This document shows positions 1 to 64,000 of a DNA stretch of 64,000 bases, piece after piece. Numbering within the stretch: the first letter of the stretch is position 1; each line of letters starts with the position of its first letter. Below the pieces are notes generated by a model that saw only the letters and a list, made by a program, of their open reading frames with translations, made no database searches and was not told the origin of the DNA. The position numbers were made by a program, and so were the translations under genes. The stretch spans positions 1,049,812-1,113,811 of the forward strand of contig NC_092675.1 of assembly GCF_964355755.1 (NCBI RefSeq), read 5' to 3'. Source of the stretch: Antedon mediterranea (taxonomy: Eukaryota > Animalia > Echinodermata).

Positions 1-1638
1 TGAAATCCGAATAAATTTAAAACTTGAATTGATACTAATTTACTGCAGGTCTGTAGGTTTATTTAAATGTACATTTCCATACATTTCTTTAAAAAAAATT
101 AACCTTTGTATTTTAACTTTTTGTATTTTGTCTTGTTAAGATTTTTCATCTGCACATTGAATTATTTTGATGAGTTGATTACTAAAAGGACGACCGGGCT
201 AATTTCAACCTCGTTGTTGCCTAGGTTTTAACAAGCTCTTGAATCGGCTCGTAGGGCTACATGTTGCTAATGCGGCGAATTTAGTTCAAACAATATTAAG
301 CCGGGCTAAATAAACTTCAAAGTGAATCTATGTGTAAAAATATGATGAGGAACTAATAAAAGTAGGCCTACCTGGGTACTACGATATCAAGGTTGGTTTA
401 TAACCTAGCATCTTCTCATTTATTTCTATTCTGTATACTGATACGATGCATCGAAGCACGTCGCAGAATGTATAGGCCCTACTTATTGTATATTGATGCA
501 GCTTGCATTTCTTATTGATTATTCAACTTATTAGTCATTGAGATGTACTATTGGTTGGATTATGAAGGTAATTGCATGTAATCAAGGACACACGCAATCC
601 ATTGATGTGCATTGAATACGAAACACACAACAAATACAACTTGCGGTAAAACACACGCGTAAATAACGAACTATAAAGTATAAAAATAAGTAAGAGTAAT
701 TTTTTATTCAAATTTTATTTCTGAAGCGAATAAAACAAGTGATGTACAAACACGGCTCTAATTCTATCACGTATGTCTACTTGGTTCCCACTAAAGACAC
801 AAGGCAAGTACGTAAGCGCAACGTCGCTTGTCATTGGTCAAGTTCGTTCACGTGTTCTTGCATTGCGTCTCTCTAAGTGGTAGCGCTTATTTACCTTCTT
901 ATTCCTACAGTAAACAAACAAAAGATCTAAAACTCTGTGCCCAAATATGGTAGTGATATACCCAAACATGGTAGTGATATGACATCATCATGTTCATATA
1001 TGGGCACATCACATTTTGTTGTCACATATAGAGTTTTACATTAGTCATTTTTATAAGGAACTTCATAACACAATTGAATTCAGGATTTTAAAAAACCTGT
1101 TCCCATCAATGATTATTATTGAAACAACATACCAAAACACTTTTTTTCCACAAAAAGGGGAAAAAATTGTAATGAGCATCATTTTTCTCTAGGTTGAAAA
1201 GGACACTTCAGAAAAAGTAGGCCCCACCACCCCTTGCTACAGGCTTTAGACTATTTATAGACTTTAGACATTAATTATCTCAATTACACTGGAACAAATA
1301 TAGATACATCTAGAATGAATCTCATCTCGATGTACTGATCTGTGTACTACAAGTCTGGCCATCTGAATATAATATTATGTTCTCTTGTATGTTTATCATA
1401 CAGTCTATACCAAAATTATAAATCACTTTTGGAGTAAATGTACTTTATATATACATGTAGTAAAAACTGGATATTGAAAATGAAGATCTCTCAGAATTGA
1501 AGAAATAAACAATTTAAATAAATCAGAGAGACATGAGTTACTCAGAGCTTCATGCTCAGTACATTCTACAGTGACCTTTACAGTCCAGTCTTTTTCAAAC
1601 TTTTGCAAATCTAACAGTTTTTGTTGTGTACATTAATC

Positions 1639-4600
1639 TCATTGTACCAGTCTGTAGGAGATATAGCGGCCAGCCGTCTCACTTGGTCGAATGATCTTCA
1701 CAACCTGCAACAAATTATTCAAATATTAAAGTTTGCTACTAATGTAACCTACCATAATATTAAGAAACATAAAACAATAATTTAAGAAATAATACCTGTC
1801 CTCTCTTGAGACCAAAGTATCTTGCAACTGGGTCACCCACTTGTATTCTTGGTAATTGATGTTCCTTTAATTTACTATGGTGCATTAATTAAGGTTGTCA
1901 TTTATTTTAAAAAAAAACATCAATGACATTCTACTGCAGGATTGTATGTTTTAAAACCATGTGTGTATTTAGTATCATTTAGTAGCATTGCAGAGGTCAC
2001 AATTTGGAAAAGTGAAATTTATGAAAGCATAGCCAAACAAGTGAGGGTGCTATAAAATTGAAAAAATATAATTTATCAAACTATCGACGGCGCTATTAAA
2101 AACAATCTTAAGCTCTGTCTACACTATCAAATTTTATGTGACAAAAAAATGTGATGTTCCCATATTTGTCCATAATTTTCACGAGACTTTGCCTAAGATG
2201 ATGATGCTTTAACTTGTAGCATTACAAAAATGAGTAGCTTTATCGGATTAATGCAGTTATGCAGGCAACCAACCAACCAACTAAATTAATATACGCCACA
2301 CACTTTATATGCAGGGATATTTGATAGTTCATAGCAATGTCCAATATCATAATATCAATATCAATTATTTTTCATATTTACTGCTATAGACCATAACAAC
2401 CATTCATGATAGTATAGAAGGATAATTTACCAAAGATTATATAGCGCCTCTACGCAGCGCAACATAGATAACTGTTGCCAAGCTCCTATCTTATAATACT
2501 ACGCACCCTATAAATCCATAGACGCCATTTGGGCGGACAAAATACCTGGATGAACATAGGTTATAGCGCCTTCTATTTTGATTTAAAATGTAAATGTTTT
2601 AAATATTGCGTTCCGCCTCGAAAAGGGAAGAAATTATGTAAACAAAATAAAATAAAAGTTTCTTTCCAATATGGACACTTTACGATTAATTCTGTATGTT
2701 TACATTGACTTGGTTAGACAACTTCATTCTTTGACCAAAATATTGTACGATAACGACTTATTCCGGTTTAAATTCGTCCGCCGGAATGGCGTCCATGGCA
2801 GTTATCTATCTTGCGCCGCATAGTGGCGCTATACAATTTTTGTTATTTTACTATCATCAGCTACAGTAATCAAAGGATACTATCTAGCCAACAGCTCAGC
2901 TTTCTCCTCAGTTGTCATGACAACATGCTCAGGCACAAACTAGGAAAAAAAATGTATTTATTTTATTAGCCTACTTTTTTTATGTTTATATCATACATGC
3001 CAACACTCACATTTTTGCTGGGAGACTCACATATTTTAGAACATAGACTAAATTTATCAGTATAATCAGTATGGCAGGATACTTAGGAATGCTAAGAAGC
3101 AAAGTGAAATATATGGCAATACTAAAAGATTCAACAACTCATGTTTCCCAGCACTGTGTAGACTAATTAATAAACCAAAATAAACACAACAATAATAATA
3201 ATAATAAGTAATAAGTACTTTCATCAGTTTCTTCCATGTGTAATATCTCCTTTTTAAAAACTTTTTAACTTTTTAATGTTGTAAATTTTGATGTTTGAAA
3301 GCTTGTACCAATTTTATATGTAAATCTCTCGCAATTCAGTTTTATTTTATATATACTGCAAAGAGAAATATTGAATAAAAGCATAAAAAAAAAAAAAAAA
3401 AAAAATATTTTCAATATTAAACCAATTCCGACTAGACACATTAAACTTGTTGGACTACAGTACATTGTATAAAATAAAAATATTGAGGTGGGAATTGGCA
3501 TCTGTTATTTAAAATCATTTGTTTCACTTACTTCATGTTCAGTAATGTTGATTAGAAGTTCAGGTTCCAAAAATTGTTCTAGAATGTATTTAGGAGCCAT
3601 GTCACCTAAAGACTGAATGAAAGGAACACAACAAAACCATTATCAGTAATCAATTACCAGTGTTTCTATCATTTATTGCCTTCTGAACAACAAGTTGTGG
3701 TGAGCAAAGCATGTAGCTAGAATGTTTAACATGGACACAAATCAACCTGAGATAGGCTAGGTAGTACTTAGCCTACTTATCATCATTTCTGTTGCTGGTA
3801 TCTCAAATCAGTCATTTCTTTATAATGCAAACAGTTTTTCAAAGGATTTACAAAATCAGACTATGTACATACTTTTATGCAAAATACTTTGTGGGTGTTG
3901 GTTAAAATGTTGGTCCTACCATGGAGGTATACCTCCTACAGTACTGATAACATGCATGCTCTAAGGTACAAACATGAAGTAAAATACTATTTTACCTGTT
4001 TTGCAGATGGTGTCATACCCATCTGAACCACTATGATTGCTCGACTAATGTTCTCTTCCTGCATTCTTTTGCAGTACCTAAATAAATAATAAAAATGAAT
4101 TAAAGAAGGTTTTTGTTTGTACTTAGTAAAATGCTGCAATAAAACTGTAAAACTTTGAATTCGAGGATTCTAACACTATAGCATATTCACACATAAAAAG
4201 TAAAAGTATGGGATATCTACTACTACTAGTTCCACTGGATTTCGAAGTTTGGCTTTTTGACATTGAATTTATAAAGCTCTGATGAGAAGAAAATGTTCAC
4301 ACAATATTTATAATTTATAACACAATATGTGTAAATACATACAATTTAATTGTTTTTATTCCAACTTTTGGCTCATCTGGAAAAAAGACAAACATCTGGT
4401 CTGTGGGATCATCGTTATGGGCAACAAGTATGGTAAGGTCTTGCCTTCGTGGCCGTTCTTCACTGTTGGAATATAATATTACAAACAAGAATAATGTTCT
4501 GACTTTTTCTAAACTTTTTCAAGCAATTTTGATATGTATTACTGTATTGGAAACTCATATTTATTATTATTGATTTCTTAATGTTGACCAAGGTTACTCT

Positions 4601-5357
4601 CGCTTTCCAGATATTAAAAATTAGCTGCATTCAAAACAGCTTAATAACACAGTGTACATTAAAGAGGATACATTGCTTTATTTATAAAAAATCCTCTACC
4701 TTGGTTTGTCACCAAACTGTGTTTTAAAATCATCTAGAGTTTGATCCAATTCATCCTGGGTTACCAAATACCCTCTATCATGGCAGAGCTGCAAAAAAGT
4801 GTACTGTTATTAATATAAAATAATAAATAGGCCTATCCAAATAAATAAATTATTATTAAAATTAAAATAGGCTCATAATAGGCCTAGGCCCTAGCTAGTA
4901 GGAATAAAACTACTAACTAGGGAAGAGTTAATTCTTCCCTACTACTTACTAGGCCTAACTAAACTAAGGCCTTATAAAGTGCCTGACTGACCATACTCCA
5001 TGGACTGACTGATGTCACTGATGAGGCCTGGACTACTATTTATTAATATTAATTATGTTGGATAGGCATAGCCTAGACTAGAGGCCAGCCAGGCTTCCCA
5101 TTGAATCTAAATTTAGCTAGGCATAGCTAGGCCTATTATTATTATATAGGCTATAACTAGCTAGGCCTCAGATAGCTATATAGGTCCGGCTAGGCTAGGC
5201 CTAACAAATAACCAACAAGCAAGGGCCCAGACAGCAGACAGGCAGGGACCAGGTGGTAAGGACCAGGTGTTTAATGAATGTGTAAACAAAATATTTTTAC
5301 CTGCATGATTGTTTTCCGAATACGCCATAACTTCCATGTTTCCGATTCATCATCCAT
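1639..5357 (-). CDS. POLR2E: RNA polymerase I/II/III shared subunit RPABC1 (RPB5), 8 coding exons
   Basis: Spliced minus-strand exons (approx. 5357-5301, 4788-4700, ~4465-4347, ~4077-3996, ~3613-3532, ~2940-2882, ~1874-1796, 1704-1639) read [19 protein letters not shown]|[18 protein letters not shown]...|...[25 protein letters not shown]|[18 protein letters not shown]...|...LLINITEHE|FVPEHVVMT...|[26 protein letters not shown]|[21 protein letters not shown]. This is the canonical RPB5 sequence, with GT-AG boundaries. Confidence 0.97.
2431..2842. mobile_element. Degenerate MITE (non-autonomous DNA transposon) in a POLR2E intron
   Basis: The left end CAAAGATTATATAGCGCCTCTACGCAGCGCAACATAGATAACTG is an imperfect reverse complement of the right end CAGTTATCTATCTTGCGCCGCATAGTGGCGCTATACAATTTTTG. 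No clear TSD. Confidence 0.6.
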
Positions 5358-5689
5358 TGTCTAAATATTCAATTACAATGCTTATTAATTGAAGTTATGT
5401 TGACACTGTTTTAGGCCAAATGGTTCGCCTCTCGATACACAATAATGATCTCTCCAACCTCCCGAAGGCGTTGTTATGTGGTGGACTCGACTCGCATAGT
5501 CGATTGATCCTCATCCACGCTGTTTTGATCTCTGAAACCAATGAAGCGTAACACTAGCTTAAATAGCGCCACCAAAAAAAAAATACACATTTTTTTTTTT
5601 TTTTTGATTTTACAAATTATTTAACCCGATTTTAAACTGAAAAAAGTTAATTGGAATTGTATTCCACTGTGTTTGAGAAACCAACAACT

Positions 5690-6020
5690 GTTGCTGTAGA
5701 TTTATTATGTATCTATAAATTATATCGTATTATTTTACATATCATGTTTTATTTTACATCTCATTCTCATGTAATATTTAATACATGTTTGTTTTTTTTC
5801 TCAACAGCTGAATCAAGTTATATAGCCTCTACAAATAACAAGAAAAAAACTAGATTGGCTGCTGTAGTTTTATTATGTGTCTGTAAATTATATCGTGTTT
5901 ATATTATTATATTATTTTACATATCATGTTTTATTTTACATCTCATGTAATATTAAATGTTTGGTTTTTTTTCCAACAGCTGAATCAAGTTATATATAGC
6001 CTTACAAATAACAAGAAAAA
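5690..6020 (+). repeat. Imperfect tandem duplication of ~170 bp upstream of POLR2E
   Basis: GCTGTAG..TTATTATGT..TAAATTATATCGT..TTTTACATATCATGTTTTATTTTACATCTCAT..CAACAGCTGAATCAAGTTATATA..ACAAATAACAAGAAAAAAA occurs twice in succession. Confidence 0.8.
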
Positions 6021-7832
6021 AAAGTACATTCAAACTTTATTCAGAATAATGAGAAAACATATACAACTTATTTAATTTATGTTTTAATTTAGGCCTATAT
6101 AAATACATCCATGTTAGTTCATCAACAGTTGATGTTGTACACTTAAAGGCATAAGAAAAACATACAGTGTGAAAGTTAATGTAGGACTACAGGTTTTACT
6201 TCATCCGGCCCAGTTTTTGTTATTTAGTAGTGTCATGTTTGGTTCAACTTATTTCAATGAGTTAGCAATATGTTTGTGAGGTTTAAAACTTTGAGGTTCA
6301 ATTTAGAGCCCTGTCAGTAAAAATGAAAAATCTCCATAACAGAATTTTGTCCAGAGGTACACCAGATAAGTATTAAAGTGGTAACAATTGCATATGGGCG
6401 AATAAATGTTGCCTAGGTCAAAGGTCACTGTAAATATAACGTTTTTTGCCCATTTTCAGTTTGTAACCAACTTTAAAGTCATGCCAGACACAGTTGAAAA
6501 GACTAAATGGTCTCATATTTCATTGAGGCAACCACAAGTGCCTCAGCAATATGTGTACAATATAAAGGTTTTGTGATTGTTCTTACTTACCATTAAGGTG
6601 GTCTAAAAATGAAAATTGATCGACCGGTAAAATAAATTGGGGTTTTCATTTTTTAACGTTTTCCGTCTTCTGATATTACGCTTTCCACAATTCGTTTCCA
6701 TTTTGGGGGTTTTCAGTAATAATTAAATAGAAAAGTATATGAGATACACTAGATACCAATTTACAGCTTTGTACTGTATCTTAATTTGAAAGTGTCATAC
6801 ATCACATTACAAAATGCAAAATATTCAATTACTCAAATTATGTGAAATCTGACGATCATACTTCAATAGGCCATATTTTCAAAACAACTTGAGTTAAGCG
6901 CTACAACTTTGCATCATATATTATATATATTGAGGTACCCTTATTAATATTTTTATTTCAAACAACTTTTTTGTACAAAACAAAACCAAAACGAATTTTA
7001 AAGAGTGCATAGACATTGGGTTCTTTTATTCTCATATGCTTTTGTACTGAAAACAAATTTGGTCCTCATATATAGGCCTGCTGCTTACAATAGGAAATTC
7101 ACGATTATAACTGTACATTTCGAAAAACAAGGTAATCGTACAGTACATACCATTAAAAATCTGAAATTATTATTTATCAAAATATATATAAAGAAATAAA
7201 ACATTGTAGAAAACATATATCAAAATAAAGAATTTTTTAAAACCATAATACAATTTAAATCCAACAAACTAGCTGTAAAATAATTGGTAAAATATTTGAT
7301 CTTATGGCTTTGTTACTGCAGTCTACACTATTTAACTCATTAAATGACATATGACATATGACAAAGCATAGAATTTACTATTCGAGCCTATAATATTTAA
7401 ATAATAAAAAAAAGAATGTGTAATAATCATCCTGGCCTATATAGATTGTTTTTTTAAAAATGTCATTAATTAAAAAAACCTGCATTTGCAATCAAATGAA
7501 AATTATCATTTAAGACACATAATTAGTAATTTGTCACTTTTGCAAAACTATGAAATATCTATTAAGTCTTTATCGCTTGATATTCTTAACTAAATCCCAA
7601 TGACTATACGCCAATGATAAACAGGTAGAATATATACAGAAATTTAAAGCATTTTCTACACTTAATAATACCCAACATTAAAAAATAAAATCACCAATAA
7701 CATAAATTTTCCCTTTTTTGCACTTACTCAAGAACTACCATAACAAATTTGAAAGAAAAAAAAATTACTGCCCAGGTATCACATCATTTTACGTGAACAA
7801 CACGCAAATGTATAGATAACACAGTGTACTCA

Positions 7833-7948
7833 GGTGTACAGCAGTTAGTAGCTTGCAATGTACAAACATTACTCTGGTGTACATCAGTTAGTAGCTTGCA
7901 ATGTACAAACATTACTCTGGTGTACATCAGTTAGTAGCTTGCAATGTA
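7833..7948 (+). repeat. 43-bp minisatellite, ~2.7 copies, in the probable LASP1 3' UTR
   Basis: Unit GGTGTACATCAGTTAGTAGCTTGCAATGTACAAACATTACTCT starts at 7833, 7876 and 7919. Confidence 0.85.
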
Positions 7949-8825
7949 AAATGGGAATACACACTAACATAATAATAATATATATATTGCTAGTAAAATA
8001 CAGTAAACAAGCAAATTATCAATGATGATGATGTGAATTGTATAAAAATAGATTTAGAAATAGCAAATTATACATATAAAAGCTTAAAATACCACCAGTG
8101 AAAATTTAAGGGAAAACTACAGATCTTCATGGTAAGTTTTGATTTTTTTAGTGCCTTTAATTAAACTAAAATCCAGTGACTTGGGGTGTTTTAAACATTC
8201 AATTTTAGTCATGTATATTGTCCAGTTGTGTTTAGGCTAGTTGGTATTCAGTTGTTTTGTTGTAAATAAGGGGATGTTTGGGTACATCTAGCCTATTACC
8301 ATACCTATTATCTATAACAGGGCAAGTAATAATTTGCACATATGGCAGGCATACTGAACCACAGTGAAATTAATGAAACACAAAGTGACTGAATGCTAGA
8401 CACTCGCCAACTTACTATGGTAATGATGACAAACTAGTATTGCCTTAAATTCGTAAACTAGTTTTCTTAAACAGTTTTTATAATTACAAAAATTTGACTG
8501 AAACGAGTAAAATGATGGCAAAATGTATCTATAATCATCATTACATTTACATAATTTCAAAAAAGTAAATTTTGTAAATGTCCTATTTTACATACCTTCA
8601 CAAGTACTGTACATTAAGTGGACAAAGCTATACACTATGAGCTGATATCAATATTGAGAATATTATGCCAAAGCTATGTATTGAATAATGAGATTAATTA
8701 CTATTGAAAATGAATTAAGTTACACCTTCCAATTAATTATCATCCAACCTTAGTTTAAACTATAAAATAGTCTATCCATTGTTCACTGTTATTACAAAAT
8801 AGAAGAAACATTTTAAAAATACGGC

Positions 8826-11800
8826 TTAGACCTTCTCCACGTAATTAGACGGTAGCATGCCATACTGTCCACTTTGCTGTACTCTACCCTCCATCCAACC
8901 ATCATCGATAACAGTCACGTCAATGATAAAGTCTCCCTCGTTAAATGACACCTCATCATCATCTGCTGCAGAATAGTCATATAAAGCTTGGTATCGTGCT
9001 CCCTATGGAGAATAATAGAATCAATTTGATTTTATATAACACCTAAATAGAATCTGTCATTTGGTTGGCCAATTATGGGTCACATGATAAAAAGAAAGTG
9101 TCTTATAAATTGCTCAACATAGAGTGATGTATTCCTTCCAAGGCCATGCAATGCAACTACTTAACAACGGCATAACAACAATGCTTTGCGCATGCTTCAG
9201 CATGTTGTTCCTGGCTATATGAAAGTTGGCATACCTCATACCTAAAACAACTGAACTTGTTCCATACCAACGGAGCAGTGGGTACTGCTTTAACCTTTCA
9301 TAAAGGCTCCATTTCTCATAAACAAAGTTTAAGTAACAAACCTGAGGTTCTGCTTGAGTTGGCACTGGCGGGAGCGGCTGTTGTACAATAGAAGGTAGTG
9401 GCTGCTGCGGTGGTGGCTGGTATGGAGCTGGTTCTGCTTTTCTTGGAGGTGGGTTGCTGCTGTGATAACTCATTGGAGGTGGGTTGCTTTGATAACCGGC
9501 ATTCATTGGAGGTGGGTTGCTTTGATAACCGGTATTCATTGGAGGAGGATCATATGTATCTCTGGCACTGGTTACTGCATTTGGATCTGTTATTATTAAT
9601 TAGACATCAATAATATCAACAAATAGACTCATAATTATTATATGGGTGTCTAGAAAACTCAGATATATCTGAGATCTGACTTTTCTAAATCTGAGTTTTC
9701 TAGACACCCTTACCATATAGGTGCATATTCAAAAATAGTGCATAAGAATTTTGTTTTGTTGGTTAATGAGAGAATACTAACTGAATTATTCTCAGTGTGT
9801 GAGTAGGTTGATATCAAATGTAGAATGAGACTGAGGGAATATTAACTGAATTATTCTCAGTGTGCGAGTAGGTTGATATCAAATGTAGAATGAGACTGAG
9901 GGAATATTAACTGAATTATTCTCAGTGTGTGAGTAGGTTGATATCAAATGTAGAATGAGACTGAGGGAATATTAACTGAATTATTCTCAGTGTGCGAGTA
10001 GGTTGATATCAAATGTAGAATGAGACTGAGAGAATACTAACTGAATTATTCTCAGTGTGCGAGTAGGTTGATATCAAATGTAGAATGAGACTGAGAGAAT
10101 ACTAACTGAATTATTCTCAGTGTGTGAGTAGGTTGATATCAAATGTAGAATGAGACTGAGGGAATACTAACTGAATTATTCTCAGTGTGCGAGTAGGTTG
10201 ATATCAAATGTAGAATGAGACTGAGGGAATATTAACTGAATTATTCTCAGTGTGTGAGTAGGTTGATATCAAATGTAGAATGAGACTGAGAGAATACTAA
10301 CTGAATTATTCTCAGTGTGCGAGTAGGTTGATATCAAATGTAGAATGAGACTGAGGGAATATTAACTAAATTATTCTCAGTGTGTGAGTAGGTGGATATC
10401 AAATGTAGAATAAACATATACTGTAAATTACACGTTCAATTACACTACAGCAGGTTTGTATACAATAGGGTTTCAAAAAGAACAAAAAACAAGAGGCAAT
10501 ACAAAGTAATGACAATTGATGATTTGGACAACCTCAGAAGAGTCATTAATTGTGTTTTTTCCTGAAAATTCTTGAATTGCATCGTGGGTGTAAGCCAATT
10601 AATAGGGATTTCACACAGTAATGTTACAAACAATATGAATACAAAATTTAAAGTGTATTCTTAAATATAAATGACGGTTCTAGGACACCTACCCCCTAGA
10701 CAGTTACCCCCCGGATGTTTACCACCCGGACAACTACCCCCTTAGGACAACTACCCCCCGGACAACTACCCCCCGGACAACTACCCCCTTAGGACAACTA
10801 CCCCCTTAGGATAACAACCCCCCGGACAACTACCCCCCGGACAACCACCCCCTTAGGACAACTACCCCCTTAGGATAACTACCCCCCGGTCAACTACCCC
10901 CCGGTCAACTACCCCCCGGTCAACTACCCCCCGGTCAACTACCCCCCGGTCAACTACCCCCCCCCCCCCCATCCAAAAGTAGACAAATATATAGGACCGG
11001 TTTCTGTAAAAATGAAATCATCTGTTTTTAACGGGTGTTTCGAAACTAGAGATCCGAGACCAGAGACCTGAAACGAGACCCAATACGAAAAGGGAGACCT
11101 ATATTTGGGTCTCCCTTTTCGTATATTATTAGGGTCTCCCTTTTCGTATAGTGTGGTCTCTCTTTTCGTATAGTGGGGTCTCCCTTTTCTTATAGTGGGT
11201 CTCCCTTTTCTTATAGTGGGTCTCCCTTTTCGTATATTTGGGTCTCCCATTTTGTATATTTGGGTCTCCCTTTCGTATAATTGGGTCTCCCTTTTCGTAT
11301 ATTTAGGTCTCCCTTTTCGTATATTAGGGTCTCCCTTTTCGTATAGTGGGGTCTCCCTTTTCGTATAGGGGGTCTCCCTTTTCGGTTCTAGGACACCTAC
11401 CCCCTAGACAGTTACCCCCCGGATGTTTACCACCCGGACAACTACCCCCTTAGGACAACTACCCCCGGACAACTACCCCCTTAGGACAACTACCCCCTTA
11501 GGATAACAAACCCCCGGACAACTACCCCCCGGTCAACTACCCCCGGTCAACTACCCCCCCCCCCCCCATCCAAAAGTAGACAAATATATAGGACCGGTTT
11601 CTGTAAAAATGAAATTGTTTTTAACGGGTGTTTCGAAACTAGAGATCCGAGACCAGAGACCTGAAACGAGACCCAATACGAAAATGGAGACCTATATTTG
11701 GGTCTCCCTTTTCGTATATTATTAGGGTCTCCCTTTTCGTATAGTGTGGTCTCTCTTTTCGTATAGTGGGGTCTCCCTTTTCTTATAGTGGGTCTCCCTT

Positions 11801-14800
11801 TTCTTATAGTGGGTCTCCCTTTTCGTATATTTGGGCCTCCCATTTTGTATATTTGGGTCTCCCTTTCGTATAATTGGGTCTCCCTTTTCGTATATTTAGG
11901 TCTCCCTTTTCGTATATTAGGGTCTCCCTTTTCGTATAGTGGGGTCTCCCTTTTCGTATAGTGGGGTCTCCCTTTTCGTACGTGGGTCTCCCTTTTCGTA
12001 TATTTAGGTCTCCCTTTTCGTATTGGGTCTCTGGTCTCTGGTCTCGGGTCTCTAGTTTCGAAACACCCGTTTTTAACCGATTATTCTGTTTAACAGCACG
12101 CTAGACCCTAGATGTGCTAGATTTAAAGTACCGTATTTATTGAAAAAACGGCCTGGGCTGTTTATTGTTTAGGTGGTTTTTAGGTGGACATTTATTGGAA
12201 GAAAGTTGTTTATTCAATGGGAGGGGGTATAATCTAATGGAAATAGACGCCGATTATTCCATATGATGTTTCATGGGAGTGACATGGTCACCGTTTATTT
12301 GAGGGGAATTTATTTAAAGATCGACGTTTATTCGGTGAGTGAACATTGAGGTCAAATATCAAAAGTGATATTATTCTTCAAGTGTACAAAAATACATATA
12401 TGACAAATTTGAGACAAATATTAATTCTTTTAAGACCAGTGGTTATCGAAGCATTGTCCTGACGCAAAAATTATTATTATTATTAGCGATCCCAGTCTTT
12501 ACAGTAAATACAGGGAGTACTATATAATACGTTCGACTATCCTATGATCATGTGTGACGATCTTCAGTTTATACCAGGCTATATTTATGTTCAATCTTTT
12601 ACTTTTGTTTACAATAATGAATAGTAATTCGTCAAAGTAACGAATTAAAATATAGTTATTAATTCCTATTATACACTGTTGCAGAGTCAGGTTGTTGAAT
12701 GGTCTGGGTGGTTAGGGTGTTCTAAAGGGATAGTTTTCTGGGTGGTAATTGTCCGGGGGGTAATTGTCCGGGTGGTAATTGTCCGGGGGGTAATTGTTCC
12801 TAGGGGGTAATTGTCCGGGGGGTAGTTGTCCAGGGGGTAGTTGTCCTAAGGGGGTTGTTGTCCTAAGGGGGTAGTTGTCCGGGGGGTATTTGTCCGGGGG
12901 GTAGTTGTCCTAAAGGGGTAGTTGTCCTAAGGGGGTAGTGGTCCAGGTGGTGGTTGTCCGGGGGGTAGTTGTCCGGGGGGTAAATGTCCAGGGGGTGAAT
13001 ATCCGGATACGATAAATGACAGCTTACTTGAAGTGAATTTTCCTCGATCCTCTTCAAATTGTTTTGTGTAGTTTACCTATAGAAAAAAAAATACAATTAT
13101 AGTGTTTAAAATCGCACAAAAAAATAAGAAGGTGGTGGGGAGGGGGAAACAGTCCTTGAGTACATGCTTGCCTCCTTTAAGCAAGGACAAGCCAAGCTTA
13201 AGGGGCATGACAGGAAAATACATTAATAACCAAATTGATATCCAAGAACATATTTTACATTTCCATAATGCATACAGTATATAGCATAATAATTCAGTTT
13301 GGGTGGAGCAGTGTGATCAAGTTACTGTAATGATTATAGATTAAAGGTTAATAACACTGCATCAAGGTCTAGATCATGGAACATTCCAAAACATCAAGGT
13401 CTAGATCATGGAACATTCCAAAACATCAAGGTCTAGATCATGGAACATTCCAAAACATCAAGGTCTAGATCATGGAACATTCCAAAACATGTTTTTGTTT
13501 ATACATGAGTTCTCCATTACAAAATCAAAATATAAAGCATTTAATTAATGTAATTAATTTTATTTATAGGCATTTATTTTTCTTTAACTTTACTGTTATT
13601 GTTGTATTTTGTTGTGTTTGTTCTGAGGGTCCCAAATGATCAGCAATTGCTGGATGAATCACCCTCATTAAATATGATTCAAATAAATAAAAATAAAAAA
13701 TAAACATTTGTACCTGATGTTAACCTAACCTTTAATAACGTAATAATATTGACAAAATAAAATTCTTACCTTGCTCTGATTCTGGGTGTTCTTTGCAAGG
13801 CGTTTGTTTTCTGGTGTGTCCGCAACAGCAGTGAATTTTGTTGTTGGATAATGACTAATAGTAATAGAAAAGATAATTCAGAATTTTTAAAAATTAAAAA
13901 AGCTGCGGCTGTTGAATGTGAAAAAGCATTATCTGAGGTAATTGCATGGAATGTTTTAATCTCAAATTGAAATATTCTCCACATAGTTCTACTAAAATTT
14001 AACAATGGAGAAGGAAAGAGAAGAGATTGATGTAACTCTCGTCAGACTCGTACGGAAAAGTCTTACACTTAGTTACAGTTATAACTTCAACTCCATAACT
14101 TTATGAAGCTTACATACTGTAGTAAGGTTTACAGTACTTCCATCAACCCATATTTGGTTTTTTAAAATTTAACTCATTTTTGTAAGGAGATAATATACTG
14201 TATTCATCTCATGTACAATGTTTCTAGTATGGATGAACACTATTAGGAGTAAGGACAACACAAACTACGATCAGACTAAACTAAAGACACATAACACGTC
14301 ATGTTTTCTATGATTTTACCAGAAAAAACAGCCAGTTAGGCCATGAATTATTGATGGCGTAGGATACCCTTAATCTGTGATAGACTGAAATGTTTCTAAA
14401 TTCATTTAAATAATCGTAACTGCTGGGGAAAGTAATTTTGAATGTTCAACAGTGAGTACATCACATTTTCCATATGTTACTTCTTGAAATTGTTTAATAT
14501 GTGGTAGAGCATTTAAGAGGTTTATGAGTCAGGCTAACAGGATGTGAGTGATATGCATGGACCAAAGTGGCAATTGTCAGGAAATTTGCTGAAAAGGCTT
14601 AAGTTACAAACTTACAGTAGTTTTTTACTCACAAATAACAGTACACAACAATATCTAAATAATATAGGTCATGATTAAATGTTTGGCTGTGGCAGGGCAG
14701 ATAGGCAACCATCATGAAAGTTATGATTGTGCAGTTCGAGCCTGAAATTAACACCCATTTTCTTACTATCATCAAATAAGAAGTCATAAATAAATTTCTA

Positions 14801-17800
14801 AGATTTTAGGCTATACAAATAAATGGATTCATACTTGATTCAGTTTAATTTATTCAAATATCAAGTAATCAAAGTGCACAGACTTAAGCTCTATTTACAC
14901 TATCAGAAAAAGTGTTTTGCCCAAATATGGTAGTAATATGCCCAAAAATCATCATGTCCATACTGTACTGTATATGGGCACATCACATTTTTTTGTCACA
15001 TAAAGTTTGTACACAGAGCTTTATATTTTTTAATTGTTTAATTGTTTTACCAGTAGAATATAGATACATACGTATTGCAATATGGTTTCTTTGAGTAACC
15101 TTTGTAGGTCTTCAATGTCAGCTTTAAGTCACATGTTTCACATCGAAAACAGCCTTTATGCCAATACTGAAAAAAACAAACAGTTACATACTCTAATATT
15201 ATTATGTTTACTATAGGTGTTGAACAATGATAAGCGCCAGCCCGAATGATTTATCGGTTGTGATTGGTCAACTCGCTTATGTCGTGTTACGTCATTGTGT
15301 TGCATCTCTAGTGGAAACCAAGCATTACAATGAATTCCAATCATGCAATGTAAGTTCCTTCTTAAAACTATTTTCTTATAGCGCTGTATTACAAGACAGC
15401 AGTTTTTAAACTTTATAAATGCTCAGTGTAATTATGAAAATTACTAAAATTACAGTTAATATTCTACAACAAGCAGATTTTTGCAGAAAGGTACCAATTC
15501 TTTCCTGCTACTGTAGCTACCATATATTTTAAAACATACTTCTGGAAAATTTACTAAAATACAGTTAATACTACAACAAGCAGATTTTTGTCAAAATGTA
15601 CCAAATTCTTGCCTAATACTAGTTTTACAACGTAATACACTGACTTCTGGAAAAGGGATTATGAGAAGGATTAGAATAGCTATAGAGTACAAAACCTTTT
15701 GTACTATAAGGAGTCAAAGTCACCATTGTCATCAATGAAAAAACAAAGAAAAGAAAATCGGTCTGCTTTGTACTGTACATCCAGGGGATAACAACTCCCT
15801 GGTACATCTATGGCCAGTCATTTTTTTAATGACATTATACAGTATGTAAGGTAGTTGCACTGTAGGATTACTCCAGTGTTAGAAGGAAATGAACACATTA
15901 AGGCGTGGTCCGGTATTACATTTAGTCTGATCCCACACATACTATATACTGTAGTCATTCATACCTGTAACTGTACAGTATGTACCTGTATTGTACATAC
16001 TTAAGTTTAGACATTACTACAGGTATGCAAATAATGCAACAGATACAAAATAACTATGTTTAAACTGAGATTGTAATGTTATGTGTAAACATACTGTACT
16101 TCCACATACAGTGCTTGATTGTAAATTAGACACACTCAAACCTAAATTTCCTTATTTAAAGGTTCAAACTAAAAACATGCATTTGGAAAGCCAAGAATTA
16201 AATAGTGGATGTAATTTAAATACTGACAACATGAAACACTGATCATACAGTACGTATTCCTGTAGGTTATTATTTCATATACTTTTACAAAAAAGGTAGA
16301 GCTAATAACATTTTTCAATTGGTACAATCATAGAGATATTATAGTGAACTATATCTATGGTACAATGAATACAGAACTTTAATAAGTTTAAACAAACTTA
16401 AAGGCTTTTGCATTGAGTTTATTTACTTTTTCCGCTCCAATGCACACATTACTGACTCCATCCACAAATGGGCGTTTATTTGAATAAAAACAGTCACTGT
16501 TCATTTTGCATGCATGGCTAAGTTTTCCTTATTAGGAAATTAGGAGACACAAAAAGAGTTTTGATTAAATAGTCATTTATTTATATCTTATTACTAACTA
16601 TATTTTATTTGGTATTTTACTATAATTATAGTATGGAGAAGTAAGTTATTTCTCCATGATTATAGTAATCTGTGGTGGTAAATGACTGAATTATTAATCA
16701 GTTCATGGAGTAAAGATTCTTTACTCCATGATCAGTTGTATGACAAGTTTTGAGTAGTTTAAATCATGGAGTAAAGAATTCACAATTCAAGACCAAGAAT
16801 TTATCTTTTTGTTTGACAGGATTTGCCAATTTTTAACACACTGTTTATCAGTCCAGTTTTCTCTTCTACTCTATGATTTTTATTTATTCTTTACTGTAAC
16901 AATTTAAATTACAAGTGCATTCCTCATTAGTTGTGTTATTTGGTGCCAATTTTTCCTTACTGTATTCTTTCTAATGTTAACTAATATTATAAATAATAAT
17001 ATTATATAATTATCATTTAAATAAGAATTGTATACTGTATTCAATTTAGTTTAGCAGGCTATACAGTATTGTTTTATAGAACTCAGTCAGTATTCGCCCT
17101 ATTTTCAGATTCACGTGTTATGGCCCATTAGGTCTACAGTGAAATAAATGGCCTACTGTACAGTATTCAGTGACCCTGTGAAACTTTCTTTAAACGACAT
17201 CATTCCTTTTTAGACTACAGTCAGTACAGTAGTAATAGCTCAAGTCATATTTTGGTGGTTCTTCCTGAAATATGACAATTAATAACTTTCAGAATATTTG
17301 GTACAAGATCTACAGTATGAATTAGTGCAAGGATATCATTTTTCAAGAAAGGATTGTCTTATTAGAAAAGTGACTGTATTTCAGGAAGTTATTTCTATAG
17401 TGATTCATCAAGTTAACATTTCTTATTACTTATTAGTATAAAGCATTTCTCAGCATGTGCAAAAATAAAAAGGACCAAACGATGGAAGGCTTGTTAGTCA
17501 CTCTAACTTGGCCTAATCCATATTCATTAAAAAGTAGCACATCAATTCTAAAACTAAAGTGACTCGGACTATATTCGTTAATTATTGTTTTGATCTTCCA
17601 GCGATCTAAATAATATTAATTATTAATAAGTGTCTGATCCATGCTGCCCTGTTGTATGTAGAACACAGTGTTTTTTTAATCTTTACTCCATGTTTTAATT
17701 AATGAGGGGTATATTTACTCTCTTGTGTAATGATAGTAATCTATTCTACTAATCAATTCATACTACTGACTGTATTACACTATACAGCATTATTATAATC

Positions 17801-18971
17801 AATCTAGGCCTACTAGCAAAGAACTTATAACACAAGAATCTCCTGTTCGTCCGAAGCGCGTAACAATTTCGAAAGGCATTGTGGGATAGAATAGAGCTAT
17901 GGGTGGCGTCATTGTGAGCCATGGAGTAGGGCGCCCGCATCAAATTAGAAAGTCAAAATCATAGAGGGGATCTGGTATTACTCTAGGGGGGGGGGGGGGG
18001 GTAGAGTAATTGAATAAGGAGTAGGGCGCCCGCATCAAATTAGAAAATCAAAATCATAGAGGGGATCTGCTAATACTCTAGGGGGGTAGAGTAATTGACT
18101 TCCTAGTTTGGAGGGGGCGCTGCTCCATGCTGTGAAATGGCGTCGCCCAGTTTGACCTTTTAACCCTGTACTTCCGATACTGTGTTTTGAATGCAAATTG
18201 AAGAACAGGAGATTCTTGTGTTATAAGTTCTTTGCTACTAGGTACAGTAGTAGAGTAAACTTACTTAGGCCTAGTATAACTTATACTAATAATACTAAAA
18301 AGGCCTATATATTTTATAAGGCTGGGAATTATAGATTGGGCTAACTTAAAAAAAGTTATTCATAATTAATCATTTATATTTAGGCTACTAGGAAATTAAA
18401 TACACAGTACTAGTAGTTTTCCAATATCAATCCAGCCTATCAATCCCTCGAAAATGCGGGAGCTTTCACTTTTTATGTGTAAGTAAGCCGAGGTCAACAT
18501 CGCCGGGAATCAAAAGGTTTCACTTCCTGCACGCTCTACACTCTCTCTGCACTGCTAGAGCCAATTAATTGTAGGCCTAGGCCTAAGCATAGCTGCATAG
18601 ATAGGCTTAGACTTTCCGGACTTCTGTTCAAATATAACTTTAAAAAACTAATCTACTATATTACTATCCATCTTTAATTTCTTGTATTAAATTTATAAAA
18701 AATATGGAATATTGTTTTGTTCAAAAAATCATAAATTTTGATCTACAAATAAGAAAGAATTTGTGATTTAAGTGCACGTAATACAGTGATCAAATCTAAA
18801 CACAACAGAGGAGGCAAGGACACGACGCCCTGCTGCTGCCACGACATGCTGATACAGCGCCGCGTCCCAGCAGCAGCAGGAAGAAAAATAAAACACACCT
18901 ACCTTGTCCAAAACGGACATTTTTTCCATTGGATAAACTGTTTTACTACACTTAGCACATTGTGGATTCAT
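8826..18971 (-). CDS. LASP1: LIM and SH3 domain protein (LASP1-like): LIM, nebulin repeat, Pro-rich linker, SH3; 6 coding exons
   Basis: Phase-compatible exons: 18971-18903 ([23 protein letters not shown]), 15166-15072 ([31 protein letters not shown]), 13854-13770 ([28 protein letters not shown]), 13076-13028 ([16 protein letters not shown]), 9586-9342 (Pro-rich), 9002-8826 ([24 protein letters not shown]...DDGWMEGRV...[11 protein letters not shown]). Confidence 0.93.
9644..9709. mobile_element. 66-bp palindromic mini-element, Mutator-like
   Basis: GGGTGTCTAGAAAACTCAGAT...ATCTGAGTTTTCTAGACACCC inverted repeat. Flanks TTATTATAT / TTACCATAT match at 7 of 9 positions, consistent with a decayed 9-bp TSD. 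The termini resemble the nested GGGTGTTTCGAAAC element. Confidence 0.6.
9768..10411 (+). repeat. 65-bp minisatellite, ~10 nearly identical copies, LASP1 intron 4
   Basis: Unit GAG(A/G)GAATA(C/T)TAACTGAATTATTCTCAGTGTG(T/C)GAGTAGGTTGATATCAAATGTAGAATGAGACT with period 65 (CTGAATTATT at 9781, 9846, 9911...). Confidence 0.95.
10676..13011 (+). mobile_element. Non-autonomous Mutator-like (MULE) foldback element, copy 1 (2336 bp), nested/composite
   Basis: Perfect 9-bp TSD ATAAATGAC (10667-10675 / 13012-13020). Termini are inverted arrays of 15-16-bp GGACAACTACCCCCC subrepeats. The left end is duplicated (restarts at 11384). No transposase ORF. Confidence 0.9.
11626..12068. mobile_element. Inner 443-bp Mutator-like foldback element nested in the 2.3-kb element (mirror copy 20487-20929)
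   Basis: TIR GGGTGTTTCGAAACTAGAGA...TCTCTAGTTTCGAAACACCC, internal GGTCTCCCTTTTCGTAT subrepeats, and its own 9-bp TSD GTTTTTAAC (11617-11625 / 12069-12077). Confidence 0.88.
13360..13490 (+). repeat. 32-bp minisatellite x4, LASP1 intron 3
   Basis: CATCAAGGTCTAGATCATGGAACATTCCAAAA repeated four times. Confidence 0.92.
14886..15021. mobile_element. Short palindromic interspersed repeat family (AAGCTCTGTCTACACTATCAAA...TTTGATAGTGTAGACAGAGCTT), MITE-like
   Basis: Related copies or fragments at ~930-1035, ~2110-2170, ~50747-50845, ~53819-53842 and ~60510-60640 share the termini and the CCCAAATATGGTAGTGATATG / GGGCACATCAC core. Confidence 0.7.
15775..16737. mobile_element. Cluster of four 20-31-bp CA..TG hairpins, each with a perfect 7-bp TSD (P-element-type footprints)
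   Basis: 15782-15801 (TSD GTACATC), 16329-16359 (GTACAAT), 16632-16658 (ATTATAG; first base is T rather than C), 16704-16730 (ATCAGTT). Confidence 0.75.
17816..18235. mobile_element. MITE with perfect ~33-bp TIRs in LASP1 intron 1
   Basis: GCAAAGAACTTATAACACAAGAATCTCCTGTTC ... GAACAGGAGATTCTTGTGTTATAAGTTCTTTGC, flanked by TACTA on both sides (TSD could be TA or TACTA). Contains an internal ~95-bp tandem duplication. Confidence 0.85.
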
Positions 18972-19543
18972 TTTGAATAAGCCTAAAAGGTGGATATTTA
19001 AACGACAATAAACTTCTACAGTAGGTCTCCAAAAGTCCCAGACCTATAAAATGTACGTTGTTTGGTTTCCAATACTTCGCAAAAATTGTTGAAAGTGGGT
19101 TTGGTTTCCGCCTTCAGAGATTGGTCACGTCACACACTGTTATTGTGTACACGCTTCTGCACAACAAGGGAGTCGGAAGTCGCCAAAAATCGTGTAGTGA
19201 ATTTAACTAAAATTTGGGGGACATGCTCAATACTTTTTAGGCCATCTAAAAAACTAAAGTTATTCATTTATTGAACCAGGTCGTTTGTGACCTTACTGAG
19301 GGAAATAATTATACACATCAAAAGGCTTTGTTTTAAAAAAGGTTTTTTTTTTAATGGTCCTGAATTAATGAAAAATGGAAATACCGTAGATATTTTTTCA
19401 CGGTTCTACGATAGACCTATATAATAATTAATAATATCGTAAATATGCATCAAAATATGTAAATTCAAGGTTGTTGGTGATTATTCAACTTCAGATTTTT
19501 TTTATTTTCCGCGCTTTTTAAAACTACCGTATATAACAACAGC

Positions 19544-21851
19544 CGTATCCGGATATTCACCCCCTGGACATTTACCCCCCGGACAACTACCCCCCGGACA
19601 ACCACCACCTGGACCACTACCCCCTTAGGACAACTACCCCTTTAGGACAACTACCCCCCGGACAAATACCCCCCGGACAACTACCCCCTTAGGACAACAA
19701 CCCCCTTAGGACAACTACCCCCTGGACAACTACCCCCCGGACAATTACCCCCTAGGAACAATTACCCCCCGGACAATTACCACCCGGACAATTACCCCCC
19801 GGACAATTACCACCCAGAAAACTATCCCTTTAGAACACCCTAACCACCCAGACCATTCAACAACCTGACTCTGCAACAGTGTATAATAGGAATTAATAAC
19901 TATATTTTAATTCGTTACTTTGACGAATTACTATTCATTATTGTAAACAAAAGTAAAAGATTGAACATAAATATAGCCTGGTATAAACTGAAGATCGTCA
20001 CACATGATCATAGGATAGTCGAACGTATTATATAGTACTCCCTGTATTTACTGTAAAGACTGGGATCGCTAATAATAATAATAATTTTTGCGTCAGGACA
20101 ATGCTTCGATAACCACTGGTCTTAAAAGAATTAATATTTGTCTCAAATTTGTCATATATGTATTTTTGTACACTTGAAGAATAATATCACTTTTGATATT
20201 TGACCTCAATGTTCACTCACCGAATAAACGTCGATCTTTAAATAAATTCCCCTCAAATAAACGGTGACCATGTCACTCCCATGAAACATCATATGGAATA
20301 ATCGGCGTCTATTTCCATTAGATTATACCCCCTCCCATTGAATAAACAACTTTCTTCCAATAAATGTCCACCTAAAAACCACCTAAACAATAAACAGCCC
20401 AGGCCGTTTTTTCAATAAATACGGTACTTTAAATCTAGCACATCTAGGGTCTAGCGTGCTGTTAAACAGAATAATCGGTTAAAAACGGGTGTTTCGAAAC
20501 TAGAGACCCGAGACCAGAGACCAGAGACCCAATACGAAAAGGGAGACCTAAATATACGAAAAGGGAGACCCACGTACGAAAAGGGAGACCCCACTATACG
20601 AAAAGGGAGACCCCACTATACGAAAAGGGAGACCCTAATATACGAAAAGGGAGACCTAAATATACGAAAAGGGAGACCCAATTATACGAAAGGGAGACCC
20701 AAATATACAAAATGGGAGGCCCAAATATACGAAAAGGGAGACCCACTATAAGAAAAGGGAGACCCACTATAAGAAAAGGGAGACCCCACTATACGAAAAG
20801 AGAGACCACACTATACGAAAAGGGAGACCCTAATAATATACGAAAAGGGAGACCCAAATATAGGTCTCCATTTTCGTATTGGGTCTCGTTTCAGGTCTCT
20901 GGTCTCGGATCTCTAGTTTCGAAACACCCGTTAAAAACAATTTCATTTTTACAGAAACCGGTCCTATATATTTGTCTACTTTTGGATGGGGGGGGGGGGG
21001 TAGTTGACCGGGGGTAGTTGACCGGGGGGTAGTTGTCCGGGGGTTTGTTATCCTAAGGGGGTAGTTGTCCTAAGGGGGTAGTTGTCCGGGGGTAGTTGTC
21101 CTAAGGGGGTAGTTGTCCGGGTGGTAAACATCCGGGGGGTAACTGTCTAGGGGGTAGGTGTCCTAGAACCGAAAAGGGAGACCCCCTATACGAAAAGGGA
21201 GACCCCACTATACGAAAAGGGAGACCCTAATATACGAAAAGGGAGACCTAAATATACGAAAAGGGAGACCCAATTATACGAAAGGGAGACCCAAATATAC
21301 AAAATGGGAGACCCAAATATACGAAAAGGGAGACCCACTATAAGAAAAGGGAGACCCACTATAAGAAAAGGGAGACCCCACTATACGAAAAGAGAGACCA
21401 CACTATACGAAAAGGGAGACCCTAATAATATACGAAAAGGGAGACCCAAATATAGGTCTCCCTTTTCGTATTGGGTCTCGTTTCAGGTCTCTGGTCTCGG
21501 ATCTCTAGTTTCGAAACACCCGTTAAAAACAGATGATTTCATTTTTACAGAAACCGGTCCTATATATTTGTCTACTTTTGGATGGGGGGGGGGGGGGGGG
21601 TAGTTGACCGGGGGGTAGTTGACCGGGGGGTAGTTGACCGGGGGGTAGTTATCCTAAGGGGGTAGTTGTCCTAAGGGGGTGGTTGTCCGGGGGGTAGTTG
21701 TCCGGGGGGTTGTTATCCTAAGGGGGTAGTTGTCCTAAGGGGGTAGTTGTCCGGGGGGTAGTTGTCCGGGGGGTAGTTGTCCTAAGGGGGTAGTTGTCCG
21801 GGTGGTAAACATCCGGGGGGTAACTGTCTAGGGGGTAGGTGTCCTAGAACC
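19544..21851 (-). mobile_element. Non-autonomous Mutator-like foldback element, copy 2 (2308 bp), inverted relative to copy 1
   Basis: Near-identical reverse complement of 10676-13011, differing mainly in subrepeat number and G-run length. It has its own distinct 9-bp TSD AACAACAGC (19535-19543 / 21852-21860). Confidence 0.92.
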
Positions 21852-22956
21852 AACAACAGCATCTCATATAGGCCTACCTTTTTTCATTTTAACAGAAACT
21901 GACAGGTTGAACAATATGGTGAATTGATAAAAACATTTTATTTGTTTATTATATTGAATGCTTTTTGTAAAATTAAACAAAATATTTTAAGCTCTGCGTT
22001 TTTTTTCATTTTTTTTAAAATCCCATTTTTTTCTTTATATGCCTAATTTAAGTTTCGTTATTATAGTTTTCAATACTTCAAGTTTTTTACAACTAATTTG
22101 TTTACTTGACTGAATCTCGTTTGTGAGTTTCTCCGAATCAATTATATTTAAAATAGCCGTTTACTGTGAGGAAACGGTAGGCCTACGCTCTTAATCGATA
22201 CGGTTTCTTAGTTTTAATAAGAATTAACTAGAAATTCAAAACAGGAACATTTGCATAACAACAGTATTCTTGAATTGCACGTGTTTTACACATACCGTAA
22301 CAACAGTACGGAAAACAATTGCTATGTCGATATGTTCACAGAAAGATTAGAACTAGCCTATATAGTTTTTTTATTGAAGACGATCAAAGGATAAAGTTAT
22401 AGGACTATAACATAGATGTCTTTTCAAACGGTAAGATTTCGATATAGTATTCTGAATAAGTTCGTGTACACAGTAGGTTACTGTTAGTTTTGGAAAACTG
22501 TTTGCTTTAGGCCCGGCCCCCGTTTAGGCAGCGTTTTGTCATAACGCAAGGCGACCATGAATTACGGAGTGACACGGGATAACAACTTTATTGAAACGTT
22601 TTTATTAGTTATAGTTATTTCCAACACATTAGGCCTATACACTTTATTGCAAAAATTACCAATTGAATAGACCTACACGGTAGGCCTTTCCGATTTGTTT
22701 TTGTTTTTTTTTTAAACTTGAAATGAAGAAAACTGAAAGTACAGGCCTAGATGATCAAATTAAAACGTATTTTAATACACTTTCCTATGTACAATTAAAT
22801 AGGTCTTTCAATTAAGGCCAAATACAGTATTTATTAATGTGTAGTCAAGTTATGTTGTTTTCTTATTTACAGTATAGGCCTGTATATTCACTTAACAAAG
22901 ATTAAACGCAAGATTTCCCAAAACGACACAACACATTCAACATCAGAAGTTTTAAA

Positions 22957-25578
22957 ATGAAAGACATCAACGAAACAACTACAACCATCTTGGAAAATAC
23001 GTCGCTACCTCTTCCAATCGCCGTAACATCTATACTAGCTGGTGTCTTGTTGGTACCGTTTCTTATCCTCATTACTGCATACTACTGTAAAAGACGTAAT
23101 AAATTAACTAACATTTCTCCAGAGTATTTCATCTATCACAAACCGATGAAACTAACGAGTTCTGTCGCTTTCACAATTCCAAAAACATCATCTAAGAAAG
23201 AGGGTTCCAGTAGCAGTACGAAGAAACATATTAAAGTTTCATCGACTGTAAGAAGCACGAGCAGTGAAGACTCCTCAACTACTGCTGCTGATGAACCTTG
23301 CTTTCAGAGGACTTCAACACCATTAAGGAATAAAGATCAACCAAGTCCAGTCGATTATGGAATTGATCCTGCTGTCTATAAAATCAGCAGTGTACCAGAC
23401 GAAGATCAGTCGCAAATCCCCTCAAAGTATTGCCGGGGGAAATTGCAGTTTTCTATTTCTTACGCACCTATGGAGAGTCAACTTACATTTTTTCTTTTAC
23501 AGGTAAGATATGAGAATTGATATTCATTCAATCTTTTACTTCGAAATCTCTGCCCCATTAGAAAATGACATTGTGTATAAATATTAACAAAGGCGCAGGA
23601 TGGAAAGCATTTCAATAGATTAATGAAACAAACAAAGAATGTAAAAGACTGTTTAGAGGAAACCTTTGGAAAACTGGCTAATTTTAAATTATAATCGTTC
23701 TGTACTGTACTATACTATGTTCCATGTTTTCATTTATTCAGACAATTCAACTATCTCTCAATATCAGACTGCAGGAAACTCTTCTAAAAATATGTTTCTT
23801 TATAGGCTGTTACAAGTCCTTCCAATAATTAAATAAATGTAACTTTCCGACAAAAACAAAGAGAGTTAATTTTATATAATTAATTGAATCAATAATCACT
23901 CCAAAAACTAACTAGGAACAGACGAATTAGTTTCATACATGGCGTAACCTGTAACGGCATATTATTTATGCTTTTTTCTATAGATTATTATTATTCTTTA
24001 TTAATCTCATTATATTTCAGTTGTCTATTTTTTATTGTTTCAGGTAATTCAACTACCGGCAACAAACATGCGTGGAACAACCGACTCGTACGTTGAAGTA
24101 AAAATGATCCCAAATACGCACAGATTAACGTACAGGTCCCGTATGAAGCGTGATACGTTATCACCTCAGTTCCGGCAGTATTTCACGTTCACAGTTCCAA
24201 TATCAGTAGTACAGGCTATGGCAGTCCGCTTTGTTGTTTTTCAGTGCGATGACGACAACAGTCCATATCCTCTAGGTGAAATTATATATCCTCTTCGAAC
24301 CTTTGATCCAAATTCGAACGAAAGATTTGAACCAATTTGGATAGACATCCATCAAGACGATCTATTGGTAATGTTTTTGTATATTTGATTGTTTTTATAT
24401 GTATATATATAGCTGATCATCCATTTGTTTTGTTGTTTGGACATAGTACCTTCAAGTTTGTTTGTTTTTTTCTATCAAATGTATTTGCGCAATGTGGCAT
24501 AGGTAAAAACTACTGATAATCAAATTTCGTGCACACGTACTTGCACTCATTTTGCCTCAATCATCTATCGTCTATTCTATTACATTTTTTTTATCTCTTA
24601 TTAGCGTGACTATCGACAGGGAGAATTGTTCTTGTCATTAACGTACCTACCAAATGCAAGTCGACTGAACGTGGTTATTCTACGTGCCAAAAACTTGCAA
24701 CTTAATAATCACGAATTAAAATCATGTCAATGTAAGTTTTTTTTTCTTTTAAAGTGTAATATATTCTCAAAGATTGCATGAGACATATTTGTAGCTTTAT
24801 GCGTATTATAAATACACGTTTTTATCACTCGTCATGGTACTATATGATTACATTAGCTCTCTCTCTTCTCTCCCCTCCTCCTCTCTTCTCCCCTCCTCAG
24901 TCTCTCCCCTCCTCCTTTCTTCAAATAACTCTCACAAAATGCGGTTTGACATGATTAAAGTCTTCGATTCTCTCTAATCCAATTGATTATATCGCGTTAC
25001 TTTATTTAAAATGTCGGGCATATTCCCATTTTCTTCTAATTTTCCTTTATTATTTCTGCATTTGTTTTACAAGTTGAGGCTAAGATCTGACTACATTTCT
25101 GTTATTATACTGTGTATTTTTTTCGGCTCTCCAGAATCACGTCTTACAATTATCCTCTTTTCTACTTAAAGTTAGTCAATAAATATTCCATCTAACTTAG
25201 GCCTACTCGTTGTGTACCAATTTGTACCTTGTAGGTCATCAAACAACTCGGCGTTCATTCAACAAAGGCAAATGTGGTCTTTATGTCAAACTTTCCATGA
25301 TTAAATACAAGAAGTGTTACAAAAATCGACAAACTTCAGTGAAATCATGTCACCAGCACCCAGTGTTCAACCAGGCTTTTTCATTAGACTTAAAAGCGAG
25401 CGAATTGGAACATGCGTATATCGTAATTGCTGTATGCTACAGCCTACGTGCGCACGGCGTTGTAGGGAGAACTGTGATTGGGCCTTTTGTGTATTCAACT
25501 GGTGACGGTGCTGAGCATTGGAATGACATGCTGGAAGCACCAAGGAGCGCGGTACCACACTGGCACACATTGTTCTAA
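22957..25578 (+). CDS. Synaptotagmin-family protein (N-terminal TM, linker, C2A, C2B), probably Ca2+-independent
   Basis: Exons 22957-23502, 24044-24367, 24605-24731 and 25235-25578 are phase compatible. TM segment IAVTSILAGVLLVPFLILITAYYC; C2A GKLQFSISY...DSYVEVKM; C2B GELFLSLTYLPNASRLNVVILRAKNL...PVFNQAF...EHWNDMLEAPRSAVPHWHTL. Most acidic Ca2+ ligands are absent. Confidence 0.85.
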
Positions 25579-25628
25579 TATTACATTTTGTGTATACCAC
25601 TCATGGAGGTAATACATGTAGGCCTACC

Positions 25629-25920
25629 ACTGGTGACGGTGCTGCTGAGCATTGGAATAACATTATGGAAGGAAGCACCAAGGAGCGCGGTACCACACTG
25701 GTGACGGTGCTGCTGAGCATTGGAATAACATTATGGAAGGAAGCACCAAGGAGCGCGGTACCACACTGGTGACGGTGCTGCTGAGCATTGGAATAACATT
25801 ATGGAAGGAAGCACCAAGGAGCGCGGTACCACACTGGTGACGGTGCTGCTGAGCATTGGAATAACATTATGGAAGGAAGCACCAAGGAGCGCGGTACCAC
25901 ACTGGCACACATTCTTCTAA
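25629..25920 (+). repeat. 68-bp tandem repeat (x4 plus terminal piece) derived from the last coding segment of the synaptotagmin gene
   Basis: Unit ACTGGTGACGGTGCTGCTGAGCATTGGAATAACATTATGGAAGGAAGCACCAAGGAGCGCGGTACCAC at 25629, 25697, 25765 and 25833 is a variant of CDS 25498-25558. The array ends in ACTGGCACACATTCTTCTAA, mirroring the CDS end. Confidence 0.9.
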
Positions 25921-26482
25921 ATTGCTGGTGTCCTGTGAGTGAATGAATTTAAAGGACCTTATTAACGAGAGAAATCGCCTGTTTTCTAGTAAAATAAATG
26001 TATTCAGAACTTGTTTTTCACTTTTCGATTTTCTTTTTTGCAATCAATGCCACTAGTCGTTAAAAAATAAACGAGAAGTTTTCGTTTCAGATATTATATT
26101 AATTATTAGTAATAATAATCACTCGACTACTAGATACTAAGTACAAACACAGATAATCTGTTTAAAACAGGAAAATAAAACACTTACATTTATACTACTG
26201 TATATCAACACATTGCATGGAGGAAATATTAGTAAAAAATAGATTTTAAAAAAACCCAGACAAAGTTACTTTTGATATTATTAGTTAACCCAATCTCACA
26301 ACTAGGTATATTATGTAAAATAGCAGTGTTTCCTCAAATAATGATGCAGTTAAAGCTGAGAGATGTAAAATAACATTATTTATTTCATCTCCCTGGTTAG
26401 TCCTTTTTAAACCCCTAGGCGGATACGCAATAAAACGTGGAGGAATCTCTAGTTGAATTAAATATTGAATGTAGTATACAAT

Positions 26483-26671
26483 CAAGGCAATCTGACAAGA
26501 GGACACTGAGCTCCTCTTGCCAAGATAGGAACTCATAACAGTCCTTTGATCTTATGTCTGGCTGCGACAAACACCAACAGTGCATAATCTCCGCGGCACG
26601 AACTGATTATGTTGCAGCCACAGATAAACCATTTGAACTCCGGAGCTCAGCATCAGCGTTAGATTGCCTTG
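26483..26671. mobile_element. Foldback MITE, CA..TG termini, P-superfamily-like (copy A)
   Basis: CAAGGCAATCT..CTGAGCTC..TGTCTGGCTGC / GCAGCCACAGATA..GAGCTCAG..AGATTGCCTTG; flanks ATACAAT / ATATAAT (6 of 7). Homologous to 28313-28522. Confidence 0.7.
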
Positions 26672-27221
26672 ATATAATGTTCACTCATAATAATGCCTAC
26701 ATATCTTTTAAGAGGTACAGTCTCGAGTATTGCACGTAATAGGATTAATGTAATTGTAAATTAAGTTAGTATGAATTGATATTGTTATTAACAATACTGA
26801 AAACCAAATTTAAGTATAAGTTTCAGTTTCTAAGCATAATTCATAATATGATGGGAAAGTGTTCCGAATACTTTTGCTATAAAAATATATAAACATGCCG
26901 AACAAACAAAAGAATCGACAGTAATAAGCTGATATTGTTTACACAAGATATACTATAATAAGCTAATAATATTTACTTTTTTTGGAAATTTACCAAAAAG
27001 AAAATCAACCTCAACTCAGATTAACCAATGAAAAGAGACATGATTATGTACACATTTTAACATTAATGGTACGGTTTCTGTATGCATGCATGATTTACTG
27101 AATGTCTACATGAAGTAGCCTGCACAAATGATTGAATACCTGGAAACGATTGTAACCAAAACCTTTGTAGGCCTACATGTCATTACATTGCCAATGTATG
27201 AGGCACATATTGCAATGAGCT

Positions 27222-27423
27222 TAAGGCTCCCTCGGCTAACTAAGACAGCGTTTTACGACGAGTCATCTCGTCGAGAGAAAATTAAACCTGTTTGAAGTTC
27301 TCCCGACGACCTAAAAACTACGCCCGACGCTATTTCAAGACGATCGGTCTTGTCGGGATTCAACTCGGATAGCAAAACGTTTTGTAAGGCCTTGTCGTAC
27401 GCCGCTGTCTGAGTTGGCCTTTA
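27222..27423. mobile_element. Degenerate MITE
   Basis: Left TAAGGC..AACTAAGACAGCGTTTTACGACGAG versus right CTTGTCGTACGCCGCTGTCTGAGTTGGCCTTTA form an imperfect inverted pair. Confidence 0.5.
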
Positions 27424-28312
27424 ACTTGCATGCAATGGCAGTTTAAATAAACTAACTAGCTCTTAACCTACTGTAAGCAAATTTCATCTAACAAGCACCC
27501 CACTAATACTCCCTCTTAGCTTTGTATTTAGAATAATTGTTGTTATCATGCAAGTGTTTTAGTTCTACTCCTGAGAAGAAAGTGCTTAATAAATTAAGTA
27601 ATAATAATAATACATGATTAAACACAGCAAACACAAAGTCCATTGATACTGTAGCTATTATAAGTTAAGTACTAATATAATAAGTTGCATTTGGCATGAT
27701 ACTGTATTATATATAAGTTCAGCAATTACCAATCATACCTATATCTCAGCTGCTGAATACATGTTTAATGTAATTGTAAGGCCAATTAATAAAAAAATAG
27801 TACAACCATTTTCACGAAACAAATTTCAGTTCCTTAACAATCCATCCCATTTAGAAACACACTTTTAAAGGGCTTTACCAAATGCCATACACTTACTGTT
27901 TAAAGGATGGTTTCTTTTCTGCGGCCATGAATGTTAAAAACAATAATTATTTAAACATGCGAGTTTAGCTGTCAGCACCAAATCACCAAATCACCAAATC
28001 ACGTTTCAAAGGAAGTAAAACTGTTAAAAAAATGTTTCTAAAGCTTCATAAGATTCTTTTTTAAAATAACCAATAAAACCGATTAATTCCAGCAAACTTT
28101 GGCAATTTGTTAAGTATGTAAAATTTAGAAAAATGTTTAAGTTACTAGAGGGAATGTTTATAAAAACGCAAGTACTATACCAATGATTCTTTGACTGATT
28201 TAAATACCAAGGCCAACTCATACTGCATTACAATTAATGAGGTACAACCTCACATTTGGTTTTAAATGGTTTCAGAGGCAGATTTTGCTGACGCAATATG
28301 AGGTGGCCTTAT

Positions 28313-28522
28313 CAAGGCAATCTAACAGCACACTGAGCTCACTTGCCAAGATAGGAACTCATAACAGTCCTTTTATTTTATGTCTGGCTGCAACAAATAC
28401 CAATAGTACTGTACTATGTACATATTCTCTGCGGCGTGCGGTGTCTGTTAACTTATCGTGTCGCAGCCACAGATAAACCCTTTGATCTCAAGAGCTCAGT
28501 ATACTGCTTTTAGATTGCCTTG
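28313..28522. mobile_element. Foldback MITE (copy B) immediately downstream of the caspase stop codon
   Basis: Same nested inverted-repeat structure and internal sequence (TGCCAAGATAGGAACTCATAACAGTCCTT) as 26483-26671. Confidence 0.7.
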
Positions 28523-28576
28523 TCTTATCATGCTACGGTGTAACTATGGCATGTTGTAACTAGAATCTCCTATTAT

Positions 28577-31500
28577 TCACTTTTTGGCAAAGTATAATTT
28601 TTTAGTTAACATTGACATAAAGCATGGTACCTGCTTCTTGCCAATCATTGCAGGATCCCTACAGGCCTTTACTGACCGCTGAGAAACAATATGGTTGACC
28701 AACAGAAGCATGTCTGTAAATTCCATCGTCGTTCCGTAGCGTTCCATGACAAATGAAAGAGCTTGAATGAACCAAGAACCATAGGCTGTGTCTCGGTGCG
28801 AGTAATATCCTACAGTCAATGGAAATAGCGAAAATCATTTTAAATAAAAATAATGTAACTACGTATAATATATAATATATACATTGATGAAGGCGTGTTG
28901 CCCGAAAGCTCTGCTAACTTTTCTGGCTGTTTTACTTTATCGTTTTGATTTAGCTTTTCGCTTTTATTTTGAATCTCCATTGAGATCCAGCCACTGATAC
29001 CCACAACATTGTCATTTTTTCAGTATTTTGCCTTTGAATTTAAGTATATGTATAATGTTATTGTTAACATATTGTTTATAGTCAAGCCACTAAGTAAAAC
29101 AACAATGTGTGCTTGCCCTATTCAAGGGATATTTAACTTATGAAGGAAAAACTAAGAGATATTAGTTTTAATTAAAAAGCTCAACAAGAAACATATTGAA
29201 AATTAGGACTGTATCCAATGGTGTAACGTATGGGGCAAAGGTCCCTGGTTTAGCACTCCTAAGGTCCTTTAACTCGTTGCATTGGGGCTGTTCATACTCT
29301 CTGGGGCCCCTAGGATCTCACCACTGTGCATATCTCATTAATGCATATGATTTTAAATTGATAGGTAGAGGTTTACCTTCAGCTACAGAGTATGCTAAAA
29401 GAAAGTCAGCACCAGCAGGTACAGTGGGCCTTGGGCCTGCATCTGCTACATCAACATCCATTAACTCTACATCATCAAGACCATCCATAGCATCTATACC
29501 TATCTCATGGTCCTCACCACGACATGCCTTTAAAATAAACAATAGTATATATTAAATTGTTGTTAAAGTTTGTGCTCCAAATTTTAAACCTCATATCTAT
29601 CATTGTGTAATTGCATATTTAAGAACAATATTAATTTTCATTAATGTTTATTTATGGAGTATTGAGATGTACTAATTTACACAACCTCTGTAGTGGATGA
29701 CATAGTTAAGAAATCATTTGTCCACAACTCTATACATGTTTCCAACTCATCATTTCAAAGATAGTTTGTTTTATTCCTTCTGTAAATATAACTTGTTTAC
29801 TAATTTCATTATAAATCTTCTACTAACCTGTATTAAAAAAATCTTTGGTTTTCCAACTAAACTTTTGCACTTTTCTCCTCTAAAACGGTCGATGAGTTCT
29901 TGTAACTTAAGTACACCATCATAAGCATAAATGACATCGTTATCACCATGAGTAAGGAAGACGCATACAAAGCAATCTGAATCTGCATGACTCTGTAATG
30001 ACACTAAAAATACAAATTGTTGTAAAGTAAAATTTCTGATATTAAAGATTTGATTTCTAAAGGAAAATTCTTAAAATCATTAAACAACCAGTAATTACTG
30101 TATCTATGCCCGGTATAGGACATGTCTTCTCAGGACTATAAACCGTAGGCCAGTGTACAAATCTAGCTTATGTGAACTTTAAAGAACCTAGTACATCTTA
30201 CGAGACAAGTAGGGGTTACCCCGGTGTACTAGTACATCACAGGCACTGATCACAACTGGGCCCTCTGGGAGACCAGTCTTTGACTGAAGAAGTCGCTCAG
30301 TATAAATAAAATATTTCAATTTTAATACAATTTAAAAAAAAACACTTAATTATTAAAATAATAGTATGGATGATGAACACAAACAATGATTGTTTTTTCC
30401 CGATGGATTAATGAAAAAATTGCCAACTTGTAGTACTAGTGTCGTACCATTTTTTAGGGCATCCCATAACTGCACGACTGTTAAATCTTGATGAACTTTG
30501 ACATCAAATTGAAGCTTTGTGAGTCGTTTTTTCAAGTTGTCGACATCATGTTGAGTTCCTCGTCTACGTGGCATTTGCGTGCCCAGATGAAATTCTTCAT
30601 GATTGAAAATGACAGCAACACCACGTTTTGGATGAGACATATTGTAGCTTAATAAATTCTTGTCAATTCCCTGTAAAATACTAAATAATAATTTATAAAA
30701 CATGTTATATAAATGTTTATTTGTTCAACAAGATGTATAATAGAGACCGTATAATATAGGCCTAGTATATAGCCTCTCTCTAGCTAGGGCTAGTACTGTA
30801 GTGAAATACCCCTCCGCTTAATGGTTCGGTCCACCGAGTGACCCGAGGTCATGTGTGCCGTCCCGGAGAGACCTGCGCTCTCTTGAGACTTGGACGACAT
30901 AGGATAAACACGGGATATAGACACCGCACATCGGAGGTACACTGAGTGTTTTACCGTGTTCGATATCAAGACAGAGACAGCATACCGTAGTATTTACTGT
31001 TGACAAAGGTTGGGTGATGACCTCCCAAGAGACCAGCCCACCACGACAGGTAAGCCACACTACTTTCTGCTAGTCTGATTATACTCTCGGCCGTTTTACA
31101 ACATTGGCGCTGCGAGCAAAAACGTAAGCGATTAACGCCAAGTTAATTAGTTTTGGCATAGAGTTCGTTCCCACACCTGTGGGGCGACAACGGTTCGAAT
31201 TTCCCGCTGCATTTTCACAATTCCGCACGGTGTAGACTCACCGCGATTAGTGAATTTAATAAAGTGCACGGATTTTTTGTTCGACTCTGTAGGCGCTACT
31301 TGCACTGCGTTATTGCTTTTGTACCGTAACTTCATCAAGTGAATCCCATTGAGAAGTTAGACTGACAATACAGAAGAATTATAGACTGAGTATTATTTTG
31401 TTGTGGGTTTTGTTGATATAGTAAAAATATAAACTATAATAGAAAGAGTTATTTCAGTTGTTTTTAGTTCAAACGTTGTGGAAATTGATTCAACGGGCGA

Positions 31501-34500
31501 CTCCTCCATTGTGTGTTCTTTTGAATTCCTAAGACACCTGTGGGCGGATTCCGCGCATTCCATTAGTCTCATTTGCATATCGTTTTGTGTTTAGCAACTG
31601 TGATACATTTTAATTTACTATTGTCTTTCAGAAATAGAGGTTATTTTGAAACTTTGTTTATTACGATATTTTACCATTACATTTTACGTATACTCTTTGT
31701 AAATTGGGATACGTTTCCTGTGGGGTAGAATAGGTATAATCAGCAGTCAATATATACAATTTGAATCCCTATTGATATAACACTTTGGTTTGACCTTGAA
31801 TTGTTATTTAGAGTGCACTTGATTACATAAATATGCCTCCAAAAGCCAGACTGATATCTATAAATTTCTGCGACGTTACAGACTTACTCCTGGTGCCTGG
31901 TATAGGTGCTGCACGTGCTCAGAAATTATTAGACTGGAGAGGCCGTTATGGGAATATCACCCCGGTTAACATTGGGGATATAAAGGGTTTGGGGAAAACC
32001 AAATTTTCCAGATGGTTCGACTTCACCCCAAATCCTAAGCGGGGAGGGATTATCACCACAATGAACGCTGTGACATACTTAGTGGATGCACGGAACGAAA
32101 CTAGGGCTGCCAGTTTAAATCCCGCTAACGGGGACTCCACGGTTCACCGTGAGCCTCGGGGAGATGAACGGGACCGATCGTACTTCCCTGCCAACCCGGG
32201 ACCGGGACACGAATTTAGATCCCCTACACTCCCGGAGGTCCCCTTACGTTCCGAGGTTGAGGAAGACCGCCCTCTTTGCGATGGTAATGGTACACCATTT
32301 AACCCGTTTGTAGGTAGCCCGGAGGGAGTTGTCCCATCCCATATGCCCGGTCAATACTCCTATGTGGATTCCTGGGGGGAACCGGAATATCGGGACACCC
32401 CTCCTACACTTTCATCTCACGGTACACGAGTAACATCTACTGTTAGTCCTGGAATTACGCCTGTGTATTCTAGGGCCCAGGCTACTCCTCAGGCTGAACA
32501 GAATGTGAGGGGTAACACTCCCGTGGTTACTGCTAGCACCACGTCGGCGTATACCCGGCCGCACACTCCCGTCTCTCATAGGCCCCAATACTATAATAAC
32601 AGAGGGGGTCACCCACCAGCAAGGCGGTCATCTAGAGAGGTACCTCAGAGACGCCAAGTTGATTGGGCGTATGGAAACCATGACCGTACGTATTACGGTG
32701 GCAGCGAGAGTGAGGGAGAAAATGCCCAACCATCATTTCACACCGACCACGATGAATTCTTGGCGTCCTTCAGAGAGTTCTTACGGTCCACCGAGCGTAG
32801 GGCTCCTAGACGACAACAACAACAACAACCACATTTTAGGTCAAAGGACATTCCTAAAAATCTGTCGTTTAGCGGGAGGGACAATTGGGTTTTATTTAAG
32901 CAGCGGTTCCTCAACTATGCTGACGAATATGGCCTCAGCGATAGGGGAATGCGCGACGCTTTTCAATGGTGCGTTACAGGTATTGCGGCAGATTACTTCA
33001 TAAACCTAACTCATATGAACCGAGATTTATCTTTCAGGCATATTATAGGGGCTTTTGACGAGCGCTTCAAGGCTGAGGAATTACCTGAGGTCTTGCAAGT
33101 GAAGTTGGAGGCGGCCAGTCAACAGGAAGGTGAATCCATTGAAGATTGGAGCGACAGAGTACTCACCCTAACGAGGAAAGCTTTCCGTGAACTTCCTAAA
33201 GACTGGATTCATCGGAGAGCAGTCGTGAAATTTTGCGTGGGTTGTCTCGATGCCGAGGCCGGTCAGTATATTCTACACCAGAATCATACTACTTTGGTGA
33301 GAGCACTGGCAGCCTACGAAAAATACATTGGTTTTAGGGAACTTTGCAATCGAGGAAGAAAGGGGCGACCAAGGGAGCAGGTGAGGCCGCACGTACGATT
33401 CGCAACTGTGCCTGACCGACGACATCACCGGTCGCCGCCCTCGTATACAATAGAGTCTTCTGAGAGTGGAGAGGAGGTAGAGGTTCGACAGGTTGGAAAG
33501 GGTTGGACTCGCCCGGCGAGCCTCGAGAAACCTGTTGTACCTGGGCCTGTGGACAGGAAGGATCAATACGATCGCAAGGGTCCTCCACGGCCGACTCCAC
33601 CTCGCACCGAGACCAGGATGGAAGCGGTCGAACGACAAGTGGGGCAGTTGAACACGAACGTCGACCAGTTGACGACCAACGTCGGCCATTTGATGACCAG
33701 GTTTGACAGTCTATTAACGGCCTTGCATCCAACACCTACATCACCACCATCGCCGGGTAGACGGTACTCAACCTCGCCCCCGAGAGTGTGTTTTGAGTGT
33801 CGAGAACCGGGTCATTTCAGGAAGGACTGTCCTAAGCTAGCCCGACAAGTTCGACAGATTGAGTCGGAAGGTGACCAGTCGTCAAACTAGACCAGGTTGG
33901 AAGCGCAGCCCAGCTCCCCAACCTGTCACCTCGTCCGGGCTCAGGTCTTGTAACGGGTAACAAAGGTAAGTATAAGGGTAGTAAGAATAATGGTAAGGAT
34001 AATAAGAGTATTGACAATCCCCGTGATAATGGTGATAACATTAATAGAAATATTAGTCACATTAACACGGGTCAAGATAATACTAATAATTCTTTCATTA
34101 CTATGAGTAATCTTTCAGAGACAACGCTGCGATCAGACCTGCTCCCAGGTGGCGGAGACCCACCCGTGGGCACTACTTCGACGACCAACGAATCGTTGGA
34201 ACCTCGGGGTGCTGCGGGGTGGACTCGGCCAGTGGAAGTAGCCGGCACCGCAGACGAAACGGAAGAACCAATCGTTATCAATCGAGTACGATCCAACCGA
34301 GCCTTATACACCACGGTCTACGTGAATCAGACTGAAGTAACAGCTGTGGTGGACACGGCTGCGGACCGGACAATACTCTCGGATAACGTATACTCTCGTT
34401 TAGTTCCTAAACCACCGATTGTGGCCAAGCTTAACTTTACCCTAGCGGGTAGAGGGACATCGATGCCTGGTTACAAGGTGGGACCTATTCATTTTAGGCT

Positions 34501-37500
34501 AGGGTCGGAATCCTACACCGAATTTTTCTATGTAGCACCGATTCACGATGAAATGCTGTTAGGTCAGGATTTTCTGGTAAAAAATGGGGCCATGGTAGAC
34601 TGCGGACAACTGCTGTTAACTGTAGGTGCAAGCACAGTCTCTCTGCGGGGAAATCGGGAACCCGAACCCCCGAGAACCGCTCGTGTTCTTGTCGCAAAGC
34701 GTAGAGTGATACCACCTCACTCTGTAGTGCACGTCCAATGTCAACTTTCACCTAACCATTTACCTTTACCAGATTTCTTTATAGATCCAGAGATCAACGC
34801 TTCTGTGGCAATTCCAGCTACCACACATCGAGGCCTGCGTATTCCGCACCTGTGCGTGGTCAACACATCGGACATGTACGTCACCCTGAAACAGGGACGG
34901 AACATTGCAACAGCCACAGAAGTAGATCAGGTGGAGGAGGATGGAAAAGCCAACGCTGCCGATGTATGTTCCGCAGCCAGTCATGATAAACCTGTCTCGT
35001 CGGCAGTACCCATGCATCTGGTGGACATGCTAGAAGCGTCCCGTGCTGATCTCTCCGACTCCGAATTCGCACAATTGTCTTCTCTTATCATTCAACATCA
35101 AGAAGCCTTCGCTTCGCATCAGTTCGATATTGGTACGTTCAAGGATATTGAGCACACCATAGATACGGGCAAGGCTCCGGCTATCAAGCAACGGCTCCGG
35201 CCAACGCCGATTCGCTTTGCTGGCGAAGAGGAGAAGGAGATAAAAAAGATGCTCCAAGCTGGAGTGATTCAACCCTCCATCTCAGAGTGGGCATCACCAC
35301 CAGTCCTGGTGCGGAAGCGTGACGGCTCCGTGCGCTTCTGCATAGACTATCGAGCACTGAATAACATCACCATCAAAGATGCCTATCCGTTGCCGTTAGT
35401 AAGGGACTGCATAGATACGTTATCTGGAAACATCTGGTTCTCCAAGCTTGACGCCCTCTGGGGATACTGGCAGATCCCGATGAAGGAGGAGGACCAGAGG
35501 AAAACTGCGTTCATTACCAAGCATGGTTTGTATGAATTTGTCAAAATGCCATTTGGTCTTTCAAACTGCCCGGCTACGTTTTCCCGTGCCATGGGGTTAG
35601 TGCTACGAGGTTTGGTATGGGACGTCGTACTAGCATTTCTGGACGATATCGTCGTGCTGGGAAAAACCTTCGAAGATCACCTGAACAACTTGACCACTGT
35701 CCTGGGGAGATTTAGGAATGCTAACCTTAAACTAAAACCCAAAAAGTGTGTTTTTTTTCAGAGAAAGGTAGAATTTCTTGGACGCATCGTCGGTGACAAC
35801 TCTTTCACAGTCTCCGACACGGATGTGGAAGCCGTCCAGAACTGGCCCACGCCAACCAACCTGCGAGAAGTACAACAGTTTCTTGGTCTGGCTAACTACC
35901 ACCGGGAATTCATCAGTTCTTTCGCCAACCTGGCTGTCCCGTTGTACCGTCTGACTGAGAAGGGAGTCCAATTTGTGTGGGGAGAGGACCAGCGGATCGC
36001 TTTTGAATCTCTCAAGAACGCATTGGTTCAACCTCCTGTCTTGACGTTGCCCAACATCCGGGATGAATTCATACTAGATGTGGACGCATCGGACCACGCC
36101 ATCGGCGGTGAATTGCTGCAGATGCAAGAGGGTAAGGAACGAGTAATCGCCTACGCTAGCATCCGGCTCACCGCCGAACAGCGCAACTACTGCACAACTC
36201 GTAAGGAGTTGCTGGCCATCGTGTACATGACCCGGCATTTCCGCCACTACCTGCTGGGCCAGCCTTTCCGGGTAAGAACCGACCACAGCAGTCTAACTTG
36301 GCTCCTTAATTTCAAAGGTCCCCAAGGACAACTAGCTCGTTGGATGGAGGAGCTTAGCCAGTATACCATGGTAGTCGAGCACCGGCGAGGTAGGTTACAC
36401 ACCAATGCAGACGCGCTTTCTCGTCTTGGGGGGTGTGAGCACGGCACCATCACTCCGGACGACCTGCCCTGTGGGGGTTGCACCTACTGCCGTAGGACGC
36501 ATGCGAAATGGGCACGGTTCCGGGAGGATGTCGACGACGTCGTACCCATCTCCCAGATTCGACAGGCAAGTAGAGGAGTGGGTAGTGAGGGGTTTGTATG
36601 GGACCCGGGTGGTCGAGCGACCGTGGAAGTAACCCGGGCTCCCAATGGATTAACGAATATTTGTGTATTACAGGATGGGGATATGGTCACATCGATTCAG
36701 CCGGAGACACCGACCGCCCGATGTTGGGGGTACTCCGTCAGCGAACTCCGGGACCAACAACGTAAGAATGCTGATCTCCAGCCTATCCTGCGGTGGTTGG
36801 AGCGCCAAGACGACCCCTCAACCAATGAGCTGTTCCTCTTCAGCCCGAGCACGAAGTTCTTTTGGTTGAATCGAGACCGTCTTCATCTGTCCGACGACGG
36901 CATTCTGTTCCTGAAGCACGAAACGTCGGGCGAGCGTCTTTTGGTACTGCCGAGGGGTTTGCAACTAGTTGCCCTGCGACTACACCACGACCTCCCTTCG
37001 GCTGGACACCAAGGCATCGCCCGAACCCGTTTTCGTCTTAAGGAAAAGTTCTTTTGGTATGGTATGTCCAGGGATATCGGAAGGTATGTAGCCAACTGTG
37101 AAGTGTGTAACCGCAATAAGAAAACCGGCCGTAAAGCCCGGTATCCCTTAACAAACTTTCATGCAGGTACACCCATGGAACGGGTACATATCGATTTTCT
37201 TGGGCCTTTGCCTAAAACCAACATGGGCAATGTATACATTCTCATGATGGTGGACCAATTCACTAAGTGGGTTGAAGCGAGCCCACTTCCTTGTCAGACA
37301 GCGGAGGTAACGGCCCGAGCCGTGGTAGGGAATTTCTTCTCCCGGTTCGGGATGCCTCTGGAACTCCACTCTGATCAGGGGAGTAATTTTGAAAGTGAAT
37401 TATTTAGTTCTTTATGTAAAGTTTTACAGATCCACAAGACCAGGACCACCAGTTACCGACCCGCCGCCAACGGCCAGGTGGAGCGATACAACCGGACCCT

Positions 37501-40500
37501 GATGGATGCTGTGAGATGTTTTGTAGGCCGGCAGCAGAAAGATTGGGATGTGTTTCTACCACAGCTAACTGGAGCCCTCCGGGCGACGGTGAATCGCTCG
37601 ACGGGGTACACTCCCAACATGCTGATGCTCGGACGAGAGATCAACCTTCCGGCCGATCTCATGTTTACAGCTAGCGACCCGCCAACTGCACGAGCACCCG
37701 ATAGCTACGTGACCGCTCTCACACAATCAATCCGTGAAGCACACGACATAGCACGGGCTACTCTGGGGGAAACGCAGCGACGCATGAAGAGAGACTACGA
37801 CCTCCGAGTCCTCTCACGCCCCTACGACCGTGGGGATAAGGTATATGTGCTAGATAATAGCCAACCGAAAGGTAAATGCAAGAAGCTGTGTCCTCCTTGG
37901 AAGGGACCCGGCATCATCATCCAAGTTATCTCTCCGGGACTGTTCCGGGTCAAGCTGAGGAACAAAGTGATGGTTTTGAACCATGACAAGCTCAAGCCCT
38001 GTCACGACCGGCAGCTCCCGCGGTGGATAACTAACTATCATTTATCTCTTTCAGATCCGAGCGAGGAGAACGTCGACGATGCGCCGGGAACGCTATACTG
38101 TTCCTGCCGGAAGCCCTGGGCTGGGTCATTCATGATTCAGTGCGATTACTGTGACGTTTGGTACCATGGCGCCTGCGTGAATGTCTCTCCTTTAGACGCT
38201 CTGAATATCGACCGCTACAAATGCGCTAATTGCAGAGACTGAGTATCCGAGCTGAAGCGATTGTAGGGTACCATTATTTAATTGTCTCCGTATTTTTGTA
38301 TCTCCATAGGTTGTTTTCGGCGCAACCGACATCCGGTTGAGACAACAACGGCAAGTCAATGGACGGTGGCGTGCCCTGTCGGGAGAGGAGCAGGAGGAAA
38401 CCCGGCGGCGACTACTCGCATCTGAACCTACCCTAGCCCCAACGGGGGAGGTCAGTGGAGATGTGACCGGCGTAGATACTGCCCTCGAGTCGACGCCAGA
38501 ACCACCACCATCCGGCGCGCCGACCGAGGATTCACGCCCACGGCGTAAGAACCCGTGCGTGTTTCCGGGATGTAACTTCGAGGCTGTGCACAACATGAGG
38601 AGGCACGTGTGGTCCCACCACCTCCCCTCATGTTTTAAGTTACCATCGACTCCGCAAAAAATACAGACCAAGCTCTGCCTGCTGCGGAAGTACGCCGTGG
38701 AAATATTGGGTAGGCCGGAGTCCACTTTGGACGACCTGGTCACCCAGCTGAATGCGGAGAGGGCTGTTGGTCCGCATGTAGGCGTCATCGACCAGAGGAC
38801 ACTGGAGATGATGTCCGAGCTACAAGCGGCGATCGGAGGTGAGCCACCTGAGGGATTTAACCTTGTGCCACTCAACCATCCAGCGGCCCTAATCCATTGG
38901 CGCTACATGGTAGCGATGGCCCAGCGGATGGACATCACTAAGATGAGCCAGCTAGCCGCCGAAGCTGAGGCCGAGAATCCCCTCGCCCAGCCCGCCGAAG
39001 CTGAGGCCGAGACTGGCCGCGCTCAGCCACCAGCCACCAAACGTAAGACCGTAAAACGCAAGAGGAGGCTCGGGTCACCGACCCCCTCCAGGCGGGAGAA
39101 GAAGATGGTGCGGACCACGATGAGAGCGTTCGACGCCCACTTCCACCCGGACCGTTTGCGCTCTTTTCTGAGGCTGTCTCCTCGAGCCACACTGATGGAG
39201 ACCTTGCTAGCTGAACCAGCTGGAGCCCAGACAAAGCCGGTAAGACCTGTTGGGGGTGTCGCCATCTTTTGCGATCCTCCCTCTTACCCTTCAGCGGAGG
39301 AGATTCATCGCCTCCGGCGGGAGGGGTATGAGGTGGGGGTCGGGGTGCACCCCAAGAAGGACGTCTCGCCTGGTCAACTCTCCCGACTGAAGGCCTTGGT
39401 GCGCTCCGGCGCTACCCGGGTGCTCGGGGAGATCGGCTTGGATCACTCCGTTCCGGTAGCTGACTGGTTCAGGCAGGAAGAGATGCTGCGGTGCCTCCTG
39501 GCACAGGTTTTCTCACCTCGACACCATCTGGCGATTTGCCTGCACCTAAGAGGCAGTCGCAACGATCCGACGGCGGAGACGTGTTATCAGAACTGCCTAA
39601 ACATCTTGCAGATAGCACGGGTTCCAAGATGTGTACGCATTCTACTGCATAATTTCTCATCGACTGTGTTAATGGCCGATAGGTTTAGGAGTGTTTTCCC
39701 CCTGACCTATTTCAGCTTTACACGGTCGGTGGAGGGCTTCAACGAAGAGCAGAAGGAAGCGTGCCGACACATCTTCCGCATGGATGACCGTCGCCTGCTA
39801 CTGGAATCAGATGGGCCCCACTTTGCTCCTCCGGGGCAACGAGTGGGTGCACCACATCTGCTCCATCACACCGCAGTAGGTAGTCGGAAGGATCTTAGGC
39901 CAGGACGCCGAGCAAGTTCTAGACTTGACCCGGAAGAACGGCCGAGATCTGTTCCTCATGGTGTAGAGCCGACCATTCCGGCGGCCTACCAGAAGTTTTA
40001 AGTTATTTTATTATGTTATTTTTTGTAAGGTGCCAGAAGATGCACCAGATTCAGTTATCTTAGCGTTAACCAAAAGTTATTGTTTTATTTTACAGCATGA
40101 CCACCCGGGCACCGGCCCTGGCCTTATAAAATCGGGGGAAGTGTAGTGAAATACCCCTCCGCTTAATGGTTCGGTCCACCGAGTGACCCGAGGTCATGTG
40201 TGCCGTCCCGGAGAGACCTGCGCTCTCTTGAGACTTGGACGACATAGGATAAACACGGGATATAGACACCGCACATCGGAAGTACACTGAGTGTTTTACC
40301 GTGTTCGATATCAAGACAGAGACAGCATACCGTAGTATTTACTGTTGACAAAGGTTGGGTGATGACCTCCCAAGAGACCAGCCCACCACGACAGGTAAGC
40401 CACACTACTTTCTGCTAGTCTGATTATACTCTCGGCCGTTTTACAACAGTACTAGTAGTAGCCTAGCTAGGCTAGGCCTAAATGCTAATTATTAATTTAC

Positions 40501-40808
40501 TATTATTATAGACCTAGCCTAGGTCTATTAGTCTATACAGTATTACTATTATTACTATTAGTTTATCAGTTAGCAGGTATTTACCTTGGTACGTCAGAGG
40601 AAGTAGAATAATCAGGCATTAGTCCTAGGCCTGGTTGAACATTCCAACTACTGGCTGTGGCCTCAGACGCTGGGGTTTGATACCGACTTCTTACCGTAGA
40701 TGGCTGTTGTTGGTTGCTCGACGACGATGAATGAATGGAAGGACGAGACGATGCAAACAAAGCATCGTTTTCTGTTATGTGATTATCGTTCTTTGATTGA
40801 TCTGCCAT
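28577..40808 (-). CDS. CASP6: Caspase-6-like effector caspase, 5 coding exons; intron 1 hosts the LTR retrotransposon
   Basis: Exons 40808-40695 (or -40585 with the alternative acceptor at 30680), 30670-30448, 30003-29828, 29527-29377, 28809-28577. Motifs [32 protein letters not shown]|ACRG (catalytic QACRG), [26 protein letters not shown] and [17 protein letters not shown] are characteristic of caspase-6. Confidence 0.88.
28884..29025 (+). repeat. Interspersed repeat starting with a degenerate minimal hammerhead ribozyme (Penelope/retrozyme-like); second copy 63145-63296 on the minus strand
   Basis: (T)TGATGA-AGGC-GTGTT-GCCC-GAAA-GCTC-TGC, followed by ~120 bp homologous to the reverse complement of 63145-63262. 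Confidence 0.55.
30105..30310 (+). mobile_element. SINE-like repeat fragment (related minus-strand copy ~56560-56700)
   Basis: Shared core GGACTATAAACCGTAGGCCAGTGTACA...ACTTTAAAGAACC..ACATCTT..GAG..AGTAGG resembles the conserved central domains of metazoan tRNA-derived SINEs. Ends in an AATAAA/A-rich tail. Confidence 0.5.
30797..31103 (+). repeat. 5' LTR (307 bp)
   Basis: TGTAGTGAAATACC...CGTTTTACAACA; identical to 40142-40448 except GGAGGTAC vs GGAAGTAC. Contains TATA-like GATATAG (~30913), ATG at 31017 and splice donor CAG|GTAAGC at 31049/31050. Confidence 0.97.
31105..31118 (+). promoter_or_regulatory. Primer binding site, probably tRNA-Ser
   Basis: TGGCGCTGCGAGCA one base after the LTR, complementary to a tRNA 3' end ...UGCUCGCAGCGCCA of the serine-tRNA type. 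Confidence 0.75.
31833..33890 (+). CDS. Gag (685 aa): N-terminal ComEA-like helix-hairpin-helix domain, capsid-like core, coiled coil, CCHC zinc knuckle
   Basis: [46 protein letters not shown] (two HhH motifs); [14 protein letters not shown]...[14 protein letters not shown] (retrotransposon Gag/MHR-like); [14 protein letters not shown]. Confidence 0.9.
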   Translation: MPPKARLISINFCDVTDLLLVPGIGAARAQKLLDWRGRYGNITPVNIGDIKGLGKTKFSRWFDFTPNPKRGGIITTMNAVTYLVDARNETRAASLNPANGDSTVHREPRGDERDRSYFPANPGPGHEFRSPTLPEVPLRSEVEEDRPLCDGNGTPFNPFVGSPEGVVPSHMPGQYSYVDSWGEPEYRDTPPTLSSHGTRVTSTVSPGITPVYSRAQATPQAEQNVRGNTPVVTASTTSAYTRPHTPVSHRPQYYNNRGGHPPARRSSREVPQRRQVDWAYGNHDRTYYGGSESEGENAQPSFHTDHDEFLASFREFLRSTERRAPRRQQQQQPHFRSKDIPKNLSFSGRDNWVLFKQRFLNYADEYGLSDRGMRDAFQWCVTGIAADYFINLTHMNRDLSFRHIIGAFDERFKAEELPEVLQVKLEAASQQEGESIEDWSDRVLTLTRKAFRELPKDWIHRRAVVKFCVGCLDAEAGQYILHQNHTTLVRALAAYEKYIGFRELCNRGRKGRPREQVRPHVRFATVPDRRHHRSPPSYTIESSESGEEVEVRQVGKGWTRPASLEKPVVPGPVDRKDQYDRKGPPRPTPPRTETRMEAVERQVGQLNTNVDQLTTNVGHLMTRFDSLLTALHPTPTSPPSPGRRYSTSPPRVCFECREPGHFRKDCPKLARQVRQIESEGDQSSN
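33881..33925 (+). promoter_or_regulatory. Probable -1 ribosomal frameshift signal joining gag and pol
   Basis: The pol frame is -1 to gag and open only from 33875 (after TGA 33872) through to ATG 34103. G_TCA_AAC_TAG is followed by the hairpin CAGGTTGGAAGC...GCTCCCCAACCTG. Confidence 0.7.
33884..38242 (+). CDS. Pol: aspartic protease, RT, RNase H, integrase, C-terminal PHD finger (first ATG 34103)
   Basis: AVVDTAAD (PR), [22 protein letters not shown] and LAFLDDIVV (RT), [26 protein letters not shown] (RNase H), [38 protein letters not shown] (IN), WKGP, then [31 protein letters not shown]...YKCANC (C4HC3 PHD). Confidence 0.96.
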   Translation, partial: KLDQVGSAAQLPNLSPRPGSGLVTGNKGKYKGSKNNGKDNKSIDNPRDNGDNINRNISHINTGQDNTNNSFITMSNLSETTLRSDLLPGGGDPPVGTTSTTNESLEPRGAAGWTRPVEVAGTADETEEPIVINRVRSNRALYTTVYVNQTEVTAVVDTAADRTILSDNVYSRLVPKPPIVAKLNFTLAGRGTSMPGYKVGPIHFRLGSESYTEFFYVAPIHDEMLLGQDFLVKNGAMVDCGQLLLTVGASTVSLRGNREPEPPRTARVLVAKRRVIPPHSVVHVQCQLSPNHLPLPDFFIDPEINASVAIPATTHRGLRIPHLCVVNTSDMYVTLKQGRNIATATEVDQVEEDGKANAADVCSAASHDKPVSSAVPMHLVDMLEASRADLSDSEFAQLSSLIIQHQEAFASHQFDIGTFKDIEHTIDTGKAPAIKQRLRPTPIRFAGEEEKEIKKMLQAGVIQPSISEWASPPVLVRKRDGSVRFCIDYRALNNITIKDAYPLPLVRDCIDTLSGNIWFSKLDALWGYWQIPMKEEDQRKTAFITKHGLYEFVKMPFGLSNCPATFSRAMGLVLRGLVWDVVLAFLDDIVVLGKTFEDHLNNLTTVLGRFRNANLKLKPKKCVFFQRKVEFLGRIVGDNSFTVSDTDVEAVQNWPTPTNLREVQQFLGLANYHREFISSFANLAVPLYRLTEKGVQFVWGEDQRIAFESLKNALVQPPVLTLPNIRDEFILDVDASDHAIGGELLQMQEGKERVIAYASIRLTAEQRNYCTTRKELLAIVYMTRHFRHYLLGQPFRVRTDHSSLTWLLNFKGPQGQLARWMEELSQYTMVVEHRRGRLHTNADALSRLGGCEHGTITPDDLPCGGCTYCRRTHAKWARFREDVDDVVPISQIRQASRGVGSEGFVWDPGGRATVEVTRAPNGLTNICVLQDGDMVTSIQPETPTARCWGYSVSELRDQQRKNADLQPILRWLERQDDPSTNELFLFSPSTKFFWLNRDRLHLSDDGILFLKHETSGERLLVLPRGLQLVALRLHHDLPSAGHQGIARTRFRLKEKFFWYGMSRDIGRYVANCEVCNRNKKTGRKARYPLTNFHAGTPMERVHIDFLGPLPKTNMGNVYILMMVDQFTKWVEASPLPCQTAEVTARAVVGNFFSRFGMPLELHSDQGSNFESELFSSLCKVLQIHKTRTTSYRPAANGQVERYNRTLMDAVRCFVGRQQKDWDVFLPQLTGALRATVNRSTGYTPNMLMLGREINLPADLMFTASDPPTARAPDSYVTALTQSIREAHDIARATLGETQRRMKRDYDLRVLSRPYDRGDKVYVLDNSQPKGKCKKLCPPWKGPGIIIQVISPGLFRVKLRNKVMVLNHDKLKPCHDRQLPRWITNYHLSLSDPSEENVDDAPGTLYCSCRKPWAGSFMIQCDYCDVWYHGACVNVSPLDALNIDRYKCANCRD
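38310..39966 (+). CDS. ORF3: zinc-finger-like and basic N-terminal region fused to a TatD-family metallo-nuclease; probable 1-nt frameshift at ~39877 in this copy
   Basis: TatD motifs in order: [46 protein letters not shown]. The C-terminal TatD-like helix [25 protein letters not shown] lies in the +1 frame (39880-39966). The ORF is preceded by a polypyrimidine-AG acceptor at 38308-38309. Confidence 0.85.
40127..40141 (+). promoter_or_regulatory. Polypurine tract
   Basis: AAAATCGGGGGAAG immediately precedes the 3' LTR. Confidence 0.75.
40142..40448 (+). repeat. 3' LTR (307 bp)
   Basis: Direct repeat of 30797-31103 with one substitution found; followed by TSD GTAC. Confidence 0.97.
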
Positions 40809-41453
40809 GTCCAAATTTAATTGAGGCTAGTTTTGACTAGGCCTACTTGATACAGATTTAGAAAATACAGTAGGATATCATCAATCACAGAAGTGACACA
40901 CAGAAAACCGACAGAATAATACACACACAACAAAAAACAAACAATACAAATGATGTCATTAGTAAGTCTGCTCTACAATGACAGACGAACCAATTCGCGT
41001 CAACTATTATGTGTAACGCGTTACTAATTTAAAACATGATAAAACAGCATATTTAACCTTGTTTTTTCTGGTATAAAATATAAATTGATTTACCATTATT
41101 GGCATATTAATCAATGAAATAAAATGTAAATAGTTATATCATAGAACGAGGAGATTACAGTCGAGTCATGCGCAGTTCATAAAATCCAAACAAAGAAAAG
41201 ATGTGATAGAGGGCGGTTGCATGGAATAGCAGTTTTAGTTTCGTTTAGTATAGTTTTTAAATTGTTAAATTTGAATGATTTCAACAAGAAAAAGGGTAAT
41301 TTAAAAAAAAGTTTTTACCGGCGGCACAGGCGAAAAGTTTTCATTGTCAATCAGCCTTTCCTTTAGTTATAAACAGTACTTTTAGGCTCTTGGTTATCTG
41401 TTTCGCTTTTATCATGATTTGTTGTTTGTTTTTAATATTTGTTTTCTCTTTTG

Positions 41454-42741
41454 CAAATACCATGGAGTAAAGAAGCTTTACTCCATGCAAATACAAAGCT
41501 TGGCTTAGTATCATCAGGGAGTTGTAACAAATCCCTGGTATCATGACTTGTTTTTGCAAACAATTCTATTAATCTACCACCCACACTGACGTGTTACATT
41601 TTCTTTTACGTATGGAGAAAGTATCCTGTATCTGAATTCGTTTATCTATTTATGGTACTGAAAATAATTGACATCCGTTTCTTATCTGTTTCCTCTCCTC
41701 ACGAACATCAACTACCACCAGTCTACCAGCTACCCCAAGGTCGCCCTGAATAAACAATCATATATGTGACGTCATAATAGTCCACTTTGTGATTGGCCCA
41801 CGACTAGTAAAATTAACCGAGGATCCAATTCTTACCTTATCCAGGAAGCTGTCACAAACGAATTGATCAAACAAAGCGCAAAGATCTCATAAGACATGTC
41901 AATGTGATTCATAGAAACCATCTACATCGGCAACAGAAAATATGTTTTCATTCCGTCTGCTAATATGCTTAGGTTTTATATTATTTATATCGGTAAGTAT
42001 ACTGACAAATTGTTTATTTTGCAAGTTGCAGGTAGTTGCATTATTGTTTGAAGTGAATTGGGTTTCACTTCATTTTTTGCAATTTTGCAAATTTTTACTC
42101 AAGGTTAGATAGAATGTTTTGTTCTTATTATGCATATCTAGTCTAAATATATATGCTAATGGGTGTACATAACATAGAGATGTGCATAGCCAGATTTGTA
42201 GTGCTTCTAATGCTAAATACAGTAACAAGAATATCACGAAGGACTTACATTACAATGTCCACATGCTGAGAACTAAATTCAACAACCTCACGGTCACTCG
42301 TAAATTCCTCACCCCTCGTTACAATTGCTCGAGATATACCTCCATGGATTGCTTAGCACCCTAGGGGTTAGGCCTAAAAATCATACATATTATGTTGTCT
42401 AAAATGTAGGCTATAGGCCTACTTTAATTTATATGGATTTTTTTGAAAAATTCAAGGAAATAAAAGAGATCGTGCAATGGTCGACGTATATATTTTACGT
42501 ATTGTATTAACTTCAATAAGGCCATATCTATCTAATATAAAGAAGTTGGGAAGAAAATTTTTGTTTAAATGGTATCAATAAAATTCGCCTAATCATTCAA
42601 GTCGTGATAAAGAAGTAGAGAGTGGAAAGAGAGGTATTAAGTCGAAAGAAAACTATTCATAATATGAGGAGAGGAAAATGTTAGAATTTGAAACAGAAAT
42701 ATTAAAGGCTATACCCATGGAGGATACCTCCATGCTATACC
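41454..42741. mobile_element. Three further 19-27-bp CA..TG hairpins with perfect 7-bp TSDs (P-element-type footprints)
   Basis: 41461-41487 CATGGAGTAAAGAAGCTTTACTCCATG (TSD CAAATAC); 41515-41537 CAGGGAGTTGTAACAAATCCCTG (GTATCAT); 42716-42734 CATGGAGGATACCTCCATG (CTATACC). Confidence 0.75.
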
Positions 42742-45700
42742 ATAAATTTTGAATATATAGTTTGGCAATAATCATAAAAAAGCAAGGGTGTCTATCAGGT
42801 AACACTTTCCATGTTACAATGTATAACAAAACAAAAGGGCGTTCAATAGTCCCGGTTGGGGGTACGTAATTGGGTGTGGGCGCAACAAGTGTAATTTTTG
42901 CCACAATAATGGCCACTGACTAATTTACTCAAAATTACGTAGGCTATAGCTACAGATTCCGGGGGCTGGAGATGATTCAAATGTATTCATGTTTCAACAA
43001 ATTACCGGTATGCGCGACTGTTGGCCAAACATTATTTGGAAAAATATACAAACAGTCAATACGAATATATATTCAGCTAGCGCTTCGGGAAATATATATT
43101 ATTCCCTCGAACATAATATCATTTCCTCGGGGATGTCAAATCTTATATTTAACGTCTAAGCAGTCAATATCTGTAAAATATTTGCCTGGCTCTGGTAAAA
43201 ATATGTATATATATATACTGTATACGGTACATGATTTTCTAGCAATATGTATGTATAGCCTACATTACAAGTTCCTATCTCGTTGACCTAGACATCATAT
43301 ATCGTGGGTTGCATTCCATTCTTTATTTTCGCAAATCAATTAATATCTTCCGTTTTCCCTTATATTCTCTGGGTTCTTGTTATATATTTCTATTAAATCG
43401 GTTAATTCTTTATGGTTTTCAGAAGGTTACGTTCAATGTTCAATAAAGCCGATTAAGTTCGGGGTTTCCTTATGGATTTCCGGGTGTTCAATATTAGATC
43501 TCACTTAATTCTTATCTATTGTTATACAATGTGTATTGCTATTTCATAAAACAAAATTATGAACCGCACTTTTTCACTTTTGCTGAAATCGTCAAAATTA
43601 AGAAAAGGTTTAAATTTACAGGAAAATATCAAATAATATGACAAACTCTATTAGTATTACATCCACTACCAAACCTGCATAATGATATCTTTAAAATATG
43701 ATTATTTAAATGATTTATGATTTACTTACATTTTAAGGCGTAATAGTATAGTTATATTGGGATTTTTTTGTATTTTTATTTTAGTTCGTTGATGCTGGAA
43801 AACAAGAAACCGACGGTAAGTTTTGAATAAAATGTTTTAACAACTTTGTTTCGTCATTTATTACTCAAATGTGTCACATACACAAACAGTTATTATGTGA
43901 GTGTAGGCCTACACATTCTATAACTTACGACACATATTAAAATATTCAGTATACTGTAATATAGTTCTAAAGTACTTTGTTAAATTATTTTGGAAACACA
44001 AATATCAAAGTTTCTCCAATTAATAAAATGGTTCTTTCTTGACTTACAATTCTTCTGGTCATGAATTTCATAGATGAATTATATCGTAGTTTAAACAGAA
44101 GATCGCCTGGGAACCCACGACCACCAATTAAACCGAGAGTACCACATCGTCGCCAAACAGATAGACCGAGACCCAGACCAAGATACCCTATAGCGACCTC
44201 ACCACCTCCTCCTCCTCTACCCCAAAAAGGTAGTGAAAAGATCAATGATTTCAGCACATTGCACCTCGGAGTTTACACATATCAGGCGTTGACGGACGGC
44301 TGTGTGTGCAAACTCCGGTATTTTGCTAAGGTGATGAGATTAGTTTGCCACTATAGTGAGATTATTTATAGGACTGGAATATCATTTCATTTACATACAC
44401 TTATGGTCCTGAAGTCAGAACATTGCAGCTTACGCATCTACATTTGTGATCACGTTTCGTCTTCGATTATAGTTTAGCTTTCAAACGAATTTCATATTAA
44501 AATGTTGTTTGTATACTCCCAATGTCCAAGCTAATAGCAACAATATTCAGCACCAATGTTATTAGACAATAAAAATAACAGTAAACATTTATAGATTTAG
44601 AGACAAAACATGTACGGTAATAATAACAATAGCAGTGAAATCGTTTGGTATAATAATGACATTTATATAATTTGCACATGTAAAATACTTTTCTCTAAGT
44701 CCTCAACTACAGTAGAAGTGAAATCGAACTTCTAATGTTGGCCATATTTTTTTTTCAAAGCTGTTAGGAACCAAAATAGGAATGCTAATGCTGATGAATG
44801 GTCAACGGAAATAAGGTATTTATTATATTATGTTATCATAGCTAGTAACATAACTAGAATAACAATTTTGATGCTCGTGTGACTCCATTCTGTAATCATA
44901 TAGTCCTAACTCCTAACTCTCAAAATTTATTAACTGGACGTGTATTGTAAACAAAAATTGTCACATCTTGAGAATTAGGAAAACATGAATCTGCGTATTA
45001 CGAAACATTTAAACTACATTTTTTGGTTGACATTTTAGATTAGTTGATGGAGAAAGTGACAACATTGGTCGTGTTGAAATTCGTGCAGAAGTCAAGCCTG
45101 GTAAAATAAAATGGGGGAAAGTATGTCATGATAAATGGGAACAAGAAGATGCAGACGTTGCCTGTCGACAGTTAGGATTTTCACGGTAAATAACATGTAA
45201 ATGATTACTCCATGCTCTGACACGCGTGTAATATTCGTGCGGATTTTGTATACATCCATACAGCGAGGAGCCCTTTAGCACTCGTTTTAGCAAGCATGCA
45301 ATGTTTCGACATGACACTCGCTTCTCTAACATTTCTTTTTACAGTAGTTGAAGACAAAAATTGTACATTGTCTCATCGCTTCTTTTAAAGTGTCTTCATC
45401 GATCAAAACTGTCTTTTATAGGGGTGCAAAGAAAGTCATTAAAAATGCAGAGAGAACATTTGGGCCAGGCAAACTTAATTTCTTTATGGATGACGTCGAG
45501 TGTTCTGGAACCGAAGAAGCTTTACAGCTTTGCACATTCGGAAAGAAGGGTAGTAATAAGTTCGGTAGAGGTAATTGCAAGGATAAGAAAGTCAGGACTG
45601 CCGGGGTCGAATGCTGGATCAACCAGCTAACAAGTATGTGTAACTAAAACTACTATTGATTTATTATTTTCAAAACAGTATTTCAGCAGCAACAAACATT

Positions 45701-48700
45701 TCGTCATAGTAGGCCTACGAGAAGTGAGTTTCCAATGATAATCATTTTTAATATGACACTGGACTGAAATACAAGTGTTCATATATCTGCTAGCTCTATA
45801 ATGTACCGTATTTATTTATTTTTATCAAAAAGTATGTACAATTTTGTTTGCAGCTCCAGCTCCAGATATGCTACACAAATTCGCTAAATTTGCCAACGCA
45901 GCAATTCCAGCAAGCAACAACATACTAATAGAAAACATGGATCCCGGAGCATGCGCATTAAGATGTATACGAGAGCAAAGCTTCACGTGCAGATCGTTTG
46001 ATTTTGACAAAACAAAAGAGAGATGCTGGTTAAGTGAAGAAAACTCACGATCGGTTTCCTTGAGTTTCAGTTATCGAGACAATCCTTACGATTATTATGA
46101 ACGAATTGATATAGGTATGTATTAATTAGTGTGACTTCTTGGTCAACATTTATATTTAAACTGAATATATGTGTGGAATAGAAGCGTAATGTGTTATTAT
46201 ATGATCTGATGAAACAAGGCTTGAATATTAACTCAGAATCAAATGCTTTACAGTTAACATTTCAATATATACAGTACATATAGTACTATGTATTTCCATA
46301 ATATTACTTCCCATTAACTTGTAAAGAAAATCTTCGTTTTATATTTATAACTGTAGTAAAGTTTCTGTCAGACTTTTATAAGTGACAATGACTTGCTGTT
46401 GGTATGGATAATTGAAATAACTAAAATAAAAACGTCATAATTACACATTGCCTTACATTATTTATGGATGATACAATTAGTAACAAACTTTTATATAACT
46501 TAACAATTTTCTTTTTTAGGACCTGTATCATCTTTTCAAATTGTACCCAATTCTGCGTTGCCAGGTCAGAATATGATAGAATATCGCAATACTATGCTAG
46601 AAAAGTGTGCTGAACTTTGCCTCGCTGCTGCGTTTCAATGCGCATCTTTTGACTTCTCACGTAAAACAAGCCAGTGTTGGTTAAGCAGTGCAAATCGTAC
46701 AACGGCGAGTGTGCCACTACGGAGTGATTATCCGGACAACCCGTATGATTATTACGAACGCAAAGGAACATGTTTGTATTACTTTTAGCATTATTTTTAT
46801 ACTATTATAACAAACTCATATTCAATAGTTGGATGGAAATCTACCGTATCTAATACGATATACACCTTAGTTTCTCCAACTTTTCCAAACTGCTGATTTT
46901 CTAAATGACTTTGAAAACAAGATGAGATGCGCCTTTAGTGCAGCGCATATACATCTGAATCCCAAAGGTATAAAGTATACATGTAAATCATTTGTAAGGC
47001 ATTGGAGTTTAGTGCAATGATTCATCATTTCTTTAATTCATTCCGTAAATAGGCCTACATAATTAACATATAATTTAAAATTTGTTTTCTTGCAAATATA
47101 TAATATTTTATACTACCTATACCTATTGGATAATGCAAAGACTAACCATAAGAAAGAACAAAAGTGACGCACCAACATAAGTACAAGTCCTTACCAATCC
47201 AAGAGGATCATACAAGTTATATACACAAATGTACTAAATAAAATAACTAATTTATGCATTGATCTTTCAGCTGCTCGCGAGTGCGTTGTTGGAAAAGGAG
47301 AATTATACAGAGGAAAGGCATCTATGACTGGTGGAGGACAAAGATGCGCCAACTGGCAGGATGTTGGCAATGCAGTAGACGTCAATCCTACAACATTTCC
47401 AAATACAGGTAATTCATGTTTTTGTATTACTTTAGGCAGTACAAATCAAATAAACGTTTGCATTTATCATTGTAATAAAATAAGGGTTAAGGTTTTAACT
47501 TTCAGTACAGAAAATTCAGTGACAAATAGCGAAGATTGATACAGTATATAAATGACAGATTTATTGATATGATAGCCAATCATAGCATTCTTCAATAACA
47601 CTAACATGTCCATTATTTTAATTCATGTTGCGAGTTATTATATTGAGAAAGTCCTTATTCACATCCTTTAAACGTATGTTAAACTTGCAGGACTTGGTGA
47701 CCATAATTTTTGTCGAAATCCTGATGGCGATGAAAAACCGTGGTGTTACTACTATGTGTCTTCGAGTTCTATTGCTGGTTTGCAGATCGTGAGTGGTTGG
47801 GATTATTGTAGTGTTTCTGCTTGTGGAGATCCAACAGGAAAGCCTAATATATTAACTCCTACTCAAGATATTAGTAAGTAACTGTCAATTATACATTTGT
47901 ATACACACACCTTCGTAGAAATTCCAATATTGAAAATGGCGAAACTTTTGTAATGTAATCACGAATTCGGGAATTTGAGACGGAACTTTTCTACACCCAC
48001 CATGACCAATATTTGTTAAATGTTGTTAAAAAATAAACAAAAAGCTACATTTACTGCTTGTTTCGAGTCATAAAGCATCGTAAAACTTTCCTATTTTTTA
48101 AACGTAGAATTATTATCGCTTGGCAAGACAACTGGACAAAGCAGTACAACGTCTTGGTCTTCCATTATTGGAAGTTCGGATAAGGCCGTGGATGGTAACT
48201 TGTCTCCTAACTACTATGAGGGTAGCTGTACACATACAGGTACGTCAATCCAGTTGAGTACATGTGCGAATATTTAAGCAATCAAGTGGGATATATTGAA
48301 ATAATATATAAACGTTTGCTATACTGTATATGGACAATGAAAGCAGGAACGCGTGCGGAGTTAGTAATATGCATGTACGTCTACTTAAATCAAGAATTTG
48401 ACCAAAAAGAAAATTAATTTGTCGAAGTAACAAATGTAGATGTGGAGTAATATGTGATTCTTATTATAGATCTTGAGCCGGAACCATATTGGTATGTTGA
48501 TCTCGGTGCTGAATTTAACATTGAACATGTTACAATTGTTAATAGAGCGACAAACGGTAAGAAAATACTCGTTTGGTTTTATATTCCTTCCTCATCACCA
48601 TCAAAGAGGAACGTAAAGTTTGGATCTTTCGTGTTCTTTCGAAGTTCTTTCCTCAGCGATACAAACTTGTGACTTGTTACATCCCATGATGAACATAACA

Positions 48701-51700
48701 ATTCTATATTTTGTATATATGTCTATTATTACAGGCAACCGTTTAATTAACGCACAGGTTAGTGTAAGTAGGCAATCGGCACCAACAACCTTCCAGAGTT
48801 GTGGCAGCCCTATCACCACATCAATGTACGAAGAGAGTCAACAGGATTCCTCAAGAGTCATTACCATTCAATGTGGAAGTTTGCTTCGGGGTCGTTACGT
48901 CACTGTAAAATTAGTTGATACGCAGAATTATCTATCTCTATGTGAAGTCAGCGTCTATGGATATAGCATTTCAGGTACAGTATGATGAATTTTGAAATGG
49001 TTCATTCATTTCTTTAAATTAATTCTTTATTATATATATACATCTTTAACTATATGTATACTAATAGGCGTTACAAAGAATATGCGGGTGCTACGTGTAT
49101 AGAGAGAGAGACAACATACTGCATCGAAATCAACTTAATCATGAATACAAAGATACTATGAATGGTATACAATTGTATGGAATATAATACAGTACTTTAT
49201 GATTTCCATAATTATGCGATAATAACATGTATATATATATTATAAATTATTTAGGAAACCAAGTTGTACCTACGCTAGCAGCTACAACCCCATCGCCCAC
49301 ATGTAGTACAACCGAGTTCCGTTGCAACGATGATCAAAGGTAGGTTAAAAGAACATATGTAAATATTATTTAAAAAATCAAATATTAAATGTAATTAGTC
49401 AAAACAACTTTAGACCAACATCTGAATGAAACCGTGTAGTGTAAGATGTAAGATCTACAAGAGACAGCAACCTGGTGTCACTATCCAAACATCTCAGTCG
49501 ACAATTCTTAACCTTGAACTTCGTGTTTATCGGATGGACATACGATATCTCCCATCATGCCAAAAAAATACAAAAAAAAATATTTCTCACCATAACGGAA
49601 CACATTAATCCAGCAAGCTGCCTGTACAGACCAAATTCAACTGAGGGAGGAGTAAAGATTCCTTTTGATAAACCCCTTCGGTTTTACTAATATCTGATTG
49701 TGATTTGTAGGTGTATTCCATTATCGTGGAAGTGTAATGGGGATGATAACTGTGCAGATAGAAGTGATGAAGATGGATGCGGTAAGACGAATAAATCACA
49801 CCTTTCTATTAATCTCTGCTTAGTTCATCGTTTTACTTTATCTCAGTATGAGCAGGGAAGAGTTAAATTACTTCCCTGGTATCAGCTATTCTTACTCTCT
49901 ATGGTATTAGTAAATCTTTCTCAGTCACATCATCATTATTTGAAGTGTGTATTAAGAATTCTTAAAATCACATTTTATTGTTAGTTATAAACTAAAAATA
50001 TCTATGGGATTTAAAAAAAAATCTAATTTATATATTTGACCTATAGTGAACCCGTTAGATGACTTTCGAGGTTTTGAAAATCAGCAATTACCGAAGGCTA
50101 GATCAGAAGAGGAATATATGCGCGTGAGTGAGTGGGAATGTGCGCAGAAATGTATCGAGACTGAATCGTTTGTGTGTCGCTCTTTTGACTATAAATCAAC
50201 CACAATGGATTGCTACCTGTTTTCACAAAATAGAGCTTTGAGAGGAGGGTTGATTGATGCTAATGGCTACACTCATTATGAAAGAAGTTCACAAACAAGT
50301 AAGACTTTCCCACCTCCTGATGAGATATTTTATATAGCCATTTTAGATATACTGATGTATATACTAAACTGTATTGTAAACATTCTTCTTATATGCATTG
50401 TTACGTTTATTTACTATAACCTTGAGTTTTCTAAATTCAAGAAAATAATGGAAAAAAAAAAGAGAGTAATATGTCAATATGTATTTGTAATAATTATGAT
50501 GAACGAATAAATGTGGTAGATTACACCGCAAAAAAAGCAAAGCTCTGGAAGGGTCATAGTTCAGTAATTGATTAAACGTCATTTATGCGTGACGACACAA
50601 TAAACATTAAGTCAACAATTGGTGGTTAACAATCATACCATCAATCTTTGGTCTAAATAATTTGTTTGCTGTTTGATAAATGCCAGAAAAAAACAATTAT
50701 ATACCAGGATCTCCTATATTTTTTCATGGTGTATGTTTATAATCTAAAGCTGTCTACACTATCAAACTAGTTTACATATGGTAGTGATATGGCATCATCA
50801 TGTCCAATGGACATGATGATGTCACAAAGTTTGATAGTGTGGACTTAAACTTAATGAAGATTATTGTTCTCATTATTTCAGGTGACTGTGATGATGCAGA
50901 CCATCATCCGTGTCCTTCTGGTCTATGCATCCCGATGAGATGGCTCTGTGATGGCGATAACGACTGTAACGATTTCAGTGACGAATCAAATTGTGGTAAG
51001 GGATTATGTCATTCTTACCGCAGTAACTATATATTGTTTACTCTTTGACCCGTTATAATTATTATGCAATATATTTACAAACAAGCGTTCCTTGGGTAAC
51101 TACACACACGCTGTGCATGTGTGATATATTTTTTTTATAAATGTTGTATTTCTTTTGTTTGTTATGTGCAATATAGACCCCTTTGGAAAAGGTGTATCCC
51201 TGGACCTGATGCTCGTTATTTTGTCTCTATGTAATTTTAATGATGAGCATCAAATAAATTCAATCAAAAAAATGCAATCAATCTGTGTATTGCAGTGAAA
51301 GCCTCAAACTTCTATAATGAAAATAACTATCATATACATTACTGCAGTAAAACATGTAGTTCCTGCAGCAACTGCAGTAGAATAATTTTGACATAATCTA
51401 AAGATTTTGAGAAAGTTTAATAATCCATGATTTATGCAATTTCCAACAATTCCTCATGTTTTAATTGTTAAATAATTTAAACCTTCATAGGCACAACGGC
51501 CCCGTTTGAGGTACGCATTGTTGACGGTACATCAGAGAGTGAGGGACGAGTTGAGGTACGCTGGATGGGGGTGTGGGGTATAATTTGTGATGATAGATGG
51601 GATTTGACGGATGCTAATGTGGTTTGCAAGCAACTAGGCTATTCAAGGTAAATACAATAATTGTCATCATCTAGAAATACGAACTGACATCAATAATGTA

Positions 51701-54700
51701 AAACGTACAACAAGTCAACAGAATGTGTTGATATGAAGTAATTTAAACTATTTAAGATGTTAACATATCTAATTGAAGAAAGGTTACGAGAGAATGTACA
51801 AAACAGTTTTATATTCATAATATTACATAAACAGTTGTATGATTGTGTTTATTGATATTATAAAGGGGTGCCTCGAAGGCGACAGCTATGGCGGAGTTTG
51901 GTTCTGGAGGAGGTAACATCATTCTAGATGAGGTAAAGTGTACAGGCTCAGAAACCTCTTTGGCAGAGTGTCCAAATGCCGGTTGGGGAACACATGATTG
52001 TGTTAAAGGAGAGGCTGCTGGAGTTGTTTGCCTTATGGATTCTGGTAAGATTGTAATCATATATTAAGATGAGATAAACATTAATCATCCCCTTTGGACA
52101 AATTAGACACATCAAAAAGACACAGATACAATAAATATTGAGAATTATATATATTTGTATATCAAAAACTTCACGTTGAGATAGATTAAACAATGCCTGG
52201 TATCAGTATCTTTTATTTTAAAATACGACTGCTCCATCAAATCAAAGATCGAGATTTGAATTTAATTTAACTTTCTTTTTATAGGCTGCCTTGAAGGGGA
52301 GTTTAGGTGTGGAAACGATAGGTGTATTCCAGGATCTGAACAATGCGATGGATCTATGCAATGTGTAGATGGCAGTGATGAAATGGGCTGTCCCACTGGT
52401 ATGCTTTTCTTCCTTCTTTTTTTCTTCTTTCTTTTTTTCTTCTTTCTTTTTGTCTTCTGTGCTAAATCATTGGAATATTTTAGAATACTTCGATATTAAA
52501 TACTTCAGTTAGAGTGTTTGGTTTATTAACTAATTACGCGTTAGTGCCGATTTGTGTGGATTCATTTTCATGGTTTTGTTAGTTTGAAATAAACGTCAAG
52601 TCACCAGTTGACTTCATGGAGAAATGACGTAAGGAATATTGCGCACAGTACCAGTAACGTAGTGGAAAATCGTGCTGTACCCTTCATTGTCTGTACTTTC
52701 ACACTAAACTAATTAACCAATTTCAGACGATAAAAATAAACGATTGTCTTTTTAGAAAAACCAGTAGAGTTACCACTTCGACTTGTTGGTGGAAGTAACG
52801 AAAAGGAGGGCCGGTTGGAAGTACTTTATGAAGGAACCTGGGGAACTGTCTGTGATGATTTGTTTGATAAAAAAGCAGCTGAAGTTGTATGTAGAAAACT
52901 TGGCTTTAGGTTTGTACATTTCTTTACGGCGATACAAGAACTAGTTTTATGTCATATTAATTCATTGTGCACATGCGTCATTGGGACATTGTCAGATGCC
53001 TGCTCACTCAATTCCTCCAGTGAGGAAATGTTTAGGTCCAGACGACGACAACCAACGACATAGCTACTGTATCTTTCATCATCTATCTTGGCAAAACACA
53101 GATATGACTTTGTATTTACTTTTATGCTATTTGAACATCATAGTTTCATTTACTTTTAGTTTAATTAAAAAAAGGAAAAAGTAAGTAAATACAAGATTCA
53201 TTAAAGCATGTTTTTATTTGATGAACAGTGGTGATGTTGACGTCATCCCGACTGCTACGTTTGGAGAAGGAGTCGGTCAGATTATACTCGATGACGTCAT
53301 CTGTGAAGGCAATGAAAACGATCTTAATGAGTGTGACCATGCCCCATTAAAAGGACACAATTGCGCTCACAGCGAAGACGTAGGTGTTCGATGTGGAATC
53401 GAAATGGTCACAATAGGTAAGACACGGCAAACATTATTAACAGACTTTTGTTCAAACTAATCATCCGAAACATTTACAATAATAATACATATAGTATTAT
53501 TGGCTTTGAAAAGTTGAATCCAAATTCACAAAGAAGCACTTATTACAAATGTGGAGGAACAATGTTTTGAGATACAATTTGTCCGTATGTTTTCAGAACC
53601 AAACACTTGTGGCGTCAAGATGGCTACCTCTGGCATCAATGCTCGCATCATTGGTGGGACATCAGCGAAGCGAGGGAGTTGGCCTTGGCAAGTACAACTG
53701 ATACTGAAAGGGGGTGGAGGTCACTATTGTGGTGGCACCCTAATATCAGAAGACTACGTGATCAGTGCGGCTCACTGCTTCACAAGGTATGCTCTCTAGT
53801 CAAACAGGACCTACTGTGAAGCTCTGTCTACAGACAGAGCTTTAATATCATATTTTGATCTTTTTTTATGTAAACCGTTTTATTAATGTTCAACACAAGA
53901 TGTTTGTTATTTTCCCATTCAATTCCGTTGTGGTTGAATTAACCTTTAATTATATAAAAGAGTACATCAATTAGAATATCTTTGTATCCATGATACAATT
54001 TGGAAACTATAGGAAAAGCCAACGTCAAACAAACATAACTATCTTTCTAAAACTTAAAATATGGAACTACAGAAATAACAATCATCAATGAAAGACTACT
54101 AAATTGTTTTCTTCAATTCAAGATACACAAAAGAACTGTTTACAGTTCGTCTTGGAGAACATGATCAAGGCATCAATGAAGGAAGTGAACAATCGTTTGA
54201 CATTGAATGTCTTTTTCTTCACCCGAAATACGACTCGGACACCACCAACAATGACATTGCCGTTTTGAAGTTAAAACGAAAGTCCAACGGTGGTGCTCAG
54301 TTTGGACCGTATGTAATGCCAGCTTGTTTACCATGGCCTACTAATGGCACAGCACAGTTTCCCAGTGGCCATGTCTGCTGGACTTCTGGATGGGGGAATA
54401 CAGGTAATTATGCTTTAATTGTTATACATGTATTTTAATAAAGACAAAGAAAAACAAGTTTGTTCATTAAAAAAAAAAGTAGAACAAGCCAAATATTATA
54501 TTATTAATATTATAATTATTAATATATAATTATTGCTATAGGTGGCGACTATCCACGCATTCTACAAGAAGCCCGTATACCTTTACTTCCACGTTCCGAG
54601 TGCAAGAGTCAGAAAGTTTATGGAAAAAAGTTGACAGCGAAGATGTTCTGCGCAGGATATCTGAAAGGTGGCATCGACTCTTGTGATGGCGATAGTGGTG

Positions 54701-54858
54701 GACCTTTAGTATGTGAACGCAATGGAGTATGGACACTGTATGGTGTGACATCATGGGGCTACGGCTGTGCTCAAGCTAATGCTCCCGGTGTGTATGCCAG
54801 GGTATCTGAATATATTAACTGGATTAACCAAAAAAAGAATTCCAGAGTGTGTGAATAA
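41942..54858 (+). CDS. Secreted mosaic trypsin-like serine protease (neurotrypsin/Tequila-like): SP, Pro/Arg-rich, SRCR, PAN x2, kringle, F-type lectin, LDLa, PAN, LDLa, SRCR, LDLa, SRCR, trypsin; ~25 exons
   Basis: Signal peptide [17 protein letters not shown]|FVDA (41942-41992, 43785-43815). [26 protein letters not shown] (45039-); PAN CRSFDF (45854-, 46521-, 50047-); kringle [16 protein letters not shown] (47691-); F-lectin [27 protein letters not shown] (48109-48974); LDLa [20 protein letters not shown]. Activation site R|IIGG; triad SAAHC, NDIAVL, GDSGGP with S1 Asp (GIDSC). Confidence 0.88.
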
Positions 54859-55731
54859 ATGTGTACATGTGTTATACTGTACTGTATTAATATTATTATG
54901 TGTGTGTATCTCGTTTGCATTCAACTATAGTTAGTTACAATATTCTTGAATGAGATTTAGCATTCTAACTGATAAATTGGGTATAATGAAAGCTCTTGTT
55001 TACCAAAATGGTGTTCATCAACAACGAGGCTGTAGTAGAACATTTTATTATTTTGTAGTTGTATTTTTATTTATCAAGTTGTTCCACAAGGATCAGAAAC
55101 ATTTTGTTCCTTTTTGGTGTTCTTTTTTAGTGTTTGTCTTATCTTACACCGTTTATTATTCCACTTTCTATGTTGGCAGATTACCATAAAGTTAAATGGT
55201 CTCATATTGTTCATAAACTCTATTTTTATATATTTACTCTAATAAAAAATGTTTAAAGAAAGTGACTGGGAACATTTCATTTTGTCCTTGTCCAATAGGC
55301 ACTTTACAAAACATGACGGTTAGGGGAGGACGACGAATATCCTGTGTTCACTAGAGCGTAAAATCGAATACAGTCAAAATAGCCGTTTTATTAACTACGC
55401 ACCCTTGCGCGAAGGGCAACGACCGACAGTATCTCTCTCCCTCCCCCCTGTCTCGCAGCGTAGGCCCTTCTGAATCGCTTGGCTCTGGTGGAACAGTAAC
55501 AATTAAATTGAGTTCTCTTTCCAAAGAATTTTAAATTCAGAGTCATTTTCATAGACGATGAGAATAATTTCAGCATACACAAACAATAGAATACGCAAAT
55601 CTTTACTACATTCTCTCAGTAATATTTATAATACAAATGATAATGAGAATTGAACTGAATGATCTTCACACCAACAATGTTCTCTGTAAACATTATTTGA
55701 GCAAAGGCTCCTGACCGTTATATACATTGCC

Positions 55732-58700
55732 TTAAAAATATTTTTTTGATTGAAATCGAATTTTAAATATCTGATGCATTTCTTTGAGAGGATATTTCAT
55801 TTCACTTGGTACAAGTGGAATATAAAGCAATCGTCTTACATATGGAATCCTAAGAAGAAAGAAGTACACAAGTCCACATAGACTAGACACGGTCCAGTAT
55901 AACGTGATAGCCTGAAAAACACAAACAGATTTGTTTGTTGGGACTAGTAGGTGCAAACACAGTTAACATAAGATGAACTTCAGTTGATTCAGTCACAAAA
56001 ACGTTCAATATCGAATGCAAATACATGAAATTATCAGTGGCGGATCCAGCATTATAGATTAGGGGGGAGGGGGAGGCTACATAATTCATAAATAATAAAA
56101 ACGATCTGTCGGAGTGCAGAAAAAATAATTATCATTATCATTATTTTAAAAAGACATGGCTGTTTAGCTCCTGCCTAACTCTGCGCCTGATTATACACTA
56201 AAATAAATAAAAAAATGACTTACTGAAGGCATTAACATAGCTGTGGGTACCAGGCCGATGGAAAGTGAAAACAATAAATATTGCAAACGGTGTTGAATTC
56301 TTGTAAGAGGGCCACGACGTAATGACCATAGCTGGTGAAAATAAGAAACAAAATCCAGCTATGTAATATTTATAGAAGGAATTAAAACCAATTGATGGGT
56401 TATTCATGTAGATAGAAATGTATCCAGACATGGTAAAGAGTAAGGTAGTGTGTCTGTGGATTATTGGTTGTGAGAAATACAATTACTTTGTTTGTTTACA
56501 TCATTCATCATCAACTAAGAAAATTAGGCCCTCTACGGACCAATGGCAGCGACAGTGCAGAACCTACCATGAATGACAGGGGCTAAGATGGACCGGTAAA
56601 TAGGAGAACCTCCTACTCTTCCAAAAGATGCGCTGGGTTCTTTAAAGTGCACACAAATTAGACATGTACACTGGACGCCTATTATGTCCTTATCCAAGAG
56701 GCCTTGTTAAACCATCAGAACAATAATAATACAGAACAACTGTACATTACACAATAATAATAGCAATAATAGGTACATTTATATTGTAGGTACAAAAAAG
56801 GAGGCTTACCAGCACTAACGATACATTTGAAACTCCAAATAAAAAAGGTAAAATAAAATCTGATTGAACTAGGTCTTGGAACCACAGTGTACCTCCTGTT
56901 AGCAAACTTGGTAAAAAATCAATATCCACTTCTGAAAAATTCAAATTTTATTACGACCAATTAAAGTTAAGCTTTAAAAAAATGCATAGTTTGCTTTAAG
57001 AAGTATCCTCAGTATAAATTAAATACTGTACCTGTTCCAAATAAACTGGGATATACACCAGTCATTTGTCCAATAGCTGTTGTCACAGTAACCCAAGATG
57101 CAACCTGTGCTATCGAAACATAACACATTCGAAATGGTCTGCAGTTTTCTCTCTTGTGAACTTTTTTGACAAACGCAGAAATCTGCAAGGCATAGTAAAA
57201 TGAAATGATAACACTGTAATTATCTAAATTGATGGTGAGATTCAAGTTCAATGGCATAATGATAATACCCAAGAAATTTAGTAAAATCTAGGAGAACAGC
57301 ATAAAATAGAGTCAGAGAGGCGCGGACTCTGCAGTGGGTTGAAAACGACTGGTAATGATGATGATCATCTAATTATAGGAGTATGTTTCCATACGTGTTT
57401 GATCCCAAAAAATGACTGGGGTAATAAAGTTCAGTGCTTGGAGGTTTCACAACATTAGGCGCTAAAGAAATCCAGGATATTATTTATAATTAATTGTAGA
57501 TCTGTAACTGTGTTGGGTGGAGTAGGCTGGGATACACACCTTCATTCAGTCACTGCTAAATAGTATAAATAACATAATTAACATAATTATTGAATTTTAT
57601 TTGGTTCATACATAAATACATTAAAAAAAGACGATAAACAGTACATCAAATTCAAAAGACAACACCAGAAAAGTACAACAAAACAGAAGGTGTTAAACAA
57701 TGGAAACAGAACAAAATGAACCAAGGATAATTAGATAAAGTTTCACGTTTTCAGTGTAACTTATTTCCATCTAAGTCCTTATTGACCATGGTTTTCTATA
57801 CAAAAAAAAAAAAAATTTACCTGCTCGCTGTAAACATCTGCCATTTGTCTTTGCGACCAGCCAGATTCTTTTGCACGAACCGCAGTCTGTTGTTTTAAAT
57901 GTTCTGCATATGTGTTAATCTCAATTTGTGTAGATTCAATTTTAGCCATCACTTTTTGTTGCAAAACAGCAAATGGCAAAATAAAAAAAGTTCTAAGCAT
58001 TACTGTGGAAGCTATGATTGTTAACCACCAGGGAATGCCATAGCCATCATGCAATTTCTCCAACAGTTCATAGAATGTTTCCACAGGTGTAGGAATATAT
58101 ATATTGTCCACTACTTTATCAGTAACTTCCACTTTGAATCCACGTGTACATGCTGTTAATGGTAGTTTTCTATACAGCAATGTATTGTTTTTTAATGTTA
58201 AACTGTGGAATGATGACTTCCGTAATATTGCAGTGTTTCGTATGAGAAAGCTACGGTTACTTGTACAGCTAGTAATGTATTTAAATTGCACAGAATTTAT
58301 CTGGAATTTAAAGAATAAAACTTATATTTGATCTTCAATATTATATTACATTTAAAAAGTTGGAAGACTTCAATTGTACAGTGGGATAGTTACTGTATGT
58401 ACAGTGTATAATATTGTAGCAGATCCAGGGAGAAGAAAGGGTGAGTGCTACTCCCTTTTGATAGCTAAAATTATATTATGAACTACATTTTGACATGTTT
58501 TTTTGGCTATTAAATATTATATGTTAGTGCTCCCTTGTTTAAAAAAAAATCCTGGAATTTCCACCGTATCAAAAATGTCGAGTTTAGATAGTTAAAATAA
58601 TATTATTAGTGTATGTGGTGTGCCTGTCATTTCATGTCCCTTCTTCCAAGCATACAGTATCTTTCTCAGCTGTATTTATTTACGCTGTGGCTAAAGATAC

Positions 58701-59529
58701 GGTACCGTATTCTAACTTCTGTTTACTAAAGGTACCGTAAAATTGCATTACGTCATAACCAGCCAATGGGGGTGCTGGTACGTGTGTGACGTCATCGTAT
58801 AAGGACTTTTGATTTTTTTTCATATCGCGTCTGTTGTATCATGATGTAGAGAATTCCTGTCGGCGGCGCCAGGCTGCATGGGTGTGTGTGCGCTGATGAA
58901 GGTTTTATTCCAAATGGCCTTTAGGCCTATATTTTTTATTAAACTTTGTTTACAATGGTGACCATAAACAACAAGCAAATGCGGACAATAAAGGGGCCCT
59001 CAAATACTATAATTTTTAGACAGTAGCCCCAGGTCTGATTCACAGAAATCAGCGCACAAATGCAGCTGGCGCCAGCCTGGCATCGCTTTCCCTACACAAA
59101 CAAACTCATATAATGAGGTTATAGTACGTAGTAAGTAGGCCTAGGCCTCTTTTGAAACGGTTTTTTGTATTCTAGAATTAAAATCAACATGTTTTGGCTT
59201 TTCAATAATAATAATAACAGACATAGGCTACATTTAGTTTTTGTCACACATGACGGCGATAATAGCGATAAATGAAGCATAAAGAAAATGCGGTGGATCA
59301 CTGTTTTCGCGATATGAAAAAATCCAAAGTCCTTATACGATGACGTCACACACGTACCAGCACCCCATTGGCTGGTTATGATGTAATGCAATTTTACCGT
59401 ACCTTTAGTAAACAGAAGGTAGAATACGGTACCGTATCTTTAGCCACGGCGATTTATTTATCAGTTTGATTATTACAGACAGGCACTTACCTGTTTTACA
59501 CATCCGTGGAACAATTTTAAAGCACTCAT
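55732..59529 (-). CDS. COX18: Mitochondrial inner-membrane insertase COX18 (Oxa1/YidC family), 6 coding exons
   Basis: Exons 59529-59491, 58300-57821, ~57183-57031, ~56931-56810, ~56331-56224, ~55911-55732. Basic presequence-like N-terminus, LHDGYGIPWWLTIIASTVMLR, ENCRPF, GGTLWFQDL, LYWTVSS, LLRIPYVRRLLYIP. Confidence 0.85.
58683..59451. mobile_element. Mutator-like MITE with ~145-bp TIRs in COX18 intron 1
   Basis: CGCTGTGGCTAAAGATACGGTACCGTATTC...CATATCGCG with its reverse complement at 59308-59451; perfect 9-bp TSD ATTTATTTA (58674-58682 / 59452-59460). Confidence 0.9.
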
Positions 59530-61813
59530 TCTTTATACTGAAGTTAACTGTATGTTAACTCACCAGCAACTCTTGTTATTGTGTAGGCCTGGGTGCTAAA
59601 AATAAGAGAAAGTGTGACTGTTTGCATATTAATTATGTATTGCTTGTACAACAAGCAAGTAAACTGAATAATAATAAAATATTAAATTATGAATATGATT
59701 AATGACATTTTTTGCAGTTTAATTAATTTATCGTATTTATGCAGTTAGAAATTTTCTGCACAATTTGAATTGAGTATTTTGATTGAAAATGCGCATTAAT
59801 TAACACTACTACAGGGCTTATGTGACTCTAATCAGAGCATATTTACTAGCTAGGCCTACTAGCCTAGAGCTACTAGGCCTACTACTATAGGTAGCGAGGC
59901 AGCAAGCTTCACCTGCTCTGCTATCCACCTCTCCCTTTCTGCAAGTCCGTCACGTCTACAGCTAGAGCAAGGCCTAGCATTGACCGGAGGAAAATATGCC
60001 TAGCTTGGCGTACATTGCCCTAATTATAGTGCAGTTAGTAAAAGTACCTTTTTACGCCATTACAAATTATTTTTTGTCGTTGAAAACTAGGCCTTTATAA
60101 TGGCTAAAAATAACAAATTAACCATGCCATGCACAGCGCGGTGGTGAGCAAATGTTTGAGGATGAGAGACTGACGACACGAGAATACCCATGGAACGCAA
60201 GACGTGTCTTCAGTGGAATTTACTTTTCATCTAAAATCTACAATCAAAAATGTAAAAAAAAAGGTATAAAAGTTAGAGTACTTGAATTAAATACAGAACA
60301 TATAGAACAAACTACAGTTTTAAATTTTAATTGTTTATTTCTGTTCTGTAGGTCATGGTACTATATTTACAACATTTGTATGTAGCCTTTAAATTGTTTA
60401 AATTACAATACCTGAGGATGCACATGGGTCATAGTATTAAAAAGTAGTAAAATAAATTCAAAAACTTAAATAAAACAAAACAGTTATAGTTTTTTTACCC
60501 AATGTTTTAAAGTTCTGTCTACATTATTAAACTTTATGTGACAAAGCAAACTGTGATGTGCCACATTAAAGCATATCACTACCATATTTGGGCATCACAC
60601 TTTTTTTTTGTCAAATGACTTTGATAGTGTAGACAGAAATTAATATAATAGGCTTCAAAAAAATATATTTCTCCTGAAATATTTACTTATTATCTGTATC
60701 AGCCATGTTTAAAATGTGGAATACTCCACTGTGTAATAGACTCACACACATATTTAGATTTAAAATACAGTGGTACAAATTTGAAATCTATAAGATAATA
60801 TGGACCTTTAGATTTGCAATGCATATGCATAGTTGTAGATCATCACAAACTGAAATCTCACTCTTTAGTAGAATAAAATACCATTTTAGAAAACAAATGT
60901 CAATTGGTTAAGCAGGCAAGCAAAGATTACCACCTTTATAATCACATTAAACATTATGAAAAAAGATCTTAACTAGAGTTTAAAATATACATTTAGTAAA
61001 ACATAGAACAATAGAGCTGACCACGTGTTTGCAGAAAAACTAAGGACTAAATACATACAATGTTACATTTTTCTCTACAGGTTTTGGAATCCGGATAACT
61101 GTCAATGGCATAAAGCAGAGGCCCGAGTCCCCTGGTTTAGGAAACCAAAGTGGCGCTCCAAGTTCCAACTCTGGAGGCCTGGGGCGTTTTTAGCCTTCTT
61201 CAGCATATTATAATGCTCATGGGCCCCCTGGGTTTAGCCAGTGAGTGCTCATAGCCGTACAGTATGTCTACAACATTTTTCACATTTATCTTCTCTTAGT
61301 ATTTTGTTTGTAGGGTTTTATTTGGTGTCAGGAGCAAATTCTTATTTATTTTTCAATACAAATTTCAATTCTTTTAAAATGACCTCATTGTCTCAGAATA
61401 ATTGTTAATGAACTTCTAACTATAACATTAAACACACATTCACGACAAACTTTAAAAATGTATAATAAATAGTATTAAGATTTATATACAAAAATCAATA
61501 ATTTCGGTATAATAAAACCAAAAATGCTTAATAATACACAATACCTATCGCTGCGTACATTAGGTCATTTTTGTTCTTCATTCCAAATTATATGCAACAT
61601 CATTTCTACATTCTGAAGTACTGTATTTCACAAAAAGAAAGTTTCTTTACACCGAACTTTTACATAATGAATGCACATATTCATCCGTAATAATTAAAGC
61701 AACATCTAATTATAACCACTTTGTGGTTGAACAAGATTAGTAACACATTCATCTAGTTACTATTTCTCAATAAAACTCAGCCTAAATTATTTTATGTAAA
61801 TGCAATAACCACG

Positions 61814-63944
61814 TCAGCGATTTGATAATGAATGTTCATAGATGTTACCAAACGATAGGCTTGATATTATCCGTGTCAGCATTTCGCGTTTGCCAGGTTT
61901 CATACGATGTAAATTATTTAAAAAGTCTTGGAATTGGCTACCTCCACACGGTGACATGAGGAACGCGCTCTGTGCGTTGCGCATAATCCCGAGTACCTCC
62001 TCATACTCGTGCTGGTTAATATGATTCATACGCTGATGAATACACTGCATGTACATCTGCTGGCATTTCTGAATTATGTGTGTTAGTGGCGGTGTTCGTA
62101 GCGTGTTCTGTAGCGGCGTATGATGGACATTTGACAGGAATTGAGCGGACTCGGTCACAATCTCTTGAAGAACATACGGACTAAATATGATGTTTGGAAC
62201 ACTGAGGCAATACTGCTGCACATGTGACGCACCTAATTTAAAAAATGGAAAAATATTTCTTAGATAAATCGTAAAAAAAAAAATTAAGTATTGCAATTTA
62301 AATTCCGGAATTTGTTTAAATTCATTATACAAATGTTGATACATACCTAGTTTCTTAGCTATACCGAGTAGCCACTTTACATCTTCTCCATATGGAGGAT
62401 TACGAGAGAACCGCGACTGATAACGTTCATCGTGTACCCGTCTAGCTAGTGTATCCATTGCCAGCATACCTACTCGGTATGTGTGATGAAGGTAATACTG
62501 ACTCTGGTGTGGTACTACAGCAGCAGGAACTAGAGCTGGTGATCCTGTTCTGGCACCTCTTCCTGAAGCTGGAAGCATGGCAGAGACTGGAGGTGTACCA
62601 CCCATGTACGGTTGAACAGTTGGGCCTACAATTCCTCTTGAAGGGAAGCCAACTGCAGGTACATAGGGCAGAGAGCCTGGTGGAAACATTGGTGGACCAT
62701 ACATTGCATTTGCTTGTGATGTTGGTGGCTGATTGTGAGGAATAAAGCCAGGCCTTGCTGGATGGTAGGGATGAGATGGATGGTTAGGCCTAGCCCCATA
62801 CTGTAAAGGATAAGTGTGGTATAGCGGTAGTGGAATAGATACTGGTACAGCCTCATGGTATGGTGGTATCATTCCTTGCGCAACCATTGCTCCCGCAACT
62901 GCAATATTGTTGTCCTCTGGTGGAATGTTGGCATCATCATCACGGTGATGCTGTGTTTGCTTGTGAAGCCATTCCCAGTGTTTACCAACAGTAAAGAGTA
63001 CATCAGGGTAAACATCTCCTCCTTTGGCAGCATTCTCAACTGCTAAACATGCCTTACTCAGCATGTTCACATCTTGTTCTTTACACTAAAACAAAGGGGG
63101 AAAAACATAATATATATATAGAGTAAAATATATAAATCCAAATTACTGAAAAAATGACAATGCTGTGGGTATCAGTGGCCGGATCTCAATAGAGATACAA
63201 AAAAATTCACGAAAAGCTAAATCAAAACAATAAAGTAAAATAGGCAGAAAAATTAGCAGAGCTTTCGGGGAACACTAGCCCTTTATCAGTGCAAGTGATA
63301 AAAATATAGTTATACTTATTGATAAAAGGTCAAAGACATCGCATAATATATGTTATAAAGATAATGTAGTAGTATGTAGTAGTATGATAAAGTATGTAGT
63401 ATGCTGGTATTATCCCAAAGATTATGAAATAATAGTTATATTATAATAATAATCATTAAAGGGAAATAGGTAAAGTGCTAACTTGTCTATAGCTGTGCAC
63501 CAGTGGCCACATTCACTAATTATACTGGGTATTCGGTAACACTTAAAATGTAAAAATGTTCCTAACTAAGTGAATACTGTACTACTTGAGTAAGGAACAT
63601 ACTACCAGATGTTTTTAAGGTTCTTTGAAACATGAATTGTCTTCACACTACTAAACATATTTTGTTTCAACATCAAATAATAAGTTTGTTACTATTTGTT
63701 AGTGTGGGAGGATGTATGTGCTAGATATCTACCTGTAGCAAAGCTCTGTTGACATCTGATGGATTTAAAGCATGGGCATGAGAGAGACAGGACAAAGCAA
63801 GCTCAGCTGCAGCTTGAACCATCTGTAGGTCACGACATCTTGATGCACGGTCAGCTATGGCAGCAGCTTCTGCTGGCGTCAGATGTCCTTCCCAATAGTT
63901 AACAAGAATATTGATTCCACCACTACCCAACTCAAGAGCTTGAC
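61814..63944 (-). CDS. ZSWIM8: ZSWIM8 (Cullin-RING ligase adaptor), last three coding exons; gene continues beyond the window
   Basis: Exons 63944-63733 (QALELG..NYWEGHLTPAEAAAIADRASR..AAAELALSCL..LNP..RALLQ), 63085-62347 (CKEQD..ACLAVENAAKGGDVYPDVLF..YRVGMLAMDTLARRVHDER..FSRNPPYGEDVKWLLGIAKKLG), 62232-61814. Confidence 0.88.
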
Positions 63945-64000
63945 CTGAAACAGTGCAATGACCTCAATGAAAAGTTTTGTTTAAATATTATACAGTAACA

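Follow-up and report, generated by a model that had tools for sequence, protein, structure and literature searches.

A Ty3/Gypsy lineage of marine invertebrates with an HhH-bearing Gag, a PHD finger on the integrase and a TatD-type nuclease gene after pol

The 64-kb window, by which we mean the whole stretch of DNA analysed, contains an LTR retrotransposon on the plus strand. Its two 307-bp LTRs (30797..31103 and 40142..40448, +), with TG...CA ends, have one mismatch between them and are flanked by GTAC target-site duplications on the left (30793..30796) and right (40449..40452), neither of which has a strand. A primer-binding site (TGGCGC..., 31105..31117, +), similar to that of five relatives, follows the 5' LTR, and a polypurine tract (40134..40141, +) precedes the 3' LTR. 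The primer may be tRNA-Ser-like; no tRNA gene that could name it was found within the 64-kb window. The LTR hallmarks of Ty3/Gypsy (Metaviridae) are thus all present, the pol order PR-RT-RH-IN with its catalytic motifs is that of the same group. We read the element as a young copy from a Ty3/Gypsy lineage that is itself old and belongs to marine invertebrates. The initial annotation described it as intact and very recent. The LTRs, their single mismatch and the GTAC duplication agree with this, but a frame break at ~39877 in the third gene means that the copy is not intact.

The gag gene (31833..33890, +) encodes 685 residues with an N-terminal ComEA-type HhH, a capsid-like region and a CCHC knuckle, which Pfam also finds as zf-CCHC. 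The HhH (~31845-32012, +) corresponds to Pfam HHH_3 at residues 5-60, with an E value of 4.6e-5 and a score of 23.9 bits that lies below the 27-bit cut-off. HHH_3 matches 11/12 Gag N-termini of the clade and is above cut-off in 8/12. A double HhH at the start of Gag, as first described, fits the window copy, but the first hairpin accounts for most of the Pfam match in the majority of relatives. The HhH may give Gag DNA binding without sequence preference, to cDNA or chromatin. Gag-Pol would be made by a -1 frameshift.

The pol gene (33875..38242, +; frame -1 relative to gag) encodes the protease, RT and RNase H together with the integrase, and the integrase does end in a PHD finger (38099..38233, +), which scores above the Pfam cut-off (E 4.9e-7). 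The Pfam search gave no chromodomain after the integrase, the PHD standing there instead, and the element therefore lacks the mark of a chromovirus. The PHD is of the PHF2/PHF8/KDM7A/BPTF type, with best matches to PHF2, PHF8, KDM7A, BPTF, CFP1 and DIDO. It has the C4HC3 ligands and an aromatic cage Y/M/W(+Y) of the H3K4me3-reader type, the fourth position being variable; the cage positions are assigned after PHF2/BPTF-type structures. Among relatives, the cage M and W are present in 115/115 and Y/F in 112/115, and the second position is aromatic in only ~44/115. Judged by these residues, the PHD likely binds H3K4me3. Through it the integration complex could then be held at H3K4me3-bearing nucleosomes close to active promoters, the reverse of how chromoviruses target. 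An integrase PHD reading an active histone mark would, if true, form the natural counterpart of chromoviruses; promoter targeting by the predicted tether is directly testable from existing genomes. A caspase gene has the present insertion at its 5' end and diverges from an SRCR/PAN gene. The CpG content at the site gave no support for promoter character, and a single promoter-near insertion counts as an anecdote for promoter targeting.

ORF3 follows pol in a frame that runs stop to stop over 563 codons (38310..40001, +), and is open from 38310, 95 codons upstream of its first ATG. A pyrimidine tract and AG resembling a splice acceptor (38280..38309, +) lie directly before this frame. In the 5' LTR, an ATG starts a run of 11 codons that leads to a donor-like AG|GTAAGC with its GT at 31050 (31017..31055, +). 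This is a predicted first exon of the ORF3 message, and it shares its phase with the frame open from 38310. The donor-like site is present in 8/10 LTRs in sense and 0/10 in antisense. An acceptor directly precedes the ORF3 ATG in 11/15 elements versus 42/579 control ATGs, under a discriminating rule fixed after the sequences had been inspected; a first, looser rule failed its control (13/15 sense, 13/15 antisense and 42/82 pol windows). To go by the sequence signals, ORF3 is probably translated from a message that is spliced as env messages are, the LTR donor being joined to the acceptor after pol; in the window copy the start codon would come from the LTR. This start model is specific to the window copy, because there is no ATG behind its acceptor. 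ORF3 has no envelope features: the maximum 19-residue hydropathy is 1.01 and the model is a soluble TIM barrel. An envelope function was rejected, there being no membrane-spanning helix or fusogen.

The initial annotation overlooked both the opening of ORF3 at 38310 and a conserved C2H2 finger and helical domain before the TatD. This N-terminal domain (38526..38981, +) is confidently modelled as a C-x4-C-x10-H-x4-H finger with a helical bundle, and it is conserved in relatives. Foldseek gave 0 matches at E<=0.001 in the PDB and viral sets, the best hit of the VIA wide fold search had Z 5.1 over only 41 residues, and the Atlas search returned only unnamed clusters, with weak C2H2 leads at low recognition. 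Missing fold matches do not make the fold new. A basic cluster, a candidate nuclear signal, occurs in 28/117 ORF3 relatives, compared with 7% of shuffles and 0/23 of the sister type.

The nuclease domain of ORF3 (39129..39877, +) is a group II (HxH) TatD with eight metal/catalytic residues and an FCDP motif. Pfam TatD_DNase is above cut-off in this third sense frame (E 1.1e-19), so that all three modules score in profile searches, with HHH_3 alone under its cut-off in the window copy. Every metal/catalytic motif is present, as had been proposed, and the group II set HxH, H, E, H, H, ExD is complete. The domain model has a pLDDT of 88.8 and a TIM-barrel TatD fold, with best Foldseek matches to TatD/YcfH (E 5.7e-9 to 6l25). 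The frame shift at ~39877 lies downstream of all catalytic motifs; beyond it the ORF3 frame is out of the TatD frame, and the C-terminal TatD tail continues in another reading frame (39880..39966, +). Most contigs of other copies that span this place lack the shift, and the C-terminal helices, out of frame in the window copy only, are complete in relatives. The break probably impairs ORF3 of the window copy. Close copies differ by 36 variants, 25 synonymous and 11 non-synonymous (ratio 0.14-0.19), and purifying selection is seen among them. The loss of one or more of the eight residues in 15/116 rows might suggest that ORF3 has no catalysis left and serves as a scaffold or binds nucleic acid; the other 101/116 keep all eight at ~30% identity, which makes this improbable. 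We consider it highly likely, from residue conservation, that the TatD of the lineage is catalytically active.

The TatD appears to be host-eukaryotic and TATDN2-like, and not bacterial; the initial annotation had counted it among cellular or bacterial modules. The motif [FY]CDP is present in 16/16 PHD-clade TatDs and 0/43 of the prokaryote type, and sister-type TatDs lack FCDP. Among eight aligned TatDs only human TATDN2 has FCDP (C538 region). In quick-mode, unrooted trees without named TATDN1/2/3 sequences, a 99% branch leads to the prokaryotic TatDs, and TATDN2-like proteins group on its retroelement side. A bacterial origin as the default was rejected on the motif and this tree position. 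Capture from a host is likely, and a TATDN2 origin is a probable reading of the sequence. Like human TATDN2, ORF3 has the HxH, GExGLD, HxR, H and ExD residues, which are also common to group II TatDs such as YcfH and TATDN3 (PMC10085689). FCDP and the C-to-E spacing are close (53 in ORF3, 55 in TATDN2), whereas the two catalytic Glu are ~13 residues further apart in ORF3 (125 versus 112). TATDN2 also has a long disordered arm where the transposon-encoded ORF3 has its folded C2H2/helical domain.

TATDN2 degrades R-loop RNA via E593 and E705, binds R-loops by means of its own disordered N-terminus, which it needs for this and which ORF3 does not share, and showed little DNA nuclease activity (PMC10711561). 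Equivalents of E593 and E705 are kept in ORF3. By analogy, ORF3 may be an active two-metal nuclease that strips RNA from RNA-DNA hybrids to the element's benefit, clearing R-loops or reverse-transcription hybrids or trimming 3' ends. Hybrid removal as its biological role is plausible, at clearly less than even chances. A DNA 3'-5' exonuclease or AP endonuclease of the TATDN1/3 or YcfH type, finishing or repairing the cDNA or the integration gap, is less probable. The top structural and profile matches of ORF3 belong to the YcfH type of group II, for which both activities are known (PMC10085689), and the Gag HhH and ORF3 zinc finger would suit DNA substrates; against this, FCDP points to TATDN2 and its low DNA nuclease activity (PMC10711561). 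The structural ranking cannot favour TATDN2, as no TATDN2 chain was among the PDB hits. With about the same modest chance, ORF3 may serve counter-defence or the exclusion of competitors, degrading host silencing RNAs or the nucleic acids of other elements and not intermediates of the element itself. This role would fit the predicted message of its own, in place of a Pol fusion, and an N-terminal domain without fold match that could bind a host protein, and the DEDDy ORF3s of rotifers have prompted comparable proposals (PMC5408684), but nothing ties ORF3 to small-RNA pathways.

From the three modules we infer cDNA binding, chromatin reading and nucleic-acid processing. The full account, an old lineage with HhH-Gag, an integrase PHD and a spliced ORF3 with an active TATDN2-like nuclease acting on hybrids, is somewhat more probable than not. 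A bolder version is put forward only tentatively: an ancient mollusc/echinoderm lineage of hundreds of families that combines H3K4me3-promoter targeting by the integrase PHD with a transposon-encoded R-loop resolvase, in which the host's germ-line R-loop RNase TATDN2, domesticated and joined to a newly folded zinc domain, clears RNA-DNA hybrids at the element's own loci or insertion sites. Tatdn2 is essential in fish germ cells (PMC12709183), and a TATDN2-derived nuclease would, if true, tie transposon replication to R-loop control in these cells.

A TatD gene lies downstream in 12/13 PHD-bearing elements with DNA sequence, and the 13th contig stops after pol. The closest integrase group (62-66%), in assembly G001, has TatD in 10/10 contigs. 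By RT the PHD/TatD elements form one clade (SH-aLRT 99), in a quick-mode, unrooted tree of fetched loci and proteins without named reference RTs. Integrase and TatD distances correlate (Mantel rho 0.80 for 13 elements and 0.67 for 12 without L192, p 1e-4), 11/13 of the elements being from G001. The clade-wide architecture, RT monophyly and this co-divergence bear out the distinct retroelement lineage of the initial annotation, and the architecture, with a single old capture, is very probable. That the TatD is a captured host fragment of no use to the element might be supposed from the broken frame of the window copy. A one-off capture is refuted by the clade-wide linkage with PHD elements, and the 732 ORF3-matching clusters (50% identity; 347 at E<=1e-10, the weaker ones including ordinary cellular TatDs), the co-divergence and the purifying selection leave this reading next to no chance. 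The three-part toolkit does not hold as one package: L093 has HhH-Gag without TatD and L192 has HhH and TatD without PHD. A single acquisition of the three modules was therefore rejected in favour of stepwise gain.

No published description of a TatD in a retrotransposon was found in a comparison with the literature, Repbase, Dfam and GyDB being outside it. The combination as such still appears uncharacterised, as first stated, but enzymatic ORF3s and transposon PHDs have been published. The Juno/Vesta LTR retrotransposons of bdelloid rotifers carry a DEDDy exonuclease or GDSL esterase ORF3 (PMC5408684). They share a Gypsy-type, enzymatic, non-envelope ORF3 after pol with intact catalytic residues and a function inferred from sequence; they differ in the DEDDy fold, where the present lineage has a TatD TIM barrel with a zinc-finger/helical domain, a PHD on the integrase, an HhH on Gag, mollusc and echinoderm hosts and vertical co-divergence with pol. 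The Pfam search of the window element gave none of the Juno/Vesta traits (DEDDy or GDSL ORF3, dUTPase in pol). Chromoviruses, with a chromodomain, and CopiaMBD (PMC6673714) likewise fuse a chromatin reader to the integrase as a proposed insertion guide, but the PHF2/BPTF-type PHD is predicted for active H3K4me3 and not for heterochromatin or methyl-CpG. Ginger1 elements also have a C-terminal PHD on a Gypsy-type integrase, but are cut-and-paste DNA transposons (PMC2836005). A CR1-like element, as cited in PMC6673714, has a PHD on a retroelement protein, but is non-LTR and has it in ORF1. An env-position protein from a spliced message is known from errantivirus env and from CERV of C. elegans Cer1, an RNA-export factor without sequence relation to ORF3 (PMC10309623). 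With ORF3, the accessory genes of LTR retrotransposons gain an enzyme class new to them (TatD) and a domain for which no fold match is known.

The lineage has spread widely in marine invertebrates, across molluscs and echinoderms, and is a common component of the genomes of shellfish and echinoderms. It may be one RT-defined clade of the MolGy Gypsy elements, which have the same mollusc hosts and for which the text and supplements covered describe no PHD, ORF3 or TatD (PMC6238403). Viral contigs gave only two distant RT loci and three distant TatDs. A metagenome scan with the TatD alignment gave 80 loci at 22-33% identity; these behave like cellular TatDs of the ordinary kind and served as outgroup only. 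Existing annotations list the genes of the lineage as host genes without characterisation, or even as proteins of bacterial MAGs.

The element at 30797-40448 is a Ty3/Gypsy retrotransposon with TG...CA ends, 307-bp LTRs that differ at one base, a GTAC target duplication, a primer site and a polypurine tract, confirming the young LTR element of the initial annotation. The gag gene (31833-33890) starts with an HHH_3 match and has a CCHC knuckle, and Pol, in the -1 frame, carries protease, reverse transcriptase (RT), RNase H, integrase and a PHD finger. Of the three accessory modules proposed for the element, Pfam profiles recover the PHD above cut-off and TatD_DNase in the third frame (ORF3, 38310 onward; E 1.1e-19), while HHH_3 of the window Gag (E 4.6e-5) is under cut-off. 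The element was also described as intact, but ORF3 departs from the TatD frame near 39877 and its TatD-like tail lies in a different frame. The catalytic motifs are complete, as had been noticed, and all are 5' of the break. Runs from three organisms contain multiple copies of the family, and the frame shift is mostly absent from other copies' contigs spanning the site (depth 80 of 103 in run X1, 7 of 7 in X5 and 42 of 42 in X6; X9 has zero coverage there). Many internally deleted derivatives are also seen, as contig joints of runs X1 and X7 on 30300-41000.

The TatD/PHD/HhH lineage is real and old. An integrase-PHD query gave 736 Pol matches, and 115 of the best 120 have a PHD, an outcome favoured by the PHD in the query itself; named members among those listed come from Nucella, Pinctada, Ostrea, Haliotis and Lytechinus. 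With ORF3 as query, 732 clusters (50% identity) match, 347 of them with E<=1e-10, the weaker matches including cellular TatDs. Pecten and Ruditapes are named members, and the feather star Anneissia japonica supplies the closest named relatives, which points to a likely echinoderm host. The DNA context of relatives was taken from animal contigs binned in bacterial MAGs, with 72 loci, 22 further contigs and the window scanned for linkage. TatD lies downstream in 12 of the 13 PHD-bearing elements (the contig of the other stops just past pol) and the layout is clade-wide, which rejects a one-off capture of TatD. In one MAG, G001, which has 130 integrase matches, the closest integrase group, at 62-66% identity, consists of ten contigs, every one with a TatD gene. 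The proposal of a distinct retroelement lineage is borne out by an RT phylogeny, a quick tree of 73 rows omitting five near-identical ones, in which the 22 PHD-clade rows form a single monophyletic group (SH-aLRT 99). Distances between integrases track those between TatDs (Spearman 0.80 across 13 elements, 11 of them from G001, and 0.67 across 12 elements; p 1e-4). Of 12 N-termini of clade Gags examined, 11 match HhH, eight of them above the cut-off.

The sister group has partial sets: L192 combines HhH-Gag with TatD but lacks PHD, and L093 lacks TatD and pairs HhH-Gag with an SGNH-like ORF, indicating stepwise module gain; the other sister contigs are mostly too short to judge. GDSL/SGNH-like ORFs lie upstream of fused gag-pol in sister elements (L093:1696-2472, L095:7304-8113 and L103:399-1187), with a Pfam match for L103 only (E 1.5e-4). 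Third ORFs of other kinds occur in further Gypsy elements at L109:8239-9879 and L113:8652-9791, one without a Pfam match and one with C2H2 fingers. GTDB bacterial MAGs G001, G002, G003 and G004 (L081-L113) hold many eukaryotic retrotransposon contigs, so public databases label the proteins of such retrotransposons bacterial.

A literature search that covered few subscription papers, with Repbase, Dfam and GyDB outside its scope, turned up no description of a retrotransposon TatD or of a Gypsy Gag bearing HhH. Earlier work describes rotifer elements whose ORF3 has DEDDy or GDSL (PMC5408684) and a PHD on Ginger1 (PMC2836005); the literature covered also includes PMC6673714, PMC10085689, PMC10711561, PMC12709183, PMC10309623, PMC6238403 and PMC12440569.

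ORF3 has a C-x4-C-x10-H-x4-H finger and helical domain, then a flexible linker, then the TatD barrel. The N-terminal domain is modelled confidently (pTM 0.87), and fold searches found no match to it, which does not by itself prove a new fold. One rival reading is that ORF3 is a dead scaffold. All eight metal/catalytic residues are intact in 101 of 116 gap-free rows (118 aligned), and 36 differences among close copies, from the best-supported 40 of 83, comprise 25 synonymous and 11 non-synonymous, a ratio of 0.14-0.19 that applies to ORF3 5' of the break.

What is shown is architecture, conservation and selection; the best reading beyond these is that the element is autonomous and envelope-less, with spliced ORF3 acting as an active TATDN2-derived nuclease on RNA-DNA hybrids. 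The window's ORF3 lacks a membrane helix. Its model groups with TatD/YcfH structures in Foldseek; in a rival reading, ORF3 would be a DNA-repair-type nuclease. Retroelement TatDs separate from prokaryotic TatDs in a tree without any named TATDN2, and two unnamed proteins whose Glu-Glu spacing (112) equals that of TATDN2 group with the retroelement TatDs across the 99% branch that leads to the prokaryotic ones. All 16 PHD-clade TatDs have the motif [FY]CDP versus none of 43 prokaryote-type, and among the eight sequences of a published alignment (PMC10085689) it is only in human TATDN2. FCDP is missing in sister-type ORF3s, which argues against a TATDN2 origin; a counter-defence enzyme is a further rival. 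The boldest reading, a transposon-encoded R-loop resolvase combined with promoter-targeted integration, is possible but rather doubtful.

Expression of ORF3 may involve splicing. An acceptor-like site (38309) immediately precedes the opening of its frame, whose first ATG comes 95 codons later; the codons in between resemble the Anneissia protein. In 11 of 15 elements the ORF3 ATG has an acceptor no more than 20 bases ahead of it, versus 42 of 579 control ATGs, a rule chosen after a looser one failed to discriminate (13 of 15 sense and 13 of 15 antisense). GTRAGY donors are in 8 of 10 LTR segments and 0 of 10 antisense. Since an ATG (31017) that shares the phase of ORF3 precedes the window's LTR donor at 31050, a spliced ORF3 message with an LTR start codon is predicted for this copy. 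A second acceptor-like site, at 31615-31631 in the leader before gag, could yield a spliced gag message without the primer site. In one clade member the primer site (L088:5232-5245) is TGGTATCAG in place of TGGCG..., which may reflect a change of primer.

In the best reading, the PHD would tether integrase to active chromatin. Its closest matches by sequence among structures are the H3K4me3 readers PHF2, PHF8, KDM7A, BPTF, CFP1 and DIDO. Met and Trp are invariant (115 of 115), Tyr/Phe precedes the first Cys in 112 of 115, and a further cage position is variable. A minus-strand caspase gene (28580-30672) has its first catalytic-domain exon about 125 bp from the element, which lies on the 5' side of that exon; four exons of the gene cover the Pfam model, and an SRCR/PAN/Kringle gene (45031-50507, plus strand) is divergent from it. 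A minus-strand donor-like site near 40697 suggests that the element sits in a 5' intron. Insertion at this 5' end, a single case, fits promoter tethering by the PHD, and CpG content around the insertion gave the promoter idea no support. In one of the best 120 of 736 Pol matches, the clade Pol P0119 (a JGI protein), a KptA/Tpt1 RNA 2'-phosphotransferase domain lies between integrase and PHD.

In the best reading, Gag would also bind DNA via its HhH, whose likeness to ComEA and EEPD1 is weak. In a more distantly related Gypsy element, Gag opens with a SAP domain (L096:594-893, E 2.7e-12) in the position of this clade's HhH, which suggests that Gag N-terminal DNA-binding modules are swappable.

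Elsewhere in the window, 10676-21851 has large nested inverted repeats of short tandem units, with arms of 257, 610 and 1457 bp that are near 100% identical. Enclosed by them are 6.5 kb of AT-rich sequence that include a LIM-domain exon (15050-15250), and the repeats look like foldback-type elements.

Follow-up and report, generated by a model that had tools for sequence, protein, structure and literature searches.

The window analysed here comprises 64,000 nucleotides of Antedon mediterranea (NC_092675.1, positions 1,049,812 to 1,113,811) and contains a retrotransposon whose third open reading frame (ORF3) lies behind pol without an early ATG. How could such a frame be translated? We consider it likely, with a probability of about 0.6, that ORF3 is expressed from a spliced mRNA in which an 11-codon exon from the LTR is joined to an acceptor behind pol. 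The element has the following parts.

30,797-40,448, + strand: Ty3/gypsy element, young, with 1 mismatch in 307 bases between its LTRs
30,793-30,796: target-site duplication GTAC, other copy at 40,449-40,452
30,797-31,103, + strand: 5' LTR, 307 bp, TG...CA
31,105-31,118, + strand: predicted primer binding site (PBS), first letters TGG, one base past the LTR
31,833-33,890, + strand: gag, with a CCHC knuckle
33,875-38,242, + strand: pol, in the -1 frame, with protease, reverse transcriptase, RNase H, integrase, and a C-terminal PHD finger
38,310-40,001, + strand: ORF3, open for 563 codons from 38,310
40,134-40,141, + strand: polypurine tract
40,142-40,448, + strand: 3' LTR, with a second copy of the ATG and donor discussed below
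30,681-40,584, - strand: host caspase intron (GT-AG), with the element inside in antisense

By its sequence, the element is a Ty3/gypsy LTR retrotransposon (Metaviridae), since it has TG...CA LTRs, a target-site duplication, a PBS and a polypurine tract, and carries gag followed by protease, reverse transcriptase, RNase H, and integrase in that order. The N-terminus of gag gave a helix-hairpin-helix match under the Pfam cut-off, and the capsid matches are weak. The host caspase intron measures 248 bases once the element is subtracted.

ORF3 matches Pfam PF01026 (E 1.7e-19), with YcfH as its best solved relative. All six residues of the TatD metal site are kept (H277, H279, E374, H412, H447, and D501); the motif, HxH with Glu, His, His, and Asp, was defined from excerpted text of PMC10085689. 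Along the frame, a DIRL-type motif occupies codons 6-11, a C-x4-C...H-x4-H motif codons 83-104, a basic cluster codons 244-253, and the TatD domain codons 274-521. The structural model has a TIM-barrel fold, with a mean pLDDT of only 48 and values of 60-86 in the barrel part. In sequence and modelled fold, ORF3 falls with TatD group II (HxH: YcfH, YjjV, TATDN2, TATDN3), with which it shares PF01026, HxH, and the Glu/His/His/Asp site (PMC10085689, in excerpt), and a nuclease is predicted. Unlike group II, the element proteins carry an added zinc-finger region, and they separate from the 13 bacterial rows as a branch of their own (100/100) in a tree from which eukaryotic host TatD is absent. One element row of this tree, P0121, is unlabelled and accounts for the "2 changes". 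An atlas search with ORF3 residues 1-270 returned nothing, while the TatD domain returned TatD clusters. No transmembrane segment or signal peptide was found in ORF3. Because ORF3 encodes TatD, its top 19-residue hydropathy is 1.0, and the proposed exon-1 peptide is hydrophilic (mean hydropathy −1.75, no signal peptide), the product is not an F-type envelope of the errantivirus kind. In the examined copy, the frame of ORF3 is broken near 39,877, behind the metal ligands, which the initial annotation had missed.

The beginning of ORF3 adjoins a short spacer.

38,243-38,309, + strand: pol-ORF3 spacer, 67 bases, T-rich, with a pyrimidine tract and the acceptor AG at 38,308-38,309

The in-frame TAG at 38,307-38,309 supplies the acceptor AG, as the initial annotation had described, and its statement that no early ATG follows is also correct. 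The spacer contains a branch-point-like TTAAT (A at −28) and 41 AG-free bases. Splice sites were scored with weight matrices that are approximations, the acceptor matrix giving a poor score (−1.2) to the single real host acceptor; on these, the ORF3 acceptor is joint best among 617 AG sites. An acceptor of equal strength arose in 137 of 5,000 shuffles of the surrounding 131 bases. The site, a sequence signal, sits between pol and ORF3. The first ATG is codon 96 (38,595), after three out-of-frame ATGs, and it falls between Cys and His residues of the zinc-finger motif that are invariant in 35/35 aligned proteins. Among codons 1-12 there is no ATG, CTG, GTG, or ACG. A crinoid relative with 37% identity aligns with residues 6-29 at a score of 61, reached in 0/2,000 shuffles, whereas neither the remaining two frames nor the in-frame stretch upstream do better than chance. 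Judged from sequence, ORF3 needs an upstream exon, because conservation starts at codon 6, the first ATG lies inside an invariant zinc-finger motif, and a strong acceptor is present. Readthrough or frameshifting out of pol was rejected, as pol is in a different frame and a stop intervenes.

Candidate partners for this acceptor and the surrounding leader are listed below.

31,017-31,049, + strand: coding part of the proposed exon 1, ATG plus 10 codons
31,047-31,055, + strand: LTR splice donor CAG/GTAAGC, 54 bases short of the LTR end and upstream of the PBS
31,017-31,073, + strand: uORF in unspliced RNA, 18 codons, stop at 31,071-31,073
31,104-31,832, + strand: leader without ATG (0 in 728 bases from 31,105, 13.6 expected)
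31,121-31,129, + strand: weaker donor-like site immediately past the PBS, score 2.5, without an in-phase ATG
33,963-33,971, + strand: best-scoring donor of the element, AAG/GTAAGT, 75 bases past the gag stop
33,378-33,386, + strand: gag donor CAG/GTGAGG, in phase 0 with ORF3 and from the gag ATG

The coordinates given in the initial annotation for the LTR start, namely ATG 31,017, 11 codons to the donor at 31,049 in phase 0, and the 18-codon uORF, were confirmed. With a score of 7.4, the LTR donor is joint second among the 561 GT sites of the element. LTR shuffles gave an ATG-led phase-0 donor of equal or greater strength in 3 of 5,000 cases, and a donor of such strength in any phase in 54 of 5,000. 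No ATG opens a frame that would reach ORF3 in phase through the donor at 33,965. RNA folding at the LTR donor was not better than in shuffles (z 0.63).

ATG 31,017 is the sole ATG within the 979 bases ahead of gag, where 16.8 would be expected. Because the 813 bases between it and gag contain no ATG (13.6 expected; 0/2,000 shuffles), while the count of CAT is normal and the minimum among host windows (n=65) is 3, the leader has been purged of ATGs with ATG 31,017 alone retained. The presence of this ATG in the RNA is our inference, since the LTR has no consensus TATA box; if transcription starts downstream of 31,017, the argument from the LTR ATG fails. The initial annotation had located the ATG behind a TATA-like box, of which the ATG stands, whereas the box is weak and a search of the LTR for TATAAA found none. 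Of 13 poly(A)-like hexamers tried in the LTR, only GATAAA occurs, at LTR base 107; as it lies upstream of the donor (base 253), it would place the donor in U5 instead of R. The leader also contains two strong acceptor-like sites, at 31,292 and 31,631, one of which ties for best. Either could capture the LTR donor, which counts against a splice from the LTR to ORF3.

Spliced expression of ORF3 has close precedents, so the surprise is limited; the position in the LTR is what is unusual. ZAM and Beagle subclade errantiviruses of Drosophila make env-F from a spliced mRNA (PMC12992720; bioRxiv 10.1101/2023.08.03.551782, both in excerpt). Like these, the examined element is a Ty3/gypsy element with an ORF3 lacking its own start and a putative short peptide-coding exon upstream of gag; unlike them, its ORF3 is a predicted nuclease without transmembrane segment or signal peptide. 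Its proposed exon 1 would lie wholly inside the LTR, whereas the Springer donor is 43 bases past the LTR (excerpt of PMC13097621). A donor upstream of the PBS, as the initial annotation stressed, is indeed found and is unusual, yet foamy viruses offer a precedent: their major splice donor (R region) is also in the LTR, upstream of the PBS, and in both LTRs. In the excerpted text of PMC3694450 this donor is called unique among retroviruses and described as a poly(A) suppressor, and an LTR-encoded start codon such as that of the examined element is not mentioned; the latter is moreover Metaviridae, not a retrovirus. As in the examined element, gypsy-like Juno/Vesta of rotifers carry a captured nuclease in the env position. 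Their enzymatic ORF3s are a DEDDy exonuclease and a GDSL esterase, whose fold differs from the TatD TIM barrel, and ORF3s typically come from spliced messages (PMC5408684, in excerpt, where no junctions are mapped). In C. elegans Cer1, the nuclear protein CERV is likewise a non-env gypsy ORF3 spliced to upstream coding exons; unlike here, those exons come from gag, and CERV has no nuclease domain (PMC10309623, in excerpt).

An env-like subgenomic mRNA dedicated to the nuclease, as the initial annotation proposed, is well supported indirectly as far as a spliced message through the 38,309 acceptor is concerned. Among possible partners of this acceptor, we favour the LTR donor with ATG 31,017 over any other; its competitor is an in-phase donor in gag. 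Splicing from that donor (33,380, after gag codon 516) to ORF3 would give a Gag-TatD fusion packaged in particles. Its score of 6.9 comes near the 7.4 of the LTR donor and was reached in 33 of 1,000 gag shuffles, and gag-derived first exons are known from idefix-type env and Cer1 CERV (excerpts of PMC12992720 and PMC10309623). However, the site encodes a Gln-Val pair repeated several times in Gag, such that coding alone could yield it, and the LTR ATG-donor pair is left without explanation. None of 153 related proteins matched Gag or Pol in BLASTP and none of 46 long related proteins contained a capsid family, both weak counts as most of these proteins were called on unspliced DNA. A Gag fusion is quite unlikely in our view. 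We also regard as unlikely that the acceptor is used with a non-coding first exon (because transcription starts past 31,017, or because the donor is the one following the PBS or that at 33,965) and that translation from codon 96 or a non-AUG codon gives a shorter protein. The absence of a clear TATA box to fix the start site would allow this, and the distant relative L009 has such a layout, with its own ATG one base beyond the acceptor. In the examined element, however, a start at codon 96 would split the invariant zinc-finger motif and lie behind three out-of-frame ATGs, codons 6-29 are conserved, and no good near-cognate codon occurs among the first codons of ORF3.

It is very unlikely, finally, that ORF3 is a relic, silenced after loss of its N-terminal domain and start, with the LTR ATG and donor present by chance or serving early-polyadenylation suppression, as in foamy viruses (PMC3694450, in excerpt), or splicing within the leader. 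The frame break near 39,877 agrees with decay, as does the loss of metal ligands in some crinoid relatives (P0001). The 31,049-38,310 joint was likewise not found among the 15 joints listed of a total of 25, in contigs only, from 4 of 5 runs; none of the runs matching the element is listed on record as RNA. Against decay, all six metal-site residues are retained, most sister contigs differ from the examined copy at the break, and P0004 keeps the conserved ORF3 tail in a single frame. Among 40 listed of 576 variants, 5/6 in ORF3 were synonymous, compared with 13/16 in gag and 14/16 in pol, and the shortened ORF3 N-terminus is itself conserved across crinoids. In sister contigs (three deep runs, one sample), pol passes into ORF3 with nothing inserted between them, so a deletion peculiar to one copy does not account for the layout.

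Run X1 contains a spliced host junction; as far as contigs reach, the lack of the 31,049-38,310 joint among those listed speaks against the preferred splice too. Its element contigs were not counted as proof of transcription, there being no silent control stretch for comparison. An X1 contig ending at 38,338 was also not counted as a splice-branch sign, since 38,337 is expected and a variant explains the end equally well.

In the preferred reading, transcription would begin upstream of 31,017, and the splice from the LTR donor to ORF3 would take out 7,260 bases with the PBS, gag, and pol, so that reverse transcription could not be primed on the ORF3 mRNA. On unspliced RNA, ATG 31,017 would open the short uORF, which ribosomes may pass or after which they may reinitiate. 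We guess that the product is a nuclear, zinc-finger-tethered 3' exonuclease or AP endonuclease, not an envelope, and that it would help nucleic acids of the element, be they RNA:DNA hybrids or damaged cDNA. If this reading is true, an element gene depends on the LTR for its essential first codons, and each splice that yields nuclease mRNA also removes the primer site.

Comparison with relatives points to a possible origin of such a start. The TatD-ORF3 clade comprises 159 clusters (E up to 1e-30), and its named members pass in annotation as ordinary invertebrate proteins. In many relatives, from bivalves, sea stars, and a brachiopod, ORF3 begins with a 110-residue domain and its own start, and this domain is absent from the crinoid branch, a distribution that is new here. 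The domain has no match in the six frames of the element, and the best among 2,084 window frames reached 3.5 bits. In L009 (integrase 57% identical), a strong acceptor occupies the same position (rank 2/313), and its single LTR has no donor (best score −3.2). Conservation in a related element is therefore seen for the acceptor and not for the LTR donor, L009 having its own ATG. Since these relatives have their own starts, the LTR start looks derived; as L009, the one relative with DNA, shows, it is not general to the family. The ancestors may have resembled the relatives with a spliced ORF3, its own ATG, and the 110-residue domain; the domain would then have been lost in the crinoid branch, and the family of the examined element would have taken its start from the LTR. 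It is a tentative extension, somewhat less probable than even odds, that the crinoid branch recruited the LTR start after losing domain and start, that ATG 31,017 acts as a switch giving nuclease from spliced RNA and a uORF throttling Gag-Pol on unspliced RNA, and that the LTR exon is under selection and the nuclease needed in the cycle.

A literature search turned up nothing on TatD in retrotransposons, and the TatD-carrying gypsy clade is widespread and apparently unpublished. Scans of metagenome contigs yielded no related DNA, and those of viral contigs did not find the element, giving 8 distant TatD matches. Of the 80 loci kept from a genome scan, one proved useful, and a search of 7,987 candidates for longer fused proteins, a weak test, came back empty. 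In the two closest annotated relatives, a Met stands at the DIRL-type motif or within 9 residues of it, so they may use their own start. The motif itself is family-wide, being present in 28 of 88 zinc-finger-bearing relatives compared with 112 of 4,400 shuffles.

A complete Ty3/gypsy retrotransposon occupies positions 30,797-40,448 of the window, lying antisense within an intron of a host caspase gene. Its nearest proteins belong to crinoids, namely Antedon (85% over 41% of the query) and Anneissia, which makes a crinoid the probable host. A PBS and a polypurine tract are both present, along with the following features.

Features of the element (window positions)
30793-30796 and 40449-40452: target-site duplication, GTAC
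LTRs: 307 bases each, with one base difference between them
31,833-33,890: gag
33,875-38,242: pol, in the -1 frame, with protease, RT, RNase H, integrase and PHD finger
38,310-40,001: ORF3, in the third frame, with a TatD match (E 1.7e-19)

The element family has several copies, and the contigs of four sequencing runs span all 30 bins and carry many variants. The window insertion has duplicated a GTAC that lies in a palindromic, CTAG-rich stretch. GTAC also follows the LTR ends at other insertion sites in runs X2 and X3 (one sample), a hint of target-site preference. The N-terminus of gag (31833-32030) has a helix-hairpin-helix match that is unusual for Gag (Pfam HHH_3, E 4.7e-5, below cut-off). 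The PHD finger (38099-38239) is at the integrase C-terminus and is a possible chromatin-targeting module.

On sequence grounds, ORF3 is predicted to require an exon from upstream. None of ATG, CTG, GTG and ACG occurs in its first 12 codons, and its first ATG, codon 96, is preceded by three out-of-frame ATGs and falls between Cys and His residues that all 35 aligned proteins share. Pol stops 67 bases before ORF3 in a different frame. The alignment of ORF3 residues 6-29 with P0001, a 37%-identical crinoid relative, beats all 2,000 shuffles; other frames and the in-frame stretch ahead of the acceptor gave no match to P0001 above shuffles. Among the 40 of 576 sister-contig variants listed, synonymous changes make up 5/6 in ORF3, 13/16 in gag and 14/16 in pol. 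The mostly synonymous ORF3 variants, a small and preselected sample, point to a working gene.

The initial annotation derived the ORF3 start codon from the ATG at 31,017 in the 5' LTR, spliced from donor 31,049 to acceptor 38,309, and on recheck its coordinates for the LTR ATG, donor, acceptor and ORF3 were all correct. Splice sites were scored with approximate weight matrices, and the ranks apply within the element only. Acceptor 38,309 is joint best among 617 AG sites. Upstream of it are a branch-point-like site (position -28) and an AG-free run of 41 bases. Donor 31,049 is joint second among 561 GT sites and scores 7.4, compared with 5.2 for a real host donor; an ATG-led phase-0 donor of such strength arose in 3 of 5,000 LTR shuffles. 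From ATG 31,017 to the gag start, 813 bases contain no ATG against 13.6 expected, and zero was reached in none of 2,000 shuffles. The reverse triplet is normal in number, and none of the 65 host windows compared has fewer than 3 ATGs. This absence suggests that the leader is likely scanned by ribosomes and has been cleared of start codons. If transcription begins ahead of 31,017, the ATG there would be the sole exception, and a strong donor lies in phase with it. The LTR lacks TATAAA, and of 13 poly(A)-like hexamers tried it contains only GATAAA, at base 107; as a poly(A) signal this would put both ATG and donor in U5.

The start may instead be supplied through a donor after gag codon 516, which is in phase with ORF3 and scores 6.9, a value reached in 33 of 1,000 shuffles. 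The LTR reading is also opposed by P0001 and P0002, the closest annotated relatives, in which a Met coincides with the DIRL-type motif (ORF3 codons 6-11) or lies no more than 9 residues from it. The highest-scoring donor in the element, 33,965 (33963-33971), lies 75 bases past the gag stop and has no in-phase ATG. Together with two strong acceptor-like sites at 40029-40095, just ahead of the polypurine tract, it could give a gag-only message. Two acceptor-like sites are within the leader, and at 31809-31832 an in-frame TAG and a phase-0 AG, outside the top 20 acceptors, stand 8 codons ahead of the gag ATG. We estimate the probability that a spliced ORF3 message is made at about 0.85, and we favor the LTR exon, with modest confidence, as the likeliest source of its start.

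None of the runs is recorded as RNA. In run X1, one contig passes from one host caspase exon straight into the other, with the joint at the intron's GT-AG borders; therefore X1 includes spliced RNA. Another X1 contig, unspliced, spans the ORF3 acceptor. The 15 joints listed, of 25 in the assembled contigs, do not include 31,049-38,310; such contigs lose rare forms.

With an E cut-off of 1e-30 a profile search returned 159 clusters, and with 1e-10 it returned 551; named members are from crinoids, scallops, one sea star and one brachiopod. In many relatives the N-terminus is a conserved helical domain of ~110 residues, with the DIRL-type motif behind it. A profile of this domain matched 42 of 153 proteins, nearly all at the extreme N-terminus, 23 of the 42 being among the 24 proteins that built it. 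No frame of the element or window encodes the domain, and it is missing from the six crinoid proteins tested, four or five of which may be partial. In P0006-P0154 it has no Pfam match (46 long proteins scanned), and database annotations call the named domain-bearing members uncharacterised or YcfH-like proteins of invertebrates. In the TatD tree, the window ORF3 groups with P0001, P0002 and P0005 on a long branch (support 100/100) nested among domain-bearing relatives with moderate support (84-88). Given this nesting, the domain loss in that branch looks derived.

The initial annotation had suggested checking related elements for the same signals. L009, a distant relative and the only one analysed as DNA, has the same integrase-PHD end (57% identical) and keeps a strong acceptor 107 bases past its pol stop (rank 2 of 313), but its single 234-base LTR, in one decayed copy, contains no donor. 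Its own ATG follows one base after the acceptor, and the N-terminal domain is present. L009 supports the acceptor as an old feature and shows, from one decayed copy, that the LTR donor is not family-wide. The element (L009:1241-6451), of animal gypsy type with a TatD ORF3, sits with a mariner-like fragment in a Sedimenticola-bin contig that repeats its own first 2,976 bases, likely host contamination.

Comparable arrangements are described in several papers. In ZAM- and Beagle-type errantiviruses, a splice joins env to a short exon that encodes a peptide and lies upstream of gag; in the idefix type, env is joined to Gag (PMC12992720 and preprint). Foamy viruses have their main donor within the LTR (PMC3694450), rotifer elements carry nuclease ORF3s (PMC5408684), and in Cer1 a non-env ORF3 is joined by splicing to gag exons (PMC10309623). 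The expression strategy proposed for ORF3 has close precedents in these systems. The env-like mRNA of the initial annotation holds in its signals and in a likely spliced message working like an env subgenomic mRNA, but the gene itself is not env. No relevant paper linking TatD to retrotransposons was found in the literature outside subscription journals and Repbase.

By its motifs, ORF3 is assigned to TatD group II, as defined in PMC10085689, and keeps the HxH and four further metal ligands. The best matches of its structure model (low confidence, mean pLDDT 48) are TatD structures. The protein has no transmembrane segment, and a basic cluster at residues 244-253 suggests nuclear import. TatD enzymes are described there as 3' exonucleases and AP endonucleases (PMC10085689), and TATDN2, in a review, as stripping RNA from R-loops (PMC12754012). 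Our guess is that the predicted nuclease may act on the element's RNA:DNA hybrids or damaged cDNA. The window copy has a frame break near 39,877, absent from the initial annotation, past which the conserved tail continues in another frame; all metal ligands lie ahead of it. In each of the four runs, most sister contigs depart from the window sequence at this point, and in P0004 a single frame holds the tail; therefore the break is limited to the window copy or a minority.

Elsewhere in the window, two near-identical, inverted composite repeat blocks lie at 10676-21851, with arms of 1,457, 610 and 257 bases that are 100% complementary. They enclose ~6.5 kb with exons of what is presumably a LIM-domain gene.

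Follow-up and report, generated by a model that had tools for sequence, protein, structure and literature searches.

A very recent Ty3/Gypsy insertion in the first intron of a caspase gene

The window analysed here, a 64,000-nucleotide stretch of the Antedon mediterranea genome (contig NC_092675.1), contains a 9,652-bp Ty3/Gypsy element (30797-40448) with an intact Pol that carries a PHD finger at its C-terminus (Table 1). The element has the direct TG...CA long terminal repeats (LTRs), primer-binding site (putatively tRNA-Ser-like), polypurine tract and short target duplication of the Ty3/Gypsy group, as well as its gene order, i.e., gag followed by a pol arranged as protease, reverse transcriptase (RT), RNase H and integrase. 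Both LTRs are 307 bp long, start with TGTAGT and end with ACAACA, and because they mismatch at a single base the insertion is very recent. A contig of sequencing run X6 (related organism, record 29) extends for 482 letters beyond 40489 without aligning to the LTR, LTRs of this run otherwise do align at the element LTR, and we infer that this relative lacks the insertion. Two other identities were rejected: the element is not a chromovirus, since it bears the PHD instead of a chromodomain (no chromo match at E ≤ 0.1), nor a Troyka element, the latter having CG ends and 3-bp duplications (PMC12440569).

Table 1. Coordinates of the element and of the host caspase exons within the window.
Feature	Position	Strand	Remarks
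Caspase-domain exons, downstream, past the element	28577..30724	-	
Left target-site duplication GTAC	30793..30796	.	Empty site CTAGTACTAG, 10-bp palindrome
5' LTR, 307 bp, TG...CA	30797..31103	+	CAG/GTAAG splice-donor-like site at 31050
Primer-binding site TGGCGCTGCGAGC	31105..31117	+	Start identical in relatives L016, L027 and L089
gag	31833..33890	+	Weak N-terminal helix-hairpin-helix match; weak capsid-like matches; CCHC knuckle
pol, 1,455 codons open	33875..38242	+	Protease, RT, RNase H, integrase, PHD
Integrase parts: H2C2, core, WKGP form of the GPY/F motif	within 33875..38242	+	
C4HC3 PHD finger, integrase C-terminus	38093..38239	+	Predicted cage codons Y 38096, W 38117, M 38132, W 38159
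Third ORF, behind an acceptor-like site	38310..40001	+	C2H2-like motif 38559-38624; TatD nuclease domain 39129-39872
Polypurine tract	40128..40141	+	
3' LTR	40142..40448	+	306/307 bases as in the 5' LTR
Right target-site duplication GTAC	40449..40452	.	
Host caspase exon 1	40585..40919	-	ATG at 40808; run X5 contig; GT donor after 40585

The insertion point is 132 bp inside intron 1 of the caspase gene; the element runs opposite to the gene, with 360 bp between the LTR end and the caspase ATG. Exon 1 is supported by a contig of run X5 (record 24, putatively RNA), which spans the exon and departs from the DNA exactly at its donor; from the extent of this contig, the 5' end of the transcript lies at least 467 bp from the insertion. 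The divergent neighbour encodes a trypsin domain, its first exon, as read from the sequence alone, being near 41965-41992. Both LTRs carry a splice-donor-like site close to their 3' end (31050 and 40395), found as well in the LTRs of relatives L008, L025, L029, L086 and L093. The 3' LTR is directed at the caspase/protease promoter region, and antisense or chimeric transcripts could arise from it. At the start of Gag (31866-32012, + strand), a weak match to a DNA-binding helix-hairpin-helix (Pfam HHH_3, under the cut-off) was seen, and relative P0093 is also listed with HHH_3.

Elsewhere in the window, AGGCCT/TAGGCCTA and CTAG motifs form clusters at 4829-5197, 18267-18579, 22179-22876, 40474-40839, 42370-42415 and 58923-60089, just inside the apparent starts of the RPB5, LASP-like, synaptotagmin-like, caspase, protease and COX18-like genes (the LASP, synaptotagmin and COX18 names being our own assignments from translations). 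These clusters are a possible promoter-proximal signature of this genome; a literature search on the TAGGCCTA motif gave unrelated papers among the matches listed. Long, near-perfect inverted repeats made of short tandem units (10676-13011 and 19517-21851; 1,457 bp at 100%) flank the 5' half of the LASP-like gene; they may represent a foldback-type element, an inversion or an artefact of the assembly. Finally, the first intron of the protease gene holds a short, very high-copy repeat (43073-43182) with a summed depth more than 100 times that of its flanks in all four runs aligned.

The PHD finger at the integrase C-terminus

The PHD finger covers residues 1407-1455, i.e., the very end of the pol frame, and follows in a single frame the Pfam protease, RT, RNase H, integrase zinc-binding and integrase core domains. 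It passes the Pfam PHD model (30 bits vs. a cut-off of 24), and its Cys4-His-Cys3 zinc ligands show the canonical spacing. A sequence search against the PDB gave 46 distinct sequences at E ≤ 0.01, with best matches to PHF2 (E 1e-12), KIAA1718, PHF8, DIDO, CFP1 and BPTF; the entry titles for these and lower matches include complexes with H3K4me3 or H3K4me2, and most of the PHF2, PHF8, DIDO, CFP1 and BPTF fingers were solved with methylated H3K4. In these alignments, Y1408, W1415, M1420 and W1429 stand opposite a Tyr, Tyr, Met and Trp of PHF2, four positions that form its methyl-lysine cage (Y7, Y14, M20 and W29). The finger shares ligand spacing and cage positions with those of PHF2/PHF8/KIAA1718, DIDO, CFP1 and BPTF, which, unlike it, belong to host chromatin proteins; at the second cage position PHF2 has Tyr where the window element has Trp and half of its family Asp. 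The predicted structure of the PHD is weak (mean pLDDT 57, rising to 72-80 over the PHD core), and in a Foldseek search with this model all rows listed were PHD-containing entries, none at E ≤ 0.001. Frame, Pfam and PDB alignment together confirm what a sequence-only reading had proposed, namely a C4HC3 PHD with a Tyr/Met/Trp cage pattern on the integrase.

Distribution and conservation of the PHD-integrase fusion

A search with the last 266 residues of Pol (PHD included) returned 313 proteins. Among the best 120 of these are many host contigs from metagenomes and, under their own names, proteins of Pinctada, Ostrea, Haliotis, Nucella, Gigantopelta, Diadema, Lytechinus and Ptychodera; when the query is added, 115 of the 121 proteins hold the PHD core. 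Within this set, which was chosen with the PHD, the cage Met and the cage Trp are each invariant across molluscs and echinoderms (115/115), a Tyr or Phe precedes Cys1 in 111/114, and an Asp or Glu follows Cys3 in 108/115; neighbouring spacer positions vary freely. The H3K4me3-reader type assigned in the sequence-only reading is therefore well supported by sequence, given this invariance and nearest solved relatives that are methyl-H3K4 readers, and we predict that the finger very probably binds methyl-H3K4.

The search was repeated with the RT-RNase H region only, leaving out the PHD, and again the best 120 relatives were taken, 103 of which share at least 60% identity with the element; the remaining 17, more distant (<60%), are without a PHD. 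Among the 103, 36 stop before the region of interest and 67 reach the integrase C-terminal region, where 63 have the PHD core and the other four break at or just before it. Such a frequency among close relatives selected on RT shows that the PHD-integrase fusion is the trait of a clade and, with the single open frame, rules out a host PHD exon joined by accident.

Relatives clustered at 50% identity left 150 representatives, 32 of them with the strict PHD pattern. A quick integrase tree of 103 segments, built from unnamed relatives only and with the PHD columns left out (48 of the 150 representatives were set aside for short matches or short tails), places the window element in a 27-row group that contains 23 PHD bearers (SH-aLRT 95). 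Two more PHD bearers fall outside this group, so more than one gain of the PHD is possible. The tails of PHD-less sisters are of low complexity, and 52 of 78 hold, in the slot taken by the PHD, a basic R-x-G-R...P-x-x-L peptide (P0226, P0229, P0233 and about 50 other representatives), against a mean of 1.7 and a maximum of 6 in shuffled tails, and 1 of 24 among PHD bearers. This peptide appears to resemble nucleosome-binding motifs, and might serve as a nucleosome-binding tether. A Pfam scan of 53 PHD-less relatives found no reader domain in them, and a literature search on the basic tail motif gave nothing relevant among the matches listed. In one relative (P0115), the integrase core is separated from the PHD by an inserted Tpt1/KptA RNA 2'-phosphotransferase domain (residues 1065-1234, 148 bits).

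Scans of metagenomes (80 loci) and genomes (17 loci) yielded 47 family members. Viral contigs held five distant Gypsy loci, all without a PHD, and matched none of the PHD-specific patterns with which they were scanned. In four contaminated bins, family copies occur on short contigs only. Two bins filed as bacterial genomes, G003 and G004 (loci L086-L095 and L098), contain dozens of animal retroelement contigs, and public databases label some proteins of the PHD-integrase family as symbiont proteins.

The element also carries a third ORF, with no early in-frame ATG behind the acceptor-like site and, in the window copy, a frame change near the end of the TatD domain. This domain (Pfam TatD, 70.6 bits; YcfH match) retains all five motifs, D-x-H-x-H, G-E-x-G-L-D, H-x-R, H-x-F and E-[ST]-D, which we take to be the TatD metal-ligand set; across 26 relative loci they are found, in the same order, in 25, 19, 24, 24 and 24 cases. 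With a TatD match in 16 of the 17 family loci that have at least 3.2 kb after the PHD, the third ORF, as judged from these loci, goes with the PHD-integrase family. Its closest relatives, among two matches, are from a crinoid, suggestive of an echinoderm host, and an Atlas search with its N-terminal part gave only leads under 0.9.

The landing site and the role of DNA sequence

In active animal genes H3K4me3 peaks just downstream of the start, which is where this insertion lies. The coordinates confirm the insertion as first described, about 360 bp from the caspase ATG, in intron 1 and beside the divergent caspase/protease promoter region. The further claim that integration is steered to active promoters is plausible and in part supported: one first-intron site fits, but it is a single site, and its palindrome in CTAG-rich DNA, which the sequence-only reading does not mention, opens a sequence-based alternative. 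Host DNA in the window amounts to 54.3 kb with about six annotated gene starts (four located, two approximate), and 7% of it lies within 600 nt downstream of a gene start, 11% within 1 kb. One promoter-proximal landing is thus weak evidence, as chance would produce it in about 7-11% of cases, before allowing that it was noticed for fitting.

DNA sequence might itself set the site, the integrase core preferring CTAGTACTAG-like palindromes enriched in CTAG/AGGCCT-rich first introns and the PHD providing general docking only. The empty site is indeed a perfect 10-bp palindrome in CTAG-rich DNA, and over the first kb downstream of the four located starts the density of CTAG exceeds that elsewhere 4.4-fold, and that of AGGCCT 6.9-fold (for CTAG, 14 in RPB5, 9 in the LASP-like gene and 15 in the caspase, vs. 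about 2.3 per kb elsewhere). Since such CTAG-rich DNA is typical of first introns in the window, a preference for DNA sequence would also favour these introns. However, GTAC shows no enrichment around gene starts (ratio 0.9), and TAGTACTA occurs, besides the insertion site, once inside and once outside the first-kb regions, numbers too small to judge from, with a single target site known. General docking would, moreover, not require an invariant methyl-lysine cage, and we consider a site set by DNA sequence unlikely.

CpG ratios did not single out the insertion site. Among the matches listed for four runs aligned to 31105-50000, the only LTR-flank junctions were LTR-to-primer-site joints. In none of the 47 relative loci could we identify an insertion where the LTR end is defined and the flank bears a gene; several of them are assembly circles closed through the LTR, or stop inside the element.

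Variation at the second cage position

The second cage position differs among relatives: of 114, 57 have Asp, 23 Trp, 19 Tyr and 8 Cys, the window element having Trp (W1415). On a 114-row integrase tree, the window element falls in a subclade of 42 rows (support 98, FastTree), 34 of them aromatic and none acidic, the acidic state is widespread, and Tyr recurs several times among acidic lineages. A BPTF mutant with Glu, presumably at this same site, was crystallised with H3K4me2 according to the title of 2ri7. The window copy is accordingly best described as of a predicted trimethyl type, and a large part of the family may favour lower methylation states; with Asp in half of the relatives, a preference for H3K4me3 need not hold family-wide, and the aromatic and acidic subclades are predicted to differ in methyl-state preference.

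These data also bear on whether the PHD guides the element to promoters as such, or more broadly to methyl-H3K4 chromatin (H3K4me1/2, at enhancers and gene 5' bodies). Broad guidance would suit the frequent Asp, the spread of the acidic state and the BPTF mutant, but the Trp of the window copy and the aromatic make-up of its subclade favour trimethyl, and for this element we rate guidance to methyl-H3K4 at large as slightly less probable than a site set by DNA sequence.

Comparison with known elements and tethers

LTR integrases with a histone reader of their own are known to direct their elements to silent chromatin. The chromoviruses share with the window element the Ty3/Gypsy order and a self-encoded histone reader after GPY/F that is proposed to steer integration, their targeting chromodomain sitting in the same C-terminal slot of the integrase (PMC5053271, PMC6673714). 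They differ in that the window element lacks a chromodomain, has a TatD third ORF, and bears an active-mark PHD, so that its predicted target is gene starts rather than heterochromatin. The contrast drawn in the earlier reading with heterochromatin-seeking chromoviruses is fair as an analogy (PMC5053271, PMC6673714). We see the fusion as a putative chromovirus-like self-encoded tether that carries a reader of an active mark.

PHD fingers are known from other transposons, including CR1 elements, Rehavkus, Penelope-like elements of Chlamys and several Chlamydomonas transposons (PMC8557442, PMC6673714), and such domains have been suggested to influence integration (PMC6673714). Gypsy-7a_cRei of Chlamydomonas reinhardtii is, like the window element, of the Gypsy type; its polyprotein includes a PHD and it inserts non-randomly. 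Unlike the window element it is green-algal, its PHD is listed between RNase H and integrase, and it is biased to intergenic DNA (PMC9940879), a bias that we counted against promoter targeting by the window element. Ginger1 elements (Ginger1-9_HM) likewise combine a Gypsy-type integrase, a PHD among C-terminal add-ons and 4-bp sequence-specific target duplications, but are DNA transposons with terminal inverted repeats and no RT, and the PHD, accompanied by Ulp1, is present in 1 of the 16 families listed (PMC2836005). The bdelloid rotifer elements Juno and Vesta also have a nuclease gene in the env slot (a DEDDy exonuclease ORF3; PMC5408684), whereas the TatD nuclease of the window element is of an unrelated fold. 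Our literature search, which covered mainly papers outside subscription, found among the matches listed neither an animal Gypsy integrase ending in a PHD nor a TatD third ORF; Repbase entries and supplements may already describe this PHD.

Promoter-biased integration is reported for MLV. The MLV integrase has a BET-binding tail (PMC5053271), and when the integrase-binding domain of LEDGF was fused to an ING2 PHD, HIV-1 integration is reported to have shifted toward transcription starts (PMC8149907, which cites Ferris 2010 and Silvers 2010). In both cases, as proposed for the window element, a histone reader guides integration near transcription starts, yet this reader is a separate host or engineered cofactor, whereas the window integrase carries its own.

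The least probable of the alternatives is that the PHD acts afterwards or elsewhere rather than in site choice, for instance on active LTRs of the element itself or by protecting H3K4 methylation against host silencing, with the landing left to chance: the finger forms part of the integrase, at the place that chromoviruses use for targeting, and Pol is scarce and works mainly in the particle and the integration complex. In its favour, one site at the chance level given above is not significant, the element has other accessory modules (HhH, C2H2-like motif, TatD), and a part in chromatin restructuring has been proposed for the PHDs of other transposons (PMC8557442, PMC9940879).

A proposed self-encoded tether to active gene starts

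The reading that we prefer is that a young Ty3/Gypsy integrase with a methyl-H3K4-binding PHD tethers the integration complex just downstream of active gene starts. Taken as a whole chain, this seems to us probable on balance; if methyl-H3K4 binding is granted, the resulting integration bias becomes likely. The PHD would be kept on the mature integrase, on a variable linker about 25 residues past the last conserved block of the integrase. After reverse transcription, it would dock on methylated H3K4 tails of nucleosomes near a gene start, the finger binding the H3 tail with trimethyl-K4 held in its Y-W-M-W cage. Such a tether would make strand transfer likelier near the first few nucleosomes of the gene, where the catalytic core would then select a nearby palindromic site with a 4-bp stagger. 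Selection would purge insertions in exons, so that first-intron (antisense, as here) and upstream copies remain.

A wider proposal, which we hold as doubtful, would make an old marine-invertebrate Gypsy clade the mirror image of the chromoviruses: an H3K4-methyl reader would have been captured in place of a basic nucleosome-binding tail, copies would insert beside active promoters, and subclades would have retuned one cage residue so as to share promoter and enhancer chromatin. The natural variation at this residue offers a ready means of asking whether the chemistry of the reader determines where copies insert.

An active-mark reader on a natural integrase would represent the opposite strategy to that of the chromoviruses, one seen so far through host cofactors or engineered fusions, and the family would keep giving rise to promoter-proximal insertions and regulatory change in molluscs and echinoderms. 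If the wider proposal is true, the integrase would in addition be an enzyme that targets promoters naturally and without a cofactor, and its LTRs, with their conserved splice donor, would come to lie beside genes as ready-made promoters.
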